In this document: one piece after another, positions 1-64,000 of the stretch
How the letters are laid out: each line of letters begins with the position of its first letter
Position numbering within the stretch: the stretch's first letter is position 1
Assembly (NCBI GenBank): GCA_020431405.1
Contig: JAGQIK010000677.1
Coordinates: forward strand, 620-64,619
Source: Myxococcales bacterium
Lineage (GTDB): Bacteria; Myxococcota_A; Polyangia; GCA-2747355
Direction: 5' to 3'
DNA: 64,000 nt
Program-made: the position numbers and the translations under genes
Notes under the pieces: model-generated
What the model was told of the DNA's origin: nothing
Database searches by the model: none
What the model saw: only the letters and a program-made list of their open reading frames with translations

Positions 1-492
1 TCCGCTGGCGCGCAGCTGCTCGGCGTAGGCGACGTTGGCCGCCAGCGCGTCGCACCAGGTGTCGTAGAGCGCGGTGCAGCCGCACGGCGCGTAGGTGCTC
101 TGGTCGAGGCGCGTGGCGTCGCTCACCGGAAGGTAGCTGTGCACCACCGTCGGCGTGTCGTTGAAGGTCCACAGGGCGCAGAGGATCTCGTCGCGCTGCT
201 TGGAGCCGTCGAAGGCGTCGAGCATCTGGCGCTGCCCGTCGCGCACCGCCTGCTGCAGCGAGCGCCCCGAGATACTCGACGACGCGTCTACCAGCAGCGT
301 CACCAGCGTGACGTCGGCGGCGACGATGTTCTCGGCGGCTACACCGGCGGCGCCCGCGATGACGACCTCGCCGAGGTCGCCGCCGAGCAGCGCCGTGCTG
401 GTCTGTGCGCTGAGCGTGCCGGCGCTGACCGCCGAGGCGAAGAGGTTCGATAGGTCGAGCGAGCTCGTCTTGTTGCTGTTGTTGTTGCTCAT
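1..492 (-). CDS. vWA (von Willebrand factor A) domain protein, TerY-like, N-terminal part; gene continues past the window start
   Basis: Minus-strand ATG at 492..490 (plus-strand 'cat'). Manual translation begins MSNNNSNKTSSLDLSNLFASAVSAGTLSAQTSTALLGGDLGEVV...VTLVTLLVDASSSISGRSLQQAV... and contains a MIDAS-type DxSxS motif (LVDASSSIS) in a hydrophobic beta-strand context typical of vWA domains. There is no stop before coordinate 1. The ORF table omits it because it runs off the edge. Confidence 0.5.
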   Translation of the reverse strand, partial: MSNNNSNKTSSLDLSNLFASAVSAGTLSAQTSTALLGGDLGEVVIAGAAGVAAENIVAADVTLVTLLVDASSSISGRSLQQAVRDGQRQMLDAFDGSKQRDEILCALWTFNDTPTVVHSYLPVSDATRLDQSTYAPCGCTALYDTWCDALAANVAYAEQLRASG

Positions 493-505
493 GGCGAATG
501 TCCTT

Positions 506-1477
506 TCAGATGGTGATCGGATCGCTGGTGCGCACGATGTGCATGCCCGAGCGCTTGAAGTCGGCGAGCGCCTCGGCGGCGATGCGCGGGAAGTCGAGCT
601 CGGCCGGCAGCGGGTCGATAGGCGGCGCCGGCACGGGGCTCATGGCGTCCTCGAGGATGTAGACCTTGTCGGCGAGCTTGGGGTCGTGCGTCTCGATGTG
701 GTCGCGGATGTCGCGCAGCGTCGAGAGCACGCAGTGCGAGCTGGCCTGTCCGAACACGTAGACACGGTCGTACTCCATCAGCATCTGGAAGAACGCCGTG
801 TTGAAGCCGCCGACGACCTGACCGTCGAGCTCGGTGACCTCGGGCGAGAGCACCGAGTAGTTCTCGGTGAGCGCGTGGGTGCCTTTGGTCTCGAAGTGCG
901 TCTGGCGCAGCCGCACCAGCGCGTGAAAGAGCGAGGCCTCCATCAGCGCGGGCACCAGCGCGTGGCTCACGCCGCCGAGCAGCGTGTGATAGGGCCAGAT
1001 CGTCAGCACGTACTTGCCGGTGGACTCGAGCCGCTTGCAGTACTCGAGGCAGGCGCGCGGGTGCGAGACGGGCCGCCAGCGACCCGATGCCACGTCCTCG
1101 TAGCTGATGGCGGTCAGCGGCGCGGGGTGTTTGCCTTCGACGTCGGTCCACCAGGCCGGGTGAAAGATCTGAAACGCGCGGTGCGTGTCGAGCGAGAAGT
1201 GCAGGCCCGTGATCTTGTCGAGGTTGGTGTAGAGCCACTCGATGGCGCGGCGCGTGTCGTCGACGGCGCCAGGCACGAAGAGGCTCGCGCCCGGCGTGCA
1301 AAAGCCGATCTGGCAGTCGATGCCGAAGGCAGCCACGCGGAAGGTGTCGCGCGCGGCGGGCGTGATGTTGTGGCGCAGCCGGTAGTCGAGCGCGACGTCG
1401 GCGACGACATCGGCGCGCTCGAGGTGAAGCTCGGAGACGCGGGCAGGGTCGTAGAAACGTGGGATGGGAAGGCTCAT
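506..1477 (-). CDS. isochorismatase-family cysteine hydrolase
   Basis: 323-aa ORF with the family's N-terminal motif (AAFGIDCQIGFCTPGASLFVPGA resembles LLVIDMQNDFxxPGGxLxVPGA) and the catalytic-cysteine motif YVFGQASSHCVLSTLRDI (GxxxxxCV...D). It sits 15 bp downstream of the kinase gene on the same strand. Confidence 0.6.
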   Translation of the reverse strand: MSLPIPRFYDPARVSELHLERADVVADVALDYRLRHNITPAARDTFRVAAFGIDCQIGFCTPGASLFVPGAVDDTRRAIEWLYTNLDKITGLHFSLDTHRAFQIFHPAWWTDVEGKHPAPLTAISYEDVASGRWRPVSHPRACLEYCKRLESTGKYVLTIWPYHTLLGGVSHALVPALMEASLFHALVRLRQTHFETKGTHALTENYSVLSPEVTELDGQVVGGFNTAFFQMLMEYDRVYVFGQASSHCVLSTLRDIRDHIETHDPKLADKVYILEDAMSPVPAPPIDPLPAELDFPRIAAEALADFKRSGMHIVRTSDPITI

Positions 1478-1492
1478 GATCGTTCTCCTTCC

Positions 1493-3415
1493 TCAGCGCA
1501 TGCTGAGCTGTGTGATGTCCTTGGTGGTCACGACGTAGAGCGAGCCGCCGGGGCCGGCGAGAAGCTCGACGTCGCCCGAGACGTAGGGCGCGGCCTCGTC
1601 GAAGCAGCGCTCGACGACGATCTGGCCGCTGTGGCGATCGACGCGCGCGGCGACGAGCCCGGCGTCGCTGGCCGCGACGATGCGCCCAGCGCGCAGCGCC
1701 TTGCCGCGCACGGTGGCGAGCAGCGGGCTGTCGTCGGGGGCGCCGGCTGCGGCGGCGACGAGGCGGCCGTCGGCGCCGATCACGTAGAGGCTGGTGCGCA
1801 GCGCGCCGGCGCGCTCGGTGGCGATGGCGAGCAGCACGCCGCCGTCGTCGAAGCTGGCGGCGGCGTCGACGATGCGGCTGCCGATCACGTCGCCGGCCGG
1901 CAGCGCCACGTCGACGAGGCCCGGGCGGCCGCAGCGCCAGATGAACGTGCGCCACATCTCGCCGGCGCGATAGAAGCCGACGCCGAGTCGTTCGCCAGCG
2001 GCGATCCAGGTCTGCCCGGCGAGCACCTGGCCGATGCGCTGCTCGCGTCGCAGCGCGTTGGCGTTGCCGGCGGCGCCGGCGCGGCCGGTGGCGACGGACT
2101 CGACGAGATAGCCACCCGCGATGCGGTAGCAGGCGCTGCTGTTGCAGGCGAAGGCGGGCAGCACGCCGAGGGTTGCCGTGCTGGCGCGCGCGGCGGCGCG
2201 CTCGCGCTCGATCGCCACCAGCTCGCTGCCACGGCCAACCCACGTGCTCGCGCCATTGATGGCGAAGCGCAGCCCCGGCGCGAGCTCGCCGCGCATCACC
2301 ACCTCGCCGTTTTCGCGGCGCGCCACGCCGCCCTCGAAGACGATCGTGCGCAGGCTGCCTTGTACGACCGCGTCGAGCAGGCGACCGCGCGTGCGCAGCA
2401 ACGTCAGCGCGGTGAGCCGGCCGACGTGTGTGGGCGCAGCTGGCTGGGCGGCCACGCCGCCGACGGCGACCCAGCGCGAGCAGGCTGGACAGCGCGGCCG
2501 CGCGTGCTCGACGCCGCAGTCGCAGCGGCGCCAGCGCGCCTCGAGCAACGTGGCGGCCGGTGCGGCGCGCTCGGCGCGCTGGAATGTGGCGATGAAGTAG
2601 TCGCGCAGCGCCTCGGGCAGCACGCTCGGATCGGCGGCCGTGCGCGGCGTGCGCACCTGGTCATCGAAGATGCTGGCGGCCGCCTCGGCGCGGCGCAGCA
2701 GCGTCGGCAGCCGCGGGTGCACGCCGCCGTAGGGGTGCACGTAGAGCAGGCAGCTGAAGAGCAGCACGGCGAAGGCGTACCAGTCGCTGGCGGCGTCGAA
2801 GCGCGGCGCGGCGGCGAGGTCGACACCGTAGAGGCGCGGGTCGAGCGTGCGCTCGTGGCCGACGATGCAAGGCAGGTCATCCCACTGCATCGAGTCGGCG
2901 TCGATGATGTGCGCGCGCGGCGCGGCGCCGGCCGCGGCTGGCACCGTGTAGAGCACGTTTTCGGGGTTTAGATCGCCGACGCAGACGCCGCGTGCGTGCA
3001 GCGCCTCGAGCGCGAGATAGAGCTCGCGAAAGAGCGCGAAGAGCTGGTTGTTGTCGATCACGCCCTCGCGCGCGCTGCGGCGGCCAAGGCGGCCGAGGTG
3101 GTCGGCGCCTTCGACGAGCGGCATGGCGTAGCCGCAGACGGCGTCGCGCTTGTCGAGCAGCAGGCCGTCAGCGCACGGGGCGACGACCTGCGCTGGCAGC
3201 GCCCGCGGAAACGCGGCCAGCTTGCGCTGCTTGAGCGCGAGCGCGTCGCGCATCACGCGTGAATAGTGATCGCGCGCGCGCGGCGCCGGCGCGTGGAAGA
3301 CCTTGAGCGCTTCGTCGCCGAGGCGATACACCTCGGCCTCGCCGCCGACGCCGACGCGCATGCTGTCATCGAGGCGCACGCGCGCGCCGCGCAGCTTGAC
3401 GGTCGACGGCGTCAC
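1493..3415 (-). CDS. atypical Ser/Thr protein kinase with C-terminal zinc ribbon and unknown beta-rich domain
   Basis: Gly-loop and Lys (VGVGGEAEVYRL...ALKVFH), a degenerate catalytic loop (HARGVCVGDLNPENVLY in place of HRDLKPEN), a DFG-region analogue (IIDADSM) and a Cys4 cluster (CDCGVEHARPRCPACSRW). The likely GTG start at 3415..3413 overlaps the PP2C stop (GTGA coupling). An alternative ATG lies at 3362..3360. The long ORF 1493..4192 is the same frame extended upstream spuriously. Confidence 0.7.
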   Translation of the reverse strand: MTPSTVKLRGARVRLDDSMRVGVGGEAEVYRLGDEALKVFHAPAPRARDHYSRVMRDALALKQRKLAAFPRALPAQVVAPCADGLLLDKRDAVCGYAMPLVEGADHLGRLGRRSAREGVIDNNQLFALFRELYLALEALHARGVCVGDLNPENVLYTVPAAAGAAPRAHIIDADSMQWDDLPCIVGHERTLDPRLYGVDLAAAPRFDAASDWYAFAVLLFSCLLYVHPYGGVHPRLPTLLRRAEAAASIFDDQVRTPRTAADPSVLPEALRDYFIATFQRAERAAPAATLLEARWRRCDCGVEHARPRCPACSRWVAVGGVAAQPAAPTHVGRLTALTLLRTRGRLLDAVVQGSLRTIVFEGGVARRENGEVVMRGELAPGLRFAINGASTWVGRGSELVAIERERAAARASTATLGVLPAFACNSSACYRIAGGYLVESVATGRAGAAGNANALRREQRIGQVLAGQTWIAAGERLGVGFYRAGEMWRTFIWRCGRPGLVDVALPAGDVIGSRIVDAAASFDDGGVLLAIATERAGALRTSLYVIGADGRLVAAAAGAPDDSPLLATVRGKALRAGRIVAASDAGLVAARVDRHSGQIVVERCFDEAAPYVSGDVELLAGPGGSLYVVTTKDITQLSMR

Positions 3416-4293
3416 GACGCCACCTCGACGTTCCCGATGGCTGCGGCGCCGCGCCGCTGCAGCAGCACACAGGTGGTGTCGTCGGCGAGCGGCACCTCGC
3501 GCGCGACCACGCGCAGGCGCTTCTGCAGCAGGCTCGGGTTGCGTGTCAGCGCCGCGTCGCCGCCGAGCGCCACCAGCGGCGCTGCGTTGCTGCTGTCGAG
3601 CAGCGGGCGGCAGCCGTCGCTGCCGACGGCGAGCGTCTGCAGTGTCGCTGTCGAGCCGCCGCAGATCACACGCAGCGCGCACGAGCGCAGCGGCGGCGCG
3701 CTGAGATCGCGCGCGCGCAGCAGGCGATAGGCGGGGTAGGGCGGCGCCTCGCCGGGGCCGGCGTCGACGATGGTGGCCACGCCGTCGGCGAGCACCACGC
3801 CGTCGCCGGCGCACAGCGCGACCCAGCGATCGCGCGTGATGACCGCGGCGGTGATGCTGAACAGAAGCTGCGAGCCGACGGTCTCGACGAAGCCATCGCG
3901 ACCGCCGCACAGCAGCGCGAGCTCGCCGAGAAAGCGCGTCAGACGCGAGTCGAGCACCGCGGCGAGGCTCGAGAGCGGCGTGCCGTGGTCGAGCAGCTGC
4001 GCCGCCTGGCGCGCCAGCCAGCGCGCCCCGATACGGGCGCCGATCTCGCTCAGCGCACCGGACGAGCAGCCGTCGGTGACGATGGCGATCAGATAGTCGT
4101 CGCTGCGCGCGATGGCCCAGCCGTCCTGGTTGTTGCGGTCGACGCGGCTGTGCGCGCGGCCGATCAGCGAGGCTGCGCTGGCGGCGAAACACTGCGGCGC
4201 CGGCGCGGCGCTCGGGCGGGCGACGGGTTTTGCGATGGATGTCGCGAGCATGGACGGCCTCCTCAGTGTCGTCGTGACTCTATTAATGGTCAC
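3412..4293 (-). CDS. PP2C-family (SpoIIE-like) Ser/Thr phosphatase, partly degenerate metal site
   Basis: PP2C-like motif order: IAIVTDGCSSGALSE (DGxGG-like), LCAGDGVVL (GDSR-like), DDTTCVLLQ (DNxT-like C-terminal motif). The more likely start is the second Met (MLATSIA, ATG about 4251). The stop overlaps the kinase start. Confidence 0.55.
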   Translation of the reverse strand: MTINRVTTTLRRPSMLATSIAKPVARPSAAPAPQCFAASAASLIGRAHSRVDRNNQDGWAIARSDDYLIAIVTDGCSSGALSEIGARIGARWLARQAAQLLDHGTPLSSLAAVLDSRLTRFLGELALLCGGRDGFVETVGSQLLFSITAAVITRDRWVALCAGDGVVLADGVATIVDAGPGEAPPYPAYRLLRARDLSAPPLRSCALRVICGGSTATLQTLAVGSDGCRPLLDSSNAAPLVALGGDAALTRNPSLLQKRLRVVAREVPLADDTTCVLLQRRGAAAIGNVEVAS

Positions 4294-4385
4294 AACGACA
4301 ATAATAGCTCGCGCGGCGGTGATATCAAGGGGCCGAGCCGCCGATTCTCTGGTCGCAGACGAGCGCGTGTATAACTTCAGAGCCG
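4294..4385. promoter_or_regulatory. AT-rich divergent promoter island between the TerY-P-like operon and the CPBP gene
   Basis: Sequence gactctattaatggtcacaacgacaataatagctcg is locally far more AT-rich than the ~70% GC background and contains an imperfect inverted repeat (TATTAAT...ATAATA). Confidence 0.4.
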
Positions 4386-5171
4386 ATGTCGGACGACGAG
4401 CGACCCACCACCGACGAGCAGCCAGCGCCGCCCTTCGACCGGCGGCGCGAGCTGCGCCACACGCTGCTTCACTGGCTCGGCGCCACCGCGGCGTGCGCGC
4501 TGCTGTGGCAGCTGCGCCGCGTGGTGCCCTTTGTCGCGTCCAACCTGCACGCGCTGATCGCCGCGGTCTTTCTCTACCTGCCGACCTGGCTGGTCTCTCG
4601 CCGCCGCGAGCGCTTCGAGGACTACGCGCTGACCCATCGCCCGCTGCTGCGCGGGCTCGTCACCTTCGCGGTGATCTCGGCGATCGTCTTTCCGCTCTTC
4701 GCGGTGGCGATGTGGTTTTACTACCGCATCGTCTGCGGCTGGGTCAGCGCCGGCGTCGCCATGCCGGGCGTCTACCGGCGCATGTGCCGCCGCTTCGCCG
4801 GCACGCTCTCGCGGGCGCGGCTACGGCTGCCCAAGCGCTTCCCGCGGCTGGCTCTGGCGCAGCTGGTCGTGGTGGCGCTGCCCGAGGAGTACTTCTTTCG
4901 CGGCTACGTGCAGACGCGCCTGTCACGGGTCTATCCGGCCAAACGCCGCCTCTTCGGCGCCCCCTTCGGCTGGGCGATCATCTTCACCTCGATCCTCTTC
5001 GCCTTCGGCCACGTGCTGGTCGACTTCAACCCGCTGCGCTTCGCCGTGTTCTTCCCATCGCTGGCGTTCGGCTGGCTGCGCGCGTCCAGCGGCTCGATCC
5101 TCGCCGGCGTGCTGTTTCACGCCTGCTGCAACCTCGTCAGCGAGGTGCTGCACGCGATGGTCTTTGTGTAG
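4386..5171 (+). CDS. CPBP-family intramembrane metalloprotease (CAAX protease/Abi-like)
   Basis: All three CPBP motifs are present: EExxxR (PEEYFFRGY), FxxxH (FAFGHVL), HxxxN (HACCNLV). Multiple hydrophobic transmembrane segments. Confidence 0.8.
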   Translation: MSDDERPTTDEQPAPPFDRRRELRHTLLHWLGATAACALLWQLRRVVPFVASNLHALIAAVFLYLPTWLVSRRRERFEDYALTHRPLLRGLVTFAVISAIVFPLFAVAMWFYYRIVCGWVSAGVAMPGVYRRMCRRFAGTLSRARLRLPKRFPRLALAQLVVVALPEEYFFRGYVQTRLSRVYPAKRRLFGAPFGWAIIFTSILFAFGHVLVDFNPLRFAVFFPSLAFGWLRASSGSILAGVLFHACCNLVSEVLHAMVFV

Positions 5172-5185
5172 TAAACCCCTCGGCC

Positions 5186-6076
5186 ATGCATGCTCCGCTG
5201 GGCTGGACGCCCGCCATCGGTCAGCTCATCGATCTGGCCCTCGAAGAAGACCTCGGCCGCGGCGACATCACGACGCAGGTGGCCGGCAGCGAAGAGGACG
5301 CCATCGGCACCATCGTCGCGCGCCAGCGGTTGGTCTGCTGCGGGCTGCCGGTGGCCGATTGGGTCGCCGAGCGCGCCGAGCCCGAGCTCTCGCACGAGGG
5401 CCACGCCGAGGACGGCGACTGGCTCGAGGCCGGCGCGGTGCTGGCGCGCTTCGCGGGCCGCGCGAGCAGCATCCTGCGCGTGGAGCGCGTGGTGCTCAAC
5501 TTCCTGATGCGCATGTGCGGCGTCGCGACGATCACCGCGCTCTACGTCGACGCGGTGGCGGGAACGCGCGCGCGCATCGTCGACACGCGCAAGACGCTGC
5601 CTGGCTGGCGCGCGCTCGACAAGTACGCCGTGCGCGTAGGCGGCGGCCACAACCACCGCTTCGATCTCGGCTCCGGCGTGCTGATCAAAGACAACCACAT
5701 CGTCGCCTGCGGCTCGGTAGGCGCGGCCGTGCGCCGCGCGCGCGAGCAAGCGCCGCACCCGATGCGCATCGAGGTCGAGGTCGAGAGCCTGCCGGCGCTC
5801 GAGGAGGCGCTCGGTGCTGGCGCCGACGTGCTGCTGCTCGACAACATGACACCCGAGCAGGTCGGCGACGCGGCGCGGCTTTGCGACGGGCGCGCGATGA
5901 TCGAGGTTTCGGGCGGCATCGCCCTCGACAACGTCGCCGAGTACGCCGAGGCGCTCGAAGCGGCGCTGCCCGAGAGCGCTGCGGCGCCGCTGATCTCCAT
6001 CGGCGCGCTGACCCACTCGGTGCTCGGCGCTGACATCTCGCTCGACCTCTCGCGCGCCTCGGTGCAGGTCGCATGA
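5186..6076 (+). CDS. nadC: nicotinate-nucleotide pyrophosphorylase (carboxylating), quinolinate phosphoribosyltransferase
   Basis: [30 protein letters not shown]...[40 protein letters not shown]...LLLDNM is typical NadC. ATG at 5186. The long ORF 4112..6076 is the same frame extended upstream. Confidence 0.85.
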
Positions 6077-6867
6077 GCGCCAGCACCCTCGCACCGGAAG
6101 CCTTCGCGGCGCGGCTCTCCAGCCGCACGAGCTGGCTCGCTCATGCCCACGAGCACCTCGCCTCCGTCGCGTCGACCAACGACGAGGCGGCGCGCCTCGC
6201 CGCGGGCGGCGCCGCGCACGGCACGCTGATCACCGCCGACGAACAGACGGCCGGCCGCGGCCGCCAGGGGCACGTCTGGTTCGCGCCGGCCGGCCAGAAC
6301 CTGACCTTCTCGTTGGTGCTACGTCCCGACATCGCGCCCAGCGCGGCGCCCGCCATCGCGCTCGCCGTCGGGCTCGGCATCGCCGAAGGGCTCGAGGCCC
6401 AGCTCGCGCCGGCGGGCAAGTCCGCCGCCGTCAAGTGGCCCAACGACGTGCGCGTCGCGCGACGCAAGATCGCGGGCGTGTTGACCGAGCTCAAAGCCGA
6501 CACGCGGCGTATCGAGCACGTCATCGTTGGCGTGGGCCTCAACGTCAACACGCGCGCCTTCCCCGACGACCTCGCGGCCCCCGCCACGTCGCTGGCCCTC
6601 GAGCTCGGCGCCGATCGCGAGCCGGCCGACGTGCTGGCGGACGTGCTGCCGCCGCTCGAGCGCTGGATCGATCGCTTCATCGACGAGGGCGCCGCGCCGG
6701 TGGTCGAAGCCTTCGTCGCGCGCGGCGACTTCCTCGGACACCCCGTGCGCATCGGAGCGCTGCACGGCGAGGCGCTGGGGCTCGACGCGGACGGCGCGCT
6801 GCGGCTGCGCCTCGACAGCGGCGAGGAGCGCCGCGTGCTCGCCGGCGACCTGCACGACCACGAATAG
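6073..6867 (+). CDS. birA: biotin--[acetyl-CoA-carboxylase] ligase (group I, no HTH)
   Basis: GRGRQGHVW (biotin-binding GRGRxGxxW) and KWPNDV motifs. The start ATG overlaps the nadC stop (ATGA). Confidence 0.85.
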
Positions 6868-6885
6868 ACGTGCTAGTAGACTGCA

Positions 6886-7152
6886 GTGGAACTTAAACAC
6901 GAGCTGAAGACGCTGATCATCGAGACGCTCGAGCTCGAGGGGACGACGCCGGACGAGATCGTCGACAGCGCGCCGATCTTCGTCGAAGGGCTGGGGCTCG
7001 ACTCCATCGACGTGCTCGAGCTGACGGTGGTGGTCGAGAAGCGCTACGGCGTCTCGATCCCCGACGAGGCCACGGGCCGGCGCGTGTTCGCGTCTATCGA
7101 CGCGCTGGCGGCGTTTGTCAGGCAGAGCAACAGCAGCAGCGATGCCGCGTAG
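6886..7152 (+). CDS. acyl carrier protein
   Basis: 88 aa, acidic, with phosphopantetheine attachment motif LGLDSIDVLEL. GTG start at 6886. Confidence 0.75.
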   Translation: MELKHELKTLIIETLELEGTTPDEIVDSAPIFVEGLGLDSIDVLELTVVVEKRYGVSIPDEATGRRVFASIDALAAFVRQSNSSSDAA

Positions 7153-7735
7153 CGCGGTCGCGCTCGCGCTGCCGCTGCTCTGCGCCAGCGCGAGCGCCCA
7201 CGCGTCACCGGCCAGCGAGCTGCTCGCCGCCGCAGCCGCACGGCACGAGCAGACGCGCGAGCTGCGCGGCACCTTCGAGCAGATCAAGCGCGTCGCGCTC
7301 TTTCGCAGCGCGGTCAGGTCCAGCGGCCGCTTCGTCGTCAAACGCGCCGCCGGCAAGCTCGAGCTGCGCTGGATCACGGACAAACCATCGCCCAGCGAGC
7401 TGCGCTTCGACGGCAAGCACGTCGAGCTGCGCGCCCCCGGCGCCACAACGCGCAGGGTCGACATCGCTCGCGCCCCGCGTTTCGGCGCGCTCGTGCAAGA
7501 CCTCGTCGCCTTTCTCGGCGCCGGCGGCGCCAAGACGCTTGGCAACCGCTACACCGTCAGCGGCGATCCAAAAACACGCCGCATCGAGCTCGTCCCACGC
7601 GACGCTTCGCTGAAGAAGCGCATCGAGCGCGTCACTCTGACGCTCGAGGCAAACCTCGCGACGCGCGCGTTGAAGATCGACGAGCGCTCGGGCGACAGCA
7701 CGCACATCACGCTGCACGTCAGCAGCCGCCGCTGA
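7142..7735 (+). CDS. LolA-like outer-membrane lipoprotein carrier/sorting family protein (secreted)
   Basis: Signal peptide MPRSAVALALPLLCASASAHA. The rest is consistent with the LolA/LppX beta-barrel family (ELRGTFEQIKRVALFRS...GKLELRWITDKP). The start overlaps the ACP stop (ATGCCGCGTAG). Confidence 0.5.
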   Translation: MPRSAVALALPLLCASASAHASPASELLAAAAARHEQTRELRGTFEQIKRVALFRSAVRSSGRFVVKRAAGKLELRWITDKPSPSELRFDGKHVELRAPGATTRRVDIARAPRFGALVQDLVAFLGAGGAKTLGNRYTVSGDPKTRRIELVPRDASLKKRIERVTLTLEANLATRALKIDERSGDSTHITLHVSSRR

Positions 7736-7786
7736 ACGCGGCGAATCGTACAAAGCGTTGGCAGGTCGCCCGCGAAGCTGGCCCTC

Positions 7787-8395
7787 TCACGCGCGAGCGG
7801 CTGAAAGGAGCATCGCAGCGCTCGCACGCGCGAAGGCACGTAGGGCGCGCCGGCTGCTGCCGCTGCGCGCTCTGAGCGAGATGCTGTGCACCGCGGCGCT
7901 GCTCAGCCGCGCCAGCGTCAGCACGTCGCAGTGCGCCGGCAGCTCGCCTGCGCTTACCGCGCGTTCGAAGCGCCGGCGTAGCCGCTCGTCGAGCGCGTCG
8001 ACCACCTTGGCCACCGCGGCGCGTGTCGTCGGGTGCTCGACAGCCTCGAGCGCCGCCACGCTGAAGACGAAGCAGCCGCGCGCCGGCTCGTCACCCGGGG
8101 CGTAGACGTCGACCACCCCCACGAGCAGCTCGGCGAGCGCCGTGTCGAGGGGGTCCTGCTCGAGCACGGCGCCGAGGGTCTGCGACATGCGCTGCTGAAA
8201 GCGTCCGAGGGCCTGGGCGAAGAGCTCGCTCTTGTCACCGAAGGCGGCGTAGAGGCTCGGGCGCTGCATGCCCGTGGCCTCGCTGAGCGCGTCGAGCGTT
8301 GTCGCGGCATAGCCGCGTGTCCAGAACAGCGTCAGCGCGGCGTCGAGGGCGATCTCGGGGTCGTACTTGCGCGGGCGTCCTCTCTTGCGCTCCAT
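7787..8395 (-). CDS. TetR/AcrR family transcriptional regulator
   Basis: N-terminal HTH GRPRKYDPEIALDAALTLFWTRGYAATTLDALSEATGMQRPSLYAAFGDK is typical TetR. Likely start at MERKRG (ATG about 8395). The ORF extends to 8431. Confidence 0.8.
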   Translation of the reverse strand: MERKRGRPRKYDPEIALDAALTLFWTRGYAATTLDALSEATGMQRPSLYAAFGDKSELFAQALGRFQQRMSQTLGAVLEQDPLDTALAELLVGVVDVYAPGDEPARGCFVFSVAALEAVEHPTTRAAVAKVVDALDERLRRRFERAVSAGELPAHCDVLTLARLSSAAVHSISLRARSGSSRRALRAFARASAAMLLSAARA

Positions 8396-8404
8396 GGCGA
8401 TTAT

Positions 8405-8420
8405 TTTACTGACTTGTAAA
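8405..8420. promoter_or_regulatory. candidate TetR operator (inverted repeat TTTAC-N6-GTAAA) in an AT-rich divergent intergenic region
   Basis: tttactgacttgtaaa lies within ttattttactgacttgtaaataaatcggcaatgcactattttgtac, which is strikingly AT-rich for this genome. Confidence 0.4.
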
Positions 8421-8479
8421 TAAATCGGCAATGCACTATTTTGTACTGGATCGAATAAAACATCTCGACCGAGGGCTCC

Positions 8480-9286
8480 ATGATGGCTCGATCATCCACA
8501 CACCCCGTCAAGCGCTGGCTTCGTCGCCTTGGCATCGTGCTGGCCAGCGTGTTGGTGCTGCTCGGGGCGCTGGCCTTCGTCGCCTTCCGCACCAACCTGC
8601 TGCTCTCGTCGCTCGAGACGGGCGCGCTCGGCAGCGAACGCGAGGCCGACGCACTGCTGCGCGGGCTCGCCGCCGCCCACGGCACGCCCGAGCGCTGGCG
8701 CAGCCAGGGCCATCTGGTGATGCGGGTGCGCGGCAACGTCGCGTTCTTCGCCGCGCGGCGCGCCTTCGGCCTCGATCAGGCGAAGATCGAGCTCACGCTG
8801 CGTTTTCGACCGAATGCGCCCGGCCGCTATCACTACGTGCTGGTCGACGGCGCGCGCGTGCGGCGCGGCCACGTCGACACGCGTCGCGATCGCGACGGCC
8901 TCGGCCTGCTGCTCGACTCGGTGCACCACCTCTTCGCGCTGCCCTTCGTCGCCGGCGAAATCCCCGTGCGGCGCGGCATGGCGAGGGCGCCCAGCGGCGA
9001 GCAGCGTGCCTTTTTCACCTGGGGCCGCGGCACCGCGGCGAGCCCAAAGCACGATCAGGTCGTGCTGTGGACGCGCGCCGGTGGCCTGGTGCGCATGGAC
9101 ACCACGGGACGCGACATCGCGCCGTTCATCGTGGCGCGCGTGCAGTTCGAGGGCACCGTGCGCATGGGGCAGCTGCGCCTGCCCGCGCGCGCGACGGTCT
9201 ACGACGACCGGTTCGGTCGGCTGGTGCAGCGCTTCGAGCTCGTGTCCATCGCGCGCGAGCCTGGCGCCGCGGTCTCGCACCGCTAG
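8480..9286 (+). CDS. hypothetical membrane-anchored protein, divergent from TetR
   Basis: N-terminal transmembrane anchor (LGIVLASVLVLLGALAFVAF). Non-repetitive composition. Divergently arranged to the TetR gene across the AT-rich operator region. Confidence 0.45.
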   Translation: MMARSSTHPVKRWLRRLGIVLASVLVLLGALAFVAFRTNLLLSSLETGALGSEREADALLRGLAAAHGTPERWRSQGHLVMRVRGNVAFFAARRAFGLDQAKIELTLRFRPNAPGRYHYVLVDGARVRRGHVDTRRDRDGLGLLLDSVHHLFALPFVAGEIPVRRGMARAPSGEQRAFFTWGRGTAASPKHDQVVLWTRAGGLVRMDTTGRDIAPFIVARVQFEGTVRMGQLRLPARATVYDDRFGRLVQRFELVSIAREPGAAVSHR

Positions 9287-9313
9287 CCTCTGGCTGGCGC
9301 GGGCGAGCGAAGG

Positions 9314-10013
9314 CTACATCTTGGGGTCGTCGCGGATGCCGGGCTCGTCGGGGGCCGTCGGCCGCGTCGCCGGCGCCGATGCGGGCTGGCTCGTGGGTCG
9401 CGTCGCGGGCGGGGTGCGCCGTCGAGCTGACGGCGGCGGCTGCGTCACGCTTGCACCGCAGCCGGTCATCGCGTGGGCCTGCACGCGCGCACCGATGACC
9501 GTCGGATTGCGCTCGAGCCAGGCGCGCGGCAGGCCCATCGGAAAGCGCGCGAACTGGCAGGCGCGATCGAGCTTCTTGCCCAGCGCTACGCCAACCTCCG
9601 GTCGGATCGCCTCCGAGTAGGCCGACGGGATGCCGGCGAAGAGCCACACGGGACCTGAGATGACCGCCCAGTAGCCGTGCGAGATCGCCGACAGCGTACC
9701 GACCACGTCCCAAACCGTGGCGAGGACGCCGAGGCCAGCGAACGCTTTGATGGTCATCCTCGTCACCAGCCGGCGACTGATCGCGTAGAGCCGCTCGTGC
9801 TGCAACATCCAGATGTGCGTCGCGTCGACGGCGATCAGCTCGCCTTCGATCTTCCGCGTATCGACCTCGCGACGGAACTTCAAGAAGGTGCGAAAGCCAC
9901 GCACCGGCACGTCGTCGAGGGCGCGTCGAACAGCCCGCCCCTCGAGTTGCGCGCGGTCGAGCGGCTGCCCGGCGCAGCCGACGCAGATCACGGCGGCCAA
10001 CAGCGCGCGACTC
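9314..10013 (-). CDS. membrane lipoprotein, hypothetical
   Basis: Lipobox MSRALLAAVICVGCAG. The ATG at 10013 overlaps the stop of the upstream gene (ATGA). Internal hydrophobic helices. The longer ORF to 10651 is a spurious 5' extension. Confidence 0.5.
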
Positions 10014-11640
10014 ATCGCGTGCCCTCGCGGCCGAGACGGCTCTGCCAGAAGATGCGCTCGATGTGCGGCTCGAGCTGCTTGTAGCGCGGCGCGAGCTTCT
10101 TCAGCGCCTTGCCGCTGTGGAGCAGAAGCTCCGTGAGCTTCGCTTCGCTTTGCTCGGGCAGCCAGCGCTCGCGCATCCACTCGACGTAGTAGCCAGTGCT
10201 GGCGAGAAACAGCGCCTGCTGCTCGGGCCGCGCCGGCAGCTCGAAGTGCAGCCGATAGGCGTCGCGCGGATAGGTCACCAGGTAGCGCCGCGGATCGCGC
10301 AGCCGCGCCAGCGCCGCCGCGTCGACGCGCCCGCCGCGCCGGCGTGTCACGCGCGCCACCTCGAGCGTGCGCGGCACCAGCGTTGGACCGAGCTCGGCGA
10401 GCGCCAGCTGATCGATCTTCCAGTAGCCGCGCGTCAGCTCGAGCCGCACGCGCACGGGCCCCGGCGGCAGCCGCGTCGGCAGCGCGACGACGTGCGTCTG
10501 CGGTGCCAACGGCCCCGTCTCGAAGGCCGAGCCTACGCGGCGCCAGCCCTTTCCGTCGTGAAGCGAGACCACGATCGGCCCGATGTCGCGCCCTAGCTGG
10601 CTGACGAGATCCACCGCGGCGCGCGGCGCGCGGTCGAGCTTGGTCAGCCACTCGCCCGCGCGGCGACCCATGTAGGCCATCGCCTGGTAGAAAAGAAACG
10701 TGTTGAGCAGGCTGTTGCGCGCCACGATCACCAGCGCGCGGCGCCCGGCGTCGCCGGCTTGTGGCGCGGCGAAGGTGACGTCGATGTGCTCGCGGCGCGC
10801 GAGGTCGCGTGCGTCGGCGAGCGAGACGAGCTCCTCGCGATCGAAGGCGCGCACCAGCTCGCGGCAGTCGCGTCGCGGTGCGCGCGTTCGCGCCGAGCGG
10901 CCGCGAGCGGCGAAACAGCGCGTGGGCGCCGCCAGCTGACGCGCCGCCAGGTAGCGCTCGTCGCGCGCGCTACCACCGCTGCCGCGCCCGATACGCAGCA
11001 CGCGCTCGTAGCCCGGCGCACGCTCGACGGCGATGAGCTGCAGGCGACGCAGGGCGTGCGTCTCCAGCGCCTCGTTGGTCATCAGCAGCGAGAACGCGCG
11101 ACCGCGCGGGCGCGCGCCCACCAGCGCGTCGACGTCGCGCTCTTCGAGCCGACGCGTGATGCTAGCCGAGAAGCCCTCGGCCATCAGCCGCTCGCCGCCG
11201 CCCGCGCTCGCCGCGTAGAACGTCGGACACGAGCCGAAGCACGACTTGGGGCTGGCGATGCAAGCGGCGGTGACCGCCAGCGAGGCGCCACTGACGACGC
11301 CGAGAACCACCAGCCCGACGTGCGAGACCTCCTTGGGCCGGTTGGTCTCGAGCAGCACCACCCGCGCCAGCGCCACGTCGTGGCTGCCCTCGCGACGCAC
11401 TCTGCGGTCGGCGTCGTAGAGGATGCCTTCGCCGAACAGATGGCCGCTGGCAATGCGCCAGCGCTGCAGCACGTACACGCTGCCGTCGGCGAGGTGTGCC
11501 TTGATGAACGGCGCGTGCGCCTCGAGCGCCGCCGCGTGACGCGGCGCCGCGAAACGCGCTTGCCACTTGGTCGAGCAGCCGCCGCCGGCGCCGGCGACGA
11601 TCGACAGTGCCACCACGCTCAGCGCGCATCCGCGTCGCAT
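10012..11640 (-). CDS. lipoprotein, hypothetical (542 aa)
   Basis: Signal plus lipobox MRRGCALSVVALSIVAGAGGGCS. Complex, non-biased sequence. Translationally coupled to the downstream lipoprotein. Confidence 0.55.
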   Translation of the reverse strand: MRRGCALSVVALSIVAGAGGGCSTKWQARFAAPRHAAALEAHAPFIKAHLADGSVYVLQRWRIASGHLFGEGILYDADRRVRREGSHDVALARVVLLETNRPKEVSHVGLVVLGVVSGASLAVTAACIASPKSCFGSCPTFYAASAGGGERLMAEGFSASITRRLEERDVDALVGARPRGRAFSLLMTNEALETHALRRLQLIAVERAPGYERVLRIGRGSGGSARDERYLAARQLAAPTRCFAARGRSARTRAPRRDCRELVRAFDREELVSLADARDLARREHIDVTFAAPQAGDAGRRALVIVARNSLLNTFLFYQAMAYMGRRAGEWLTKLDRAPRAAVDLVSQLGRDIGPIVVSLHDGKGWRRVGSAFETGPLAPQTHVVALPTRLPPGPVRVRLELTRGYWKIDQLALAELGPTLVPRTLEVARVTRRRGGRVDAAALARLRDPRRYLVTYPRDAYRLHFELPARPEQQALFLASTGYYVEWMRERWLPEQSEAKLTELLLHSGKALKKLAPRYKQLEPHIERIFWQSRLGREGTR

Positions 11641-11642
11641 CG

Positions 11643-13352
11643 CTAAAGCCCCTGCTTGAACAACCCCGAAAGCGCCGCGCTCAGGTCCGCATCAGTATCG
11701 GGGCCGATGCTGTTGGTCTCTTCGTAGTGATCGCCCTCCGCCTCGAGCAGGTAGGGCAGCGAGAAGTGCGTCTCGAAGTTGAAGCGCGGGATGATGTAGC
11801 CGACGAAGTCGGGCGTCAGGCCGAGCACCATCTTGTAGCGGCCCGTCATCAGGTCCTTCAGATACGGCCCCGCCGGCGCCTTGCTCATGTCGGGCGGGTT
11901 CTTGTTGTTGGGATCGACCTGCGGCCAGCTGTAGCTATGCGCCTTGTCGTAGCCGATGGCGATCTCGGGGTGAAGCTCGCCCGGCACGGTGGCGAAGTGC
12001 GCCTTGCCGATGTGGATGCTCGCCAGCTCCGTCGGGATGCGCGGCTTGTTGTTGGGCCCAGGCGGCTTCGTTTCGTCGTAGCCGACTACGCGCCGCTTCA
12101 TGGCGCCGAGCTTGAACGCCTGATGATAGAGCACGTTCTCCACGGTCAGCTCGGTCTTGGTGGTGGCGAAGCTGAGCGCCGGCGCGTCGTCGCTGTCGGT
12201 GCTCGCCGAGAGCGCGTCGAGCGCGAACGCCGCCACCGCGTCGCCGATGGCGCGTGCCCACCCTTCGCCTTTTTCGGTGACCGGCTTGCCGTCGGCGTCG
12301 ATCGGCTTGACGCGGTTGGGGCCGATCTGGCCGCCCAGCGCGCCCTGGAAATAGATCGTCGTGCCGCCCACGCCCGAACGCCCGCGCACGCCGTTTTCGA
12401 CGCCGTCGCGTACGAAGCGCACGAAGTCGGCCGAGTACATGCGGCGCTTGCTGCCCCACGACTCGGGGTGGTGCGCCCAGTGCACCAGCGTCGCCACCGT
12501 GCTGCTGTCGGACTTGGCGACGAAGCGCAGCATGGTCAGCGTCGGATCGATGACCACCGGATCGCGCGAGTCGCTGACGTAGGGCTCGGTGCTGCCGTTC
12601 TTGTCGACGGTCTTGGTCTCGGCGTAGATCACGCGCGCCGGCACCAGCGCTTTGGCCGCCGCGGTCACCGCGCCGACGATCTTCTGGCGTAGCTCGGCCA
12701 TGTACTTCGGGTCGACGCCGCCTTCGCCGAGGGTTCGGCCCCAGATGCCGACCGTGTCGGGCCCGTTGTGGTTGTGCGTGGCGCCGACGAGCAGCAGGTC
12801 GATGCCCAGCGACGGGTCGAGCATCTGTCGCATGGCCTCGGTCTCGTCGAAGAAGAGCCCGATCAGATCCACCGAGACCAGCGCCAGCGTGGTGTCGTCC
12901 TGCCTGAGCACGAGCACGCGCGCCTGCAGGTCGTCGTTGACGCCGTTGGATGGCTGGTTGTTGCCGAAGCCGGCGAGCCAGCACGGATCGAAGGCGCCGT
13001 TGTTGTTGAGGTCGGTGTAGGGCTCGTCTTTGTCGTGGTGGTAGTCGTCGTTGGTGTCGGTGTAGGGCTCGCAGCCGCTCGGGTTGATCACCACCTTGGC
13101 AGTGCCGACCAACAGCTCGCCGCCGGCGCCCTTGGGACAGCTCGGTGCTCCGGGGCAGACCAGCGACGGCGTGCCCGGCGGCAGCGCGTCGCTGCCCGCG
13201 TCCGCTGGCGCGTCGCCACCCGCGTCGGCGACCACCGCCGGCCCGTCAGCCGTGGGCTTGTCGTCAGCGCAGCCGCCGGCGATCAGCAGCAGCGCGCCGA
13301 GGACCACGGACCAGCGCGACACCAGCCTCCACACGCGAATCCCGCACATCAT
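11643..13352 (-). CDS. neutral/alkaline ceramidase-like lipoprotein hydrolase
   Basis: Lipobox LLLIAGGCADD. The motif LLLVGATHNHNGPDTVGIWG resembles the neutral ceramidase active-site segment (ATHTHSGPGG). It sits 3 bp upstream of the next lipoprotein gene. Confidence 0.5.
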   Translation of the reverse strand: MMCGIRVWRLVSRWSVVLGALLLIAGGCADDKPTADGPAVVADAGGDAPADAGSDALPPGTPSLVCPGAPSCPKGAGGELLVGTAKVVINPSGCEPYTDTNDDYHHDKDEPYTDLNNNGAFDPCWLAGFGNNQPSNGVNDDLQARVLVLRQDDTTLALVSVDLIGLFFDETEAMRQMLDPSLGIDLLLVGATHNHNGPDTVGIWGRTLGEGGVDPKYMAELRQKIVGAVTAAAKALVPARVIYAETKTVDKNGSTEPYVSDSRDPVVIDPTLTMLRFVAKSDSSTVATLVHWAHHPESWGSKRRMYSADFVRFVRDGVENGVRGRSGVGGTTIYFQGALGGQIGPNRVKPIDADGKPVTEKGEGWARAIGDAVAAFALDALSASTDSDDAPALSFATTKTELTVENVLYHQAFKLGAMKRRVVGYDETKPPGPNNKPRIPTELASIHIGKAHFATVPGELHPEIAIGYDKAHSYSWPQVDPNNKNPPDMSKAPAGPYLKDLMTGRYKMVLGLTPDFVGYIIPRFNFETHFSLPYLLEAEGDHYEETNSIGPDTDADLSAALSGLFKQGL

Positions 13353-13480
13353 GCGCGAGTCCTAGCACGGGGCCTCGCCGGGCAAAAAACGAAAAAAAGT
13401 CGGCGCGATTTGACTTCGAGCCCCGAGCGGACACATTTGCTTGGCAGCCGCGGCGGTGAACGGTAAGACCCCCATCTCCC

Positions 13481-15290
13481 ATGCGCGGCCGGATACCCGA
13501 GTCGGTTATTGCCGACATTCGTGATCGCACCGATATCGTGCAGGTAATCGGCAGATACGTAGAGCTCAAGCGCTCCGGCGGCAACCACAAGGGGCTCTGT
13601 CCGTTTCACGACGAGAAGACGCCGTCTTTCAACGTGAACGCAGATAAGCAGTTTTTTCACTGCTTTGGCTGCCAGGAGAGCGGCGACGTCATCGGCTTCC
13701 TGATGAAGCTCGAGGGCCGCACCTTCATGGAGGTCGTCGAGGAGCTGGCGCAGCGCGCTGGCGTCGAGATCCAGCACGAGTCGCCCGCGGAGGCGCAGCG
13801 GGCGGCGGCCCGGCGCAGCGAGCGCCAGCGCATGCTGGATCTAAACGCCAAGGTGCTCGGCTTCTATCGCGCGCTGCTGTCACGCTCCGAGGGCAGCGAG
13901 GCGCGCGACTACCTCGCCCAGCGCGGCATCAGCGACGAGATCGCCGAGCGCTTCCAGCTCGGCTTCGCGCCCGATGGGGCGCAGCGGCTGGTGCGCAAGC
14001 TCGAGTCCGCTGGGATCCCGCTCGAAGAGGGCGTGCGCGCTGGCGTCATCGCGCGCCGTCGCAACGGCGGCTACTACGATCGCTTCTGGAACCGGCTGAT
14101 CTTCCCGTTGGTGGGCGCGGGAGGGGAGGTCCTCGGCTTTGGCGGCCGTACGCTTTCGCAGGAAAGCGACGTCCCCAAATACGTAAATACTCCCGAGACG
14201 AGCCTCTATCGCAAGGGCGAGGCGCTCTACGGCATCGATGCGGCGGCGGCGGCCATGCGCCGCACCGACACGTGCCTGCTCGTCGAAGGCAACTTCGACG
14301 TCCTACAGATGCATCAGTACGGCTTCGACAACACCATCGCGCCGATGGGCACCGCGCTGACCGAGCGCCAGGTGCGCCTCGTCAGGCGCTTCGCCAGCCG
14401 CATCGTCGCGATCTTCGACGGCGACTCGGCCGGTCGCAAGGCCGCGCGACGTGCGGCGCCGACGATGGTGGAGGGCGGCGTCGAGGCCAAGATCGTCCGG
14501 CTGCCGCTGGGCAAAGACCCCGATGACCTGCTCGCCGACCAAGGCGCCGAAGAGATGACGCGCCTCATCGAGCACGCCACCCCCGTGGTCGACTACCTGC
14601 TGTCCGAGCTTCAGGACGAGATGGAAGACTCCGTCCCCGGTCGCGCCCGCGTCCTGCAGGCGATCGCGCCGGTGGTGGCTAACCTGGAAAACCCTGTCAT
14701 CAAAGACCTTTACGTCGATCGCCTGGCGCTCACGCTGCACATCGAGCGCGAGGTAGTGCGGCGCGCGACGGCCAGCGGCGGCTCCGAGCACGCCAAGCGG
14801 CTCGTCGCCGAGGCCGACGCCGAGGCCGCGCGCCAGCAGGGGCGGCCCGTGCCGCGCGAGCCGCTGCCACCCCACGAGGTCGATCCGATCGCGATCCTGC
14901 TCGAGCACCCGCATCTGTTTCCCAGAGCCGAGGAGGCCAACCTCCGAAGCCTTTTGACAAATGACGGGCTGCGCGCTACGTATTCCGCCGCCATGGAACT
15001 CCAGCGGGAGTCGGGGACCGTCGATGTTCCGCAGTTACTTCGCGGCCATACGACGGACCCTCGGGTCAAGGACGAGCTCGCTCGTCGCTCCATGTCTGGC
15101 GAGTACAAGACCGACGGAGATCCGAGGCGCCTGCTCGACGATTGTATCCACACGCTGCAGGAGCTGAGAGAGGACGAGAGGATGGCGTCTCTGCGCGCCA
15201 GCATCGCCAGCGCCGAGGCAGCGGGCGAACAGACGCAGAACCAGCTTCGAGAGTTGAACGAGCTGATCAAAAAGAAGAGGCAACGTATAC

Positions 15291-15304
<14 letters not shown>
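13481..15304 (+). CDS. dnaG: DNA primase
   Basis: Zinc-ribbon [31 protein letters not shown] region [26 protein letters not shown], and a DnaB-interaction C-terminus. Confidence 0.9.
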
Positions 15305-17672
<2,368 letters not shown>

Positions 17673-17720
17673 CAGGCAACGCGCGCTTCGCGCGCGCGTC
17701 GCCGCCTAGTTCATTAGACA

Positions 17721-17742
17721 GGGGGGCTGTTCCAGCCCCCCT
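17721..17742 (+). terminator. GC-rich hairpin downstream of rpoD (GGGGGGCTG-TTCC-CAGCCCCCC), candidate intrinsic terminator without a U-tract
   Basis: Perfect 9-bp stem. Flanked by further hairpins (gcgcgcttcgcgcgcgc at ~17682, gccgcgcaaggcgcggc at ~17745, ggggcagcta..tagctgctccc at ~17822). Confidence 0.4.
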
Positions 17743-17852
17743 ACGCCGCGCAAGGCGCGGCTACCCCCCGAGTCGCTTCGCGGTCGCGCCCGGCGGCGCT
17801 CCGGATTCGCGGTTGGCAAGTAGGGGCAGCTAGCCGACAATAGCTGCTCCCG

Positions 17853-18248
17853 ATGTCTCGACTTCGTTTCTGTATCGTCGCGCTCGCCAGCGCCGTGCTA
17901 TTCGCCGGCTCGCTCGGTTGCAGCAGCGATCCCGCCGTCGACAAAGACGCCAACGTTAGCGATCTCCCAGCGAGTAAGGACGGCTCCACCGAGCTCGCCG
18001 TCTCCGATGGCGCGCCCGACGGCGACGGCGCCGCGGGTGATGGCCTCGTCGGCGACGGACGTGGCGAGGGGCCGATCGAGATCAGGCCCGACGGCAGCCG
18101 CGCCAGCGTCAACGCCACCTCGGGCGGCACGATCTCGAGCGGCGGCGTCTACACCCTACATTCGACCCTAGGCCCCGGCCTCAACATCGACCCGACGAGC
18201 GGCGGCGCCTTCGTGCTGCGCTTCAACGGGTCCGTTATCCCGTGGTGA
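17853..18248 (+). CDS. small Gly/Asp-rich lipoprotein, hypothetical
   Basis: Signal plus lipobox MSRLRFCIVALASAVLFAGSLGCSS. Lies 3 bp upstream of the collagen-like gene. Confidence 0.5.
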   Translation: MSRLRFCIVALASAVLFAGSLGCSSDPAVDKDANVSDLPASKDGSTELAVSDGAPDGDGAAGDGLVGDGRGEGPIEIRPDGSRASVNATSGGTISSGGVYTLHSTLGPGLNIDPTSGGAFVLRFNGSVIPW

Positions 18249-18251
18249 AGT

Positions 18252-19391
18252 ATGCGAGCTAAGAGCGTTGGATTTCTCGTCGCCGCCCTGCTGCTGATCG
18301 CGGGCGCGCCGCCCGCCGCCGCGGTGCCGACGCAGATCGCCTACTCGGGTCGTCTCGAGCGCAACGGCACGGCTGTGACGGGCACGGTCTCGGTGACATT
18401 CGACCTCTACGACGCCAGCACGGGCGGCACCAAGCTGTGGACCGAGGTGTACGCCTCGATGTCGGTGAGCAACGGGATCTTCTACGCCAACCTCGGCGCC
18501 TCGACGCCGCTCGACAGCACGATCTTCACCGGCGCCGACCGCTGGCTCGAGGTCACCGTCGACGGCACCACGCTCACGCCACGCGTCAAGGTCGTCTCGG
18601 TCGCCTACGCGATTACCGCCAGCAACGTCACGGGCGACATCACGCCGCGCAGCATCTCCATCGGCGGCAACGTCGTGATCGACAGCAACGGCAAGTGGGT
18701 CGGCGATGTCGCGGGCCTTCAGGGACCGGCGGGGCCGACTGGCCCGACAGGGCCCGCGGGCCCAACCGGCCCGATGGGCCCCACCGGCGCGACCGGACCG
18801 ACGGGACCGACGGGGCCCAGCGGCCCGATGGGCGTCGCGGGCGGCGTGGGGCCGATCGGTCCGACGGGCCCGACCGGTGCCACGGGCGCTACTGGCCCGA
18901 CGGGCCCGACGGGCCCCACGGGACCGCAGGGCGTCGTGCAGTCCAACCGCGATCACCCGTTCAGCGCCTCGGTGACGGTGAGCGGCACGACCATCACGCG
19001 CGTGGCCGGCGCCTCGCTGACCGTCGCCGCGGGTGAAGCCGTCGTGCTCAACGGCTCCGTCGAGCTGCGCTCGGCGTCCACGGGCAGCATCAGCACCGAT
19101 ATCGGCCCCTGCACCGACGCATCGGGCACGCTTTCGTTTCCGCAGACGTCGCCGCCCAACCAGACGGACTGGGCCGTGACGTACGTGTCACGTACGTTCT
19201 CCGGGTTCGAGACCGGCATGTTCGTGCCGATCACCTTCATCTTCCGCGCGACGACCTCGGGCACGTTCACCTACGGCATCTGCGTGCGCAACTACAACAC
19301 GCAGGTGCCCGTCAGCGCGCGCCAGCAGCACGTCACGGTGCTGCGCATCAACCCGCAGCCGCCGCCGCCGCCGGTCATCATCCCGCAGTAG
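18252..19391 (+). CDS. secreted collagen-like triple-helix repeat protein with tail-fibre-like N-terminal domain
   Basis: Signal peptide. The N-terminal ~150 aa carries the LW-E-Y-S-V-NG-F-LG...RWLEV motif pattern seen in phage and contractile-injection-system tail-fibre repeats. About 33 consecutive GxT/GPx triplets follow ([37 protein letters not shown]...). The C-terminal ~150-aa globular domain ends in a poly-Pro tail. Confidence 0.65.
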
Positions 19392-19511
19392 TCGTGCGTC
19401 GAGCGTCGCGCGCGCGCTCGCTTCGGGGCGAGCGTTGACATTTCACATGTCGCGGTCCAACATGCGCACGCCCTGCACGGGCGGGTTTGGTCTTCGTGAA
19501 TCGGGGTATCA

Positions 19512-19584
19512 GGGCCCATAGCTCAGCGGTAAGAGCCACCGGCTCATAACCGGTTGGTCCCTGGTTCGAATCCAGGTGGGCCCA
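19512..19584 (+). tRNA. tRNA-Met (anticodon CAT), elongator-type or Ile2-type
   Basis: GGGCCCATAGCTCAGCGGTAAGAGCCACCGGCTCATAACCGGTTGGTCCCTGGTTCGAATCCAGGTGGGCCCA folds as a 73-nt cloverleaf with a 7-bp acceptor stem, anticodon loop CTCATAA and T-loop TTCGAAT. G1-C72 are paired, so it is not an initiator. CCA is not encoded. Confidence 0.85.
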
Positions 19585-19616
19585 GACCGGAGCCGTACGC
19601 GGGAGGAGAGACCGAC

Positions 19617-20348
19617 TTGCGCGAGCAACTTAAGCTTCTCGAACAGCTGCAGCGGATCGACGTCGTGCTCCAGCAGGCCGAGGCCTCGCTGGAGGAGCTG
19701 CCCAAAAAGCTCCAGAGCATGAAGGACGACGTGGCGGGCATCGAGCGCATGCTCGATGGCGAGCGCCAGCAGCTGCGCGACGCCGAAGCCTACAAGAGCA
19801 ACATAGAGAGCGAGATACGCGAGGAGCAAGAGCTCCTCACGCGCACCAAGGCGAAGCTCGCCTCGGTACGCAACTCCAAGGAATACCTCGCCGTCCAGCG
19901 CGAGTTCGACGCCAATCGCAAGACCACGTCCGACCGCGAGGACGAGGTCAAGAAGCTCGACGAGGCCATCGCGCAGTTCCAAGAGTCGATCAAGGTGCAC
20001 GAGGAAGAGGTCGCCAAGCTGCGCGAGCACGTCGAGCAGGAAGAGGCGGTCACCGCGCGCAAGGTCGACGAGCTGACCGCCGAGGCGACGCAGATGCGCG
20101 GCGAGCGCGAGAAGATCGCCGAGAGCGTCGAGAAGGCGATCCTGCGCCGCTACGACCGCCTCATCAGGCAGCGCGGCAAGGCCGTGGTGCCCGCCATCAA
20201 CGGCGTCTGCAGCGGCTGCAACATGCGTTTGCCGCCGCAGCTGTACAACATCATGCAGCGCGTCGAGACCATCGAGCAGTGCCCCAACTGCCAGCGCATC
20301 GTCTACTACCCCGAAGAGACGACCCCCGACGAGCCCGCCGCCGAGTAG
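19617..20348 (+). CDS. coiled-coil protein with C-terminal C4 zinc ribbon (COG1579-like)
   Basis: Long heptad-rich coiled coil, then CSGCNMRLPPQ...CPNCQRIVY. Probable TTG start at 19617 preceded by GGGAGGAGAG. The ORF-table start at 19554 lies inside the tRNA and is rejected. Confidence 0.6.
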   Translation: MREQLKLLEQLQRIDVVLQQAEASLEELPKKLQSMKDDVAGIERMLDGERQQLRDAEAYKSNIESEIREEQELLTRTKAKLASVRNSKEYLAVQREFDANRKTTSDREDEVKKLDEAIAQFQESIKVHEEEVAKLREHVEQEEAVTARKVDELTAEATQMRGEREKIAESVEKAILRRYDRLIRQRGKAVVPAINGVCSGCNMRLPPQLYNIMQRVETIEQCPNCQRIVYYPEETTPDEPAAE

Positions 20349-20351
20349 CTC

Positions 20352-20396
20352 GATCGCTGCCGTCTAGATCGCTGCCGTCTAGATCGCGGCCGTGCT
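20352..20396 (+). repeat. tandem 15-bp direct repeats (gatcgctgccgtcta x2 plus a degenerate third copy) abutting the rnpB promoter
   Basis: gatcgctgccgtcta gatcgctgccgtcta gatcgcggccgtgct, read directly from the sequence. Confidence 0.6.
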
Positions 20397-20424
20397 TGAC
20401 AGCAGCACGGGCCGCGTCAAATGT
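20396..20424 (+). promoter_or_regulatory. candidate sigma-70 promoter of rnpB (TTGACA -35, TCAAAT/AAATGT -10 region)
   Basis: TTGACA at 20396..20401. A -10-like hexamer lies 15-17 nt downstream. The predicted start falls at the mapped 5' end of the RNase P RNA P1 helix (about 20438). Confidence 0.45.
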
Positions 20425-20437
20425 CCTCCTCGCGTGA

Positions 20438-20879
<442 letters not shown>

Positions 20880-20907
20880 GCGCACTTCCCGGCAGACGCA
20901 GCGCCCC

Positions 20908-21264
20908 TCAGCGCATCTTAAAGGCGTGCACGGCGATCGCAGCCCAGCCGACGAGCAGGGCCGTGCCGCCGATCGGGGTGATCGCCCCGAGCCAGCGCAC
21001 GCCGGTCACGGCGAGCAGATACAGCGTCCCCGAGAAGATCAGCACGCCGAGCAGCAGCGCCCAGTGCGCCACGGCCAGCGCGCGCGTCGCCTCGCGCCGC
21101 CGCATCACCGCGACCACCACCAACAGGATGGCGTGCAGCAGGTGATAGCGCGCGGCGGTCTCCCAGATCGCCTTCATCGCCGGCGAGAGCTTCGCCGCCA
21201 GCGCGTGCGCACCGAACGCCCCCGCCGCCACGCCGAGAAAGCCGAGAACCGCGCCCGCCAGCAT
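20908..21264 (-). CDS. DUF423 (YgdD/TMEM256-like) small membrane protein
   Basis: 118 aa with four predicted TM helices, plus GAHALAAK...HLLHAILLV and the C-terminal HAFKMR typical of DUF423. Confidence 0.65.
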   Translation of the reverse strand: MLAGAVLGFLGVAAGAFGAHALAAKLSPAMKAIWETAARYHLLHAILLVVVAVMRRREATRALAVAHWALLLGVLIFSGTLYLLAVTGVRWLGAITPIGGTALLVGWAAIAVHAFKMR

Positions 21265-21268
21265 CGGG

Positions 21269-23713
21269 TTACTCGAGGATCACCCAGCTAGGCAGGTTCT
21301 TGCCGCCGCGCAGCGCCGCGATGCTGCGCTGCAGCAGCTTCACCGCGTAGGGCGCGTTGTGGACGCCGCCGCTGCGGTCTTTGGCGAGCACGAGGTAGTT
21401 GTAGGCGGCCTTGTGCAGCTCGAGGTCGGCGAGCGGGAAGGTGAAGGGCACCTCGAGGCGCTCGATGCCGCCGCTGCCGTCGCAGTCGCCGAGGTCGCGC
21501 CCCTTGGCGTCCACGACGACGATCTTGTTGCGATAGCCGACCTTGTAGCCGACGCCCGCGTCGCGCGCGGCGCCGCAGCCCTTGTAGGCGCGCTTGGCGA
21601 TGGCGGCGCGGATGTCGCCGTCGAGCAGATTCATCAGCGCGGCGATCTCGTCGCGGATGCCGGACTTCTTGCCGTCACCGTCGTAGTCGCCCTTGGCGGG
21701 CAGGTCGAACGAGGTCGCCGTGCTGTGGCAGCCACGACAGGCGCCGATGTTGATCAACTTGTCTTTGCGCATGCGGAACGTGTGGCCGCCGAGCTCGCCG
21801 ACGCCTGGCGAGCCGAGCGGTGGTCCCGGGTGCATGTGGCAGTCGATGCAGCCCTTCTTGGTCTTCTTGGCGCAGGCGATGCCCGCCAGCGCGGGCAGCG
21901 CGACACCCGACACGTCGAGCGAGTAGCCCGCGCGGCCGTAGGTCAGGTCGGCCTGTGGCGCGTGCGGCGCGAGGCGCTCGTCGAGCGTCTGCGTCTTGTC
22001 GGGGTCGTGGCCGGCGTTGTGACAGGTGGCGCACAGCGCGGTGCCGCCGACCTTTGTCAGCTCGAGCCCGCTGGGCAGCGTGAGCGATCCGGCGCGATGC
22101 AGCTGGTGCTCGTGCCCCGCGATCATCGCGTTGTGGCAGCCCTGGCAGGTGATCGGCGCCGGGTTTTCGCAGCAGGTGAGCACCGCCGTTTTGGCCGAGT
22201 GCGGCCGGCTCAGCGCGGCGAAGGCGTAGTAGAAGCCTTGCGCGGTGTGACACTTGGCGCACTCGGGACGCCGATCGGGGCCGTTGATGTCGGTGCCCAC
22301 GGTCTTGGCGTGCTTGCTGAGCCGCCACTGCGCCACGGTCAGCTGTTCGGGCAGCCGGTCGTGGCAGCGCGCGCAGACGCCGACTTGAAAGAGCCCCGGT
22401 TGCTCGGCCACCGGCGGGTCGACACGCGCCGGGCCATGACACGACAGACAGTAGACGTTGCTGACGTTCTTCAGCTCGTCGGGCAGCTTGGCGAAGTTGC
22501 CGTCTTTGAGGCTGCTCGGGAACTTGATGTTGTTGCGCCGCGCGATGTCGTCGTAGCCGCCGTCATCGATGGTCGGGTGATAGCCCATGCTGTGACACTC
22601 GGCGCAGCGCTCCGATGCCGGGCCGCGATCGAGCTTGAGCTCGCCGTCGAGCAGGCGCTGCCAGCTGCGCGCGTGGGTCGTGCCCTTCCAGTTGCCCTCC
22701 ATCGCGGCGTGACACTCGCTGCGCCCGCAGTCGCGGCGCACCACGTTCCAGTCGCCCACCACCAGCGAGAACGTCAGCAGCTTGTTGGTCTCTTGCAGCA
22801 CCACCGTCGACTGCGCGGTGATCGGGCCGTTGGCCACTGGCACCACCGACGGCGTGCGCGTGGTCTGGCCCTCGACGGTGACCTTCCAGCCGTTGGGCTG
22901 GCTGACGAGCTTCCAGCTCCACGGGCCCGTCGGGTCGCCGGCGAAATAGTAGCGCCGCCCCGGGGGCACCGACGTCATGCCGCTCACCGCGTCGGTGGAT
23001 GTCGCGTAGCCATAGGCTTTGGCCACCAGGCCCTTGCTGTTTCGCGCCTGAAGCTCGAAGACGTATTCGCCGGCCTGATCGTGCGAGAAGCTGAGCACCG
23101 TCGGCAGCACAGGCAGCCCGCCGCGCGCCTTTTCGATGTCGGCCATGGTGAACGTCAGCTGGCGCTGGTTCCACGTCTTGACCGACTGCTCGATCTTCGG
23201 CCCTTCGAGCTGGCGCCAGGTGAACTGCGCGTCGTCCCAGTCCTTGCCGCACAGGTTGTTTGGCGAGAGGGTGATCGTCTTGCCGAAGCCGACGGCGCGC
23301 TTGGGGCTGACCACCATGCAGGGCAGCATTTTGATCGACAGCTGGTTGTCGCTTTGGGGCAGCTTGATCTTGGTCGGCGGCTGCGGCCGCTGGCCGTCCT
23401 TGGTGACGTAGAGCGTGTAGTTGCCGGCGGGCACCGCGCGCAGGCGCGCCTGGCCGGCGGCGTTCGTGCGCGCGCGCAGGTTGCCCGGCTTGAGCACCAC
23501 CTCGGCGTTCGCGATGGGGGCGCCGTCGGGGTAGAGCGCGCCGAGCAGCTTCTTGGGCCCGCGCCCGCAGCGCACGCGCGGGTAGGCTTCGCCGCTGACG
23601 TTGACCAGCAGGTCGCGCGTGTCGGGCTCCTCGCAGCCGCCGGCTCCAGCGAGCGCGGCGAGCAGCACGGCGAGCGAGCAGCAGAGCGGGCGTCGTCGCA
23701 TCGCCCCGAGCAT
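21269..23713 (-). CDS. lipoprotein multihaem cytochrome c (8 CxxCH plus one CX4CH) with N-terminal CarboxypepD_reg-like domain
   Basis: Lipobox LAGAGGCEEP. Haem motifs CAECH, CLSCH, CARCH, CAKCH, CQGCH, CATCH, CIDCH and CRGCH, plus CGRSECH. An NAEVVLKPGNLRARTNAAGQARLRAVPAGNYTLYV beta-sandwich module. Confidence 0.85.
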   Translation of the reverse strand: MLGAMRRRPLCCSLAVLLAALAGAGGCEEPDTRDLLVNVSGEAYPRVRCGRGPKKLLGALYPDGAPIANAEVVLKPGNLRARTNAAGQARLRAVPAGNYTLYVTKDGQRPQPPTKIKLPQSDNQLSIKMLPCMVVSPKRAVGFGKTITLSPNNLCGKDWDDAQFTWRQLEGPKIEQSVKTWNQRQLTFTMADIEKARGGLPVLPTVLSFSHDQAGEYVFELQARNSKGLVAKAYGYATSTDAVSGMTSVPPGRRYYFAGDPTGPWSWKLVSQPNGWKVTVEGQTTRTPSVVPVANGPITAQSTVVLQETNKLLTFSLVVGDWNVVRRDCGRSECHAAMEGNWKGTTHARSWQRLLDGELKLDRGPASERCAECHSMGYHPTIDDGGYDDIARRNNIKFPSSLKDGNFAKLPDELKNVSNVYCLSCHGPARVDPPVAEQPGLFQVGVCARCHDRLPEQLTVAQWRLSKHAKTVGTDINGPDRRPECAKCHTAQGFYYAFAALSRPHSAKTAVLTCCENPAPITCQGCHNAMIAGHEHQLHRAGSLTLPSGLELTKVGGTALCATCHNAGHDPDKTQTLDERLAPHAPQADLTYGRAGYSLDVSGVALPALAGIACAKKTKKGCIDCHMHPGPPLGSPGVGELGGHTFRMRKDKLINIGACRGCHSTATSFDLPAKGDYDGDGKKSGIRDEIAALMNLLDGDIRAAIAKRAYKGCGAARDAGVGYKVGYRNKIVVVDAKGRDLGDCDGSGGIERLEVPFTFPLADLELHKAAYNYLVLAKDRSGGVHNAPYAVKLLQRSIAALRGGKNLPSWVILE

Positions 23714-23714
23714 A

Positions 23715-25412
23715 TCAGGGCGCCGCCGGCGCGCCGCCCTTACGTGGATCGCTGGCGCCGGCGACCACGCCCGGGCGCGTCTGCCCGGCCACCTGCACGG
23801 CGGTGAACGGATGTTTGACCGCGCGCAGCACGTGGCCGCGCCGCTTCAGCGCTTGGCGCACGTCGGCGGGCAGATCGTCCTCGACCCACAGCTTGTTGGG
23901 CAGCCACTGGTGATGGATGCGCGAGCGCGCGACGGCCTCGCCGAGCTCGAGACCGAAGTCGATCACGTTGAGCAGCGCCTGCAGCGTGCCGGTGATGATC
24001 GTCGGCCCGCCCGAGGCGCCGACCACCAGCTCGACCTGGTTGCCTTTGGTCACGATGGTCGGCGACATGCTCGAGAGCGGGCGCTTGTTGGGGCGCACCG
24101 TGTTCTTTTCGGACTGCATCAGGCCGAACACGTTGGGTTTGCCAGGCTGCGCCGAGAAGTCATCCATCTCGTTGTTGAGGATGATGCCCGAGCGCTTGGT
24201 GGCGACCAGCGAGCCGAAGCCGGTGTTGATCGTCGACGTCACGGAGACGGCCATCCCGCCCTTGTCGATCACGGCGATGTGGCTGGTGCCGCCGTCGCGC
24301 GGGCTCGCGCGCTTCTTGTCGAGCGACCCGTAGCGGTTGATCGGGAGCGTCTTTTTGCCGACGCGTGCCAGCAGCTTGTCGGCGTAGGCCTGCGACGTCA
24401 GCCGCGCGATGGGCACCTTGACGAAGTCGGTGTCGCCCAGATAGCGCGCGCGATCGGCGAAGGCGTGTTTGAGCACCTCGGTGAGCAGGTGCAGGTAGCG
24501 CGACGAGTTGTGGCCGAGCTTCTCGAGCGCGCGGCGCCGCAGCATGTTGAGCGCCATCACGATCGCCACGCCCCCCGACGACGGCGGCGGCATCGTCCAC
24601 ACGCTGCGTCCGCGATAGCGCACGTGAAGCGGCGCGCGCGTGCGCACCTTGTAGCCCGCCAGGTCTTGCATGGTGAGGATGCCGCCGGCCTTCTTGACGG
24701 CGGCGACGATGTCGCGCGCGATCCAGCCGCGATAGAAAACGCGCGCGCCGCCGCGAGCGATGGCGCGCAGAGCGCGGGCCAGGCGCGGGCGCCGCATGCG
24801 CTGGCCGACCTGCGGCGGTTTGCCGCCCGGCATCAGGATGCGCGCGAGATCGGGGTAGCGCGTGATCTGGCGCTGCTTCCACGCCACGCCCGCGGCGAGG
24901 TGATGCTCGACCTTGAAGCCGCGCGCTGCGTAGCGGATGGCCGGCGCCAGCACGCGGGCGAGCGACAGCTTGCCCCAGCGCTTGACCGCGTAGGCGCAAC
25001 CGGCGACCTCGCCGGGCACGCCGACAGCGAGCCCGCCGTAGCGGCTGGCGTTCTTGGGCAGCCCCGGCTTGAGGTACATCTCGCGCGACGCAGCGCGCGG
25101 CGCCACCTCGCGAAAGTCGAGCACCTGCGCCGGCGCGGCGCCGGCCGGCTTGACGAGCATGAAGCCGCCGCCGCCCACGCCGGAGCCCGCAGGGTTGACC
25201 ACGCTCAACGCGAAGGCCGCGGCGCACGCGGCATCGACCGCGTTGCCGCCGCGCGCGAGCATCTCGGCGCCGGCGGCCGAGGCCAGTCGGTGATCGGCGG
25301 CGACCACGCCGCGGCGCGACGTGAGCGCGCGCTCGCCGGCGGCGAGGGCGGGCCCGCAGAGCACGAGCAGGCAGGCGAGGGCGAAATAGAGACGTGAGAA
25401 AGCAGTACGCAC
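23715..25412 (-). CDS. ggt: gamma-glutamyltranspeptidase
   Basis: Signal peptide. Autoprocessing and nucleophile region DGGTSHIAVIDKGGMAVSVTSTINTGFGS. Overall GGT signature (GGFMLV, GGPTIITGTLQALLNV). Lies 1 bp upstream of the cytochrome gene. Confidence 0.9.
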   Translation of the reverse strand: MRTAFSRLYFALACLLVLCGPALAAGERALTSRRGVVAADHRLASAAGAEMLARGGNAVDAACAAAFALSVVNPAGSGVGGGGFMLVKPAGAAPAQVLDFREVAPRAASREMYLKPGLPKNASRYGGLAVGVPGEVAGCAYAVKRWGKLSLARVLAPAIRYAARGFKVEHHLAAGVAWKQRQITRYPDLARILMPGGKPPQVGQRMRRPRLARALRAIARGGARVFYRGWIARDIVAAVKKAGGILTMQDLAGYKVRTRAPLHVRYRGRSVWTMPPPSSGGVAIVMALNMLRRRALEKLGHNSSRYLHLLTEVLKHAFADRARYLGDTDFVKVPIARLTSQAYADKLLARVGKKTLPINRYGSLDKKRASPRDGGTSHIAVIDKGGMAVSVTSTINTGFGSLVATKRSGIILNNEMDDFSAQPGKPNVFGLMQSEKNTVRPNKRPLSSMSPTIVTKGNQVELVVGASGGPTIITGTLQALLNVIDFGLELGEAVARSRIHHQWLPNKLWVEDDLPADVRQALKRRGHVLRAVKHPFTAVQVAGQTRPGVVAGASDPRKGGAPAAP

Positions 25413-25490
25413 TGGTGAACGCTACTGAATGCGGGGCAGGGCGGCAAGCCGCGTTGAAATATAGGAGGGGTTCGCGTGCTCGAGGCGACG

Positions 25491-27491
25491 CTACCCCTTC
25501 TCGGAGCGCTTTTCGCTCGAGGCTTGGTTGCGGCGGTAGAGCGCGTCACTCAGGCGTCTGATCGCGGTCGCGAGGTAACGCCGGTAGGTGCCCCAGGACA
25601 GCTCGAGCCGCTCGGCCGCGGCACGCTGCGTCCCCGCCGGAAGCAGATAGGTGCGCTCGAGAACGCGGTAGTAGCGCACGTCTTTGGCCGTGGCGAGAAA
25701 CATCCGGCACTGCTCGCGCGCGAGCTCGGCAAGCGCCCGCGCCCGCTCCGAGTCGCTGGCGTCCGGCGAGACACGGTCGAGCACCATCTGCGTCGCCGTC
25801 AGCGGGTTCTGCTCGAGCAGGTCGAGCCGATCGAGGTCACGCAGCGCTCGCTTGACCGCGCGTCCGAAGGGCTGGCGTCCACGGGTCGTGACGCTCGGCG
25901 TGGCGACGACCACCCGCGAGCGCATGCGATCGCGCAGCAGCGTCGCGATGTCGACGCGACGCAGGTCGAGGCCGAAGGTATAGAAGGTCCGTCCGCTTGC
26001 CTCGGCGTGGGTCTTGTCGAAGGTCTGCATGCCGGCTTCGTTCGCGATCTGCTGCCAGCGGCTGTCACTGGCGACGTGCAGCACGGCGGCGAGGTCGGGC
26101 GTGATCAGCTTGGCGTGCGTGTCCGAAAACAGGCAGCTCTGCGCCGCGCACGGCGCTTGATAGCAACCGTCCGTCATCCACATACGCACGCAGTAGACAG
26201 CTTGATGAGTCTCGACGTAGGCGAGCACGTGCTCGACGATGGGCCGCAGCAGCGGGTCGCGCGCCAGCTCGGCTGGCTCGTAGCGTTCGAGCCACAGCCC
26301 GAGCAAAAAGCCTTCGACCTCGCCGCCATCTTCGACGACGAGAACATCGCCGCCGCGGTCCCACCAGTGCTCGAGCCAGCGCCTCCCGAGCTCGCCTTCG
26401 TGCTTGGCCGCCATGCGACCGAGCGTCTCGCGGTCGGCGGCGAGCGCGTGCCGCAGCCGGCACGTCTCCGTATACGTGTCGTGCTCGGCGAAGGCGCTCC
26501 AGCCGGGCACGCGCTGCGCGACGAACAACCATTCGGCTGGCGCCCGGCCGAGAAAGAAGAGCATGAGCTGCTCGACGAGCGCCCAGTAGCGCAGCGGACT
26601 ACGCCACTGCAAGTCGGCTGCGATGGCGTCGCGCATCAGCGCGTGGGGTTGAAGGCCGCCCGGCACCGCCTCTATGAACGACTGCCCGTGCAGCCAGTCG
26701 AAGACCTCCCGTGCTCGCGGCCGGCCGAGCACCTCGGCGAGCACGGCGTCGTTGGTCGTGCGCACCAGAGCGCAGATCTCGAGCCCTTCGCGGTGGGCAT
26801 CTCCCGGCACGTCGCGCAACAGCTCGCCGATGAGCGGCTGTAGCAGATCCGGGATCTCGGCCAGGCTCGCGACGTCCTCGGCGACGATTTGCTCGAAGCG
26901 CTCGGCGCACAGCGCGAGGCACAACGGATGGCCGCGCGTCAACGCGAGCAGGCGCGCGTGCGTCCCCGCGTCGGCCTGGATGCCGCGGCGCTCGAGAAAC
27001 GCGGCCACCTCGCGCTCCGAAAAGTGGTCGAGTCGCACCGCAACGAAGACCTCGCCCCACGCAGGGTGGGCGACCCAGCGCGCGCCGAGGTGCCGGCGAC
27101 CGGCCGTGACCAGCGTCGTCGCGCCGCCGAGCGAGGGGACGAGCTCCTCGCGCAGCCAGTCGTCGATGGGCTCGAGCAGGTCGACGTTGTCGATGATCGC
27201 CAGCGCGGGCGGGTCGTCACCGCCAACGAGGCCTAGCGCTTGACGCAGCGCACGGGGGTCGGGCGCGATGCGGGTCGCGTCGACCCAACGTCGCGTCGCG
27301 CTGTCGTGCCGGCGGCATAGCGCGTGAAGCAGCTCGGTCTTGCCGACGCCCGCGTTGCCTTCGACGTAGACAAACGGCGGACGCGCGGGCGCTCGCAGCC
27401 AGCACGAGAGCTGATCGAGCTCGCGCTCGCGGCCGACGAAGCGCGCCGCGCGAAACCGCGTCACGCGCGCGTGGTAGCCGTCGGCCGCCAC
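25491..27491 (-). CDS. STAND/LAL-type P-loop ATPase transcriptional regulator with a central GNAT-like region and C-terminal sigma70-r4/LuxR-like HTH
   Basis: FVGRERELDQL then Walker A VYVEGNAGVGKTELL then hhhhDNVDLLEP, as in large ATP-binding regulators. C-terminal LELSWGTYRRYLATAIRRL helix-turn-helix. Lies 5 bp downstream of the XRE gene, so likely operonic. Confidence 0.55.
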   Translation of the reverse strand: MAADGYHARVTRFRAARFVGRERELDQLSCWLRAPARPPFVYVEGNAGVGKTELLHALCRRHDSATRRWVDATRIAPDPRALRQALGLVGGDDPPALAIIDNVDLLEPIDDWLREELVPSLGGATTLVTAGRRHLGARWVAHPAWGEVFVAVRLDHFSEREVAAFLERRGIQADAGTHARLLALTRGHPLCLALCAERFEQIVAEDVASLAEIPDLLQPLIGELLRDVPGDAHREGLEICALVRTTNDAVLAEVLGRPRAREVFDWLHGQSFIEAVPGGLQPHALMRDAIAADLQWRSPLRYWALVEQLMLFFLGRAPAEWLFVAQRVPGWSAFAEHDTYTETCRLRHALAADRETLGRMAAKHEGELGRRWLEHWWDRGGDVLVVEDGGEVEGFLLGLWLERYEPAELARDPLLRPIVEHVLAYVETHQAVYCVRMWMTDGCYQAPCAAQSCLFSDTHAKLITPDLAAVLHVASDSRWQQIANEAGMQTFDKTHAEASGRTFYTFGLDLRRVDIATLLRDRMRSRVVVATPSVTTRGRQPFGRAVKRALRDLDRLDLLEQNPLTATQMVLDRVSPDASDSERARALAELAREQCRMFLATAKDVRYYRVLERTYLLPAGTQRAAAERLELSWGTYRRYLATAIRRLSDALYRRNQASSEKRSEKG

Positions 27492-27495
27492 GCCG

Positions 27496-27924
27496 CTACT
27501 CGTTTACGGCAGCGGAGGCCTGCCTCGGCTCGCCCCCGCGCTCGACGAACATCGCCCGCGCAACGCGCAGCAGCGTCGAGACGTCGCCGGTGCTGCGACA
27601 GCGCATGTAGTCGACGAGCTGCGCGAGCGGGCCGCGCGCCCCGCCCTCGCTGATGCTCTCGAGCAGCGTGTCGAGCCCGAGCCCGAGCCCCTGGCTGAGC
27701 TTGTGCAGCGTCACCAGCGAGGGCACCATCTTCGCGGATTCGATGCGTCGGATCGAGTCCGGCGACAGCTGCGCCGCGTCAGCGAGGTCTTCCTGGCTCC
27801 AGCAGCGCGTCGCGCGCAGGTCGCGCAATCGATGAGCCAGCGCGCGAACCAACCTTCTCTGCTCGTCCACTCCTTCGACGCCCATCGCGCTCTCCTTTGC
27901 GATCGTCCCTGCAGCAACCTGCAT
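27496..27924 (-). CDS. XRE-family HTH transcriptional regulator (paralog 2)
   Basis: HTH CWSQEDLADAAQLSPDSIRRIESAKMVPSLVTLHKLSQGLG. A C-terminal segment (LAQLVDYM...LLRVARAMF) is shared with the neighbouring paralog. Probable start at MGVEG (about 27885). Confidence 0.6.
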   Translation of the reverse strand: MQVAAGTIAKESAMGVEGVDEQRRLVRALAHRLRDLRATRCWSQEDLADAAQLSPDSIRRIESAKMVPSLVTLHKLSQGLGLGLDTLLESISEGGARGPLAQLVDYMRCRSTGDVSTLLRVARAMFVERGGEPRQASAAVNE

Positions 27925-28080
27925 TGCTGGTGCCAGCTGGCAAATCGGACAATACGCAGAAATAACGAACTAGCACTAATAGCTGTCTGGTCGGACGGGC
28001 ACTTTTTGTGAGCAGTTCTTGCCGGCGTCGGCACGCATTGCCCGATCGATAGCAACGCTGCCGCCAGCGCGGTCCACGGG

Positions 28081-28410
28081 CTAGCGATGGCCAAAGATCG
28101 CTTCGGCGACGCGCAGGAGCGCGGCGAGCTCGTCGGCGCGCAGAGTCGCCGCGAACTCGACCAGCTGGGCCAGCTGGTGCGACTGCAGGTTGGTCACGTC
28201 GGCGCCCGCCAACAGGGCCAGATCAGTCGCATATCCCGTCGCCAGTTTGTGCAGGGATATCAACGACGGTGCCATACGGCCACTCTCCATCCGCCGAATG
28301 GAGTCCACCGATAGCCCCGTTCGCTCCGCCGCTTCCTCCTGAGTCCAGCCGCGTGCGGCGCGCTGGCGCCTCAGACGGGCCGCGAAGCGCTTGAGCAGCT
28401 CGTCGCTCAT
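28081..28410 (-). CDS. XRE-family HTH transcriptional regulator (paralog 1)
   Basis: HTH GWTQEEAAERTGLSVDSIRRMESGRMAPSLISLHKLATGYA. C-terminal LAQLVEFAATLRADELAALLRVAEAIF. Confidence 0.65.
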   Translation of the reverse strand: MSDELLKRFAARLRRQRAARGWTQEEAAERTGLSVDSIRRMESGRMAPSLISLHKLATGYATDLALLAGADVTNLQSHQLAQLVEFAATLRADELAALLRVAEAIFGHR

Positions 28411-28482
28411 GGTCGCGCCGGGCGAGGCAACGCTGCCAGCGAGACGGCAATGCGCCGCTGCGCCGGTCAGCGCCGCCTGCGC

Positions 28483-31400
28483 CTACTGCACCGTGACGCT
28501 GCAGCGGTTGGCGCCACTTGCCGTCACGCCACCGTACGAAGGCACTGCAAATGCCGACCCTGCGGCCACGCCGGTGAGCAGGCCTGGGCTCGCTGGCGTG
28601 ACGAAGTCGGCCACGCCCGTGCCGCTGGAGGTCCAGCTCGTTTGCGTGTCGGTGGTGATCTCGTTTTCGGAGCTGTCGCTGAGCGTGACGTAGGCGCGCA
28701 GCTGCGCCGTCCCGCCGGGAACGATGCTTACCTGCGCCGGCTCGCAGCGTACAGAGACCGGGGTCGCCGCGGTGACGCTGACGGCCAACGGTCCGCTGGC
28801 CGCGCCGCCGCGCGAGGCGCTGAGGTTGGTCGAGCCCACGGCCGCCGCGGTGAAGGTGCCGGCGCCGGCGCCGGAGGCGACGACGGTACCCGTCGAGGTG
28901 TTCGACGAGGCCCAGGTGACGTTGGCGGTGCCCCAGTACTTGCTGCCGCCGAGCAAAGTGACGTGTGCTGCGTAGGGCACCTGCAGCCCATTGGCGACCG
29001 ACGCCGACGGCGTGCCGCCGGTGCTGCTGACGATGGCGATGGTCGAGATCGCGCCCGGCTGGATCGAGATCGTGAAGGTGTCGGACTGGCCGGAGAGCGC
29101 GGCCATCACCGTCTGGGTCGACTGCGCGCTCGGCGTTCCGCTGCTGACAACGCCGGCGGCGCTGATGGCCGTGCCGCTGACCACGGGCGTCCCCAGCGTC
29201 CAAGTCACGCTGTCGGTGAGGTCGTCGTCGGGGCCGGCCGAGTAGTGGCCGGTCGCTCTGAGCGGCAGCGTCCAGCCACCCGCGGGCATCTGCGCGTCGG
29301 CGCCGCCGTTGGTGCCGCCGCTGATGAAGCTCGCGGTGGCGCTGATCGTGAGGCCGGTGAGGACCTTGCCACTGACCGTGACCGCCGAGGCGTTGGACGT
29401 CACGCCGAGCAGAGAGGCCGTCACGACCGCTGTACCCGCGGTGGTGGTCGAGGTCACCGCGCCCGACCCCGGGTTGGGCGACGTCGGCGCCACGACGCCG
29501 GTGTTGGTCGAAGCGTAGGTCGCGACGCGGCTGAGGTCGTAGGTGCCCGCGCCGCTTCCGCCGACATAGGTGCCGGTGGCCGCGACGGTGCGCTGCGTGC
29601 CGCGCGCCATCGAGACAGTGGCGGGCAAGGCGATACTGCTCAGCGTGGCGCTGCCGACGGTGATGCGGCGCGTGGCCGTCTTGTTTCCGCCGCAACCGGC
29701 GACGGTGACTGTCAGATCGGCGAACTGTGCTGCCGTGGCGCCCGTGGCGATGCTGCCAGCGCCGTCGGCGGCATAGGTGCCGCCTGCCGGGTCGACGATG
29801 ATGTTGTTGCTGTCGCTCTTGGAGAACGCCGGAGTGCAGGGCAGGCTGCTGCCGTTTGAGGTCGTGCACGCGTAGCCGAGCTCGAAGAATGCGCCGCGCG
29901 GCAGCGTGGTGTTGCCCGATGGGCTGGTGATAGCGATCGCCGTGATGCACGCGGCGCTGACAGTCGCGCTCACCGTGTTCGAGATCACCGTGCCGACCTG
30001 AGCGAAGAAGTTGGTCGAGCCCGCGGCGAGCCCGGTCAGCGTGTACGCCTTGTTGGCGCTGCCCGCCGAGGGGCCGGTGATCGAGGCCACCGAGCCGTTG
30101 GCGATCTGCCACGTCACGACCGGCGGATCGAGGCTGTAGTCGTTGCTGCCGTCGGTCCATACCGCCGTGACTGTCAGCGTCTGCGCGCCGCCAGCGCCGA
30201 TGGGAAGGCTGACGCTGGGGCTGGGGCTGACGGATAGCGACTTGAGCGTCACTGCGACGACATCGAGGGCGACGTTGGTCGACGTGACGCCGCGGTAGGT
30301 GGCGCTGATGTTGGTCGAGCCGGCGGCGACGGCTGTCGCCCGGCCGCTGCTGTTGATGCTCGCCACGCTGGTCGCCGAGCTTTGCCAGCTCGATACGCGC
30401 GCCGTGACGTCGAAGGTGCGCTCGGCGGCGCTGAAGCTCGCGCAGGCACCCGAGGCAGGATAGACGGCTTGCGCTGTGAAGTCGCGGTTCTGGCCCACCG
30501 GCAGGTTGCCGGTGCCGCCAGTCGACGCGTTGACCGCCGGCGCGGCGCAGGCGGCAACGGTAACGATGAATGTGTCGGTCTTGCCGTTGGACGTGGTGAC
30601 GCTGATGATCGTCGTGCCCGCGCCGACGCCGCTGAGCAGTCCAGCGGCCGAGACCGTCGCAGTGCTCGTCTGCTGCGACGACCACGTCGAGCTCGACGTC
30701 ACGTCGACGTTGGTCGTCCCGTCGGTCATCGTCGCCAGCGCTCGCAGCTGCACCTGCTCGCCCTGCGGCAGGTTCGCGACCTTGGGCGTGATCGTCACCG
30801 TGTCGATGGCCGCCGTGCCGACGGTGGCGCTGGCCTGGCCGCTGATCGTCGTCTTGGTGGTGTCTCCGCCCATGCAGACGTTGGCGCCGCTGAGCGTGAA
30901 GGTCACGGTGGCGGCGCCGGCTGCGTTGGCCGTGAAGGTGGCGGCGCCGCCCGAGTTGGATAGCACGCTGCCAGCCGACGACGACCAGGTCCCGAGGGAC
31001 GTGACATCGGTCTGGTTGCTGCCGGTGTCCGTCGCCGTGGCGACGAAGGTCTGCATCTGTCCAACCGCGAGCGTCGCCGTCGCCGGAGTGACGGCCACTG
31101 AGCTGTAGCAGACCGTCGCCGTCGAGACGTTGATGCCGAGGGTGTTGGTGATGCCGTCCTTGAGGAAGCTGAGCGTGATCGGCGTGCCGCCGGTGGCGGT
31201 CGAGAACGTCTGGATCGCCGTGCCGGCGCTGGTGGTCGTCACGGCCACGATCGAGGCGTTGGCGCTCGATGAGGTCACCAGCTTGGAGATATCGTACGAC
31301 GTCGAGTTGCTGTAGACGCCGGTGACCGTCAGCGGGCTGGTGACGTTCTGACCGAGCGTCGCGCCGTCGGTGATGCTGAATGTCATGCTGCTGAGCGTCG

Positions 31401-34400
31401 CCGCGTTGACGTTGACAGCCATGGGCGACGAGGTGACGCCCTGGAAGGTCGCCGTCAGCGTCGGGTCGGTGCCGGCCGAGGCTGCGTTGGTCGCGGCGAT
31501 GTTGCTGCCCGAGGCGATGCTGAGCTTGGACGGATCGCTGCTGGCGAAGCTGATTCCGGTCGGATTGACGGCGGTCGTGCTGTCCGAGTAGGTCACCGTC
31601 GCCTGCAGCGCGACCTCGATGCCCACCGGGTAGCCGACGGTGCTTGACGGCAGCAGGGCCGTGATGGCCACGCTCGACACCGTCTTGCCCGTGATCGCGA
31701 GCGAGGCCTGCGCGGTCTGGCTGCCGTAGGTCGCGGTGACCGTGGTCGAACCGCTCGTGGTGCCGCTGTGCGAGAAGCGTTCGGCCGGCAGCGTCGCGGC
31801 CGGAGCGGTGGCCGCAGCGTGCGCGAGGCCAGCGATGGATGGCGTGTTGGTCCATGTCGCGAACGGCGAGACGTTGAAGGTGCCGGCGCTGCCGAAGGTC
31901 GCGCGTGCGACGAAGTCCTGCGCCGCGCCGCGGTTGACCGACGCGGTGGCCGGCTCGACGACGAGCGCCGTCATCGCTGCAGAGCTCGCGCTGACGGCGA
32001 CGCTGTCGCTCTTGGTCGTGCCGCCGCAGGTGCCCGAGGAGACGGAGAAAGTGACGCTGCCGCAGTTGGCCGTGCCCACCGTGAGCATCCAGCTCGCCGG
32101 ATCGACGGCATAGCCGGCGCAGCTGCCGACGCTCCAAGAGCCGAGCGTGCCGACGGCGATCTGAACCGGGGTGGTCGGCGCGTCGCTGTAGTAGGCCTTG
32201 GCCGTGAGCGGTACGACGACCTGGCGCGGGTACGTCGGGTCCTGCTGATCGATGACGACCTTCTGCAGACACGCGCCGGTGACGGTGAGTGTCGTCGAGC
32301 CCGTGCGCGTGCCGAGCGCGGCCGAAAGCGTGGTGTTGCCGGCGGCGAGGCCGGTCGCCGTGCCCTTGCTGCCCGCCGCGTTGCTGACCGTGGCCACTGT
32401 GGCGTTGCTGCTGCTCCAGGTGACGTGCGCGGTGATGTTGCGCGTGGTCCCGGCGCAGCCCGTGCCGCTGTAGCTGCCGGTGGCGATGAACGGCTGCGTG
32501 CTGCCCTGGTTGATCGAGGGCGAGGCCGGCGAGAGGCTGATGCTGTCCAGCGTGAGCGTGGCGCCGCGGACCGTGGCGTTCGGCGCTGCCGTCGCCGGCG
32601 ACGTCTGGCCCCCCTGGGTCGCGGTGACGACGGCGCTGCCCGCGCCGACGATCGTCACGACGCCGCCGGTGGCCGTCGCGACGGTGGCACTGGTGGTGCC
32701 CCACGACGCCGTCGACGTCACGTCGCCAGTGGTGCTGTCAGAGAACGTCGCCGTTGCCGTGCAGTTGACCTTGTAGCCGATACCGCTCGGCAGACAGTCG
32801 AGCGGCGCCGCGCAGGTCACGGCTATGGAGCTTATCTGCGTGTCTTTGACCGTGACTTTGGCGAACGAGACGATCTGACCCAGCCTCGCCATCAGGTAAC
32901 CGGCGCCGCCGGAGAGGCTCGCTGTCGAGGTCGCGCCGGTGACGTTGCCAGCGACGACGGTGAAGTGGCCGATAGGGGTTTTGGCCGTGGGGTTGTCGAC
33001 GGCGATCCAAGTCACTGACTGGGTGATGTCGAAGGTGCTGCCGTCACTGTAGTTGCCCGTCGCGCTGAACTGCCGCGACTGGCCGACGTTGACGGTATCT
33101 GACCCTGGCGTGATCGTGATGCTCGACAGCGACACGCCGGTCTTGACGGTCACGTCGACAGCGGTGGAGGTGATCGTCTGGCCTTGCGAGTTGACGGCCT
33201 CGGCGGTGATCTGCGTCGTGCCGCCGGCGACGGCCGTCGCGAGCCCGACGGGCGTGACGTTGCTTACGGTGGCGATGTTGGTGCTCGACGAGGTCCACAC
33301 CGCTTGGTCGGTGATGTCCGCCGTGGTGCCGTCGCTGTAGGTTCCGGTGGCGGTGAGCTGGTAGCTGGCGCCGACAGGCAGCTGCGCGGTTGGCGGGTTG
33401 TCGATGGCGATGCCGGTGAGGATCGCGCTGGTGACCGTGACCTGCACGCTGTTGGTGCTCGTCACGCCCATGTAGGTCGCCGACACGGTGGTCGTGCCCA
33501 CCGCCGTGCCGCGGGCGACGTTCTGCGTGAAGCCGACGACGCCGCTCGGCGTGCCGCTCCACGTGGCGCTGGTGCTGACGTCCTGCGTGGTGTTGTCGGT
33601 GTAGGTCGCCGTCGCGGTGAACGTGACGTCGCTGCCGAGCGGCAAGCTCTGCGGAGTCGACGGCTCGATCGTCAGCGAGACGATCGACGCGGTGGTTACG
33701 GTGAGCGACGTGGTGCCGCTCTGGCCCTGGAAGGTCGCGCTGATAGTGGCCGAGCCCGCGGCCACGCCGGTGGCGAGGCCAGGGTTGCTGCCGCCGGTGG
33801 TCTCGACGGTGGCGGCGTTGGTGTCCGACGACTGCCACGACGCCGCCGACGTGATGTCCTGCGTCGACTGGTCGCTCATCGTCGCGATGGCCTTGAACTG
33901 CTGCGTCGCGCCCTTGGCGATGGAGGCGGTCGCCGGCGTGACCTGAATGCTGACGACTACCGCGGCAGTGACGACGACGGTGAGCTTGCCAGTCTTGCCG
34001 CCGAAGGCCGCCGAGATGTCGGCCGAGCCGGCGGCCACGCCGCTGACCTCGCCCTTGGTGGTGGTGCTATCGACGGTGGCGATGGTCGCGTCCGATGTCG
34101 TCCACGTCGCCTGGCTGGTGACATCCTGCTTGCTGCCATCGCTGTAGATCGCCGTGGCGGTGAGCTGCACCGTTCCGCCGATGTTCACCGAGGGGCTCGC
34201 CGCGGTGACCTCGATCTTGTCGAGCGTGGCGTCGGTGACGTCGAGCGTGGTGCTGCCGGACTTGCCCGCGAGGCTCGCTTCGATGGTCGCTGTGCCCTTG
34301 GCCAGCGCGGTGGCGAGGCCGAGGGCGTCGATGGTGGCGATGGACGCGCTCGACGAGCTCCAGGTCACCTGACTGGTGACATCCTGCTTCGACTGGTCGG

Positions 34401-35097
34401 TGAGGATCGCCTCTGCCTTGAACTGCTGCGTCGAGCCAGCGGCGACGCTAGGGTTGACCGGCGTGACCTCGATCTTGTCGATCTCGGCCGCCACCACGAG
34501 CGCCGCGGTGCCCTTGACGCCGGAGAGATCCGCTGTGATGTCGGCCGTGCCCTCGGCCTTGGCCGTTGCTAGGCCTTTGCTGTCGACCGTGGCGACGCTC
34601 TCGTTGCTGGAGCTCCAGGTCACCTTGTCGCTGACCTTCTCGGTGGTGCCGTCGTCGTAGTTGGCGGTGGCTTCGAACTGCTGCGTCGTGCCCGAGGCGG
34701 CCTTGGTCGTGGGTGGCGTAACCTGCAGCGCGATGACCTTGCGCTCCTTGACGGTCAGGCTGGCCGTGCCTTTGGTGCTGCCGACCTCGGCGGTGATGGT
34801 CGCGTCACCCGCCTTGACGCCCGTCGCCGTGCCGTTGGAGACGGTGGCCACGGACTCGGAGCTCGATGACCACTTGGCTTCGCTGGTGACGTCTTTGGAG
34901 CTGCCATCGCTCTGCTCGCACGTCGCGACGAAGCGCTGCGTCGCGCCGACGCTGATGGTTGCTGACGATGGCTGCACTCTGATCGTGCTGCACGAGCTGC
35001 CGCCTTCGTCGCCGCCGCAGCCCGCCTGTGCGGCCACGAGGGCTAGGATCGCTCCTGCAAACGCCACCTTGATCGAGATTCGATGCACCGAAGCCAT
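28483..35097 (-). CDS. giant cell-surface lipoprotein made of ~25 tandem bacterial Ig-like (Big_2) domains, 2205 aa
   Basis: ATG at 35097..35095 preceded by AAGGAGGG. Signal plus lipobox MASVHRISIKVAFAGAILALVAAQAGCGGDE. Repeated ~85-aa units of the Big_2 type (IxVxPxxxSIAxGxTQQFxAxAxYSDGSxxDVTSxAxWSSSxxSVATVxxxGLATAxAAGTAxISA). The ORF-table entry 28483..36669 is this frame spuriously extended by 524 codons across the antisense of the next two genes. Confidence 0.85.
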   Translation of the reverse strand: MASVHRISIKVAFAGAILALVAAQAGCGGDEGGSSCSTIRVQPSSATISVGATQRFVATCEQSDGSSKDVTSEAKWSSSSESVATVSNGTATGVKAGDATITAEVGSTKGTASLTVKERKVIALQVTPPTTKAASGTTQQFEATANYDDGTTEKVSDKVTWSSSNESVATVDSKGLATAKAEGTADITADLSGVKGTAALVVAAEIDKIEVTPVNPSVAAGSTQQFKAEAILTDQSKQDVTSQVTWSSSSASIATIDALGLATALAKGTATIEASLAGKSGSTTLDVTDATLDKIEVTAASPSVNIGGTVQLTATAIYSDGSKQDVTSQATWTTSDATIATVDSTTTKGEVSGVAAGSADISAAFGGKTGKLTVVVTAAVVVSIQVTPATASIAKGATQQFKAIATMSDQSTQDITSAASWQSSDTNAATVETTGGSNPGLATGVAAGSATISATFQGQSGTTSLTVTTASIVSLTIEPSTPQSLPLGSDVTFTATATYTDNTTQDVSTSATWSGTPSGVVGFTQNVARGTAVGTTTVSATYMGVTSTNSVQVTVTSAILTGIAIDNPPTAQLPVGASYQLTATGTYSDGTTADITDQAVWTSSSTNIATVSNVTPVGLATAVAGGTTQITAEAVNSQGQTITSTAVDVTVKTGVSLSSITITPGSDTVNVGQSRQFSATGNYSDGSTFDITQSVTWIAVDNPTAKTPIGHFTVVAGNVTGATSTASLSGGAGYLMARLGQIVSFAKVTVKDTQISSIAVTCAAPLDCLPSGIGYKVNCTATATFSDSTTGDVTSTASWGTTSATVATATGGVVTIVGAGSAVVTATQGGQTSPATAAPNATVRGATLTLDSISLSPASPSINQGSTQPFIATGSYSGTGCAGTTRNITAHVTWSSSNATVATVSNAAGSKGTATGLAAGNTTLSAALGTRTGSTTLTVTGACLQKVVIDQQDPTYPRQVVVPLTAKAYYSDAPTTPVQIAVGTLGSWSVGSCAGYAVDPASWMLTVGTANCGSVTFSVSSGTCGGTTKSDSVAVSASSAAMTALVVEPATASVNRGAAQDFVARATFGSAGTFNVSPFATWTNTPSIAGLAHAAATAPAATLPAERFSHSGTTSGSTTVTATYGSQTAQASLAITGKTVSSVAITALLPSSTVGYPVGIEVALQATVTYSDSTTAVNPTGISFASSDPSKLSIASGSNIAATNAASAGTDPTLTATFQGVTSSPMAVNVNAATLSSMTFSITDGATLGQNVTSPLTVTGVYSNSTSYDISKLVTSSSANASIVAVTTTSAGTAIQTFSTATGGTPITLSFLKDGITNTLGINVSTATVCYSSVAVTPATATLAVGQMQTFVATATDTGSNQTDVTSLGTWSSSAGSVLSNSGGAATFTANAAGAATVTFTLSGANVCMGGDTTKTTISGQASATVGTAAIDTVTITPKVANLPQGEQVQLRALATMTDGTTNVDVTSSSTWSSQQTSTATVSAAGLLSGVGAGTTIISVTTSNGKTDTFIVTVAACAAPAVNASTGGTGNLPVGQNRDFTAQAVYPASGACASFSAAERTFDVTARVSSWQSSATSVASINSSGRATAVAAGSTNISATYRGVTSTNVALDVVAVTLKSLSVSPSPSVSLPIGAGGAQTLTVTAVWTDGSNDYSLDPPVVTWQIANGSVASITGPSAGSANKAYTLTGLAAGSTNFFAQVGTVISNTVSATVSAACITAIAITSPSGNTTLPRGAFFELGYACTTSNGSSLPCTPAFSKSDSNNIIVDPAGGTYAADGAGSIATGATAAQFADLTVTVAGCGGNKTATRRITVGSATLSSIALPATVSMARGTQRTVAATGTYVGGSGAGTYDLSRVATYASTNTGVVAPTSPNPGSGAVTSTTTAGTAVVTASLLGVTSNASAVTVSGKVLTGLTISATASFISGGTNGGADAQMPAGGWTLPLRATGHYSAGPDDDLTDSVTWTLGTPVVSGTAISAAGVVSSGTPSAQSTQTVMAALSGQSDTFTISIQPGAISTIAIVSSTGGTPSASVANGLQVPYAAHVTLLGGSKYWGTANVTWASSNTSTGTVVASGAGAGTFTAAAVGSTNLSASRGGAASGPLAVSVTAATPVSVRCEPAQVSIVPGGTAQLRAYVTLSDSSENEITTDTQTSWTSSGTGVADFVTPASPGLLTGVAAGSAFAVPSYGGVTASGANRCSVTVQ

Positions 35098-35205
35098 GAG
35101 CCCTCCTTCGCGCGTGTGGCCCGCGTACACGTGCACGCGTGGCTCTCGAAGCGCGGCTGTCGACTGCCTTTGACTACCGGCTGGCGCGAGGCGGCAACAT
35201 GGACG

Positions 35206-35943
35206 ATGTTCGAGATCGGTGCCGACGATGTGCCTGGACACTTTCTGAGCACTCGCAGTAGCGTGCCGCCAATGCTTGCCCGAGTGCTCGAGCCCGAGGT
35301 GATGGATTCGCCGCAAGAGGCGCTCGAATACGACACGATGGATCATTCGGCGGTCAACGCTGACTTCGCCGAGACGCTCTGCGCGCTGATCGGCGGCACC
35401 GCGCCGGCCACGCCGCTGCTCGATGTCGGTGCGGGCACGGCGCTGATCCCGATCGAGATCTGTCGCCGCCTCGCCCAGGCGCGTGTCGTCGCGCTCGACT
35501 TGTCGCGCGCGATGGTCGAGCTCGGCAGGCGGCGTGTCGCCGAGGCCGGGCTCGCGCGCCGCATCGAGCTCCACCTGGTCGACGCCAAGGCCATGCCCTA
35601 CGCCGACGGCGCGTTCGACGTGGTGATCTCGAACAGCATCGTGCACCACATCCCAGAGCCGCGCCGTGTGATCCGGGAGATGGCGCGCGTGCTGCGCCCC
35701 GGCGGCGCCCTGCTGGTGCGCGATCTGCTGCGTCCCGACGACGAGGCGACGCTCGACGCGCTCGTCGCGCGCTACGCGGGCGGCGCTTCGGCGCACCAGC
35801 GCGCGCTCTTCGAGGCGTCGCTGTGGGCCGCGTTGACGGTCGACGAAGTGCGCGCGCTGGTCGCCGAGGTCGGGCACGCGCCCGACGGCGTGCAGCAGAG
35901 CAGCGACCGCCACTGGACATGGACAATCCGTCCCGCGTGCTAG
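35206..35943 (+). CDS. class I SAM-dependent methyltransferase
   Basis: Motif I LLDVGAGTALIPIE, motif II VVALDLS, post-I acidic residue, VISNSIVHH, LRPGGALLVRD. The start is uncertain (MFEIG at 35206 or MLARVLEPEVMDSP at 35275). The ORF start at 35083 overlaps the divergent giant gene. Confidence 0.7.
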   Translation: MFEIGADDVPGHFLSTRSSVPPMLARVLEPEVMDSPQEALEYDTMDHSAVNADFAETLCALIGGTAPATPLLDVGAGTALIPIEICRRLAQARVVALDLSRAMVELGRRRVAEAGLARRIELHLVDAKAMPYADGAFDVVISNSIVHHIPEPRRVIREMARVLRPGGALLVRDLLRPDDEATLDALVARYAGGASAHQRALFEASLWAALTVDEVRALVAEVGHAPDGVQQSSDRHWTWTIRPAC

Positions 35944-35955
35944 ATCGTGAGAGCT

Positions 35956-36444
35956 ATGCCGACGCGCAAGCGCTACTGGCTCATGAAGAGCGAGCCCAAC
36001 ACCTACAGCTACGCCGATCTGGTGCGCGCTGGCCGCACCAGCTGGGAGGGCGTGCGCAACTATCAAGCGCGCAACCTCCTTCGCGACGAGGTCAAGCTCG
36101 GCGACGAGGTGCTGTTCTATCACTCGAGCTGTGATCCCCCCGGCGCGGTCGGGATCTGCCGCGTGGTGCGCGAGGGCTACCCTGACCACACCGCCTTCGA
36201 CGAGGCGTCGCCTTACTACGACGAGAAGAGCGACCCCGAAAAGCCGCGCTGGTACATGGTCGACGTCGAGCCGGTGCGCGCCCTGACCCGTACGGTCACG
36301 CTCGAGGAGCTCAAGGCACAGGCCAAGCGGCTCGGCGACTTCGCGCTGATCCGCAAGGGCAACCGCCTCTCGGTGATCCCCGTCTCGGCTGCGCAGTGGA
36401 AGGTGATCCTGGCGTTGGAACAGGCGCGTTCCGATGACACCTGA
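35956..36444 (+). CDS. EVE (PUA-like) domain protein
   Basis: RYWLMKSEPNTYSYADL...WEGVRNYQARNLLRDEVKLGDEVLFYHSSC...GICRVVREGYPDHTAF...PRWYMVDVEPVRALTRTVTLEELK is the canonical EVE signature. Confidence 0.75.
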   Translation: MPTRKRYWLMKSEPNTYSYADLVRAGRTSWEGVRNYQARNLLRDEVKLGDEVLFYHSSCDPPGAVGICRVVREGYPDHTAFDEASPYYDEKSDPEKPRWYMVDVEPVRALTRTVTLEELKAQAKRLGDFALIRKGNRLSVIPVSAAQWKVILALEQARSDDT

Positions 36445-36527
36445 CGTGGCTCCGATTTTGGTCACCCATTCTGTCCCGCCTCTTCGGATTTCGAACGGCA
36501 CGCCTGCTAGCGCCCCGAAATCACGCG

Positions 36528-38129
36528 GTGCCGCGCGCGGCCTGGCCCTTGCTTCGAAGTCGCCTTTGCATGGCTGCTTCGAGACGACGAACGTTGGGAG
36601 TCGTCTGTTGGATCGGTCTATACGCCGCCGCCTCGTCCGGGTGCGGCGCGCCCGAGGCGGCGCGCACACGGGTCGACGAGCGACCGGATGGCCTCTATAG
36701 CGGTCTGATGGACGGGAAGTACGACAGCGATGGCCACCTCATCGGTGCGCTGACCTTCGATGCCCGCACCCAGTGCGAGCACGACACGGGCGACAGCGAG
36801 GCCGAAGGATGGGCTGGCCGTCCGGGTGATCACGAGGCCGGCACGCTGTGCCGCGTGGCCACGCCCGAGCTCGGCGGCGGGCGCTTCCGCGTCAACGTGC
36901 GCGCGCTGGTGCACTCGCTCGACCGCGCCGGCGACGGCGACGACGCGTCGTCCGCGGAGAGCTCGCGGGCCCTGACGATCGTCGTGCGCGACGCGGCGGC
37001 CGACCGTGAGCTGGCGCGACGGATCATCGACGTCAGCCGCTTCGAGACGGCCATGACCTACCGCAACCTGGTGGTCGAGGTCTCGCGCCGCGGGCTCGGG
37101 CCGCTCGAGGTCAACGTCGAGTGGTCGGGCCACCACGCGCTGCGCGTCGAGCACGTTCAGGTCTATCGCGCCAAACGGCGCGTGCTGGTCGAGCCGCGCT
37201 CGGGCCTGCTCGCAGCCGACGCCACGCTCAAGCTAGCGCTTTTCGACGCGCCCGACGGATTCGAGCTGCGCCTCGACTGCAATGGCAAGTCGCTCGACGA
37301 GCGCTTCGCCACGCTCGAACAAGACGGCAAGGTCACGCGCGACGCCACCGAGGCAGCGACGGTGGTCAGCCTGCCTGCCGCCGAGCTGCTCGAAGGCTGC
37401 GAGGGCGACGATCTGCGCCTGCGTGTGCAGGTGCGCAACAGCTACTATGCCGTCGCCACGGCACGCGTGACGTACCGCAGCGCCCAGCACCCGTGCACGT
37501 TTGCAGACGAGGGCAAAAAGCCGCGCGTGCTGCTGACCGGCTTCGAGCCGTTCCCGGCGCGCGGCGACAGCGACAACAGCAGCGAACAGGCGGTGCTGGC
37601 CTACCAGGGGCGCGCCGATCTCGATGTGATGCGCGTCGTGCTGCCGGTGGAGTGGGACAGCGCAGCGGCCACGCTGCGCGGCCTGATCGATCGCTGCAAG
37701 CCGGACGTGATCGTGTCGTTCGGGCAAGGCCGCTCGCAGGTAGATGTCGAGACGACGGCCTACAACAGCAAAGACTCGTTCGACATCGCGGGCGGTGCCG
37801 TCGACAACCGCGGCATGCTGTTCGCCGGGCAGCCCATCGTCAAAGATGGCGCCGCCACGCTGAGCACGCGCCTGCCCGCGCAGGACCTCGTCAGCGCGCT
37901 CTCGGGCATCGGCGAGCAAGCCAGCACCAGCAACGATCCTGGCCGCTACATCTGCAATAACCTCTTCTACGAGCTGATGCACGAGGTGGCCGACAGCGAG
38001 CGCCTCGCTGGCTTCGTGCACTTGCCGATCGTCTCCAACGTCGACGACGACGACCGCGAGCGGCTCGCCAAGATCGTGAGCGCCATCGTCGACGGCATCG
38101 TACCGCGGCGCGAGGAGGCGGGCCGCTAG
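36528..38129 (+). CDS. lipoprotein: unknown ~320-aa N-terminal domain fused to pyroglutamyl-peptidase I (Pcp, peptidase C15) domain
   Basis: Lipobox LYAAASSGCG (start possibly the internal Met at 36570). C-terminal PRVLLTGFEPF...DVIVSFGQG...GRYICNNLFYELMH...AGFVHLP matches the Pcp Glu-Cys-His triad context (LxTGFxPF / GxYxCN / GFxHxP). Confidence 0.65.
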   Translation: MPRAAWPLLRSRLCMAASRRRTLGVVCWIGLYAAASSGCGAPEAARTRVDERPDGLYSGLMDGKYDSDGHLIGALTFDARTQCEHDTGDSEAEGWAGRPGDHEAGTLCRVATPELGGGRFRVNVRALVHSLDRAGDGDDASSAESSRALTIVVRDAAADRELARRIIDVSRFETAMTYRNLVVEVSRRGLGPLEVNVEWSGHHALRVEHVQVYRAKRRVLVEPRSGLLAADATLKLALFDAPDGFELRLDCNGKSLDERFATLEQDGKVTRDATEAATVVSLPAAELLEGCEGDDLRLRVQVRNSYYAVATARVTYRSAQHPCTFADEGKKPRVLLTGFEPFPARGDSDNSSEQAVLAYQGRADLDVMRVVLPVEWDSAAATLRGLIDRCKPDVIVSFGQGRSQVDVETTAYNSKDSFDIAGGAVDNRGMLFAGQPIVKDGAATLSTRLPAQDLVSALSGIGEQASTSNDPGRYICNNLFYELMHEVADSERLAGFVHLPIVSNVDDDDRERLAKIVSAIVDGIVPRREEAGR

Positions 38130-38168
38130 CGCGACGGTCTCGGCTCCTCGCTCAGCTCGGCTCCTCGC

Positions 38169-39629
38169 TCAGATGCAAGGCGACATCGAGGGGCAGCGCC
38201 ACAGCGCGGCGCTGCCAGCGCTCTCGCCGACGAACACCAGCATCGAGCCGAGCACCGTCACGTCGTGGAACGCCCCCGTGCCGCTCGCCGTATGCAGGTA
38301 GACCAGCTGAAGCGTCGTCGTCGAGATGTCGACCACCGCGGCGCTAGGCCGGTTCGAGCTGTCGGCGCCGACCACCACCACGAGGCTGGACGTGACGTAG
38401 CGCGCACGCCGAGGCTCGAAGTCTTTGAGCGTGGCGATGGTGTCGAGCGTAGGAGAGGTTGCGGTGCCCGTGTCGAAGCGCCCGACCTTCAGTCCGCTGG
38501 AGCTGCCTGCAAAGGCGATCACGATCGTGCCGCGGCTCGCTGCGGCCGTCGGCGGCGCGCCGATACCGAAGTTGTAGGGCGCGGTAGCGCTGCAGGGGCC
38601 CTGTGTGCAGCTGCTGGGGATGAAGTAGGTCCAGACAAGGTCCATCGCGTCAGCCACGACCACGCGATAACCGGAGTTGGTCGATGGCTCGAGGCTGAGC
38701 ATGCTGTACTGCGGCGTGCCCTGCGTCATTCCGCCGATGGGCGAGAGCGCGCCGAAGCCGATGATGCCGCTGACCATGATGCTGCGGCCGACGATGTTGA
38801 GCCCGCTGGTCCAGGTGGCGAGCATGCCCGTGGAGGCGCCTGCGGCTCGCACGTCGCCGTTGGGCCCGGCCGTGCCCGTCACCGACGACCACGTCGGCGG
38901 CGAGCCGCCCGGCCCCGGCTGAGTGCGTGCGAAGAAGACGCGATCGTTGGCTAGCGGAAGGATGGTCGAGGCTTGCCCCGCGGCGCACAGCGAGGCGGGG
39001 CCATTGCCGCACATCACCGCGTCAGTGGCGAAGCCGCCCGCCAGCGCGCCGACAGGGATCTGGCCGGGGCCCCACTCGCGCGTGAGCGTCCCCTGACAGG
39101 GGCGATAGCCGGCGGCGATGGGTTGGCCGGCAGTGCTGTCGTAGCCGACGACGAAGACGCGCGCGCTGTTGCCGGGCTCGGCAACCACGCTGGTGTAGGC
39201 GCCAGATGTGGCCGACACGCGGTCAAGGCCAGCGGACACGGCGCAGACCGGGTTCAAGTCGGGGCGCGGTCCGTCGGGCGGCGTGCTGTCGGCCACGCTG
39301 TCGGTGGCGTTGCCGTCGCTGGCGCCGTCGACTGTGGTGTCGCTCGTGGCGACAGGCGTGTCGCCGGTTGGCAGGTCCGTGACGAGGCCTTCCGCTGGTG
39401 CGTCGCCTGGCGGGAGGTCCGTGACAAGGCCCTCCGATGGCGTGACACCGTCATTCGTCGCGTCGGCGCTCTGGTCGAGCGTCGATCCAGGCGCGTCGAG
39501 GTTGGCGTCTCGCGCCGTGGCATCGCTCGCGACATAACCGGCGAGCTCGCTGCAGCTGGAGAGACATCCAGCGAGCACGGCGAGCCCCAGCACGCACGCA
39601 CGCGTGATGTCGCGTAGCTCCCTCGACAC
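38169..39629 (-). CDS. lipoprotein, family paralog 1 of 3 (Pro/Asp/Thr-rich linker plus ~330-aa globular domain ending in a Cys loop)
   Basis: GTG start. Lipobox LAVLAGCLSSCS. The linker contains the duplicated 11-mer EGLVTDLPPGD / EGLVTDLPTGD. The C-terminus LWRCPSMSPCI matches paralogs 2 and 3. Confidence 0.6.
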   Translation of the reverse strand: MSRELRDITRACVLGLAVLAGCLSSCSELAGYVASDATARDANLDAPGSTLDQSADATNDGVTPSEGLVTDLPPGDAPAEGLVTDLPTGDTPVATSDTTVDGASDGNATDSVADSTPPDGPRPDLNPVCAVSAGLDRVSATSGAYTSVVAEPGNSARVFVVGYDSTAGQPIAAGYRPCQGTLTREWGPGQIPVGALAGGFATDAVMCGNGPASLCAAGQASTILPLANDRVFFARTQPGPGGSPPTWSSVTGTAGPNGDVRAAGASTGMLATWTSGLNIVGRSIMVSGIIGFGALSPIGGMTQGTPQYSMLSLEPSTNSGYRVVVADAMDLVWTYFIPSSCTQGPCSATAPYNFGIGAPPTAAASRGTIVIAFAGSSSGLKVGRFDTGTATSPTLDTIATLKDFEPRRARYVTSSLVVVVGADSSNRPSAAVVDISTTTLQLVYLHTASGTGAFHDVTVLGSMLVFVGESAGSAALWRCPSMSPCI

Positions 39630-39683
39630 GGAGCTAGTGTGACAGGCGCGGCCGCCTTCCCGCCAGGACTACTCGGGCGGCGC

Positions 39684-41051
39684 TCACGGGTAGCACTGCC
39701 CGCTGGTGGAGAGCGGGCAGCGCGCGACGATCGCCGTGCCGTTGAGCTCGCCGACCAAGAACAACGTGCTGCCCACACGGACGACGTCGTGCAGCTGCCC
39801 GTTGGTCGACGCGATCCACATCGAGCGCGGGTTGTTCAGCGCAGTGTCGATGATCGCGATGTACGGCCGTTTGCCGCCATCTTGGCCGACCACGGCGACC
39901 TCGGTAGGGCCGACGAACCGCGCGCCGAGCGGCTCGAATCCGGAGAGCGCGTTGATCGTCGTGCTGGTCCGGCTGCCCGTGCCATCCATGTGGACCACCG
40001 TCAGGCCGGCGGCGGTTTCGCCGAAGGCCATCACCAGGTCGCCTGAGCTAGCAGCCGCTCGAGCGGAATAGCTGCCGAAGCTCGTGCTGACGACGGGGCC
40101 AGCGGTGCAGTTCGGCGGGCAGGTGGATGGCAGGTTTTGGAGGGCGATCGTGCCCGCGCTGTCGACGTATGTCAGCCGCGAGCGTTGAAGTCCGTCGAGC
40201 TCGAAGGCCAGCGTGGCGAACGGGGAGACCAGCCCTTGTGCCAGGTTGAGCACGGCGATCGGCGTGCCGAGCACACCGCCCGTGCCTCGAAAAGCCAATG
40301 ACAGGATCACGGGGCCATTACCCATGGCCACGATGAAGCCCTGAGGCGATCCGACGATCACCGGGGCCTGCTGCAGGTTGGAGCCGATCGTGGTGTTGCT
40401 CCACGCGTTGGAGGCAGGGGCTGCGTTGGTTGGCAGTGAAGAGGGGATCGCGGCGAAGCCAGTGGACATGCCGCCAGAGATGCCGCTGCCGACGACGGCG
40501 AGGTTGGGCGGCGAGCCGAACAGCACCACGCCGTGGGCCGCGGTCTGCGAGATGGCCGAGAGGCCGATCGCTGCAGGCCCCCAATCAGGCGCGAACGTCG
40601 CCTGGCAGGCGTCGATGCGATAGAGGACAGCGTTCTTGCTGCCGCTGTCGCTGCCGACCGCGTAGATCTTGCGACGGGAGTGGTCGGCGGCAACGCCCAA
40701 CAGCGGACCGCTGGAGAGGGTCAACACGCCGGCACCGGGCGCGCAGATCACGCTGGCGTCTGTTTGCGGCGGCGGCGGGCCGTCCGACAAGAAGACGTCT
40801 ACCGTGAAGTCGGTGGGGGTGCCCGGGATGTCGCCCGGCGGCAGGTCGGGGATCGGCAAGTCTCGCGTGCTGTCTACGGTGGTGTCCGTCGGCGGCCTGT
40901 CCACGGTGATGTCGGGTGGCGGAGGCGTGCTGATATCGGTCGGGCCGTCGGGGATCGGACTCGCGTCGCTAGCCACAAACGGCGCGATCTGCCGGCAGGC
41001 GAAGAGCGCCGTGATGCCAACTAGCGGCGCGATCACGCGAAGGAGTCTCAC
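39684..41051 (-). CDS. lipoprotein, family paralog 2 of 3
   Basis: Probable GTG start at 41051 (VRLLRVIAPLVGITALFAC lipobox). PT-rich linker. C-terminus IVARCPLSTSGQCYP. The ORF-table extension to 41174 overlaps paralog 3 and is rejected. Confidence 0.55.
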   Translation of the reverse strand: MRLLRVIAPLVGITALFACRQIAPFVASDASPIPDGPTDISTPPPPDITVDRPPTDTTVDSTRDLPIPDLPPGDIPGTPTDFTVDVFLSDGPPPPQTDASVICAPGAGVLTLSSGPLLGVAADHSRRKIYAVGSDSGSKNAVLYRIDACQATFAPDWGPAAIGLSAISQTAAHGVVLFGSPPNLAVVGSGISGGMSTGFAAIPSSLPTNAAPASNAWSNTTIGSNLQQAPVIVGSPQGFIVAMGNGPVILSLAFRGTGGVLGTPIAVLNLAQGLVSPFATLAFELDGLQRSRLTYVDSAGTIALQNLPSTCPPNCTAGPVVSTSFGSYSARAAASSGDLVMAFGETAAGLTVVHMDGTGSRTSTTINALSGFEPLGARFVGPTEVAVVGQDGGKRPYIAIIDTALNNPRSMWIASTNGQLHDVVRVGSTLFLVGELNGTAIVARCPLSTSGQCYP

Positions 41052-41070
41052 CTGAAAACTATAGCCTCGA

Positions 41071-42492
41071 TCAGGGGCGGCACTGTCCGTTGAGGCCGAG
41101 CGGGCAGCGATAGAGCGTCGCGCTGCCAGCCGTGGTCGCCGCGTAGAACAACGTAGCGCCGAGCCTAGCCACATCTTGCAGCGTCCCGCTGACGGCGAAG
41201 GTCATGGAGCGGTCGGGCAACAGTGTGCCGGTGTTGATGATCGTCGCGAAGGGCTGGCCTGCCTTTTCGCCGACGACGGCGACCTCGGCGTTGCCAACAA
41301 ATCGCGCGCGGACCGGCCGAAATCCGGCGAGGGCGGTCGGATACTGCGACGAGACCGCACCCGAAGCGCTCAGCTTCGTGACCTTGAGGTGACCTGCTTC
41401 AGCGCGAACGGCGATCACGTCGGTGCGCGCGGCGACAGCGGTGTCGCTGTTGCCGAAGCCAGCGTCGTTGACCGGCGCGGCTGCTATGCAGCTGCCGCTG
41501 AAGCAGCTCGTGGGCACCTCTTGAAACGTCAAGGTGCCTGCGGCGTTGGTGTAGGCCAGTCGCGGTACGGCGAAAGTGTCGGTCGAGAACGCACGCGGGA
41601 CGAATGGGCCGCTGGCCTGCGCTGCGAGGTTGGTGATCACCGTGGCGCTCGATAGCATCGAGAGATTGGAAAACGTCCGGCCAACCAGAAAGGAGCCGTC
41701 GGACCACGCCATCGCCAATCCGGCCGCGAGCCCGACGGCGCGCACTTCGCTGCGAACGTCGTTGCCGAAGAGCGCGCTGTCCCAGCTGGTCGGTGGCCCG
41801 TTGGTTGGCAGGCCCGTGCTGGGCACCGCGACGAAGGCCAGCTGCACGGCGCTCCCGCTGATCTGTTGGCCTACGCCGGTGATACAAAGGGTGCTCGGCG
41901 TGCCGCAGAGCGCCACGTCGGTGGCTGCCGAGACGGTCAACGTGGCCACCTTGATGGTTGCCGGGACCCAGTCGGGGGCAAGCGTGGCGCCGCAGCCGTA
42001 CAAGGCGCTGAGCGACGCGAGGCTGTTGGTGTAGTCGACGCCGACCGCGTAGACCCGCTGGCCCAGAGTGTCGACGGCGAGCGCTCTCAGCTCGCCGCTC
42101 ACGAGCGATGCGGTGGCCGCGCTCGTGATGCAAGCGTTCGTGGCGTCGTTCGATGTATCGGAGACCGCGTCGATGACCTGGCTATCGGGAGCTCTCGCGT
42201 CGGCCGCGAGGTCTTCGCCCACGTCTGCCAATAGCAGGTCGGGGGCGAGATCGCGCCCAGCGCGCTCGACGGCGAGGTCATCGACAGAGGCATCGACAAC
42301 GATGCGTGCGTCGGCGGCGAAGAATGCCGCGATGCGCTCACAACCGCCGAGGCTGACGAGCGTCGCCAGCAGGAGCAGGCTCGACCGTATCACCTCGCAA
42401 GTCTGCCAGAACTCGTCGCTGCGCAGGCTATGATGTCCCCCATGTCGCGCGAGATGCGCAACCTCGTCGAGCCAGGACGCGAGATCGATCAC
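41071..42492 (-). CDS. lipoprotein, family paralog 3 of 3
   Basis: Lipobox SLLLLATLVSLGGCE (the true start is probably internal to the ORF-table start). C-terminus LYRCPLGLNGQCRP. Shared internal blocks (DACQATFAPDWGPAAI in paralog 2 vs GCGATLAPDWVPATI here, and the RCP..CxP end) are visible across the family. Confidence 0.55.
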   Translation of the reverse strand: MIDLASWLDEVAHLARHGGHHSLRSDEFWQTCEVIRSSLLLLATLVSLGGCERIAAFFAADARIVVDASVDDLAVERAGRDLAPDLLLADVGEDLAADARAPDSQVIDAVSDTSNDATNACITSAATASLVSGELRALAVDTLGQRVYAVGVDYTNSLASLSALYGCGATLAPDWVPATIKVATLTVSAATDVALCGTPSTLCITGVGQQISGSAVQLAFVAVPSTGLPTNGPPTSWDSALFGNDVRSEVRAVGLAAGLAMAWSDGSFLVGRTFSNLSMLSSATVITNLAAQASGPFVPRAFSTDTFAVPRLAYTNAAGTLTFQEVPTSCFSGSCIAAAPVNDAGFGNSDTAVAARTDVIAVRAEAGHLKVTKLSASGAVSSQYPTALAGFRPVRARFVGNAEVAVVGEKAGQPFATIINTGTLLPDRSMTFAVSGTLQDVARLGATLFYAATTAGSATLYRCPLGLNGQCRP

Positions 42493-45400
42493 TTTCGCGT
42501 GATCCGGCTACTCGGAGAGGGCGGCTTCGGTGAGGTCTACCTGGCTCGCGACAGCAAGCTGGGGCGCAAGGTCGCGCTCAAGCTGATCCACCCGCGCCAC
42601 GTCGGCTCGCGCGAGGCCATCGATCGCTTCCTCTTCGAGGTTCGCGCCACGGCGCGCTTCAACCATCCCAACATCGTCACCGTCTACGCGGTGGGCGAGC
42701 ATCGCGGCGTGCCCTACGTGGCCCTCGAGTATCTCGAGGGGCAGACGCTGCGCGAGCGCATCAACGAGCATCGGCCGCGTCTCAAGGAGGCGCTGCGCAT
42801 GGCCGCCGCCATCGCGCGCGCGCTCGAGGAGGCGCACCGTCACGGCATCCTCCATCGCGACCTCAAGCCCGAGAACGTTCTGATCCCTGCCGATGGGCGC
42901 CTGCGCGTGGTCGACTTCGGCTTGGCCAAGAAGATCGCCACGCCCGAGCAGCAGGCGCGCGCCGCCGAGGCGCTGCGCGAAGAAGAGCTCCCCGCGTTCA
43001 CGACGCCTACCGAGCCGCTCGACACCGTGCGCGATCTGGCGCTGGGATCCGACCAAACACTGCCACCGGAGCAGGCCCACGGGCTCGCCGCGGCGGTGGC
43101 GCTGGGCGTCGACCGGCCGACCATCGAGCAGCTGACGCTGGCAAGCTACCAGAGCGAAGAGAGCGCGCAGGTGCGCGGTACGCCGGCCTACATGAGCCCC
43201 GAGCAGTGGCGCGGGCTGGCGCTCTCCAGCGCAGCCGACGTGTGGGCGCTCGGCGTGATGCTCTTCGAGATGCTCGGCGGCACGCTGCCCTTCGGCTACA
43301 GCTCTCCGCTCGCCATCGCGACGCAGGTGTGCGGCAAGGAGCCGTCGCCGAGCCTGCCGCCTGGCGGCGCCGGCGACGCGCTGCGCGCGCTGGTGGCGCG
43401 CTGTCTCGACAAGGACCCCGACGCGCGCCCGAGCGCGGCGCAGGTGGCCGAGGCGCTCGAAGCCGAGCTCGGCGGCGGCGTCAAGCCGAGCGACGAGCGC
43501 GGTCCGTTTCGCGGGCTGCTGCCGTTTTCCGAGCGCGACACGGGCCTCTACTTCGGCCGCGAAGCCGAGACCAACGCGTTTCTCGAGCGCCTGCGTGTCG
43601 AGCCTACGCTCGCCATCGTCGGCCCCTCGGGCGCCGGCAAGAGCAGCTTCGTGCATAGCGGCGTCGTGCCGCGTCTGCGCGAGCAGGCGCACTGGCTGGT
43701 GCTGCCGCTGCGACCGGGCGCCACCCCCTTTCGGGCGCTGGCCAACCGCCTGCTTCACGGCGAGCACTCGCGCTCGGCGGCGCAGCGCGCGACGACGATG
43801 CAGCAGCCGCAGGTCGCCGAGGCGCGCGCCCAGGCTGCCGGCGCGGCGCCGCCGGCCAGCGAAGAGGAAACCTCGCAGCGCCGCGGCCTCTTCGAGGGCC
43901 AAGACGTCGAGTCGCTGGCCGCGATGCTCGAGGAGTCGCCGGAGCGCCTCGCGCTGCTGTTGCCGCGCCTCGCGCAGCGGCACGGCGGGCGCGTGCTGCT
44001 GCTCGTCGACCAGCTCGAGGAGCTGCACACGCTCACCGAAGACGTCGAGACGCGGCGGCGCTTCATGCGCGCGCTCGCTGCCGCGGCCGACGACGTCGAC
44101 GAGCCGGTGCGCCTGGTGGTGACGCTGCGCGACGACTTCCTCGGTCGCGTCGCCGAAAGCGAAGCCGCCGCGCGCGTGCTGCGCAACGTCACGGTGCTGC
44201 GCTCGCCGGGCCGGCAATCGCTGCGCGACATCCTCGAGCGGCCTCTCGCGGCGTTCGAGTATCGTTACGACGACGAGAAGCTTCCGGCCGAGATGATCGA
44301 CGCCGTGGTCGACGAGCCGGCCTGTCTGCCGCTGCTCTCGTTTGCCGCCCAGCAGCTGTGGGAGCGGCGTGACCGCGAAAAGCGCGTGCTGCGGCGCGCC
44401 GACTACGACGAGATCGGCGGTGTCGCTGGCGCGCTGGCGACCCACGCTGACGCGCTGCTGTCGGCGATGGCGCCTGGTGAGCTCGACATCGCGCGCAAGC
44501 TGCTGATGCGCCTCGTGACCGCCGAGGGCACGCGCCGCACGGTGGCGCGCGCCGCGCTCGTCGAGGGCCTCGAAGAGCAAGCCGAGCGGGTGCTCGAGCG
44601 CCTCACCGAGGCGCGATTGCTCGCGCTGCGCAAGCCGGACACCGACAGCGAGCCGCACTACGAGCTGGCGCACGAGGCGCTGATCACGCGCTGGGAGCGG
44701 CTCGCCGCCTGGCTCGACGAGAGCGCCGACGAACGCGCCTTCGTCGCGGAGGTCGGCCAGGCTGCCGACCTGTGGCACAAACGCGGCCGTCGCGACGACG
44801 AGGTCTGGTCGGGCGAAGCGCTCGACGACGCGCTGCGCTCGCTGCGCCGCGTGCGCGAGGGCGTTCCGGAGCTGGTGCGACAGTTTCTGGAGCGCGGCAA
44901 GATCGTGCAGAAGGAGCGCGAATCTGAGCAAGAACGTGTGCGGCGTGCACGACGACGGACACTGACCATCGCCACGGTCGTGGTGCTGCTGGCGGTCTCG
45001 ATCTTCGCCACCGCCTGGATGATGCGACTGCGCGGCGAGCGGGTGCGCATCGATCGCGAGCGTGCGCTGGCGCTCGTCGCCGGCGCGTTCAGCCTCGGCG
45101 ACGCGCAGGCGGTCGCGGCCAAGGCGCGCATTCGTTCGGCGCTCGAGCTCGGCGACCACCCCGACGCGCGCCTCGCCTGGTGGAGCCTCGGGCGTCACGG
45201 CCTGCGCTTCGAGAAGCGGCTCACGCGTCAGGCGGTGGCCATCGCTTTCAGCCGCGACGATCGCGGCGTGTGGGTTCTCGATCGCGATGGCCGACTGCGC
45301 CGGCTCGCGCTGCAGCACGACGAGTGGCAGTCCGTGGCGTCACTTGCAGGCAAGCGCCTCGATGCCTTCGCGGTGCTTGCCGATGGGCGCCTCGTCGTGA

Positions 45401-48003
45401 GCTGGCGCGACAAGAAGCGGCGCTTCGTCGCGCTGTGCTGGCCCCAAAGCGGCAAGCTGCAGATCGTCGGGCGCTTGCCGCCGATCGCGGTGGCGCTGGC
45501 GCGGATGGAGGCCAAGGACCGGCGCGTGTGCCTCGCGGTCTACCAGGCGATTCACTGCTGGGACGTGGCGACGCAAAAACACGACGGGACCTTTCCGGGA
45601 GGCAACGCGATGCGTCTGGCAACGCGCTCGAATCTGCTGGCGTCGACGTCGAGCTTTCGCCGCATGCAGATCCTGGTCAACGGCAAGCGCGACCACTCGT
45701 GGCAGGTCTCGGACGAGAGGCATTTTTTCCCGCTCGCCTTCGCGCCTGACGGCCGGTTTCTGCTGCACGGCAGCGGTCAGCGGCTATGGCGCATGTGGCC
45801 GTCACGCCGGGCGCCGCACGTTCTGACCAGCATCTCGGGCAGCATCGCGAACATCGCCTTCGCGCCGCAGGGGTCGCTCGTGGCTGTCGGAACGACGACG
45901 GCTCGCATCCACCTCTACTCGCTGTCGGACGGCGGCGTGCGCCCCGTCGGCCCCGTGCTGACGTGGAAGGCGAAGAACGACCTGGTGGCGCTGCTCGCGT
46001 TCAACAGCCGCGGAACCGCGCTGGCAGCGAGCAGCCGCTCCGGTCGCCTGCGCATCTGGGACGTCACGCTGCGCGGCGGCGAACGCAACAGCGGGCACGA
46101 CGGGGCCATCCGCACGCTCGACGTCAGCAGCAAGGGCGTCGTCGCCAGCGGCGGCAGCGACCACCTGCTCAAGCTATGGCGCCCCTCGCACGCCCACGAG
46201 ATCGCCTCGCGCGATGTCAGCCCCACGAGCATCACGGCGCTGCGCTACAGCCACGCCGGAGACAGGCTCGCCGTGGGTTTTGCCAACGGCCGCGTCGAGG
46301 TCGCCAAGGGCACGCTGTCGCTGAGCGGAGCGGCGTTGGTGCCCCTCGGCGCGTGGGTCAGCTCGCTCGCGTGGAGCAGCGACGATCGCTACCTGGCGGC
46401 AGGTGGCTGGGACGGGAAGGTCGCGGTCTATCGCGACGGCCAGCGCCTCTACCGCTTCGAGCACCACGCCGCGTCCATGGTGTGCGCGCTGGCCATCTCG
46501 GAGGACGACAAGCGACTAGCGGTGGTGTCGTGTCGACAGCGGCCGCCCAACCGCAAGGTCATCGGCGTCTACGATCTCGCCAGTGGTCGACTGCTCTCCA
46601 GCGGCAGCACGCGCAGCCACGCGCTCACCGCCGGCGCCGTGTTTCGCGGAGACACGGTGCTCGTCGAGGACGGGTGGCAAGGCGTGGTCTACTTCCGTGA
46701 TGGCTATGCCTGGCGTGAAGACACGTCACGCCAGCAGTTTGGCGGCAGGATGTTCCTGTTCGACTACGGCCGCCTGACCATGCGTTTGGCGACCAACGCC
46801 CACGACCACATGGCGGCGCTGGTTCTGCATTCGGCCGCTACGCCGCCTCGGGGGCGCTACATCGCGGGCGGCAGCGGCATGATCGTCGACGTCGGATGGC
46901 GTCGTGGGATGATCGCCAGCGGCGACGCGGCTGGCGCACTGCAGCTGTATCGAGCGCCGCGTTATCTGCCGCAGTGGTCGACGTTGATGGTGGGCGGACG
47001 CCGCCGCTACCTCTACACGCGCACGCATCGCATCGATCTGCGGCGCGGCGTGCGCGAGCCGCTGCCAGCGACGCGGTGGATGCGCGCGCTCGGCCAGCGC
47101 GGCCTGATGGCCGCCGAGCATCGCTCGGGGCTGCTCTGCATGGCCGATGACCGCGGCGCGGTCGAGGTCTGGGATACGGCAGCGGACCGCCAGCTGGCGA
47201 CGGTGCGCATGCCGCCGCTCGCGTCGATCGGGATCGTGACGCTCCCAGGACAGCTCTCGCGAGCCATCAGCTATCCGATCTCCGTGCGAGCGATCTTCGC
47301 CGGCGACGCCGACGAGTGTCTGGTTCACGCCAACGAGCGCCTCTACGTCATCTCTCGCGCCGGCAAACGGCGCGACGTGGGCTCCTGCGCGCGGTTTAGC
47401 CAAGCGCCTGGAGGCTTCTTCTGCCAGCGCTGGCGCGACAAGGTCACGGTGATCAGCGCGCGAGGCGACGTGCTGGCGCGCTTCGCCACGCGCGACGTGA
47501 TCGACGCGCTCGTGCGCGACCGAGCGCGTGCAGGCGGCTGGATCGTCGCAGGCCCAGCTGACGCGCGTCGCTACTGGGCGCTGATGCGTGTCGGCGGCAA
47601 GAGCGGTGGAGACGCGCTGCCCGGCGCTGGCGCGCTGCTCGGCCGCGTGACGGCGCTGATGTGGCTCGAGTCGAAGCGCTCTCGCGCGCTTGCCAGGCGT
47701 CTGCTGTTCACGGGCAACAATCGTGGGGTGGTCACCGCGTTTGACGCGCGTCGCCTGCGCGTCGTCGCGCGCTGGAAGCTGCACGGCGTGATCCAGGACA
47801 TCTGGCAGGAGCGTGGCCACGTCATCGTCGTCAGCGCGCAGGGAGACTTCCGGCGCATCGACATCTCGATGCTCGAGATGCCGTACTGTCAGCTGATGCG
47901 CGACGTGTGGCGCGTTACGCCGCATGTCTGGCGCGAGGAGGGCGTGATACCGGTGAGGCCGCCCAAAGATCACCACTGCTCGCGACGGGGCAGCGAGCGC
48001 TGA
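42430..48003 (+). CDS. Ser/Thr protein kinase fused to P-loop (NACHT/STAND-like) NTPase, a transmembrane segment and C-terminal WD40 beta-propeller repeats
   Basis: Kinase subdomains: GEGGFGEVYLA, VALK, HRDLKPENVLI, DFGLAK, GTPAYMSPE. Walker A GPSGAGKSSFV with downstream LLLVDQLEEL. Hydrophobic helix TLTIATVVVLLAVSIFATAWMM at about 44961..45025. After it, repeated WD-like units (RLRIWDV, LKLWRP, GKVAVY...). Confidence 0.85.
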   Translation: MMSPMSREMRNLVEPGREIDHFRVIRLLGEGGFGEVYLARDSKLGRKVALKLIHPRHVGSREAIDRFLFEVRATARFNHPNIVTVYAVGEHRGVPYVALEYLEGQTLRERINEHRPRLKEALRMAAAIARALEEAHRHGILHRDLKPENVLIPADGRLRVVDFGLAKKIATPEQQARAAEALREEELPAFTTPTEPLDTVRDLALGSDQTLPPEQAHGLAAAVALGVDRPTIEQLTLASYQSEESAQVRGTPAYMSPEQWRGLALSSAADVWALGVMLFEMLGGTLPFGYSSPLAIATQVCGKEPSPSLPPGGAGDALRALVARCLDKDPDARPSAAQVAEALEAELGGGVKPSDERGPFRGLLPFSERDTGLYFGREAETNAFLERLRVEPTLAIVGPSGAGKSSFVHSGVVPRLREQAHWLVLPLRPGATPFRALANRLLHGEHSRSAAQRATTMQQPQVAEARAQAAGAAPPASEEETSQRRGLFEGQDVESLAAMLEESPERLALLLPRLAQRHGGRVLLLVDQLEELHTLTEDVETRRRFMRALAAAADDVDEPVRLVVTLRDDFLGRVAESEAAARVLRNVTVLRSPGRQSLRDILERPLAAFEYRYDDEKLPAEMIDAVVDEPACLPLLSFAAQQLWERRDREKRVLRRADYDEIGGVAGALATHADALLSAMAPGELDIARKLLMRLVTAEGTRRTVARAALVEGLEEQAERVLERLTEARLLALRKPDTDSEPHYELAHEALITRWERLAAWLDESADERAFVAEVGQAADLWHKRGRRDDEVWSGEALDDALRSLRRVREGVPELVRQFLERGKIVQKERESEQERVRRARRRTLTIATVVVLLAVSIFATAWMMRLRGERVRIDRERALALVAGAFSLGDAQAVAAKARIRSALELGDHPDARLAWWSLGRHGLRFEKRLTRQAVAIAFSRDDRGVWVLDRDGRLRRLALQHDEWQSVASLAGKRLDAFAVLADGRLVVSWRDKKRRFVALCWPQSGKLQIVGRLPPIAVALARMEAKDRRVCLAVYQAIHCWDVATQKHDGTFPGGNAMRLATRSNLLASTSSFRRMQILVNGKRDHSWQVSDERHFFPLAFAPDGRFLLHGSGQRLWRMWPSRRAPHVLTSISGSIANIAFAPQGSLVAVGTTTARIHLYSLSDGGVRPVGPVLTWKAKNDLVALLAFNSRGTALAASSRSGRLRIWDVTLRGGERNSGHDGAIRTLDVSSKGVVASGGSDHLLKLWRPSHAHEIASRDVSPTSITALRYSHAGDRLAVGFANGRVEVAKGTLSLSGAALVPLGAWVSSLAWSSDDRYLAAGGWDGKVAVYRDGQRLYRFEHHAASMVCALAISEDDKRLAVVSCRQRPPNRKVIGVYDLASGRLLSSGSTRSHALTAGAVFRGDTVLVEDGWQGVVYFRDGYAWREDTSRQQFGGRMFLFDYGRLTMRLATNAHDHMAALVLHSAATPPRGRYIAGGSGMIVDVGWRRGMIASGDAAGALQLYRAPRYLPQWSTLMVGGRRRYLYTRTHRIDLRRGVREPLPATRWMRALGQRGLMAAEHRSGLLCMADDRGAVEVWDTAADRQLATVRMPPLASIGIVTLPGQLSRAISYPISVRAIFAGDADECLVHANERLYVISRAGKRRDVGSCARFSQAPGGFFCQRWRDKVTVISARGDVLARFATRDVIDALVRDRARAGGWIVAGPADARRYWALMRVGGKSGGDALPGAGALLGRVTALMWLESKRSRALARRLLFTGNNRGVVTAFDARRLRVVARWKLHGVIQDIWQERGHVIVVSAQGDFRRIDISMLEMPYCQLMRDVWRVTPHVWREEGVIPVRPPKDHHCSRRGSER

Positions 48004-48006
48004 CCG

Positions 48007-50532
48007 ATGATGTCAGCGTCGCACCGTATCGCAGCGCACCGTGTCGCAGCGCGCCGGGCTGGGCCGCTGGTTGTCGGCCTCCTCGCCGTGGCGCTCTCGG
48101 CGTCAGCGCTCGCCGCCGAGCCGGAGCCGCAGGTCGATCGGCAGGAGGTGCTCTTCGGCGCGACGCGCGTCAACGCGGCGCTAGGACATGGTCGGCTGAC
48201 GGCGGCGATCTCGCACGCGGGCGAGCTGACGGTGCTGCGCTGGCCGAACCCGTCGTTTTACGAGCACGTCAACCACGCCACGGCGACCGGGGAGGGCGCG
48301 CGCAGCAAGCCGTACTTCGGTGCGCAGGCCAACGAAGGCTCTTTCGCAGCGCTGGTGCTGCGGCGCGGCAGCGAGGTCACGGTGGCCTGGCTGCGCGACG
48401 AGAGCCGCTTCTCGCACCAACAGATGTACGCTTCGGAGAGCGCCGACACGTTGGTCACGCGCTACCGCAGCGACACGTTGGCAGTCACGGTCGAGGGCCG
48501 CGACGTCATCGACCCGCGGCGCGACGTGCTGGCGCGTTCGTTTCGCGTGGTCGCCGATGCTGGCGCGGCCTACGACGACATCGCGCTCGTCTACTACGAG
48601 AACTTCGCGCCCAATATCGAGAAGGACCTCTACGTGCCCGTCACGTCGCACACGCGCGACGACGTGCGCGACTACGCGCTGGTCTACCACGCGCAAAGCG
48701 ACGCGTTGCTGCACGGCAGCGTAGAAGGACGACCACCAGCGCTGCTCGATCAGCTCGCAGCTGGCGGCGATGCGGCGGCGGCGAGCGCGTTCATCGCCGC
48801 GATCGCCGACAAAGGCGGCGTCTACATCGCCCTCGGCGGCTCTCAGAAGAGCTCGGCGTTTCAGTGCGGGATCGACGCGGTCGACGGCGCGGCGCAGGCC
48901 AGCACGGGACCACGCGATGCGTTTGACGACACGAGCGACGACGGGCAGCTCTCGGGCTCGCCGGCGGCGACGCGCAACGCCACCGGCGCGCTGCGCTTCG
49001 ATCTCGGCGGGACCGGCGGCGACGTCACGATCTATCTCGCCGTCGCCGATCGCGCCAGCAAGGCCATCTCCGCGCTCGAGGCGGCGCGCAAGGGCGGATT
49101 CGACGACGCGCGCGCTGCCTCGGAGAAGGTCTGGAGCGAGTGGCTCGCCAACGCACGTCTACCTGACACCACCGACGCCGACTGGCTGCGCGTCGCACGT
49201 CGCTCGTTGATCACGATCCGCACCGCCAGCGAACCGACGAGCGGCGCGGTCGTCGCGTCGGTGGCCTCGCAGCCGCCCTACGCCGAGGATTGGCCGCGCG
49301 ACGGCGCGTTCATCAACTACGCGCTCGACGTGGCGGGCAAGCGCGACGCCGTCACGCTGCACAATCAGTCCTACGCCCAGTGGCAGCGCAAGAAGAAGGG
49401 CGAGCAGGTCTTCGGCCCCTCCAAGCCGCCCGCTGGCAGCTTCGCGATGAACTACTACAGCGACGGCGAGCCCTCGGGCTTTATCCCCTTCGAGATCGAC
49501 CAGGTTGGCCTCGTGCTGTGGACCTGGTATCGCCACGCGACGTTTCTCGCCGACGACGCGGCGCGCCGCGCGTATCTCGACTCGCTGTGGCCCGCTATCG
49601 AGCTCGCCGCGCAGGTGCTCGTCGACTGCAGGGACGAGGCGACGAGCCTGCAGTGCGCCGCCAACGAGGACGACGATCCCGAGCTTTCGATCTCGCTTCA
49701 CGGCGCGGTGCCGACGCTGCTGGGGCTGCGCAGCGCCGTGCGCGCGGCGCGCTACCTCGAAAAGCACGACAAAGCCGACGCCTGGTTGGCGCGCGTCAAA
49801 GCGATCGAGGCGGCCTTCGAGACGACGCTCTACGTGGCGGGCGAAGGCTACAACGGTGTGGTGCCAGGCCAGCGCAGCGACTTCTGGCCTCCCTGGCGGC
49901 GCACCGGCGCTATCGCGTGGTCGCTGTGGCCCGGGCAGATCAAGGCCGACGACGCGACGGCCATGCGCGAGACGGCCGCCGAGGTCAGACGCCGGCTCGA
50001 GCCGTTCTTCAACAAGCAGAACAACGGCGGCGCCTACCACGCCAAGGGGCTCATCGCGCTGGCGCTGCACTATCACGCCGTGGGTGACAGCGAGGGCTCG
50101 GCGCTGGTCAAGCGCTGGATCGACGTGCTGGTCAAGGAGGTCGCCACGCCGGGCACCAGTCATTTCGGCGAGGCGTATCTTTGGGCCGATGTCGACGGCG
50201 ACGGCACCAAGCAGTACGCCAACCGCGTGGCGATCCCGCACGTCTGGGAGGCGACGCTGGTGTACCTGGCGATGATGGCGTCGAGCGCGCCCGAGCGCCT
50301 CGCACCCACGCATCTCGCCGCGCTGCAGCCGGCAGAGCCGGGCGGCTGTGCCGTCGCGCGGCGCGATACCCGGGCTCGGCCGACGCTCGTGCTCGGCGCC
50401 GTGCTCGCGCTCGCCCTCGCGCTCGCGCTCGCCCTCGCGCGGACCTCGCGGTCTAGACGGCGCCGCTCGCGCCGCGCGGCTCTTGCTCGAAGTACATCTC
50501 GATGGCGTAGCCGTCCGGGTCGCGGCAGGTGA
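48007..50532 (+). CDS. glycoside hydrolase family 15 (glucoamylase/glucodextranase-like) with signal peptide and MYXO-CTERM-like C-terminal sorting tail
   Basis: Signal peptide LVVGLLAVALSASALAAEP. GH15 hallmark AVVASVASQPPYAEDWPRDGAFINYAL (YxxxWxRD) and an (alpha/alpha)6-type helical composition. C-terminal Cys-anchored hydrophobic segment plus Arg cluster GCAVARRDTRARPTLVLGAVLALALALALALARTSRSRRRR. Confidence 0.7.
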   Translation: MMSASHRIAAHRVAARRAGPLVVGLLAVALSASALAAEPEPQVDRQEVLFGATRVNAALGHGRLTAAISHAGELTVLRWPNPSFYEHVNHATATGEGARSKPYFGAQANEGSFAALVLRRGSEVTVAWLRDESRFSHQQMYASESADTLVTRYRSDTLAVTVEGRDVIDPRRDVLARSFRVVADAGAAYDDIALVYYENFAPNIEKDLYVPVTSHTRDDVRDYALVYHAQSDALLHGSVEGRPPALLDQLAAGGDAAAASAFIAAIADKGGVYIALGGSQKSSAFQCGIDAVDGAAQASTGPRDAFDDTSDDGQLSGSPAATRNATGALRFDLGGTGGDVTIYLAVADRASKAISALEAARKGGFDDARAASEKVWSEWLANARLPDTTDADWLRVARRSLITIRTASEPTSGAVVASVASQPPYAEDWPRDGAFINYALDVAGKRDAVTLHNQSYAQWQRKKKGEQVFGPSKPPAGSFAMNYYSDGEPSGFIPFEIDQVGLVLWTWYRHATFLADDAARRAYLDSLWPAIELAAQVLVDCRDEATSLQCAANEDDDPELSISLHGAVPTLLGLRSAVRAARYLEKHDKADAWLARVKAIEAAFETTLYVAGEGYNGVVPGQRSDFWPPWRRTGAIAWSLWPGQIKADDATAMRETAAEVRRRLEPFFNKQNNGGAYHAKGLIALALHYHAVGDSEGSALVKRWIDVLVKEVATPGTSHFGEAYLWADVDGDGTKQYANRVAIPHVWEATLVYLAMMASSAPERLAPTHLAALQPAEPGGCAVARRDTRARPTLVLGAVLALALALALALARTSRSRRRRSRRAALARSTSRWRSRPGRGR

Positions 50533-50830
50533 ACGTGTAGTAGCTGCCGTAGTCGCGCGGGCCGTGGGTCACGTCGGCGCCGTGCTCGCGCACGCGCTCG
50601 AGCCACGCGTCGACGAGCTCGCGGCTGTCGAGGCGGAAGCCGAAGTGAAACTTGGGGTGGATCATCGGCTCGCCGCGCCGCAGGGCCACATCGGTGCTGC
50701 CCGAGGCGAGAAAGATGAAGTCGCCTTCGCGAAAGAGGCGCTTCATGGCGAACAGGCCCTCGTAGAACGAGGCCGAGCGCTCGACATCGGTGACGATCAG
50801 GTTGATGTGGTTCAGCGCCGGGGTTTCCAT
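50453..50830 (-). CDS. VOC-family (glyoxalase/bleomycin-resistance fold) protein
   Basis: LNHINLIVTDVERSASFYEGLF...HFGFRL...DPDGYAIEMY paired beta-alpha-beta-beta-beta modules. Its 3' end overlaps the GH15 tail by ~80 nt (convergent). Confidence 0.7.
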   Translation of the reverse strand: METPALNHINLIVTDVERSASFYEGLFAMKRLFREGDFIFLASGSTDVALRRGEPMIHPKFHFGFRLDSRELVDAWLERVREHGADVTHGPRDYGSYYTFTCRDPDGYAIEMYFEQEPRGASGAV

Positions 50831-50871
50831 GGGGCGCTACTCTACCCCATCGAACGCGCCGCTTGGGCGGG

Positions 50872-51819
50872 CTAGGGCTGCTTGGGGAAGCTGCCGCTGG
50901 GGGTCATCTCGACCGAGGTGGCGTCGACGCGGAACACGGGCACCACATGGCAGGAGAAGCCCACGCGCTGTGGCATGCCGGAGAACATCGAGCGGTTGAT
51001 CGCTTCTTCGCACGCCGCGAGCTCTTCGCAGCTCGAGTCGAGGCCGGCGTGGCTCGCCGTGCGCTGCGCGATCTTCTTGAGGCGCTCGAAGAAGTCTTTC
51101 GCCGGCTCGGCGCGGCTCGAGTGCACCGCGTGCACGACCATGCGCACGCCGAGAAAACCGGTGGTCTGGAGCATGCTCGCCACGCGCGGCCCGAGCGCGA
51201 TGTCGGCGGGCTGGCGGATCACGCGCACGCGCAGCATCAGCTGGTGAAAGGCCATGTTGACGGCCTCGAGGACGCCGTCGAAGTAGAAGCGCTGCCCGAG
51301 GTTGTCGGGCTCGACGACGATGACCTTGCCACCGGTCTTGAGCACGCGATGGGCTTCGCGAAAGGCCTCTTCGGCGAGCGGGCTGTGCTGCAGGCTCATC
51401 AGGCTCAGCGCGACGTCGCTGACGCTGTCGGGCAGCGGCAGGTCGGCCAGCGAGCCGAGGCGCACGTTCGCGCGGTCGGCGTAGGCTTTGCCCTCGAGGT
51501 GCTTCTTGGCGGTGTTGACCAGGTCGGGGACCGCGCTGATGCCGACGTACTCGGCCTCGGGCAGCGACGGCAGCAGCGCGTGCGCCGCCTTGGCGACGCC
51601 GCACCCGATCTCCACGACGTGCTTGGCGCTAGCCGGAATGCACTCGAGCAGCAGGTTCGTGAAAGCGTCGTTCCACCAGCTCTGGCTTTCGGTGTACAGG
51701 GCTGAGGTCTCGTGGTCGATCAAACGCATCGCCCGTTGGTCCGAAGTACCCGGGCCCGAAATACTCGGGGCTCGCACGCCGTAAACGCGTTGGCTCATGC
51801 TAGCACGGTCATGTCGCAT
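50872..51819 (-). CDS. class I SAM-dependent methyltransferase
   Basis: Motif I VVEIGCGVA. LKTGGKVIVVEPD. The true start may be an internal Met (about 51729). Confidence 0.65.
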   Translation of the reverse strand: MRHDRASMSQRVYGVRAPSISGPGTSDQRAMRLIDHETSALYTESQSWWNDAFTNLLLECIPASAKHVVEIGCGVAKAAHALLPSLPEAEYVGISAVPDLVNTAKKHLEGKAYADRANVRLGSLADLPLPDSVSDVALSLMSLQHSPLAEEAFREAHRVLKTGGKVIVVEPDNLGQRFYFDGVLEAVNMAFHQLMLRVRVIRQPADIALGPRVASMLQTTGFLGVRMVVHAVHSSRAEPAKDFFERLKKIAQRTASHAGLDSSCEELAACEEAINRSMFSGMPQRVGFSCHVVPVFRVDATSVEMTPSGSFPKQP

Positions 51820-51886
51820 GGCAGAACATACTGCATGACCTAGCTCACCCCTTCGGTGCGTCTGATCACATTGATATCAAAGAGTA

Positions 51887-52852
51887 TTGAGAAAAATGCC
51901 GCCCGTCGTCTGTTTTGGTGAGGCTCTGGTGGACCTCTTCGCGGCGGATGCGCAGCCCGCGCGGAGCAGCCTCGCAGAGGTCGAGCGCTTCGAGCGCAAG
52001 CTCGGCGGCGCGCCCTGCAACGTCGCGGTCGGGCTCGCGCGCCTCGGCGTGCCGGTGGCGTTGCTCGGCCAGATCGGCCGCGACGCCTTCGGCGATTTCA
52101 TCAGCGCCGAGCTCGCGCGCGAAGGGGTAGACGTCAGCGCGCTGGCGCGCTCGCCGCGGCGCACGGCGCTGGCCTTTGTCGGTCGCGACGCGCGCGGCGA
52201 GCCGACGTTTCTGTTCTATCGCGAGCGCAGCGCCGACGCCGAGCTCGAGCCGCGCCACGTCGAGGCGCACGGCGAGCTGATCGGCAGCGCCGCCGCAGTA
52301 CACCTCGGCACCAACACGCTGGCGGTGCAGCCGTGCGCCAGCGCCACGCGCCGGCTGGTCGCGCTGTGCGCCGAGCGAGGCGTCCCGATCTCGCTCGATC
52401 TCAACCTGCGGCTGCACCTGTGGGACGACGCGGCGCGCGGCGTGGAGGCGGCCCGCTCGCTGGCGCGCGAGGCTGCGCTGCTCAAGGCCAACGCCGACGA
52501 GGCGGCGCTGCTGACGGGCGTCGAGGGCGACGCGCTCGCGGCGGCGCGCGCGCTGGCGCAGCTGGGGCCCAAGCTGGTGGTGGTCACGCGCGGCGCCGAC
52601 GGCGCGGCCTACGCGCACGCGAGTGGAGACGGCGAGGCCTTCGCGCCCGCTGTGGAGGTGGTCGACACCACCGGCGCCGGCGACGCGTTTTGTGCGGCGC
52701 TGCTCGCTGGGCTTATCGCCGACGAGGTGCTCGCCGATGTGGGGGCCGCCAGCGCAGCCGTGATCGCGCGCCGCGTGGCGGGCGCCTGCGCGGCGGCGGC
52801 GGCGGCCTGCACGGCGCTGGGCGCCACGGCGGGGCTCCTGCGTTCGCTCTAG
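51887..52852 (+). CDS. PfkB-family carbohydrate kinase (fructokinase/ribokinase-like)
   Basis: N-terminal GGAPCNVAVGLARLG and C-terminal DTTGAGDAFCAALLAGL motifs of the PfkB family. Confidence 0.75.
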   Translation: MRKMPPVVCFGEALVDLFAADAQPARSSLAEVERFERKLGGAPCNVAVGLARLGVPVALLGQIGRDAFGDFISAELAREGVDVSALARSPRRTALAFVGRDARGEPTFLFYRERSADAELEPRHVEAHGELIGSAAAVHLGTNTLAVQPCASATRRLVALCAERGVPISLDLNLRLHLWDDAARGVEAARSLAREAALLKANADEAALLTGVEGDALAAARALAQLGPKLVVVTRGADGAAYAHASGDGEAFAPAVEVVDTTGAGDAFCAALLAGLIADEVLADVGAASAAVIARRVAGACAAAAAACTALGATAGLLRSL

Positions 52853-52877
52853 GCCTCGCCACGCGCTCGCGATAGCG

Positions 52878-53264
52878 CTAGCGCTGGCTTTGGCTCCATG
52901 CGGCGAACGCGTCGCGCGCGACCTCCACGCGGCGGTAGACCAAACGCACGATCATCGCGTCGTCGAGGTAGCCGGCCTTACCCAGCACGTCGGGGATCAT
53001 GTCGAGCGGCGAGACGAAGTAGCTCATGGCCGCCATGATCAGCGCCTTGGCCGAGAAGGGCACCACCTCGTCAGGGGCGCGCAGCATCGGCCACAGCTCG
53101 CGCAGCTTGTCGATCATGTCTGCCGGCGCCTTGTCGTCGTCTTCGAGCGCCGACAGCTTGCGCGCGAACTGAGCGTCGAGCTTGGCGATGTCCTCGCGCT
53201 TTTCGCGCGCGGCGATCTCGTCGATGAGCGCTTGCGCTTTCGTTTCGTCGAGCTTGGCGGTCAT
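52878..53264 (-). CDS. DUF1232 (YkvA-like) domain protein
   Basis: YFVSPLDMIPDVLGKAGYLDDAMIV is the DUF1232 core. ATG at 53264..53262. The ORF-table start 53378 is an upstream extension. Confidence 0.65.
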   Translation of the reverse strand: MTAKLDETKAQALIDEIAAREKREDIAKLDAQFARKLSALEDDDKAPADMIDKLRELWPMLRAPDEVVPFSAKALIMAAMSYFVSPLDMIPDVLGKAGYLDDAMIVRLVYRRVEVARDAFAAWSQSQR

Positions 53265-53322
53265 GGCGCGAGACGCTAGCACGGGCTTGCGCGGCACGCT
53301 GGCTCTGATATTCACTTGCGCG

Positions 53323-54018
53323 ATGGCCAAGCGGGTAGGCGCATTCTTCGACCTCGACTCGACGCTGCTGACGGTCAACAGCGGATCGCTGTGGATCCAG
53401 CGCGAGCGGCGCGTCGGACGGCTGACGCGCCTTCAGGTGCTCGAGGCGATGGTCTATCTGATCGGCTATCGGCTCAATCGCATCGACATGGTCGAGGCGA
53501 TGGCCAAGGGGCTGGCGACCATTCGCGGCGAGCGCGAGGAGGTGCTCGCGCGCTGGACACGCGAGTGGTACTACGCCGAGGTCGCGTCGACCGTGGCGCA
53601 AGGAGCACGCCGCGCGCTGTTCGCCCATCGCAGCGCCGGGCACCAGCTGGTGCTGCTCTCGATGACGTCGCCCTACCAGGCGCAGGTGGTCGTCGAGCAC
53701 CTCTCGCTCGACGGCGCGATCCACACCTACTACGAGCTCGAGGATGGCGTGTTCACCGGGCGGCCGGTGCTGCCGCTGTGCTACGGCGAAGGCAAGGTCT
53801 ACTACGCCGAGAAGTACGCGGCGGAGCACGACATCGATCTCGACAAGAGCTACTTCTACACGGACAGCGCCAGCGACATCCCGATGCTCGAGCGCGCTGG
53901 CTTTCCGCGCGCGGTCAATCCCGACCCGCGCCTGACGCGCGTGGCGCGCGAGCGGCAGTGGCCGATCCTGCGCTGGGACCGCGGCAGCCGGCGCGACCAC
54001 GCGCTTCCTGGGCTATAG
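53323..54018 (+). CDS. HAD-IB family hydrolase (phosphoserine-phosphatase-like)
   Basis: Motif I FFDLDSTLL directly after the start MAKRVGA (ATG 53323). A downstream Ser/Thr motif and DxxxD-type motif (YTDSASDIPML) consistent with the HAD-IB subfamily. Confidence 0.7.
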   Translation: MAKRVGAFFDLDSTLLTVNSGSLWIQRERRVGRLTRLQVLEAMVYLIGYRLNRIDMVEAMAKGLATIRGEREEVLARWTREWYYAEVASTVAQGARRALFAHRSAGHQLVLLSMTSPYQAQVVVEHLSLDGAIHTYYELEDGVFTGRPVLPLCYGEGKVYYAEKYAAEHDIDLDKSYFYTDSASDIPMLERAGFPRAVNPDPRLTRVARERQWPILRWDRGSRRDHALPGL

Positions 54019-54029
54019 TCGGCGCCACC

Positions 54030-54452
54030 ATGCCGTGCAGCGACGTCAGCGAGTACCTGCAGATCAAGCTCGACGCCGAGGACCGCCTCGTCGAGCTGGC
54101 GCTGGCCAAGAACACCTGCGGCGCCGAGGTGGGCGGCACGGTGCTGCTCGGCTTCGCGCGCGGTCGCACCGTCGAGCAGCTGCTCGCCGCCTCGCTGAGC
54201 GAGATCGTGCCGCGCCTCGAAGCGCGCCGCCGCGTGGAGCGTTTCACGCTGGAGAAGCAGCTCTTCGCGCTGCAGGCGGCGCTGGCGGCGCTCGTCGGCC
54301 AAGCGGGCGGCGCGCTTGACGACGTCTTCACCATCGAGCGCCTCGAGTACGACGAGCGCGGCGGCACCACGCTGAGCGGCCTCGTCGACGTCGGCGTCGT
54401 CGCCGAGGACGTGCCCGGCTGCAAGACCTGCGGCACCTGCAGTACCCCCTGA
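54030..54452 (+). CDS. hypothetical small protein with C-terminal CxxCGxC motif (possible NifU/IscU-like relic)
   Basis: MPCSDVSEYLQIKLDAEDRLVELALAKNTCGAEV...VPGCKTCGTCSTP. 12 bp downstream of the HAD gene. Weak resemblance only. Confidence 0.35.
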   Translation: MPCSDVSEYLQIKLDAEDRLVELALAKNTCGAEVGGTVLLGFARGRTVEQLLAASLSEIVPRLEARRRVERFTLEKQLFALQAALAALVGQAGGALDDVFTIERLEYDERGGTTLSGLVDVGVVAEDVPGCKTCGTCSTP

Positions 54453-54515
54453 TCTCGCAGCACGCAAAAGTGCTAAGGTCGCCGCCGCAATTGGCAAACA
54501 AGCAGGAGGCGCACC

Positions 54516-55250
54516 ATGGATCTCAAGGGAGTCAAGATCACTTGGCTGGGACATTCCACCTTCGTGCTGCAGACGCCGGCGGGTAAGAAGGTGCTCGTCG
54601 ATCCGTGGCTGGAGGGCAACCCCAAGTGCCCGGCGGCGCACCACGAGACGGCGAGCGACGCGATCCTCTGCACCCACGGTCACAACGACCACATCGGCGA
54701 CGCGGTCAGCGCCTTCGGCCGCTGCAGCGGGCCGCTGGTCGGCATCTTCGAGCTCGTCACCTGGCTGAGCAGCAAGAAAGGTCTCGCCGGCGATCGCATG
54801 GTCGGCATGAACCATGGCGGCAGCACCAAGCTCGGCGATGTCGGCGTGACCGTGACGATGACCGACGCGCGCCACTCGTCGACGTTCGTCGAAGCGGACG
54901 GCACGTTCGTGCCGCTCGGCAACCCGGCCGGCTACGTGATCGGCTTCGAAGGCGGGCTCAAGGTCTACCACGCGGGCGACACCTGCCTGTTCGGCGACAT
55001 GGCGTTGATCAAGGAGCTATGGGCCCCCGACGTCGCGATCCTGCCCATCGGCGACCACTTCACCATGTGCCCGCGCCAGGCCGCCTATGCCGCCGAGATG
55101 CTCGGCGTCAAAGCGGTCCTCCCCTGCCACTACGGAACGTTTGGCCTGCTGACAGGCACGCCGGCAGCGCTCAAAGAGGAGCTCGGCAAGCGCGGGCTCG
55201 GCGGCAAGGTCGAGGTGATCACCCTCGAGCCGGGCGGAACGGTCGGGTAG
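54516..55250 (+). CDS. MBL-fold metal-dependent hydrolase (UPF0173 family)
   Basis: ITWLGHSTFVL...DPW...ILCTHGHNDHIGD...YHAGDT...GDHFTM is the typical small beta-lactamase-fold hydrolase pattern. Confidence 0.8.
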   Translation: MDLKGVKITWLGHSTFVLQTPAGKKVLVDPWLEGNPKCPAAHHETASDAILCTHGHNDHIGDAVSAFGRCSGPLVGIFELVTWLSSKKGLAGDRMVGMNHGGSTKLGDVGVTVTMTDARHSSTFVEADGTFVPLGNPAGYVIGFEGGLKVYHAGDTCLFGDMALIKELWAPDVAILPIGDHFTMCPRQAAYAAEMLGVKAVLPCHYGTFGLLTGTPAALKEELGKRGLGGKVEVITLEPGGTVG

Positions 55251-55256
55251 CTCGAG

Positions 55257-55345
55257 AGGGCCTCAGGCTTCAGGCCTCGGGCCTCGGGCCTCGGGCCTCG
55301 GGGAGCACGTAAAGGCCACGGGCTCAGGGCCACGGGCCACGGGCT
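55257..55345. repeat. heptamer microsatellite-like array (AGGCTTC/GGGCCTC x5, then GGGCCAC x3) in a convergent intergenic region
   Basis: cctcaggcttcaggcctcgggcctcgggcctcgggcctcgggg...ggccacgggctcagggccacgggccacgggctcgcc, read directly. Confidence 0.6.
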
Positions 55346-55480
55346 CGCCTGCGAGCTCCTTGCACGCTTCGCCGCCGCCATGACTGCGCGCGAGCGAGGC
55401 GCTCGCATGCCCGCCACGTTGCGGCGAAGCGTGCACAGCGCCCGCGAGGCACCCCTGAGGCCGGTGGCCCGAGGCCCGAG

Positions 55481-55529
55481 GCCGCGCGGCGCAGCCGCGC
55501 TATGGGGCCGCGCGGCGCAGCCGCGCTAC
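55481..55529. repeat. 22-bp direct repeat x2 (gccgcgcggcgcagccgcgcta), 6-bp spacer, overlapping the 3' end of the lipoprotein gene
   Basis: ggccgcgcggcgcagccgcgctatggg gccgcgcggcgcagccgcgctactgcgg. Preceded by ggcccgaggcccgagg. Confidence 0.6.
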
Positions 55530-56878
55530 TGCGGCTGCCACGCGTTGGCGCGCACGCCCGCCGCGCCGTAGAGCACCCACCTGTTGACGTCGTTCATCTC
55601 GCGAACGATGTCGATCCAATCGGGCGCGCGCCGCGCTCGCTCGCCGCCCTCGCGCGCGGCGACGATGCCTTGCAGTAGCTTCTCGAGCAGCGGCTGCAGT
55701 GCGTAGGGCGAGTCGGTGGCGTAGGAAGACTCGCCGGTGGCGACGACGTCGGCGGCGACGAAGCCCGTGCGATCCGCCTGCGTCGCCTTGGCGCGGAAGA
55801 TCTGGCGAGCGTAGTACGGGTACGAGCGGCACGAGTGCATCATCACGATCTGGTACTGGTCGGAGAAGGCGTCGGCCTCGGTGAGAAACGGCTGCGTGCC
55901 GTACTGCGAGTGGCCGTTGTAGAAGACCAGCTGATACTCGCCGAGCGCCTTGCGGAAGCGCGTGGTGAAGCCGCCGCTCTTGGTCGGGTCGTAGAGGTCG
56001 ATGGTGATGCGCACCGTGCTCTCGTCGCTGGCCTTGCGCTCGTAGAGGTAGCGCACGTAGGCGCCGTCGTCGGCGGGCGTGCCCTCGAGACGCAGCCGGT
56101 CCTCGAGCATGCGCTTGTGCCGGTCGAAGCGCTCGGAGAGGTTGCCGTCGCCGTAGTTGGGCAGGATCGCCGCGCGGAAGCCGAAGGTGTTGTCCGCGCC
56201 GTCCACTGCCGAGAGCAGGCGGTCGTACTCGGGGTAGACCTTGCGCTCGGGGTAGACGCCGGTGATCAACAGCGTGGCCTGCGTCATCGGCTCGCTGCAC
56301 GCATCGTTGTCGGGCGCGAAGTAGTAGTAGACGTTCTGCTCGCTGACGCTGTGGCCCTCGTAGCCGCGCACGCAGTCGCGGCCGGTGCGGCTGTAGATGC
56401 CAACGGGGTCGGCCGGCAGCGTCAGCGTTTGGCGCTGGTGTGGCAGGTCTTCGAGCGCGGGCAGTGCCGAGCCGCGCGCGCGGCCGCGCACCAGGTCGAC
56501 CTTGGCGACGTAGGTGATGGTGACGATGTCGCCTTCCTGCTCGACGTTTTCGATCACCACCGACTCGGCGAGCTGGTTGAGGTGGTAGCCGTTCTTGGCG
56601 GCGCCGGTCTTGCCGAACTTGATGTGCTCGTCGACGAGCCGCTCTTGCAGCGCGCGATCGGTGGCGAGCCCTTCGTAGGTCCCGGTGGCCGCGTGGCTGA
56701 CGCGCGCGGCGAACGAGGCGCCGACCTCGAACGAGGTGTCGGCGACCCAGCCGGTGTCCGACTTGCCGGGCACCGCGCCGCCCGGCTCGCCGGGCTCTTC
56801 GGTCGCGGCCGTGCTGCAGCCCAGCAGCGCGGCAGCCAGCAACACCACCCACATGCTCCGCGTCCGATCGATAGCCAT
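55526..56878 (-). CDS. lipoprotein, hypothetical; possible caspase-fold (His/Cys dyad) peptidase
   Basis: Lipobox MAIDRTRSMWVVLLAAALLGCSTA (ATG 56878). Ordered VFYNGHSQYG ... IVMMHSCRSYP segments resemble the His then Cys catalytic dyad spacing of clan CD peptidases. This is weak and unverified. Confidence 0.5.
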   Translation of the reverse strand: MAIDRTRSMWVVLLAAALLGCSTAATEEPGEPGGAVPGKSDTGWVADTSFEVGASFAARVSHAATGTYEGLATDRALQERLVDEHIKFGKTGAAKNGYHLNQLAESVVIENVEQEGDIVTITYVAKVDLVRGRARGSALPALEDLPHQRQTLTLPADPVGIYSRTGRDCVRGYEGHSVSEQNVYYYFAPDNDACSEPMTQATLLITGVYPERKVYPEYDRLLSAVDGADNTFGFRAAILPNYGDGNLSERFDRHKRMLEDRLRLEGTPADDGAYVRYLYERKASDESTVRITIDLYDPTKSGGFTTRFRKALGEYQLVFYNGHSQYGTQPFLTEADAFSDQYQIVMMHSCRSYPYYARQIFRAKATQADRTGFVAADVVATGESSYATDSPYALQPLLEKLLQGIVAAREGGERARRAPDWIDIVREMNDVNRWVLYGAAGVRANAWQPQ

Positions 56879-57032
56879 CCTTGCTCGCTCCTTGCCCTCG
56901 GCAGCTGCGCGCACTCCGACAGACGAGGTAGAGCAAGCGACGGGCCAAATGTAAGTGCATGTAAGCACGTGCCCCAGGGGGCGCCGCCCCGCGGAATCGG
57001 TGGACGATCGAACAGCCGGTGTAGACTGCCGT

Positions 57033-57542
57033 GTGCCCTATCAACCGATCGTCGCCACGCTGGGCTACGTGATGAGCCCCGACGGCGCGCGCGTGCTGAT
57101 GATCCACCGCGACGCGCGCGAGGACGACCACCACCTCGGCAAGTACAACGGCCTCGGCGGCAAGCTGGCGCGCGACGAGGACGTGGTCAGCGGCATGCGG
57201 CGCGAGATCCACGAGGAATCGGGCCTCGAGGTGCTCGAGATGAAGCTCGCTGGCACTATCAACTGGCCGGGCTTCGGCAAGCACGGCGAGGACTGGCTCG
57301 GCTTCATCTTTCGCGTCGAGGCGTTTCGCGGCGAGTGCCTCGAGCGCAGCGCCGAGGGGCGGCTCGAGTGGGTCGAGCGCGAGCGCGTGCTCGATCTTCC
57401 GCTCTGGGAGGGCGACCGCTACTTCCTGCCGCTGGTCTTCGCCGAGCCGCTGCGCCCGTTTCACGGCGTGATGCCGTACGACGGCGGCTCGCCGGTGGAT
57501 TGGCGCGTCAGCTACCTCGATGAGCGACCGACTAGCCGCTGA
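57033..57542 (+). CDS. NUDIX hydrolase
   Basis: Nudix box GKLARDEDVVSGMRREIHEESGL (GX5EX7REUXEEXGU). Probable GTG start at 57033. The ORF-table start 56955 overlaps the divergent lipoprotein gene. Confidence 0.65.
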   Translation: MPYQPIVATLGYVMSPDGARVLMIHRDAREDDHHLGKYNGLGGKLARDEDVVSGMRREIHEESGLEVLEMKLAGTINWPGFGKHGEDWLGFIFRVEAFRGECLERSAEGRLEWVERERVLDLPLWEGDRYFLPLVFAEPLRPFHGVMPYDGGSPVDWRVSYLDERPTSR

Positions 57543-59208
57543 ACGGATAGCCGTGGTGCTGCGCGCCGAGCGAGCGTGCCGTGACGTCGAGCAGCCCCGA
57601 GTCGCGCACGAAGTCGGCGAGGATGCGCATCACGTTGCCGCGCTTGGGGTCTTTGCGGCCGCCGACTTTGGCGAGCTTTTCGAGGGCGCGAACCTGCGCG
57701 TCGTGGGCCTTGATCACGGCGGCCGTGCGCGCGCGGCTATCGCCGATGGCGTGGAAGATCGGATCCTGCGACCACGGGTGCACGAGCATCTTGAGCGCGT
57801 AGTTCTGCTCGACGACGCGCGTGTCGAGCCAGCCCGCGGCGGCGTGCGCGGCGCGCTGCATGGCGTCGGTGTAGCCCTGGCCGCCGGCGCGCAGTCGCGC
57901 GAGGGCGTGGTCGATGCTGCCGTTGTAGTGCAGCTGCGCCAGCGCCTGGCTGGCGGCGCGGTCGCTGCCGCTGCCGACGTTGGCGCGATACCAGCCGTTC
58001 AGCTGGCCGTGCGAGAGCCCATCGCTGCCGCGCGTGGCGCCGCGCTGGATCGCGTCGACGAGCGCCGAACGCTGGCGCGCTTGACCGTCGCGCCCGCCGA
58101 GCGGCAGCTTGAGCGCGCGCAGCTCGTAGCCGTCGATGCCGCGGTCGATGGCGCCGCCGCGGCCTTGGTACATGCCGCTGCGATAGCCGATGGTGGCGAT
58201 CTTGAGCTCGCTGGCGCCCAGCGGCTGCTTGCCGCGCAGATGCTCGAAGAGGCGCGATAGCTGCGCCGGCTTGCTGTAGTCGAAGAAGACGGCGCCGCCG
58301 TTTTCGCTGCGCGTCAGCACGGCGAAGCGCTCGACGGCGAGCAGCTCGAGCGCCAGGCAGCTACGCCGCCAGTGGTCGGCGCGGCGAAAGCTCTGCATCA
58401 GCCCGCGGCCGCTGCGTTTGAAGGTGACGTGGATGTGCTGGCCGACGTCGGCGCGTCCTGGCTGTACGTCCTTGGCCAGCGCCGCGCCCAGCTGCGACAG
58501 CTCCGAGGCCCACTGCTGCCCGCTGCGGTGCACCTCTACGCCGCGCAGCAGCGCGCGGTCGGCTGGCGAACGAAACTCGACGCGCGCGTCGGCGCCGTGC
58601 TTGCCGGCGACGAGCTCGACGTGCGGCATGCTGCGGTCGTGGAAGAACTGCTGCTGCGAGCCGCCGCGGTAGAGCTCGCGCAGGAAGTGCACCTGTCCGC
58701 TCTCGCCGCGGTGGCTGACGGCCGCGAGATCGCCCCAGGTCAGCTCGCGCGCGCTGGACCTCTTGGCCTTGCGCGTGGCCTTGTCGATGACGGCGCGCCC
58801 GGCCTTGCTGCCCCAGATCTTGTCGAGCAGGTGTGGCTCGACGCTGCTGACGAGCTGCTCGCCGTGGCGCAGCTTCATGCGGGCGGCGAGCTTGCCAGTG
58901 AGGTCGAGCTCGAGCTCGACGGTGGCGCGGCTACCGCGTTTGGTCGCTTGCTCGAGCCACACCGCGCGCTTGAAGCGGCCGCTGAGCTCGCGGTCGCCGG
59001 CGCCGCGCACGTGCGGAAAGAGGCGTACGAGGTCGTGCGCGATGGTGCTCGAGCGGCTGCGGCCGCGGCGCTGCTCGGCGTGGATGTGGTCGAGGGCGCG
59101 CGAGATCTCGCGACGGCTCATCAGGCGGCGGGCGGCGGCGGGCGAGGGCGCCAGCAGGACGCTGCCGAGCAGCAACAGCAGGCAAAAACTTCGGCGCAGC
59201 GAGGACAT
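57532..59208 (-). CDS. secreted hypothetical protein (558 aa) with signal peptide
   Basis: MSSLRRSFCLLLLLGSVLLAPSPAAA signal. Complex non-repetitive sequence. The competing plus-strand ORFs 57520..58260 and 58372..59268 have antisense-like Ala/Arg/Gly composition. Medium confidence. Confidence 0.45.
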   Translation of the reverse strand: MSSLRRSFCLLLLLGSVLLAPSPAAARRLMSRREISRALDHIHAEQRRGRSRSSTIAHDLVRLFPHVRGAGDRELSGRFKRAVWLEQATKRGSRATVELELDLTGKLAARMKLRHGEQLVSSVEPHLLDKIWGSKAGRAVIDKATRKAKRSSARELTWGDLAAVSHRGESGQVHFLRELYRGGSQQQFFHDRSMPHVELVAGKHGADARVEFRSPADRALLRGVEVHRSGQQWASELSQLGAALAKDVQPGRADVGQHIHVTFKRSGRGLMQSFRRADHWRRSCLALELLAVERFAVLTRSENGGAVFFDYSKPAQLSRLFEHLRGKQPLGASELKIATIGYRSGMYQGRGGAIDRGIDGYELRALKLPLGGRDGQARQRSALVDAIQRGATRGSDGLSHGQLNGWYRANVGSGSDRAASQALAQLHYNGSIDHALARLRAGGQGYTDAMQRAAHAAAGWLDTRVVEQNYALKMLVHPWSQDPIFHAIGDSRARTAAVIKAHDAQVRALEKLAKVGGRKDPKRGNVMRILADFVRDSGLLDVTARSLGAQHHGYPFSG

Positions 59209-59548
59209 GCGTTTTTATGGAGCAACGGACAGGCCAGCGGCGTTAGTCCGTATAACCGCCGTGAATGAGATGGATCCACGCGTGACGCAGACAGTCGTTC
59301 GCAGCAGCTCGGCCCGCAGCTGCCGGCAGCGTGTGCTGCCGCTGCCCACCGCCTGCAACAACGTAGCGACGTCGCCTGAAAAAGCGGTTGACCCGCTGCC
59401 ATTACCCAGTCAGAATCGTGTAATCCTGCCACCAGAATATATCCGCTGTAACCGTCGCCGGCCGCTGCGCTCGACGTCGAAGGGCGCGGCTGCATCTCAC
59501 CTACTGTCGGTCGTTGAACACCGTGTCGTTGAAAACCGGGAGGGCTGA

Positions 59549-60346
59549 ATGAAACGAGGGATCGTTGTCGCGTTGGTTTCCTTGATGGCAATCGGATGTG
59601 GCGATGAATTTGTTGGAGGTCCCTCACCAACACCCCCCGTGGTTTCCCCGCCGGACATTCCGTCGGGGATCACGACCAATCGCCACCTGCCGACGGTCGG
59701 CGACCCTGGCATTCCCAACGTCTCGCGCCGTGATCGCGAGGTCGATCCCACTCGCGACTTCCTGCTCGACATCTCCGCCGGCGGCGGCATGGTCGTCGAC
59801 CTGGCGCAGCTTCCCGGCATGAGCACCTACAGCGTCGAGATGTGGGTCAACTTCGCTCGCGACGTCGACCAGACGATCGTCGCGTCGCGCGACTTCAAGC
59901 TCGAGCTGCGCAGCCAGCGCCTGCGCGTCGAGATCGGCAAGTACGAGATCCGCGGTCGCGCCGTGCGCCCCAACGCCTGGTACCACGTCGCCGTCGTCGT
60001 CGAGGGTCAGCGCGCGCGCCTCTACATCAACGGCTCGCTGGTCACGCGCGCCTCGCTGCCGGCGGTCACCGACGACGCCATCGGCGCCGCCTTCGTGGTC
60101 GCGCCGGCGCCGCGCGGTCGCGAGTACGCCTTCGCCGGCCGCATCGACAACCTGCGCGTGATCTCCACCGCGCTGACGCAGCAGAACAGCTTCGTCGCCA
60201 ACGGCACGCTGAGCAAGGCCGACGGCGTCGTCTTCGCGTTCAGCTTCGACGGTGGCGAGGCGCCCGGCGAGCGCGTGACGCCGAGCTCGGGCAGCTACAG
60301 CGGCCGCCTCGTGCCGGGCGCCCTCGTCGTCCCCGGCGCGCCCTAA
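59549..60346 (+). CDS. lipoprotein with LamG-like (concanavalin A-like lectin/glucanase) domain
   Basis: Lipobox LVSLMAIGCGD. MWVNF...WYHVAVVVEGQRARLYINGSLV...FAGRIDNLRVISTAL pattern of LamG_3 domains. GGGAGGG RBS. Confidence 0.65.
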   Translation: MKRGIVVALVSLMAIGCGDEFVGGPSPTPPVVSPPDIPSGITTNRHLPTVGDPGIPNVSRRDREVDPTRDFLLDISAGGGMVVDLAQLPGMSTYSVEMWVNFARDVDQTIVASRDFKLELRSQRLRVEIGKYEIRGRAVRPNAWYHVAVVVEGQRARLYINGSLVTRASLPAVTDDAIGAAFVVAPAPRGREYAFAGRIDNLRVISTALTQQNSFVANGTLSKADGVVFAFSFDGGEAPGERVTPSSGSYSGRLVPGALVVPGAP

Positions 60347-60392
60347 CCACTCCTAATCGCTCCTCCCTCCACGGCGTTGCTATAGTGTGGCG

Positions 60393-61832
60393 ATGCCGGC
60401 CTCTCTCGCCCAACGCTTCAAGGACGCGCTGCCCGCGGGCGCCGACTACTGCTCGCTGCGCTTCGTCTCGAGCCGCGACGAGCGGCTCAGCGTGCGACAG
60501 GGCATCGTGCAGCCGGCCTGGCGCCACGAGGACGCCGGCGCGATGGCCTTCGTCGTCGACGGCGCCGGCGCGGGCTACGCCGCCACCAGCGATCTGAGCC
60601 TCGGCGGGCTCTCGCGCGCCTTCGCCGACGCCGCGCGCTGGGCACGGCTCGCGCGCGAGCGCTCGCTCGTCGATCACGCCGCGATCCACTGGCCCGCACC
60701 GCGCGGCGACTACCGCAGCCCCGTCGAGCGCCGCTGGCAGGACCTCTCGCTCGCCGACAAGCTGGCCTTGCTCGGCGAGGTGGCCGAGCCGCTGCATCCC
60801 GACGAGCGCATCGTCGACTGGGAAGCCAGCCTGTGGTGGAGCCGGGTCGAGGTCTGCTACCTCACCTCGCACGGCGCCGAGGCCACGCAGCACATCGAGA
60901 CCATCGTGCCCAACCTCAGCGCCGTCGCGCACGAGGGCGGCGAGACGCAGATCCGCAGCTTCGGCGGCGGCGCCATCTGCCGCCAGGGTGGCCTCGAGGT
61001 GCTCGACGCGGTGGGCTACCGCGAGGCGGCGCCGCGCGTCGCCGAGGAGGCGCTGGCGCTGCTCGCGGCGCCCAACTGCCCCGAGATGCAGTGCGACCTG
61101 CTGGTCGCTCCCGACCAGATGGTGCTGCAGATCCACGAGTCCATCGGCCACCCGCTCGAGCTCGACCGCGTGCTGGGCGACGAGCGCAACTACGCCGGCA
61201 CGACCTTCGTCACGCCGGAGATGTTCGGCAGCTACCGGTACGGCTCCGAGCTGCTCGACGTGACCTTCGATCCGACGCTGCCCGGCGAGATGGCCAGCTA
61301 CGGCTTCGACGACGAGGGGGCCGCCGCCGAGCGCTGCTACGTGATCCGCCGCGGCGTGCTCGAGCGCGGCCTCGGCAGCGTGATCTCGCAGCAGCGCCTC
61401 GGCTTGCCCGGCGTCGCCTGCGCGCGCGCGACGAGCTGGGCGCGCCCGCCCATCGACCGCATCGGCAACCTCAACATCGAGCCCGGCGACGCCAGCCTCG
61501 ACGAGATGATCGCCTCGGTGCAGCGCGGCCTCTTCGTGCGCACCAACTGCTCGTGGTCCATCGACGACTCGCGCAACAAGTTTCAGTTCGGCTGCGAGTG
61601 GGCGCGCCTGATCGAGGACGGCGAGCTCGGCGCGCTGGTCAAGAACCCCAGCTATCGCGGCGTCTCGGCCACCTTCTGGCGAAACCTGGCGCGCGTTGGC
61701 GACCGCTCGACCTACGAGGTGCTCGGCTCGCCCTACTGCGGCAAAGGCGAGCCCAATCAGGTGATCCGCGTCGGGCACGCGTCTCCGGCCTGTCTGTTCC
61801 GCGACGTGGCCGTCTTCGGCGGGATGGACTGA
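60393..61832 (+). CDS. tldD: TldD-family metalloprotease
   Basis: HESIGHPLE (HExxxH), followed by a GxC and a C-terminal Gly-rich beta region characteristic of TldD/PmbA (PF01523). Confidence 0.85.
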   Translation: MPASLAQRFKDALPAGADYCSLRFVSSRDERLSVRQGIVQPAWRHEDAGAMAFVVDGAGAGYAATSDLSLGGLSRAFADAARWARLARERSLVDHAAIHWPAPRGDYRSPVERRWQDLSLADKLALLGEVAEPLHPDERIVDWEASLWWSRVEVCYLTSHGAEATQHIETIVPNLSAVAHEGGETQIRSFGGGAICRQGGLEVLDAVGYREAAPRVAEEALALLAAPNCPEMQCDLLVAPDQMVLQIHESIGHPLELDRVLGDERNYAGTTFVTPEMFGSYRYGSELLDVTFDPTLPGEMASYGFDDEGAAAERCYVIRRGVLERGLGSVISQQRLGLPGVACARATSWARPPIDRIGNLNIEPGDASLDEMIASVQRGLFVRTNCSWSIDDSRNKFQFGCEWARLIEDGELGALVKNPSYRGVSATFWRNLARVGDRSTYEVLGSPYCGKGEPNQVIRVGHASPACLFRDVAVFGGMD

Positions 61833-61843
61833 GAGCGGCCCAC

Positions 61844-63193
61844 GTGAAACGCATCTCGCAGAGCTTCGCGGTCTTGAGCGATCGCGTGTTCGGCGCCCTC
61901 GCCGGCGACGAGGTGGGGCTGCTTTCGGTGGAGGCCGAGACGTCGGACTTCGTGCGCCTCTCGCGCGGCCGCGTGCGCCAGGCCGGCAGCGTCGAGCAGG
62001 CATACCTCGGCATCGAGCTCGCGCGCGGCCAACGCCACGCCGCCGCCACCGTCGCGCTCAGCGGTGACGTGGAGATCGACGCGCGCCGCGCCATCGAGGT
62101 GCTCGACGAGCTGCGGCCGCTGCTCGCCGAGCTGCCCGAGGATCCGTACTTCTGCTACGACAGCTCGGACGCGCGGGAGGAGGCCTGCGACGACGCGCCG
62201 GGCCTCGCCGCGCGCGAGCAAGCGTTGGCCGCGATCTTCGACGCCGCCGGCGATCACGACCTCGTCGGCATCTACGCCGCGGGCCCCGTCTTTCGCGGGT
62301 TCGCCAGCAGCCGCGGGCGCTTCTTGGCGTCCGAGCAGCACAGCTTCAACTTCGACTTCTCGCTCCACGAAAACGGCGCGCGCGCGGTCAAGGGCAGCTA
62401 CGCCGGCTATCGCTTCGAGGCAGACGAGCTCGCGCGCCGCGTGGCCGACGCCGCGAGCAAGCTGGCGCTGCTCTCGCGCCCCGCGCGCGAGGTCGCGCCC
62501 GGCGGCTACCGCGTCTACCTCGCGCCAGCGGCCACCGCCGAGCTCTTGCAGATGCTCTCCTGGGGCGGTTTTGGCCTCAAGAGCTGGCGCACCAAGCAGA
62601 CGCCGCTTCTGCGGCTGGTCGAAGGACAGCGCGAGCTCGACGCGCGCGTGACGTTGCACGAGGGGCGTAGCGGCGGCAGCGACGGCGCCAAGGCACACCT
62701 GCAGTTCGACAACTTCGGCTTTCGCAAGCCCGAGCACTTGACGCTCGTCAGCGCGGGCAAGATCGGCGAGCCGCTCGTCTCGGCTCGCTCGGCGGCAGAG
62801 TTCGACGCCACGCCCACCGGCTGCGGCACCGGCGAGTCGCCGAGCGCGCTGTCGCTCGAGGGAGGCGAGCTCGCGATCGCCGACGCCGGAGCGGCCGTCG
62901 GCGACGGGCTCTACGTCGGCAACTTGTGGTACCTCAACTACTCCGACCGCAGCGCCTGCCGCATCACGGGCATGACGCGCTTTGCCACGTTCTGGGTCGA
63001 AGGCGGAGAGCCAGTCGCCCCGGTGACGGCGATGCGATTCGACGAGTCGATCTATGACGCGCTGGGACCCAAGCTCGTGGCGCTGACGCGCGAGCGCGAG
63101 CTGCTTCTCGACGCTGACACCTACGGCCAGCGCTCGACAGCGTCGATCTGCGTACCAGGGCTCGTGGTCGACGACTTCACGCTGACACTCTAG
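61844..63193 (+). CDS. pmbA: PmbA/TldE-family protein (TldD partner, no HExxxH)
   Basis: Same fold family, immediately downstream (GTG 61844). Conserved C-terminal GLYVGNLWYLNYSDRSACRITGMTRFATFWVEGGE. Lacks the zinc motif, as TldE does. Confidence 0.75.
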   Translation: MKRISQSFAVLSDRVFGALAGDEVGLLSVEAETSDFVRLSRGRVRQAGSVEQAYLGIELARGQRHAAATVALSGDVEIDARRAIEVLDELRPLLAELPEDPYFCYDSSDAREEACDDAPGLAAREQALAAIFDAAGDHDLVGIYAAGPVFRGFASSRGRFLASEQHSFNFDFSLHENGARAVKGSYAGYRFEADELARRVADAASKLALLSRPAREVAPGGYRVYLAPAATAELLQMLSWGGFGLKSWRTKQTPLLRLVEGQRELDARVTLHEGRSGGSDGAKAHLQFDNFGFRKPEHLTLVSAGKIGEPLVSARSAAEFDATPTGCGTGESPSALSLEGGELAIADAGAAVGDGLYVGNLWYLNYSDRSACRITGMTRFATFWVEGGEPVAPVTAMRFDESIYDALGPKLVALTRERELLLDADTYGQRSTASICVPGLVVDDFTLTL

Positions 63194-63203
63194 CGACAGA
63201 CCG

Positions 63204-64000
63204 ATGGGCGAATACGACCTCGAGCCAGGGTCTGTCTTCGCGGGGCGCTACCGTGTGGAGGGCATGATCGGCCGCGGCGGGATGGGCGCCGTCTATCGCG
63301 CCCACGATCTCGCCGTCGGAGACGAGGTGGCGCTCAAGCTGTTGCGCCTCGAAGGGCGGCCCACGGGGCCAGCGATCCGGCGCTTCCAGCGCGAGGTCAG
63401 GCTGGCGCGCAAGGTCACGCACCGCAACGTCTCGCGCACGTTTGATCTGGGACGCGACGGCGAGCGCTTCTACCTGACCATGGAGCTCGTCGACGGCCAG
63501 AGCCTCGCCGAGCTTCTGCGCGCGCAGCGCCGCTTGCCCGTGGCGCAGGCGCTGCGCTACGCAGCCTGCATTGCCGACGGCCTCGCCGCCGCGCACGAGC
63601 AGTCGGTGATCCACCGCGACCTCAAGCCCGGCAATGTGCTCGTCGAGCACCACACCGAGCGTGTGGTGATCACCGACTTCGGCGTCGCGAGGAGCACGAG
63701 CGCTTCGGACAGCGAACCGCTCGGCGCGAGCACCGCCGCGATCGGCACGCTGCACTACATGGCGCCCGAGCAGCTCGCCGGCGCGAGCGTCGACGAACGC
63801 ACCGATCTCTACTCGCTGGGCGTCGTGCTCGAGGAGATGATCCTCGGGCGCGCGATGCAGACCATGCGCGATGGGCTCGCGTTGGCCGCGCCCCTGGGAC
63901 AGCTGGTCGACGCGCTGCGTGCAGCGTCGCCTGACGACCGACCGCGCAGCGCCGCCGAGGTGGCGCGCACGCTGCGCCGCATCGACGCCACGCTGGCAAC
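63204..64000 (+). CDS. Ser/Thr protein kinase, N-terminal part (runs off window end)
   Basis: GRGGMGAVYRA, VALK, HRDLKPGNVLV, DFGVAR, GTLHYMAPE. No stop before 64000. Confidence 0.85.
   Translation, partial: MGEYDLEPGSVFAGRYRVEGMIGRGGMGAVYRAHDLAVGDEVALKLLRLEGRPTGPAIRRFQREVRLARKVTHRNVSRTFDLGRDGERFYLTMELVDGQSLAELLRAQRRLPVAQALRYAACIADGLAAAHEQSVIHRDLKPGNVLVEHHTERVVITDFGVARSTSASDSEPLGASTAAIGTLHYMAPEQLAGASVDERTDLYSLGVVLEEMILGRAMQTMRDGLALAAPLGQLVDALRAASPDDRPRSAAEVARTLRRIDATLA

Follow-up and report, generated by a model that had tools for sequence, protein, structure and literature searches.

The minus strand of the window, by which the whole analysed stretch of 64 kb is meant, carries from upstream to downstream genes for a PP2C phosphatase, a Hanks-type kinase, a cysteine hydrolase and a MIDAS-containing vWA protein. 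The intergenic gaps PP2C/kinase, kinase/hydrolase and hydrolase/vWA are -4, 15 and 13 bp, respectively. The four co-directional, tightly packed genes described in the first-pass annotation are thus present as claimed, and its details are equally borne out: the PP2C stop codon (TGA, 3414-3412) and the kinase start codon (GTG, 3415-3413) overlap in a GTGA, the spacing between the kinase stop (1495-1493) and the hydrolase (from 1477) is 15 bp, and the GDLNPEN motif, the DGCSSG motif and a C-x-C-x8-C-x2-C ribbon are all found. The end of the block, which had been set at 4293, is better placed elsewhere. This coordinate is the GTG of the longest ORF, and ATG 4251, just preceded by GAGGAGG, is the likelier PP2C start because GTG 4293 lies approximately at the implied transcription start, upstream of a palindrome at 4264-4282 (see below). 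The window is core chromosome and the cassette lies amid housekeeping genes: nadC, birA, dnaG and rpoD are found around it, together with an acyl-carrier-protein-like ORF (judged by eye).

The domain names originally proposed stood up to HMM searches above the gathering threshold for PP2C; the hydrolase and Pkinase matches fell below it and the truncated vWA protein reached only E=0.007 against Pfam VWA. Since sequence support per domain was so uneven, structure prediction and orthologs were needed for the assignments. The first gene (3412..4251, minus strand) encodes a Ser/Thr phosphatase of the PP2C_2 family, 279 aa in length, identified by PF13672 (E=5e-13), by its conserved aspartates and by hhalign alignment to its counterpart on plasmid R478. 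Residues D43, D60-G61, D150-G151, D212-G213 and D257-D258 are at least 95% conserved among 61 sequences. The metal-binding aspartates being conserved to this extent, the phosphatase is not degenerate, contrary to what had been supposed.

The kinase (640 aa) is composed of a Hanks-type protein kinase domain (residues 1-295; 2531..3415, minus strand) with a match to Pfam Pkinase at E=1e-4, a Cys4 zinc ribbon (C298, C300, C309 and C312; 2480..2524, minus strand) each of whose cysteines is invariant or conserved to at least 95%, and, at the C-terminus, an all-beta domain (residues ~329-640; 1493..2431, minus strand) that ends at the stop codon. The protein thus shows the fusion to a C-terminal zinc ribbon that characterises Ser/Thr kinases of TerY-P triads. 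A confident predicted model gives the C-terminal domain about 29 strands in a propeller-like arrangement. It matched no named family and is kept in all orthologs, even in copies that are 28-34% identical.

The gene for the TerY-like vWA/MIDAS protein (1..492, minus strand; start ATG 492) is cut by the window edge, leaving the N-terminal 164 of about 265 residues; orthologs at full length have 263-270 aa. The MIDAS residues D69-x-S71-x-S73 and T140 are conserved and the T-D-G motif is retained by the orthologs, one of which, at full length, matches Pfam VWA above gathering (E=5e-6). The orthologs also show a C-terminal FQMVSQSAIRASQ-like helix, which is included in the alignment with TerY of R478.

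The hydrolase (506..1477, minus strand; 323 aa) had been assigned to the isochorismatase family. The fold and the D-K-C triad are confirmed, and the assignment can be narrowed, since the protein is specifically nicotinamidase-like. Its match to Pfam Isochorismatase is poor (E=0.059; 13.9 bits against a cut-off of 27), and there is no NCBIfam match and no sequence-level match in the PDB. In a Foldseek search with its predicted structure, the top seven matches are nicotinamidases (E 1e-7 to 1e-4; the best being 2wta, 1ilw, 2h0r and 3r2j), which outrank every other isochorismatase-like enzyme; the model itself reaches only moderate confidence (pLDDT 75), and the surroundings of H164 and K198 are poorly modelled. 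The Asp-Lys-Cys triad (D54/K198/C249) is conserved to at least 95% in a set of 80 sequences, and copies with 36-54% identity retain it without exception. D97, H99 and H164 (Asp/His/His, DxH ... WPxH), which we take to be metal ligands from motif comparison with Pnc1, are conserved across the hydrolases. Overall the protein is unusually conserved, with 66-75% identity across phyla. PncA (Acinetobacter baumannii 2wta, Pyrococcus horikoshii 1ilw) and yeast Pnc1 (2h0r) have the same isochorismatase-like fold, catalytic triad and Asp/His/His metal site. However, the protein is only 14-19% identical to characterised nicotinamidases of the PDB and has about 110 additional, highly conserved residues compared with PncA enzymes of 180-215 aa. 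These form a helix at the N-terminus, a stretch inserted between the motifs DTH and WPYH, and a C-terminal segment rich in proline. Judged from conserved residues and the structural model, the enzyme is a long-form nicotinamidase, with a predicted deamidase activity.

The resemblance of the vWA/PP2C/kinase trio to the TerY-P architecture, noted in the initial annotation, is supported by profile comparison with the triad of the ter region of plasmid R478. In hhalign, the vWA protein matches two R478 TerY proteins with probabilities of 94.6% and 88.7% and the phosphatase matches the R478 TerY-P PP2C with 91.4%; profile comparison of the kinase with that of the R478 triad gives 86.7%. Moreover, tblastn with the R478 kinase as query finds cassette kinases directly (E down to 7e-9), and a more distant kinase relative that surfaced (L088) belongs to a classical triad in the order vWA-PP2C-kinase. 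All three signalling proteins are, on these alignments, homologous to the R478 triad. As summarised in PMC11090510, Anantharaman, Iyer and Aravind (2012) described the TerY-P triad of ter operons as comprising TerY vWA proteins, a PP2C and a kinase. R478 TerY and the cassette vWA protein align over their whole length, C-terminal helix included; both kinases have the same unusual catalytic loop, D-L-N/S-x-x-N, and in both DFG is replaced by I-D-x-D; and a Cys4 zinc ribbon follows the kinase in triad and cassette alike. In other respects the cassette departs from ter operons: no homologs of TerD, TerZ, TerA, TerB, TerC or TerE were found in the window or in 86 loci searched, and restriction genes are likewise absent nearby. 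A nicotinamidase lies inside the cassette, whose order is PP2C-kinase-hydrolase-vWA; the kinase has the additional all-beta domain of about 310 aa; the single vWA protein is short and lacks a TerY-C domain; and the phosphatase is a single-domain protein of 279 aa, compared with 545 aa in R478. Unlike ter operons, moreover, the cassette belongs to an NAD-salvage operon with a candidate NrtR-type operator.

This last difference emerges from the genomic context of the relatives. Of 62 related genome loci with sufficient flanking sequence, 56 retain the order PP2C-kinase-hydrolase-vWA; they are distributed over at least four phyla (Myxococcota, Planctomycetota, Riflebacteria and Sericytochromatia), and copies whose kinases are only 28-34% identical retain all four genes. 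Chance is far from sufficient to explain such an arrangement. The hydrolase forms a conserved and integral part of the cassette, and its conserved position removes the objection that it might be placed at random. A gene for a protein resembling nicotinate phosphoribosyltransferase (NAPRTase) is directly upstream in 35 of the 56 loci. The protein matches TIGR01513 (E=3e-31) and human NAPRT (4yub, E=6e-11) and is divergent, falling under all NCBIfam cut-offs. In 16 of the 56, nrtR is directly downstream of the vWA gene, and in others it is further off; its product has NUDIX and NrtR_WHD domains (NF050029, E=4e-53). One divergent locus (L083) has a permuted order: NAPRT-like, nadE, hydrolase, vWA, PP2C, kinase, an ADP-ribosylglycohydrolase gene and nrtR. 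Three further loci (L038, L043 and L065) show the salvage core by itself, with the hydrolase next to NAPRT and/or NrtR and no triad, which also speaks for the NAD context. An NMNAT-like domain also occurs among the neighbours in relatives. With NAPRTase-like, NrtR, NadE, NMNAT-like and ADP-ribosylglycohydrolase genes as neighbours, the stress and phage setting suggested earlier is not borne out: the context of the cassette is NAD salvage, and neither tellurite stress nor a defence island.

Operons of the NrtR regulon provide a close published comparison. Rodionov et al. (2008, PMC2330246) report the order nrtR-pncA-pncB from several phyla and, for a planctomycete, pncB-nrtR-pncA. As in these pncA-pncB operons, a nicotinamidase gene and a NAPRTase-like gene adjoin nrtR, and promoter and first gene are separated by a palindrome with a GT-N7-AC core, in the cassette a candidate operator (PMC2330246). 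Kinase, phosphatase and vWA genes, in contrast, are not listed in the published NrtR regulons (PMC2330246). The 323-aa form of the nicotinamidase, which has no Pfam or NCBIfam match above threshold, and the divergence of the NAPRTase-like protein also set the cassette apart. The window itself differs in showing neither gene: nrtR and a NAPRTase-like gene were both searched for within its 64 kb and not found. The nrtR gene could be just past coordinate 1, where it is expected and thus outside the window.

Upstream of the phosphatase gene, a sigma70-like promoter (TTGATA-16-TATTAT; 4301..4328, minus strand), identified as a consensus match only, has 10 of 12 consensus positions, with 0.1 such sites expected in shuffles of the region. 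Between it and the PP2C start codon, abutting the ribosome-binding site, lies the candidate NrtR-type operator TAGAGTC-ACGAC-GACACTG (4264..4282, read on the minus strand) with a GT-N7-AC core. The pattern TAGAGTC-N5-GACTCTA, with at most two mismatches, occurs once in the 64 kb window (0.04 expected), both mismatches of this copy falling in one arm. In about 50 related loci it stands just 5' of the operon's first gene, and it is almost absent elsewhere (1.28 Mb). According to Rodionov et al. (2008, PMC2330246), the motif common to NrtR sites is palindromic, 21 bp long and built on a GT-N7-AC core, and the palindrome core and its position relative to promoter and start codon agree with published NrtR sites (PMC2330246). 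The operon is accordingly predicted, from sequence, to be repressed by NrtR, which would bind the candidate operator. A second dyad symmetry of the window, with 12-nt arms at 4267-4278 and 4289-4300 that are 92% complementary (4267..4300), overlaps the candidate operator and the predicted 5' UTR.

Direct observations are the set of genes, the folds and catalytic residues of their products, the conserved association with NAD genes and the conservation of the operator-like site. The interpretation we consider moderately probable is that of a nicotinamide (Preiss-Handler) NAD-salvage operon, controlled by NrtR and equipped with a built-in phospho-switch of the TerY-P type; NrtR binding, nicotinamidase activity and the switch are its predicted elements. 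When NAD is consumed, ADP-ribose would build up and cause NrtR to leave the palindrome that separates promoter and PP2C start, allowing transcription of the operon. The 323-aa enzyme would then deamidate nicotinamide to nicotinate, which the NAPRTase-like enzyme, encoded directly upstream in most relatives and outside this window, would convert to NaMN. The Hanks kinase with its zinc ribbon and propeller-like domain, the PP2C and the TerY-like MIDAS vWA protein could form a phosphorylation switch within the pathway, in which the kinase would reversibly phosphorylate the vWA protein and/or the salvage enzyme or enzymes. The vWA MIDAS site and the propeller-like domain may act as docking or sensing surfaces, so that salvage flux would be gated post-translationally. 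We infer every step of this switch, including the targets of the kinase and the signal. There is a parallel in Myxococcus xanthus, where the kinase Pkn4 phosphorylates the phosphofructokinase encoded next door.

Part of the evidence bears on a role in conflict with phages. Among reported anti-phage systems are modules of the TerY-P-like type (Gao et al. 2020, cited in PMC11090510), which that source describes both as stand-alone systems and as parts of restriction systems. The TerY-P-like system of Gao et al. shares with the cassette the three-gene logic of vWA, PP2C and Ser/Thr kinase; its kinase is fused to an OB fold, whereas the cassette kinase ends in a zinc ribbon and beta-rich domain, and the context of the cassette is metabolic, not that of a defence island. 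The triad might sense infection and switch the nicotinamidase on or off, either removing nicotinamide needed by phage NAD-reconstitution enzymes or controlling recovery after defence NADases have depleted NAD, in which case the copies on viral contigs would be versions carried by phages and turned against the host. We consider such a phage-host NAD conflict module unlikely. The fact that ADP-ribose, to which NrtR responds, is a product of NAD-cleaving enzymes (PMC2330246) is in its favour, and the kinase weakly matches defence kinases (PD-T4-6, E=1e-8; also MkoA, Mad6 and PglW). In PADLOC, however, the kinase matched generic defence-kinase models only (PD-T4-6 and others), and phosphatase, hydrolase and vWA protein had no meaningful E-value match in a release that may not contain TerY-P models. 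Three IMG/VR contigs, of 81, 236 and 266 kb, carry divergent complete cassettes, one of which is followed by a Mom-family gene and has a ParB-like gene nearby, and this would be compatible with a conflict-related role; against this, a PHROGs search of these contigs gave almost nothing and their viral nature is putative. Huge-phage records of 462-595 kb also contain long nicotinamidase homologs, which are more distant (30-37% identity). In the window and at most loci, on the other hand, the neighbours are housekeeping or NAD-biosynthetic rather than defence genes, and a nicotinamidase is not obvious as a toxic effector. The more specific form of this idea, in which a TerY-P-type sensor switch on a dedicated, extremely conserved nicotinamidase lets a cell or a large cassette-carrying phage recycle or withhold nicotinamide released by immune NADases, is decidedly unlikely; if true, it would make protein phosphorylation a direct part of the bacteria-phage arms race over NAD.

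It is very unlikely that the hydrolase acts on another pyridine or nucleotide-like amide, or on a protein-linked group, with the cassette making or recycling some specialised metabolite related to NAD, much as a nucleoside-like metabolite has been proposed for ter operons. The low identity of the hydrolase to PDB nicotinamidases, its failure to reach the threshold of any Pfam or NCBIfam model and its conserved extra residues are compatible with this, as is the similar divergence of the associated NAPRTase-like protein; the R478 ter region, too, pairs its TerY-P triad with a phosphoribosyltransferase-domain gene. All six nicotinamidase active-site residues are conserved, however, the D/H/H metal site included, nicotinamidases rank first among isochorismatase-like enzymes in the structure search, and the NrtR, NadE and NMNAT-like neighbours point to ordinary NAD synthesis. 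That a housekeeping pncA lies in an unrelated signalling operon by accident, adjacency being meaningless, is extremely improbable. The three loci that have the hydrolase without the triad (L038, L043 and L065) do show that the enzyme can exist alone. Given the linkage in 56 of 62 loci from several phyla, its survival through gene-order permutation and divergence to 28-40% identity, and gaps of just -4 to 15 bp, this reading is close to refuted.

Regulation of bacterial NAD salvage at the transcriptional level is carried out by NadR, NiaR and NrtR. No description of an NrtR-controlled nicotinamide salvage operon with a TerY-P-type phospho-switch was found in the searchable literature. A kinase, phosphatase and vWA protein locked into a salvage operon across phyla would point to an undescribed layer of post-translational control, and suggests that some bacteria control NAD salvage by a protein-phosphorylation switch. 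Still largely hypothetical in function, the TerY-P triad would gain a concrete metabolic partner and so become experimentally approachable. The long nicotinamidases also define a large family, of 351 clusters at 50% identity (E 1e-30 or better), whose members are overlooked by current Pfam and NCBIfam models.

The four genes that the first-pass annotation had placed on the minus strand of 1-4293 are all real and form a compact operon. The gene for the PP2C_2 phosphatase (279 aa) runs from an ATG at 4251 to a TGA at 3414-3412 on the minus strand, with GAGGAGG six bases before the ATG. This stop overlaps, as GTGA, the GTG start (3415-3413, minus strand) of the 640-aa kinase. The kinase gene ends at 1495-1493 and, 15 bp further, the gene for the 323-aa hydrolase begins (1477-506, minus strand). 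Finally, 13 bp past the hydrolase stop, the vWA gene extends on the same strand from an ATG at 492 to the window edge and provides the first 164 aa of the protein. The motifs noticed at first reading (GDLNPEN, DGCSSG and a Cys4 ribbon) were each found. The end coordinate 4293, however, is the GTG of the longest open reading frame and not the probable phosphatase start: it lies approximately at the transcription start implied by the promoter-like site and upstream of the palindrome at 4264-4282, so ATG 4251 is the likely start. The window has about 70% G+C, which generates long spurious open reading frames on every strand. A plus-strand frame antisense to the kinase and hydrolase genes (155-2971, 938 aa) was rejected as a by-product of this composition, as were several other long overlapping frames.

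By themselves, Pfam sequence models are weak for three of the four cassette proteins. The phosphatase matches PP2C_2 with E=5e-13, while the kinase matches Pkinase below gathering (E=1e-4), the truncated vWA protein VWA with E=0.007 and the hydrolase Isochorismatase with E=0.059. Orthologs and structure prediction settle these assignments; a full-length vWA ortholog, for instance, clears the VWA threshold. PDB sequence searches with the vWA protein and with the phosphatase returned no match. The hydrolase is more precisely placed by its structure model (pLDDT 75): all of its seven top PDB structural matches are nicotinamidases, including Acinetobacter baumannii PncA (E=1e-7), Pyrococcus horikoshii PncA, yeast Pnc1 and Leishmania PNC1, and these outrank generic isochorismatase-like enzymes. 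The protein, originally placed in the isochorismatase family, is specifically nicotinamidase-like.

Residue conservation was computed over 60-80 orthologs with a threshold of at least 95%. In the hydrolase, D54, K198 and C249, the D-K-C triad anticipated at first reading, reach this level together with D97, H99 and H164; these residues correspond to a predicted nicotinamidase triad and DxH...WPxH metal site. The loop 196-ETKGTHALTENYSVLSPEV-214 is invariant and a candidate region for phosphorylation. The same level is reached in the kinase by G22/G24/G25, K38, D148, N150, N153 and D172, as well as by the zinc-ribbon cysteines C298, C300, C309 and C312, and in the vWA protein by D69, S71, S73 and T140. 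The phosphatase retains D43, D60-G61, D150-G151, D212-G213 and D257-D258, so that the earlier suggestion of degenerate metal-binding motifs finds no support. Since key residues are conserved to this extent, all four proteins look catalytically or ligand-binding competent. Beyond a minimal PncA, the hydrolase carries about 110 family-specific residues. It may be speculated that its unusual conservation and these extra residues fit constraints imposed by partner proteins.

Association of the hydrolase with the triad was examined in 80 genome loci fetched around hydrolase homologs, onto each of which the four window proteins were mapped. Phosphatase, kinase, hydrolase and vWA genes occur in the same order and orientation in 56 of the 62 loci with enough flank. 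Five others are without only a PP2C call under the spacing criterion, and one contains the hydrolase alone. A randomly placed hydrolase homolog, which the first-pass annotation had named as a refuting outcome, is thus not what these loci show. Relative to the window proteins, the hydrolases average 70% identity, the vWA proteins 59%, the kinases 44% and the phosphatases 37%. In the reverse test, a scan of viral contigs with the kinase found four contigs with full-length kinases just 28-34% identical; hydrolase (32-40% identity), vWA protein and phosphatase are encoded on every one of them as well. Moreover, one locus (L083) has the permuted order hydrolase-vWA-PP2C-kinase. Persistence of the linkage through deep divergence and rearrangement indicates that the four genes are functionally coupled.

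According to PMC11090510, three proteins make up the TerY-P system: a TerY-like vWA protein, a PP2C phosphatase and a Ser/Thr kinase that carries a fused zinc ribbon. A role as a phosphorylation switch that senses metals has been proposed for it, and related modules whose kinase has an OB fold function in phage defence. The reference triad, that of the plasmid R478 ter region, was compared with profiles of the cassette proteins using hhalign. The vWA protein matched R478 TerY with a probability of 94.6% (E=7e-8), the phosphatase its R478 counterpart with 91.4% (E=9e-7) and the kinase with 86.7% (E=4e-6). The alignment of the two vWA proteins spans the entire domain and takes in a C-terminal helix present in both, and the two kinases have the same unusual catalytic loop, D-L-N/S-x-x-N, with I-D-x-D at the DFG position. 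The R478 kinase also finds cassette kinases directly by tblastn, with E values down to 7e-9. In addition, one distant relative of the cassette kinase, on an IMG/VR contig (L088, IMGVR_UViG_3300048584_000195, 6596-8990), belongs to a classical vWA-PP2C-kinase triad; this kinase lacks the beta-rich domain, and the triad has no hydrolase. On these profile, tblastn and architecture matches to the R478 triad, the cassette trio is assigned to a branch of the TerY-P family. The TerY-P-like label of the first-pass annotation thus holds for architecture and homology but not for ter context: a search of the window and of 86 loci for Ter proteins found none. The cassette differs from TerY-P in its embedded nicotinamidase, its extra beta-rich kinase domain, its single short vWA protein and its NAD-salvage neighbours. 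PADLOC models gave no match for the vWA protein, the phosphatase or the hydrolase, and tblastn of the full-length vWA protein against plasmids gave just four weak, uninformative matches. In R478 itself (11238-23577 of the fetched locus), the triad lies a few genes from phosphoribosyltransferase-domain, HpcH/HpaI aldolase and StiP-like genes, a loose parallel to the cassettes linked to a nicotinate phosphoribosyltransferase-like (NAPRTase-like) gene.

Of the 56 complete loci, 35 have such a gene, for a 493-aa protein, upstream of the phosphatase gene; in one of them (L037) its stop codon overlaps the PP2C start. The protein matches human NAPRT (4yub, E=6e-11), Enterococcus faecalis NAPRTase (2f7f, E=1e-10) and TIGR01513 (E=3e-31, below the model cut-off). 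Downstream of the vWA gene, 16 of the 56 complete loci carry nrtR, whose product has NUDIX and NrtR_WHD domains and matches NF050029 ("ADPR responsive transcriptional repressor") with E=4e-53. In L037, nrtR is followed at 12747-14126 by an NMN-adenylyltransferase-like domain (GRFH motif) fused to a class I SAM methyltransferase, and homologs of this fusion likewise follow nrtR in L003 and L069. The permuted locus L083 (IMGVR_UViG_3300037047_000216, 2045-15734) brings together NAPRT-like, NadE, nicotinamidase, vWA, PP2C, kinase, DUF4419, ADP-ribosylglycohydrolase and NrtR, with the ADP-ribosylglycohydrolase gene and nrtR a few kb past the kinase. In three loci (L038, L043 and L065), the hydrolase gene is accompanied by nrtR, the NAPRT-like gene or both, and the triad is missing, which makes the salvage enzymes the apparent core and the triad an apparent addition. 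In the 64 kb window itself, from which both nrtR and the NAPRTase-like gene are absent, the setting of the cassette is core chromosome and not a defence island.

NrtR sites are 21-bp palindromes with a GT-N7-AC core that are located over the promoter or between promoter and start codon, and ADP-ribose was shown by Rodionov et al. (2008) to free NrtR from DNA (PMC2330246). In the cassette loci, ATAGAGTCTTGACGACTCTAT recurs where the DNA just ahead of the operon's first gene (NAPRT-like or PP2C) is richest in A+T. A scan of all 80 loci (1.28 Mb) for TAGAGTC-N5-GACTCTA with at most three mismatches located a copy no more than roughly 60 bp from the operon start in about 50 loci. Elsewhere there was a handful of matches, two of them before a lone hydrolase gene or before nrtR. 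The window contains exactly one match with at most two mismatches, at 4264-4282, where 0.04 would be expected by chance. It sits between the ribosome-binding site and the -10 element of a promoter-like site close to the sigma70 consensus (TTGATA-16 nt-TATTAT, 4328-4301, minus strand). With its GT-N7-AC core, this palindrome is a candidate operator of the NrtR type, from which we infer NrtR binding. An initial operator guess, GTSAC-N8-12-GTSAC, was dropped as it is not conserved in relatives. Around the promoter and 5' UTR, a second dyad with 12-nt arms (4267-4278 and 4289-4300) and a further inverted repeat with 9-nt arms (4280-4288 and 4299-4307) both overlap the NrtR-type site; these extra repeats at 4267-4307 might serve as another operator or fold into a hairpin in the 5' UTR. 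An Rfam scan of bases 1-7000, including NAD riboswitches, matched no family.

Beside the observed operon structure, folds, active-site conservation, lasting NAD-salvage linkage and NrtR-type palindrome, our overall reading, held with moderate confidence, is that of a TerY-P-type switch within an NrtR-controlled nicotinamide salvage operon. Consumption of NAD would raise ADP-ribose, NrtR would leave its operator and the operon would be expressed. The nicotinamidase would then supply nicotinate to the NAPRTase, while the vWA protein and/or the salvage enzymes might be targets of reversible phosphorylation by the kinase and phosphatase, and the MIDAS site and the propeller-like domain of the kinase might serve for docking or sensing. 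Within this reading, the NAD-salvage context is far more certain than the details of the switch. The main rival, a role of the cassette in phage-host conflict over NAD, seems rather unlikely; it draws on the defence record of TerY-P-like modules, a weak resemblance of the kinase to kinases of defence systems, the cassettes located on 81-266 kb IMG/VR contigs and the more distant long nicotinamidases in huge-phage records; the viral nature of the cassette-bearing IMG/VR contigs, however, is only putative.

A nicotinamide salvage operon of the NrtR type with a recruited TerY-P-type triad is apparently an undescribed variant. The kinase family is annotated solely as "hypothetical protein", and genes for kinases, phosphatases or vWA proteins are absent from published NrtR regulons. 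Searches of literature full text, the original TerY-P paper not being covered, found no link of a nicotinamidase with a vWA/PP2C/kinase triad.

Three IMG/VR contigs of 266, 236 and 81 kb (L084, L085 and L087) carry divergent but complete PP2C-kinase-nicotinamidase-vWA cassettes amid mostly unannotatable genes. PHROGs and Pfam searches of IMG/VR contig flanks gave few annotations, and the contigs, among them UViG_3300025930_000007, 3300005544_000020 and 3300035242_000035, are putatively viral. The gene after vWA in L087 belongs to the Mom family (11931-12755), and the same contig has a ParB-like gene at 20-1417.

The long nicotinamidase family itself is large and escapes current Pfam and NCBIfam models. 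Among the best 120 matches, homologs are 68-76% identical; their sources include Myxococcota, Planctomycetota, Riflebacteria, Schekmanbacteria, Sericytochromatia and others, and where annotated at all they are labelled "nicotinamidase". The family comprises 2,119 clusters at 50% identity (E<=0.001), 351 of them at E<=1e-30. Fused members were observed (P0122, P0138, P0148, P0150, P0159, P0175 and P0212), several extended at the N-terminus by about 250 aa of unrecognised sequence and one with a C-terminal alcohol-dehydrogenase GroES-like domain (ADH_N); apart from this ADH_N fusion, Pfam found nothing informative in them. Distant homologs (30-37% identity) occur in the huge-phage records LR756511, LR745208 and LR756500 (462-595 kb), and another in the small fecal phage contig MT837596.

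In the window, a CPBP/Rce1-like membrane protease gene (4386-5171, plus strand) is divergent from the operon. It is followed on the plus strand by nadC (approximately 5186-6076), a de novo NAD gene for quinolinate phosphoribosyltransferase about 1 kb from the salvage cassette, and birA (6073-6867). Further away lie a ceramidase-like gene (11643-13352, minus strand), dnaG (13481-15304, plus strand), a long rpoD (15291-17672, plus strand, 793 aa) and, after rpoD, a gene for a collagen-repeat protein (18252-19391). A dip in G+C and a strong A-over-T skew at 14-18 kb coincide with dnaG and rpoD.

Follow-up and report, generated by a model that had tools for sequence, protein, structure and literature searches.

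Why do two paralogous XRE-type regulators and a large ATPase regulator lie in a row behind a giant surface-protein gene in an uncultured Myxococcales bacterium, known from a metagenome-assembled genome, and do the three act as one system? The earlier note had treated them as a three-regulator module within the window (the whole stretch of 64,000 nucleotides that was analysed, to which all positions refer). We consider it probable, though by no means certain, that the trio is a cluster specific to this lineage, made up of three ordinary transcription-factor genes, and not a conserved three-part system, which is the best explanation of the locus as a whole. Only the large ATPase regulator is unusual; it comes from a widespread, unnamed family. 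The genes are co-directional and a 72-bp gap separates the giant gene from the regulators, as the earlier note had described; the minus strand carries the giant lipoprotein gene, XRE1, XRE2 and the STAND gene, laid out with the genes that follow them thus:

28483..35099, minus strand: giant Big_2-repeat lipoprotein gene (translation, Pfam Big_2, ATG at 35099-35097), given as context, its membership in the regulatory unit being only putative
28411..28482, minus strand: 72-bp gap between the giant gene and XRE1, with GCRTTGCY copies and one inverted-repeat arm
28081..28410, minus strand: XRE1, a 109-aa Cro/C1-type HTH protein with two C-terminal helices, MCA9672745.1 (HTH_31/HTH_3 and an exact NCBI protein match)
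27886..28080, minus strand: XRE1-XRE2 intergenic region, 195 bp, 59% GC, with GCRTTGCY copies, a palindrome and the second repeat arm
27496..27885, minus strand: XRE2, the 129-aa paralogue of XRE1, MCA9672744.1 (Pfam, pairwise alignment, gene calls)
25491-27491, minus strand: STAND gene of 666 codons, whole ORF (translation)
26502..27491, minus strand: STAND gene residues 1-330, nucleotide-binding oligomerisation domain (AAA_16, conserved columns, AF2, Foldseek)
25962..26462, minus strand: STAND gene residues ~344-510, GNAT-fold domain without acetyl-CoA motif A (domain model, Foldseek)
25491..25877, minus strand: STAND gene residues 539-666, C-terminal domain, helical, with an HTH at its end (AF2 helices, conserved block)
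23715-25412, minus strand: gamma-glutamyltransferase (GGT) gene (Pfam; NCBIfam g_glut_trans, 508 bits)
21269-23713, minus strand: gene for a multihaem cytochrome with a CarboxypepD_reg domain (Pfam)
20908-21264, minus strand: DUF423 gene (Pfam)

The two small regulators are products of a tandem duplication. XRE1 and XRE2 are 43% identical across 105 residues (pairwise alignment, E=1e-21), and the alignment takes in the C-terminal helices (LAQLVEF/LAQLVDY and LLRVAEAIF/LLRVARAMF). Both proteins exceed the Pfam cut-offs for HTH_31 and HTH_3 (52.6 and 48.6 bits for XRE1, 44.2 and 39.6 bits for XRE2), in agreement with the earlier description of two paralogues of 109 and ~130 aa that share the HTH and a C-terminal helix. 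The maximal XRE2 ORF reaches 27924, which would give 142 aa; its start is the ATG at 27885-27883, with AAGGAG ahead of it as Shine-Dalgarno sequence, and the resulting protein of 129 aa agrees with the gene calls of NCBI and of an ENA contig. This contig, which holds XRE2 and the start of the STAND gene, also shows 4 bp between them and differs by 1 SNP in 705 bp, but it is from the same strain and thus gives no evolutionary information. The tight XRE2-STAND spacing noted earlier therefore stands, at 4 bp after the XRE2 stop codon rather than 5 bp, and the two genes are probably co-transcribed and translationally coupled. The C-terminal helical pair most likely mediates dimerisation; in the searches run, its LAQLV...LLRVA motif occurs only in the source organism's own sequences. 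In size (109-129 aa), N-terminal HTH_3/HTH_31 domain and short C-terminal helices, XRE1 and XRE2 resemble DdrO, the restriction-modification C proteins C.BclI and C.AhdI, RstR of the CTX phage, and CapH. DdrO, C.BclI and C.AhdI are their best PDB sequence matches, covering the HTH only, and the RstR model aligns from end to end, scoring 47 bits where its cut-off asks for 80. Unlike in the settings of these proteins, no partner protease, restriction system or prophage lies near the XRE genes. A mobile element or prophage was also considered for the locus and rejected, as a search of the phages collection with XRE1 returned no match, no mobile-element gene was identified among the neighbours examined, and dnaG and rpoD lie ~10 kb away.

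What might the XRE proteins bind? GCRTTGCY is the only repeated operator-like motif, and it flanks the XRE genes, with two copies in the 72-bp gap (28426-28433 and 28446-28453) and further copies in the 195-bp XRE1-XRE2 region (28051-28058, 28035-28042 and 27921-27928), which also holds the perfect palindrome TGCCAGCTGGCA at 27931-27942. Of the 24 sites in the window, five fall in the intergenic DNA on either side of XRE1, which totals 267 nt and would be expected to hold 0.1; the statistic is post hoc, and it is inflated by the AT content of one of these two regions, which is higher than that of the genome. A search of the region for sigma-70-like promoters was negative. The 195-bp region likely serves as promoter and operator for XRE2 and the STAND gene. 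XRE1 is flanked by an imperfect inverted repeat of 41 nt (arms 28426-28466 and 28022-28062, 71% complementary). We rejected an invertible cassette, given complementarity of only 71% and no recombinase nearby, and the shared cores of the repeat are better read as repeated, putative operator half-sites. As small Cro/C1-type repressor-like proteins with an N-terminal HTH and a C-terminal helical pair, XRE1 and XRE2 would most likely recognise both the GCRTTGCY repeats and the palindrome TGCCAGCTGGCA in the intergenic regions around XRE1, and such binding may serve to autoregulate XRE1 and to control the XRE2-STAND transcript.

The third gene encodes a genuine STAND ATPase, as judged from motifs, AAA_16 and fold, and here the earlier assignment to STAND-type NTPases was borne out. 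The 666-aa protein contains FVGRERELDQL and the Walker A sequence GNAGVGKTELL, and its core motifs comprise FVGRE, GNAGVGKT, Walker B IID(101), R132, GHPLCL (187-192) and PH(283)A. Among 35 relatives, G48/G50/K51 and D101 (LAIID101) are invariant, R132 is invariant or nearly so, and G187-H188-P189-L190 and H283 are invariant or at least 90% conserved, the family consensus reading GHPLAL versus GHPLCL in the 666-aa protein, and PHD versus its PHA. By their likeness to the GLPL and MHD motifs of NB-ARC proteins, GHPLCL can be assigned as the GxP motif of the helical domain and H283 as the MHD-like His of the winged helix. The Pfam model AAA_16 exceeds its cut-off of 32.6 bits with a score of 37.5, over residues 17-72 only. 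The dedicated STAND HMMs stay below cut-off in this protein (nSTAND1 20.3 bits, cut-off 27.1; NACHT 16.5; NB-ARC 11.5), and in a 35-member scan at E<=0.1, judged by E values only, NACHT is found in 26 members (best E=1.1e-6) and NB-ARC in 26 (best E=5.2e-5). When the core of the AF2 model (pLDDT 82) was compared with the PDB using Foldseek, the top match was the MalT core (8bob_C, E=7e-9, target TM 0.60), and ranks 1-6 also include, after MalT, PH0952 (6mfv), Apaf-1 (3sfz), Avs3 (8dgc) and CED-4 (2a5y).

MalT, the activator of the E. coli maltose regulon, is the archetypal STAND transcription factor, and LAL regulators likewise fall in this class. The 666-aa protein has in common with MalT the Walker A/B core, the GxP helical domain and the winged helix with its conserved His, as well as the domain order of core, sensor and C-terminal DNA-binding domain. 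However, past the P-loop no sequence similarity is detectable, MalT carries a ~370-residue SUPR/TPR-like solenoid as sensor where the 666-aa protein has a ~170-residue GNAT-fold domain, and MalT has 901 aa and a LuxR/GerE DNA-binding domain, whereas the output here is not LuxR/GerE. With LAL regulators and AfsR/GutR the protein shares an AAA_16-type N-terminus (FVGRE...GxxGxGKT) and a DNA-binding output, and all are presumed to be ligand-gated ATP-dependent activators, but it is much shorter and lacks a GerE HTH, TPR or SARP domain. GerE (PF00196) is absent from the 666-aa protein at E<=1 and lies outside the 25 most frequent families, both in the 35-member scan at E<=0.1 and among 20 C-terminal domains at E<=1, and TPR gave no match in the 666-aa protein or its relatives in the 35-member Pfam scan. 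Without GerE/LuxR HTH or TPR, and at a length of 666 aa, the protein does not merit the label 'LAL-type' that it had been given.

The middle domain is unlike the sensors of these regulators. A model of residues 336-535 (pLDDT 82, pTM 0.80) has GNAT acetyltransferases as all 50 of its 50 best Foldseek matches in the PDB (best E 3.9e-6, TM 0.5-0.6), and residues ~344-510 have the overall fold of acetyltransferases such as Naa60 and puromycin N-acetyltransferase. Acetyltransf has no Pfam match in the 666-aa protein and falls outside the 25 commonest families of the 35-member scan, and a profile search of PDB sequences with the domain returned nothing meaningful. The central GNAT-like region proposed earlier is thus sound as to fold, from Foldseek on the model, but lacks HMM support in the 666-aa protein and 34 relatives. 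Acetyl-CoA motif A (Q/RxxGxG/A after strand 4) is missing in 35 of 35 aligned members, where its place is taken by (F)R(F)WMxRDxYQxxSPxQ, and the region reads RMWMTDGCYQAPCAAQ in the 666-aa protein. Unlike GNAT acetyltransferases, this domain of a STAND protein has neither the pyrophosphate-binding motif nor an Acetyltransf match and sits inside a regulator. It is presumed to be the sensor; it could instead be catalytic, or have a protein and not a small molecule as its ligand.

The C-terminal domain is helical in the AF2 model and ends in an HTH (...TQRAAAERLELSWGTYRRYLATAIRRL...), with a block, TQExAAExLxLPFSTYRRHL, that is conserved across relatives. An HTH resembling sigma70 region 4 had been suggested, and only the HTH part of this holds: NCBIfam sigma70-ECF reaches E=0.016 with 14.8 bits, its cut-off being 42.9, the Pfam sigma families do not match the 666-aa protein, and among the C-terminal domains of 20 relatives sigma matches are sub-threshold and occur in 2-3, Fis-type HTH_8 being equally frequent. 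Matches to HTH_8, Sigma70_r4 and HTH_30 are weak, scattered and sub-threshold, and a profile search of PDB sequences with this domain gave nothing meaningful; the C-terminus is a generic HTH. It is presumed to be the DNA-binding output, because remote family members carry Trans_reg_C or GerE in its place (GerE only in remote relatives; P0009).

MalT, GutR and AfsR are the proteins cited for STAND transcription factors in a 2026 STAND phylogeny paper (PMC13581612). By analogy to these three, the 666-aa protein would work as a MalT-like STAND switch. A signal at the degenerate GNAT-fold domain would lift the autoinhibition and let the nucleotide-binding core trade ADP for ATP and the protein oligomerise; attached to DNA through the C-terminal HTH domains, the oligomer would then switch on a target promoter. 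This target most likely lies in cis, the downstream GGT and cytochrome genes being one example.

How widespread is this architecture, and does it travel with XRE genes? The family comprises at least 544 clusters or representatives at 50% identity (E<1e-30), conserved full-length, in at least 6 phyla, including Actinomycetota, Chloroflexota and Cyanobacteria. These sizes, with 2,936 related representatives overall, come from an exhaustive HMMER scan, word-indexed homologue searches having returned 11-16 matches only; a single-protein scan of genome contigs with the 666-aa protein yielded no relative, and no relative above 37% identity occurs in the libraries searched. Members are labelled solely "ATP-binding protein" or "hypothetical", and literature searches on the architecture and the motifs GHPLAL and STYRRHL found no description. 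Family loci were located with a hand-made, highly specific degenerate DNA pattern for P-F-[ST]-T-[YF]-R-R-H-L. No XRE1/2-like gene was present in the flanking sequence examined at ~110 such loci from other phyla, the 25 commonest Pfam families of 59 upstream neighbours do not include HTH_3/HTH_31, and the four closest relatives of the 666-aa protein (33-35% identity) have no XRE neighbour. From the other side, 80 metagenome loci that encode the most similar XRE proteins were examined, and a member of the STAND family is absent from all of them. The linkage is therefore absent from either side, in a comparison that covered STAND relatives of at most 37% identity rather than the same genus or family, and the trio, proposed earlier as a module, is not kept as a unit, an outcome that the earlier note had itself named as refuting its proposal. 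It could be that the tight XRE2-STAND coupling is a real functional partnership confined to this lineage.

If the STAND regulator has targets in cis, the co-directional downstream genes at 20908..25412 are possible candidates. The GGT gene begins 78 bp past the STAND stop in the same direction, tightly packed genes follow it, and among family loci 42 of 83 downstream neighbours lie on the same strand within 150 bp, with recurrent enzyme partners on the downstream side only. The gene at +1 in the 83 loci encodes a FAD_binding_3 flavoprotein in 14, SnoaL in 8, an Asp/Glu racemase in 5 and a cupin in 4, varied enzymes that fit pathway-specific regulators. Such neighbours adjoin family genes in Streptomyces, Nonomuraea, Nostoc and Chloroflexota. 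It is conceivable, if unlikely, that the STAND protein is a dedicated activator of the GGT, multihaem cytochrome and DUF423 genes, the XRE pair only gating its expression. However, none of GGT, cytochromes and DUF423 recurs as a partner in the 83 loci, the 78-bp gap holds no shared motif, and upstream neighbours are close and on the same strand nearly as often (26 of 59).

Control of the giant gene directly upstream, as a switch made up of the three regulators, is still less probable. The protein is a Big_2 lipoprotein as described earlier (Pfam Big_2 E=1e-93 in 11 stretches; an N-terminus MASVHRISIK... with a signal peptide and then a Cys), although of 2204 rather than 2205 aa from the ATG at 35099-35097, which AAGGAGG precedes. 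Co-directional adjacency, a 72-bp gap without a terminator-like site or hairpin and two GCRTTGCY copies in this gap would be in keeping with such a switch. However, the start and promoter of the giant gene lie 6.6 kb upstream, where there is no GCRTTGCY copy, and no relative of the STAND or XRE proteins shows this arrangement. Motif copies around XRE1, at the 3' end of the giant gene, and none upstream of it suggest that XRE1 controls its own gene rather than the adhesin.

An anti-phage or conflict system, with an Avs/NLR-like STAND sensor under XRE control as in CapH/CapP or DdrO/IrrE loci, is very improbable, for although the STAND fold also matches Avs3, the XRE proteins are weak matches to PADLOC capH and control proteins and DdrO matches their HTH region, PADLOC gave nothing significant to sustain the link to defence hinted at before (STAND protein best E=9e-4 over 65 residues), the output is an HTH instead of a nuclease, protease or TIR domain, the adjacent genes include no ImmA/IrrE-type (COG2856) protease (the neighbours being Big_2 lipoprotein, STAND, GGT, cytochrome and DUF423 genes), family neighbours are metabolic enzymes, and the phage and mobile-element searches were negative as noted above.

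For this locus the practical message is negative, in that comparative support for one three-regulator system or for adhesin control is absent, and a lineage-specific cluster remains our preferred reading. The family at large invites a bolder proposal, which we put forward as a speculation with rather little weight: STAND-GNAT-HTH proteins could be a new class of metabolite-gated STAND activators in which a catalytically dead GNAT domain replaces the solenoid as sensor of a ligand (acyl-CoA or amine), and at this locus the coupled XRE2 may have been recruited as a dedicated partner, either a MalY/MalK/Aes-like anti-activator or a co-binding factor, making the locus a two-layer switch. To our knowledge, few STAND transcription factors have been characterised so far, and their sensors are of the repeat type. 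A description of the family would give names to many 'ATP-binding protein' genes, and a GNAT-fold sensor with interchangeable outputs in hundreds of clusters would add to the ways in which NLR-like switches are known to read small signals.

The 666-aa protein falls, as a divergent member, within a large and unnamed STAND-GNAT-HTH family. The observation behind it is confirmed and its interpretation partly supported: two paralogous XRE-type HTH regulators (XRE1 and XRE2) and the STAND gene do lie co-directionally, 72 bp downstream of a giant Big_2-repeat lipoprotein gene. The overall description in the earlier note stands on the minus-strand map, with the gap before the 666-aa ORF being 4 bp rather than 5, and XRE2 and the giant protein measuring 129 and 2204 aa.

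Genes and gaps in minus-strand order (NCBI accessions assigned by exact protein match)
28483-35099, minus: Big_2-repeat lipoprotein, 2204 aa; ATG behind AAGGAGG; Big_2 E=1e-93
gap of 72 bp, Big_2 lipoprotein gene to XRE1
28081-28410, minus: XRE1, 109 aa; MCA9672745.1, 'helix-turn-helix transcriptional regulator'
gap of 195 bp, XRE1 to XRE2
27496-27885, minus: XRE2, 129 aa; MCA9672744.1, 'helix-turn-helix transcriptional regulator'
gap of 4 bp, XRE2 to 666-aa ORF
25491-27491, minus: 666-aa ORF (STAND); MCA9672743.1, 'hypothetical protein KC503_44425'
gap of 78 bp, STAND gene to gamma-glutamyltransferase gene
23715-25412, minus: gamma-glutamyltransferase (GGT); MCA9672742.1
21269-23713, minus: multihaem cytochrome with CarboxypepD_reg domain
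20908-21264, minus: DUF423

The GGT, multihaem cytochrome (814 aa, MtrC/MtrF-like domain plus CarboxypepD_reg) and DUF423 genes are closely packed (20908-25412, minus), the first two only 1 bp apart, and this uncommon set, which comes after the STAND gene, may be an operon. Divergent from the giant gene (35083-36444, plus) are genes for a class I SAM methyltransferase, with an annotated start overlapping that of the giant gene, and for an EVE-domain protein (194 bits); next, at 36528-38129, comes a protein that carries a pyroglutamyl-peptidase (Peptidase_C15) domain at its C-terminus. A gene for a 379-aa protein with collagen triple-helix repeats (18252-19391, plus) lies close to rpoD (793-aa sigma-70; 15291-17672) and dnaG (13460-15304), and since these two genes are nearby, the region belongs to the core chromosome rather than to an island. 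The window is 70% GC, and exact protein matches place it on a contig of an uncultured 'Myxococcales bacterium' MAG. It also encodes an unrelated second STAND protein (42235-48003, plus; 1922 aa) with a Ser/Thr kinase, nSTAND1 (325 bits) and WD40 beta-propellers; an 842-aa ORF without a Pfam match comes after it.

That the 666-aa protein is a STAND-type NTPase holds. Pfam covers only the first ~70 residues, through AAA_16 at 37.5 bits (cut-off 32.6); NACHT, NB-ARC and nSTAND models remain below threshold, and no GNAT, sigma or LuxR model matches. The closest solved structure to an AlphaFold2 model built from 12 sequences (mean pLDDT 82) is the MalT nucleotide-binding core (8bob_C, E=7e-9), followed by the STAND-TPR protein PH0952, Apaf-1, Avs3 and CED-4. 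STAND signature residues occupy invariant or near-invariant columns in an alignment with 34 relatives: Walker A (G48, G50, K51), Walker B (D101), R132, the GxP/'GLPL' motif (G187-H188-P189-L190; GHPLCL in the window protein, GHPLAL in the family) and the 'MHD' position (H283; PHA in the window protein, PHD in the family). The GNAT-like middle proposed in the earlier note stands as a fold only: all 50 top Foldseek PDB matches to residues 336-535 modelled alone (pLDDT 82, pTM 0.80) are GNAT acetyltransferases (Naa60, puromycin N-acetyltransferase; E~4e-6, TM 0.5-0.6), and no Acetyltransf family ranks in the 25 most frequent of a Pfam scan of 35 family members. The acetyl-CoA-binding motif A (Q/RxxGxG/A) is missing from every aligned member, with (F)R(F)WMxRDxYQxxSPxQ in its place across the family. 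From the fold, the missing motif and the absent HMM match we infer a non-catalytic, sensor-like GNAT domain.

Residues 539-666 form a helical stretch that closes with the conserved block TQExAAExLxLPFSTYRRHL; the window protein has SWGTYRRYL here. The proposed likeness to sigma70 region 4 finds an echo in a weak NCBIfam sigma70-ECF match (residues 575-651, E=0.016) and none in the Pfam sigma models; the C-terminal domains of relatives give scattered sub-threshold matches only (HTH_8, Sigma70_r4, HTH_30, others). Remote family members P0008-P0011 and P0162-P0164 keep the STAND core and GNAT-like region, and their C-terminal HTH is replaced by OmpR-type Trans_reg_C (P0008, P0010, P0011, P0162-P0164) or LuxR-type GerE (P0009). 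By these domain assignments the output domain is shuffled among remote relatives, which is good evidence that this position holds a putative DNA-binding output module. Thus, the domain evidence points to a STAND core, a GNAT-fold sensor and an HTH output. By analogy, the protein may operate in the manner of MalT or a LAL regulator; however, it differs from LAL regulators in having neither GerE nor TPR and in its length of 666 aa, and the LAL membership originally assigned to it was rejected.

The XRE pair is ordinary. XRE1 and XRE2 are indeed paralogous, with 43% identity along a 105-residue alignment (E=1e-21) that takes in the C-terminal LAQLV.../LLRVA...F helices, and both exceed the HTH_31 and HTH_3 cut-offs. 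XRE2 starts at 27885 rather than at the maximal-ORF start 27924, as an AAGGAG Shine-Dalgarno sequence and two independent gene calls agree. At third codon positions XRE1 has a GC content of 0.82, lower than the 0.87-0.93 of the neighbouring genes, and the spacer between XRE1 and XRE2 has 59% GC against 70% for the genome, which may hint that the XRE genes are more recent or foreign in origin.

The proposal that the trio forms a three-regulator module gained no comparative support. phmmer finds no XRE1/2-like protein in 8-kb blocks around family loci, HTH_3 and HTH_31 are not in the 25 most frequent Pfam families of 59 upstream neighbours, and there is no XRE neighbour at P0001, P0003 or P0004, nor at the four closest relatives with readable contigs (P0013, P0014, P0015, P0026; 33-35% identity). 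From the XRE side, a profile search retrieved only own-organism fragments and HTH-only matches, and no family member occurs at any of 80 metagenome loci (454 kb) whose XRE proteins are the most similar; the only ENA contig that matches comes from the same strain (1 SNP in 705 bp). Thus, within public data, which offer relatives at 37% identity or less, comparison from either side gives no support to the trio as a conserved unit, the outcome that the earlier note named as refuting its idea.

A lineage-specific cluster is the explanation we favour, with somewhat better than even confidence. The duplicated, repressor-like XRE proteins would form an autoregulating pair, with the STAND gene co-transcribed with XRE2; the STAND protein would be an ATP switch resembling MalT, in which the degenerate GNAT domain picks up a signal and the HTH activates a cis target. 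The 11-mer GGCAGCGTTGC has exactly two copies in the 64-kb window, one in each intergenic region flanking XRE1, and GGCAATGC/GCATTGCC copies also occur in both. These shared copies build a 41-nt imperfect inverted repeat (71% complementary) exactly bracketing XRE1 (28022-28062 and 28426-28466). A perfect 12-bp palindrome, TGCCAGCTGGCA, lies ahead of XRE2 (27931-27942), and an extra GCATTGCT copy just upstream of its Shine-Dalgarno sequence (both within 27921-27942). The generalised motif GCRTTGCY has 5 of its 24 window sites in the 267 nt of XRE1-flanking DNA (0.1 expected; Poisson ~1e-7), an enrichment that is post hoc and inflated by the 59% GC of one region. Neither a consensus sigma-70 promoter nor a convincing terminator was found in the region. 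The repeated elements may be XRE operator half-sites, serving XRE1 autoregulation and control of the XRE2-STAND transcript.

Dedicated control of the GGT and cytochrome genes, which is compatible with such a cluster, is possible but rather unlikely: the genes follow on the same strand, the STAND gene-GGT gap has no GCRTTGCY copy, and GGT is absent from the recurrent downstream partners at 83 family loci. It is improbable that the regulators control the giant adhesin, their co-directional neighbour; no GCRTTGCY copy lies upstream of its gene (35.1-35.3 kb). A defence function, also touched on in the earlier note, is very hard to credit, since PADLOC returned nothing significant, the locus lacks an effector domain and a search of the phage collection with XRE1 gave no match.

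Beyond the favoured lineage-specific cluster, the STAND protein has a wide kinship. A word-indexed search gave only 11 homologues, each at ≤32% identity, and scanning 1.84 billion cluster representatives exhaustively with HMMER gave 2,936 matches at E≤1e-3 (544 at E≤1e-30). The best 150 are nearly all full length (620-730 aa), and no relative in the libraries searched exceeds 37% identity, one lower-ranked HMMER fragment (39%) apart. Searching with a degenerate DNA pattern that covers the C-terminal motif brought up 120 genome loci, nearly all encoding true family members, from Actinomycetota (Streptomyces, Nonomuraea, Actinoplanes, Pseudonocardia, others), Chloroflexota, Cyanobacteria (Nostoc, Tolypothrix), Rhodothermales, Thermaceae and Armatimonadota; the family is present in at least six phyla. 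No Pfam or NCBIfam model covers it beyond the P-loop. RefSeq names its members 'ATP-binding protein' or 'AAA family ATPase', and annotated plasmid-borne members carry these names or 'hypothetical protein'. We found no description of the STAND-GNAT-HTH architecture in the literature; for transcription-regulator STANDs, a phylogeny published in 2026 cites MalT, GutR and AfsR (PMC13581612).

The commonest upstream neighbour is a paralogous AAA_16 gene (4/59), and in some genomes two family members, or one and another AAA_16 gene, adjoin as tandem paralogues (L092 596-4851; L128). The divergent upstream neighbour of P0001 (L001 1526-2440, minus) carries eCIS_core (PF13699), a domain typical of contractile-injection-system cargo proteins. 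Downstream, the 83 loci show FAD_binding_3-type flavoproteins (14; ~440-490 aa, without specific NCBIfam assignment), SnoaL-like proteins (8; ~140-165 aa), Asp/Glu racemases (5), cupins (4) and ferritin-like proteins (2). Loci with recurrent immediate partners include L003, L029, L030, L041, L060, L065, L066, L067, L094, L103, L106 and L111, and the downstream gene is on the same strand and ≤150 bp away in 42 of the 83. Such neighbourhoods are in keeping with pathway-specific regulators that pair with small enzyme genes, and the recurrent same-strand partners suggest sub-clades of regulator-enzyme pairs.

Follow-up and report, generated by a model that had tools for sequence, protein, structure and literature searches.

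Three tandem lipoprotein genes of a Myxococcales bacterium encode an orphan family predicted to carry tethered seven-bladed beta-propellers

Among described bacterial proteins, several share part of the design found in the three adjacent genes A, B and C studied here. BamB, an outer-membrane lipoprotein of the Escherichia coli BAM complex, likewise combines a lipobox anchor with a globular part made of a single beta-propeller and serves as a non-enzymatic protein-binding platform; its eight blades consist of PQQ-like repeats (PF13360) and follow a short linker only. Unlike BamB, the products of A, B and C have seven predicted blades, a tether of 68-102 residues, three tandem copies and no BAM context, and they match no PQQ-like repeat (PF13360, PF01011) or other family in Pfam or NCBIfam. 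The best superpositions on our models are obtained with the PLL/PHL lectins of Photorhabdus (5c9o, 5mxf, 8q81) and with CV39L (6gxs), which are also secreted bacterial seven-bladed propellers (TM 0.60-0.70 over ~360 columns), though identity is 9-14% and the rmsd 5-9 A, values to be expected for any pair of seven-bladed propellers. PLL/PHL lectins are soluble, without a lipid anchor, and are built from seven sequence repeats that resemble one another and place conserved aromatic residues for sugar binding between the blades. In contrast, the proteins described here have no internal blade repeat detectable by hhalign self-comparison (E 0.42), a Trp content of 1% with only two Trp invariant among the three paralogs, and no sequence relative in the PDB at E <= 10; these scarce aromatics do not favour a multivalent lectin.

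Within the myxobacteria, the gliding-motility lipoprotein AglU is a WD-repeat protein whose globular part is a WD-type propeller. AglU (MXAN_3008) was placed among the inner-membrane-fraction lipoproteins of Myxococcus xanthus (PMC3222651). It resembles A, B and C in being a myxobacterial lipoprotein with a propeller, but has recognisable WD repeats whereas A, B and C match no WD40 model (PF00400 and related, Pfam at E <= 1), and no M. xanthus protein was returned by our profile search. The polymorphic SitA lipoprotein toxins consist of a lipobox, an intrinsically disordered region and a family-defining domain of ~375 aa, and are multi-copy and lineage-restricted in Myxococcota (PMC8546572). 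The order of lipobox, disordered region and domain is shared with A, B and C, which nonetheless lack a C-terminal toxin domain and an immunity gene and are not similar to SitA in sequence. Finally, E. coli outer-membrane lipoproteins such as RcsF, Pal and LpoB also carry a disordered linker immediately behind the lipid Cys (that of LpoB lets its domain reach across the periplasm), but these linkers are far shorter than 68-102 residues, whereas the tethers described here are strongly acidic and open with a conserved 11-residue motif. About half of the E. coli outer-membrane lipoproteins have such an N-terminal disordered linker, which matters for sorting (bioRxiv 10.1101/2021.01.05.425367).

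The locus and its three paralogs

In the window (the whole stretch of 64,000 nucleotides that was analysed) three maximal open reading frames lie on the minus strand at 38169-39629 (486 aa), 39684-41174 (496 aa) and 41071-42492 (473 aa). The bounds given in the first-pass annotation are correct for these maximal frames (473-496 aa), but the likely starts shorten two of them: a GTG at 42393 for gene A and a GTG at 41051 for gene B, giving 440 and 455 aa as in NCBI MCA9672752 and MCA9672751, respectively.

41071..42393, minus strand: gene A, 440 aa, MCA9672752, KC503_44470, first of the co-directional set
39684..41051, minus strand: gene B, 455 aa, MCA9672751, KC503_44465, start 19 bp past the stop of A
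38169..39629, minus strand: gene C, 486 aa, MCA9672750, KC503_44460, start 54 bp past the stop of B
42394..42441, no strand: divergent intergenic region between gene A and the STK-nSTAND1-TM-WD40 gene, 48 bp with the annotated kinase start at 42442 (36 bp with a kinase start at 42430)

With gaps of 19 and 54 bp the three genes form a probable operon. No sigma-70-like promoter was found in 42394..42441, and a scan of the locus for sigma-70 promoters and terminators yielded nothing useful. A sigma-54-like TGGCA...TTGC upstream of gene A, spotted by eye, was dropped as its spacing is wrong. Gene C is convergent with a Pcp-fusion gene. Besides this Pcp fusion, the window encodes a GH15-like protein; both are exported and hydrolase-like.

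The genes had been described as three co-directional paralogs of one architecture (lipobox, low-complexity tether, globular domain and C-terminal Cys pair), and the all-vs-all alignment proposed as a check agrees with this. BLASTP gives 35% identity for A-B (E 2e-62), 33% for A-C (E 1e-31) and 29% for B-C (E 4e-30), gene C being the most divergent of the three. Restricted to the globular domains, Smith-Waterman alignment gives scores of 512, 345 and 301 against a shuffled mean of ~50 (sd ~8; z = 54, 37 and 29). Because the similarity extends over the globular domains far above chance (z = 29-54), it is not confined to the linkers, and A, B and C are true paralogs across the whole ~355-aa domain. 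They are anciently duplicated. The shared internal block mentioned earlier is present as C-[QG]-[AG]-T-[LF]-[AT]-[PR]-[DE]-W. Divergence is uneven (18-34% identity in blades 3-4, 36-47% in blades 6-7), a pattern compatible with a variable region beside a conserved core. The dN/dS between paralogs, another check suggested beforehand, amounts to ~0.8-0.9, but with pS at 0.54-0.59 and pN at 0.47-0.52 both terms approach saturation and GC3 bias distorts them; the ratio cannot show constraint and was set aside as uninformative.

Searches for relatives returned very little. Neither Pfam (E <= 1) nor NCBIfam, PADLOC or PHROGs gave a match for A, B or C, which therefore belong to no anti-phage defence or phage family known to the latter two. 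A sequence-profile search of the PDB at E <= 10 gave chance-level matches only (for example ribosomal protein L18 and a Fab chain), and a word-index search found the query itself alone, both with B and with the globular-domain profile (E <= 10). Exhaustive searching of 1.84 billion representative proteins with the profile, NCBI MAG proteins included, recovered only members of the triplet itself (A and B) and one 135-aa fragment from a second sample, 98.5% identical to the C-terminus of C. Scans of GTDB species genomes and JGI metagenomes with back-translated patterns found nothing. At the sequence level the family is an orphan, and its description as lineage-specific holds across all three collections.

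Predicted fold of the globular domain

The globular domain measures about 354 aa, rather than the ~330 aa estimated at first, and is indeed rich in Gly, Ala, Ser and Thr (45-47% together).

41074..42141, minus strand: predicted seven-bladed beta-propeller of A, 8 Cys, ending ...YRCPLGLNGQCRP (by alignment; fold assigned by homology to the B and C models)
39687..40748, minus strand: predicted seven-bladed beta-propeller of B, 6 Cys, ending ...ARCPLSTSGQCYP (AF2, 25 strands, and Foldseek)
38172..39248, minus strand: predicted seven-bladed beta-propeller of C, 8 Cys, ending ...WRCPSMSPCI (AF2, 27 strands, and Foldseek)

A seven-bladed propeller was taken to need ~28 beta-strands, that is, seven four-stranded sheets round an axis. 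The AlphaFold modelling that had been recommended predicts such a fold: the AF2 model of the B globular domain has 25 strands at pLDDT 77.8 and pTM 0.82 (built on a three-sequence alignment, with the five models ranging in pLDDT from 58 to 78 and blades 3-4 poorly modelled), and the full-length model of C has 27 strands. Against the PDB, Foldseek matches both models to full-length seven-bladed propellers with probability 1.00, B over ~360 columns with TM up to 0.68-0.70 and C with TMt up to 0.67; the best TM values are those of the secreted bacterial lectins PLL/PHL (0.66-0.70) and of YncE (0.63-0.68). We thus regard the globular domain as a predicted, generic seven-bladed beta-propeller. The earlier statement that no known domain is recognisable stands for the sequence (no Pfam or NCBIfam match), whereas the fold, judged from the predicted propeller, is of a known kind.

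Cys residues number 8, 6 and 8 in the globular domains of A, B and C; all counts are even, the residues lie in short-range pairs and their positions are conserved, which fits an oxidising extracytoplasmic compartment. Short-range disulfides probably staple the propeller, including the C-terminal R-C-P-x(4-6)-C loop beside the ring-closing strand. The terminal motif was originally given as ending in C-x-P throughout; this is true for A and B (R-C-P-x6-C-x-P) and not for C (R-C-P-x4-C-I). A reading of this loop as a MYXO-CTERM signal was rejected. In outline, MYXO-CTERM surface proteins have a TM helix and an Arg-rich tail behind their C-terminal Cys motif (PMC11980579), whereas here only 0-2 residues follow the last Cys (...GQCRP, ...GQCYP, ...SPCI), with no TM helix and no Arg tail.

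Export, sorting and tethers

42340..42393, minus strand: predicted signal peptide and lipobox of A, MIRSSLLLLATLVSLGG then C18 (PROSITE PS00013-type match)
40995..41051, minus strand: predicted signal peptide and lipobox of B, MRLLRVIAPLVGITALFA then C19 (PROSITE PS00013-type match)
39552..39629, minus strand: predicted signal peptide of C, where two Cys are candidates for lipidation (LAG then C22 fits the pattern; LSS then C26 occupies the alignment position of the lipid Cys in A and B)
42136..42339, minus strand: tether of A, 68 aa, Ala/Asp-rich, no Lys, net charge -11, with C-E-R-I-A-A-F-F-A-A-D-A at its start
40746..40994, minus strand: tether of B, ~83 aa, 24% Pro, 17% Asp, 13% Thr, no Lys, net charge -11, motif C-R-Q-I-A-P-F-V-A-S-D-A
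39246..39551, minus strand: tether of C, 102 aa, 17% Asp, net charge -18, motif C-S-E-L-A-G-Y-V-A-S-D-A
40870-40922: tandem repeat in the B tether, 27 bp x 2
39360-39440: tandem repeat in the C tether, 42 bp x 1.9, doubling EGLVTDLPxGD

Lipoproteins were recognised by an N-terminal signal peptide in which a basic n-region and then a hydrophobic h-region precede a lipobox [LVI][ASTVI][GAS]C; the PS00013 form has the Cys at 15-35 and K/R within the first seven residues. As annotated, each of the three proteins has a lipobox: the PROSITE PS00013-type pattern is matched in all three (Cys at 18, 19 and 22, with one or two Arg among the first seven residues), and A, B and C are predicted to be lipoproteins (signal peptidase II substrates). 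In M. xanthus, Lys at +2 acts as an inner-membrane signal and Ala at +7 as a matrix signal (PMC3222651). Positions +2 and +7 are E, R, S (or L) and F, F, Y in A, B and C, hence without the Lys and without the Ala. Since both signals are absent, routing to the outer membrane by the Lol pathway can be proposed; the missing +2 Lys only suggests this location, the rule being that of M. xanthus and the host MAG belonging to a distant, poorly sampled myxobacterial lineage. The label 'surface protein' used at first goes too far: lipobox and paired Cys indicate export, and the sorting residues say nothing about the face of the membrane.

The tethers (68-102 aa) are acidic, with 17-19% Asp and no Lys at all. 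A Pro/Thr/Asp-rich linker, as initially described, is present in B and C, but the tether of A is rich in Ala, Asp, Val and Leu and contains 3% each of Pro and Thr. AF2 models the C tether as disordered (pLDDT below 50 for residues 21-138 of the full-length model). The duplicated EGLVTDLPxGD 11-mer reported before was recovered as the tandem repeat at 39360-39440, and given such short tandem duplications the tether length changes easily. All three tethers open with C-x-x-[IL]-A-x-[FY]-[FV]-A-[AS]-D-A (11 residues past the lipid Cys), a motif kept while the rest of the tether diverged past recognition and occurring, within the window, only in genes A, B and C. To our knowledge it has no described counterpart.

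Possible roles of the triplet

Our preferred explanation, to which we assign a probability of about 0.5, is that A, B and C are lipid-anchored envelope proteins, probably of the outer membrane, acting as non-enzymatic binding modules with three diverged specificities. Each protein would be exported, cleaved at the lipobox and acylated at its N-terminal Cys, after which the Lol pathway would carry it to the outer membrane. There the acidic, Lys-free tether of 68-102 residues (contour length ~24-37 nm) would hold the propeller away from the membrane as a binding platform for protein or glycan, and the three copies would have diverged toward different binding partners. What the data show is the anatomy: paralogy, lipobox, tether composition, a low-confidence model of the C tether, Cys parity and the predicted fold. 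We infer the disulfides, the outer-membrane location, a role in binding rather than catalysis and the distinct specificities.

It might be argued that the propellers are instead scaffolds of tethered enzymes (a polysaccharide lyase, sialidase-like hydrolase or lactonase) acting on envelope or prey polymers, given that the Foldseek list for C includes the sialidase NanC, a pseudaminidase and the ulvan lyase LOR107, and that the window encodes further exported hydrolase-like proteins (Pcp fusion, GH15-like). We consider this unlikely. The three matches are poor (TMq 0.36-0.41, TMt 0.29-0.41, rmsd up to 14 A), no enzyme family is found in Pfam or NCBIfam even at E <= 1, and the paralogs give little indication of a common active site: the only charged residues kept in all three are five (D34, R191, R277, D321, R343), and no position has an invariant His, Glu, Lys or Tyr. 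Somewhat more doubtful is a partnership with the product of the divergent gene, a Ser/Thr kinase-nSTAND1-TM-WD40 protein of 1853 aa, for which the propellers would be ligands, co-sensors or decoys of an extracytoplasmic WD40 array, co-regulated from the 48-bp region. The divergent starts are just 36-48 bp apart, and the TM segment is conserved in six of the six kinase homologs read, putting the WD40 region in the same extracytoplasmic compartment as the lipoproteins; LpqB-MtrB of Actinobacteria is a precedent for a lipoprotein propeller that works with an adjacent sensor kinase. The distribution of the two families argues against it, as the kinase family has >1,274 members whereas the lipoproteins have none beyond this organism. 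The closest kinase homolog (46% identity) comes from an NCBI MAG, and the library that includes NCBI MAG proteins gave no lipoprotein relative. At two homologous, more distant kinase loci, the divergent genes upstream of the kinase are a 140-aa ORF and a glyoxalase-like gene instead of a lipoprotein triplet, and the two kinds of propeller have no sequence similarity (hhalign E 0.21). The suggestion that the triplet is sensed by or processed alongside its neighbours finds no support beyond adjacency. This includes the Pcp fusion, a protein without close relatives in GTDB genomes: nothing supports a link to it, and an N-acylated lipoprotein is no obvious substrate for a pyroglutamyl peptidase. 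We also considered whether the propellers arose from the WD40 array next door or from the 841-aa protein encoded downstream, and rejected both, as neither shows similarity to them. In a bolder version, which we hold to be a shade less probable again, the triplet is recently born or extremely fast-evolving and confined to this lineage; its members would be bait or co-receptors tethered outside the cytoplasm for the adjacent membrane-spanning kinase-nSTAND1-WD40 protein, in a STAND-type conflict or signalling system reading envelope events by way of the propellers, and the post-Cys motif could be a new sorting or docking tag.

Slightly less credible still is a role as cargo of outer-membrane exchange and kin discrimination, with a SitA-like lipobox, disordered region and 'escort'-sized domain (~375 aa). 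The arrangement of lipobox, disordered region and ~355-aa domain does resemble the N-terminal part of SitA toxins (PMC8546572), and the family is fast-diverging, multi-copy and lineage-restricted. Yet the proteins stop 2-11 residues past the last propeller strand without a C-terminal toxin domain, none of the three genes is followed by a small immunity-like gene (the 19- and 54-bp gaps hold no extra ORF), and the search of 1.84 billion proteins gave no relatives, SitA included. We give the least credence to the genes being non-functional, either long frames arising spuriously at 70% genomic GC or pseudogene copies in decay, even though long ORFs occur on both strands across the window, homologs elsewhere are absent and the pairwise dN/dS is ~0.8-0.9 (near saturation). 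At 29-35% identity, the three intact frames retain a common architecture, their signal peptides, the placement of Cys and 61 invariant columns; GC3 reaches 0.83-0.86, with GC1 > GC2 only in the called frames; the predicted fold is confident; and the second sample holds gene C at 99.6% nucleotide identity.

Compared with the known systems, the lipid-anchored propellers A, B and C are new in sequence but ordinary in build, and they add a sequence family to the lipid-anchored beta-propeller envelope proteins that is otherwise absent from current domain libraries and protein collections. They also illustrate that a fold can be assigned to an apparently domain-less Gly/Ala/Ser/Thr-rich protein from three paralogs alone. 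As it stands, this is a well-documented family of hypothetical proteins from a poorly sampled lineage, of value for annotation rather than as the answer to an open question. Should the post-Cys motif prove to serve in sorting or docking, or should the propellers prove to partner the trans-membrane STAND kinase, the family would bear on the routing of myxobacterial lipoproteins and on STAND-type envelope sensing.

Three paralogous lipoprotein genes

An ORF scan of the window places three consecutive ORFs at 38169-42492 of the minus strand, with maximal extents of 486, 496 and 473 aa. Their likely bounds, taken from reading of the DNA and comparison with database entries, define the genes A, B and C (and proteins of the same names):

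41071-42393, minus: gene A, GTG start, 440 aa, MCA9672752
39684-41051, minus: gene B, GTG start, 455 aa, MCA9672751
38169-39629, minus: gene C, 486 aa, MCA9672750

In the database all three are labelled 'hypothetical protein' (KC503_44460/65/70; MAG 'Myxococcales bacterium', contig of 65,505 bp). Given the short gaps (19 bp from the stop of A to the start of B, 54 bp from the stop of B to the start of C), a single transcription unit is plausible; a promoter and terminator scan around the triplet gave nothing informative. Across the stop codon of gene C (38139-38172) lies a perfect 17-bp direct repeat in two copies (coding strand TGAGCGAGGAGCCGAGC TGAGCGAGGAGCCGAG), so that this small duplication carries an extra in-register copy of the stop context.

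The first-pass annotation described the ORFs as a triplicated family, and pairwise comparison confirms that they are paralogs. BLASTP with composition adjustment yields 35% identity for A-B (E 2e-62), 33% for A-C (E 1e-31) and 29% for B-C (E 4e-30), with alignments covering the entire globular domain. The likeness is thus not limited to the linkers: the globular domains alone reach Smith-Waterman scores of 512, 345 and 301 against shuffled means of ~50 (sd ~8; z = 54, 37 and 29), and the three-way alignment holds 61 invariant columns. A tblastn search with the three proteins detected no fourth copy in the window. The proposed dN/dS comparison gave pairwise ratios of 0.8-0.9, which are uninterpretable at such divergence.

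Lipobox, tether and predicted propeller

All three N-termini fit the PROSITE-type lipobox rule (Cys at 18, 19 and 22), and by sequence the proteins qualify as bacterial lipoproteins. In protein C a second cysteine (C26, LSS↓C) lines up with the lipid Cys of A and B; the acylated residue could be C22 or C26. Directly after the lipid Cys the three share the motif C-x-x-[IL]-A-x-[FY]-[FV]-A-[AS]-D-A; six-frame translation of the window reveals no further copy. Beyond the motif the tethers have diverged past alignment.

The tethers measure 68 (A), ~83 (B) and 102 (C) residues, corresponding to contour lengths of ~24-37 nm. They contain 17-19% Asp and no Lys (net charge -11, -11 and -18), and their further composition varies: B is rich in Pro (24%) and Thr (13%), C is a mixture of Asp/Thr/Ala/Pro and A is Ala/Asp/Val/Leu-rich with merely 3% Pro. 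Each carries a short tandem duplication: A has a 12-bp unit (x 2), B a 27-bp unit (x 2) and C a 42-bp unit (x 1.9), which is the duplicated EGLVTDLPxGD block that had been spotted by eye. When C is modelled at full length with AlphaFold2, the pLDDT stays below 50 across residues 21-138. Disordered N-terminal linkers are common in outer-membrane lipoproteins of E. coli, where they aid sorting (bioRxiv 10.1101/2021.01.05.425367); by this comparison the tethers appear ordinary in kind, yet long.

The globular domain (~354 aa) consists for 45-47% of Gly, Ala, Ser and Thr and has a net charge near 0. It contains 8, 6 and 8 cysteines in A, B and C, respectively, in short-range pairs at conserved positions:

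Cys pair 1: N-terminal Cys with the C-[QG]-[AG]-T block
Cys pair 2: C-x7-8-C, in A and C only
Cys pair 3: C-x3-4-C
Cys pair 4: C-terminal R-C-P-x4-6-C

Because the counts are even and the pairs local, the cysteines would fit disulfides in an exported protein.

Modelling with AlphaFold2 sharpens the first-pass observation of this domain. Using an alignment of the three paralogs alone, the globular domain of B is modelled as all-beta with 25 strands (mean pLDDT 77.8, pTM 0.82); the model of C has 27 strands beyond the tether. In Foldseek searches against the PDB both models match all kinds of seven-bladed propellers with probability 1.00 over ~360 columns, including WD40 proteins, the prolyl-oligopeptidase propeller, YncE, Ycf48 and the Photorhabdus PLL/PHL lectins. 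These secreted seven-bladed lectins superpose best (TM scores of 0.60-0.70). Since identities are 8-14% at an rmsd of 5-9 Å, the matches point to the fold and not to the family, and on these models the domain is a predicted seven-bladed propeller. A, B and C do not belong to the WD40, PQQ/BamB, PLL-lectin, SitA or MYXO-CTERM families; for each of these a defining feature was looked for and found missing. Profile self-comparison detected no internal repeat in the globular domain (E 0.42), so the blades have diverged completely from each other in sequence. Between paralogs, identity peaks in blades 6-7 (36-47%) and is lowest in blades 3-4 (18-34%), which also have the lowest modelling confidence.

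Relatives and neighbouring genes

No matches for A, B or C were obtained in Pfam (E <= 1), NCBIfam, PADLOC or PHROGs, and a sequence-profile search of the PDB gave chance-level matches alone. Nothing was found by word-index searching with the profile of the globular domain (E <= 10) or by pattern scans of GTDB species genomes and JGI metagenomes. When 1.84 billion cluster representatives were searched exhaustively by HMM, only A, B and a 135-aa fragment (P0003) matching the C-terminus of C were returned. The lineage-specific family proposed at first pass is thereby borne out. The closest relatives of the neighbouring genes are distant too (46% identity for the best non-self match of the kinase; no close relative of the Pcp fusion found in GTDB), so the orphan status is in part the result of a poorly sampled lineage.

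The fragment, the family's sole other sighting, lies on a 663-bp ENA contig (L001; ERZ27309255 k141_431415) that is 99.6% identical to the window across 487 bp. The two substitutions are each non-synonymous and fall in the same loop (DTGTATSP to DTSTAASP), which at n = 2 is no more than a hint of amino-acid-level variation. The first 176 bp of this contig resemble nothing in the window and join gene C at 38561, which points either to a chimeric assembly or to a structural variant truncating gene C in another population.

The surroundings of the triplet are as follows:

21269-25412, minus: exported multihaem cytochrome (MtrC/MtrF-like domains) and gamma-glutamyltranspeptidase
28483-35097, minus: predicted lipoprotein of 2,204 aa, lipobox AQAG↓C, at least 9 Big_2 Ig-like domains
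36528-38129, plus: Pcp fusion (pyroglutamyl-peptidase-domain protein), 533 aa, lipobox AASSG↓C, convergent with C
42430-48003, plus: kinase, 1853/1857 aa, divergent from A, start 36-48 bp away
48007-50532, plus: 841-aa ORF with signal peptide, beginning 4 bp past the kinase stop

The Pcp fusion carries its peptidase domain (PF01470, Peptidase_C15, E 1e-24) at residues 333-512 of 533, and its N-terminal 300-aa region matches no family; a lipid-anchored exported Pcp seems unusual. Both the cytochrome and the gamma-glutamyltranspeptidase lie less than 15 kb from it, which places two glutamyl-peptide-processing enzymes in the same neighbourhood. The maximal ORF of the Big_2 lipoprotein runs over other genes as far as 36669 and is plainly too long. 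Genes further out (EVE-domain protein, methyltransferases, Big_2 lipoprotein, gamma-glutamyltranspeptidase, multihaem cytochrome, PfkB, HAD, MBL) are unrelated. Machinery for exporting lipoproteins to the surface is absent from the vicinity.

The kinase protein joins a Ser/Thr kinase domain to nSTAND1 (PF20703, E 1e-96), a hydrophobic segment and WD40 repeats. Located between NTPase and WD40 array and preceded by an Arg-rich stretch, the segment is conserved in 6/6 homologs read, so the array is probably extracytoplasmic; a STAND NTPase with a repeat 'sensor' outside the cytoplasm seems unusual. A C-terminal Cys...Cys pair is conserved in the same 6/6. The family is large (more than 1,274 matches at E <= 1e-50, members of ~1,750-1,850 aa). 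Kaur et al. (PMC8195603) defined nSTAND1 as a new clade of STAND NTPases that belongs to putative counter-invader systems and has kinases among its associated domains. The adjoining 841-aa ORF has a weak GH15/oligosaccharide-amylase likeness (TIGR01577, E 7e-26, far below cutoff). By eye its C-terminal tail (...PAEPGGCAVARRDTRARPTLVLGAVLALALALALALARTSRSRRRR) resembles a MYXO-CTERM sorting tag (Cys, TM helix, Arg-rich end); no model confirmed this tag.

Proposed working and alternatives

We propose that A, B and C are lipidated and exported, probably to the outer membrane. In M. xanthus a Lys at +2 marks inner-membrane lipoproteins and an Ala at +7 matrix lipoproteins (PMC3222651); A, B and C have neither, which by this M. 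xanthus rule makes the outer membrane probable. The propeller would most likely serve as a binding platform several nanometres off the membrane, and the three copies may have drifted or been selected toward different partners. BamB and AglU are lipoprotein propellers too, and A, B and C would work likewise, as do linker-tethered outer-membrane lipoproteins. The anatomy (three diverged paralogs with lipobox, post-Cys motif, long acidic tether and Cys-paired predicted propeller) we regard as highly probable, the role as outer-membrane, non-enzymatic binding modules as tentative; to both combined we assign a probability of roughly 0.5.

It might be argued that the proteins are tethered enzymes. 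However, the invariant residues among them include just five charged ones and lack His, Glu, Lys and Tyr altogether, which would argue against a common catalytic centre, and we consider enzymes unlikely. Still less probable is that they are partners of the neighbouring STAND kinase. The first-pass annotation suggested that the family is possibly sensed by, or processed alongside, its neighbours; only adjacency speaks for a functional connection with either of them. At the two homologous kinase loci that were read the upstream divergent genes are a 140-aa ORF and a glyoxalase-like gene, not lipoproteins, and in sequence the A/B/C propellers resemble neither the kinase's WD40 region nor the 841-aa protein encoded downstream of it. 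Surface exposure, also suggested, is hypothetical. SitA-like exchange cargo would likewise be lipoproteins, and seems very improbable here. That the ORFs are non-functional is scarcely credible; their called frames show GC3 of 0.83-0.86 with GC1 > GC2, the pattern of real genes in this 70% GC window.

Overall, A, B and C form a family that is new in sequence while the kind of protein is familiar, and the myxobacterial lineage that carries it is poorly sampled.
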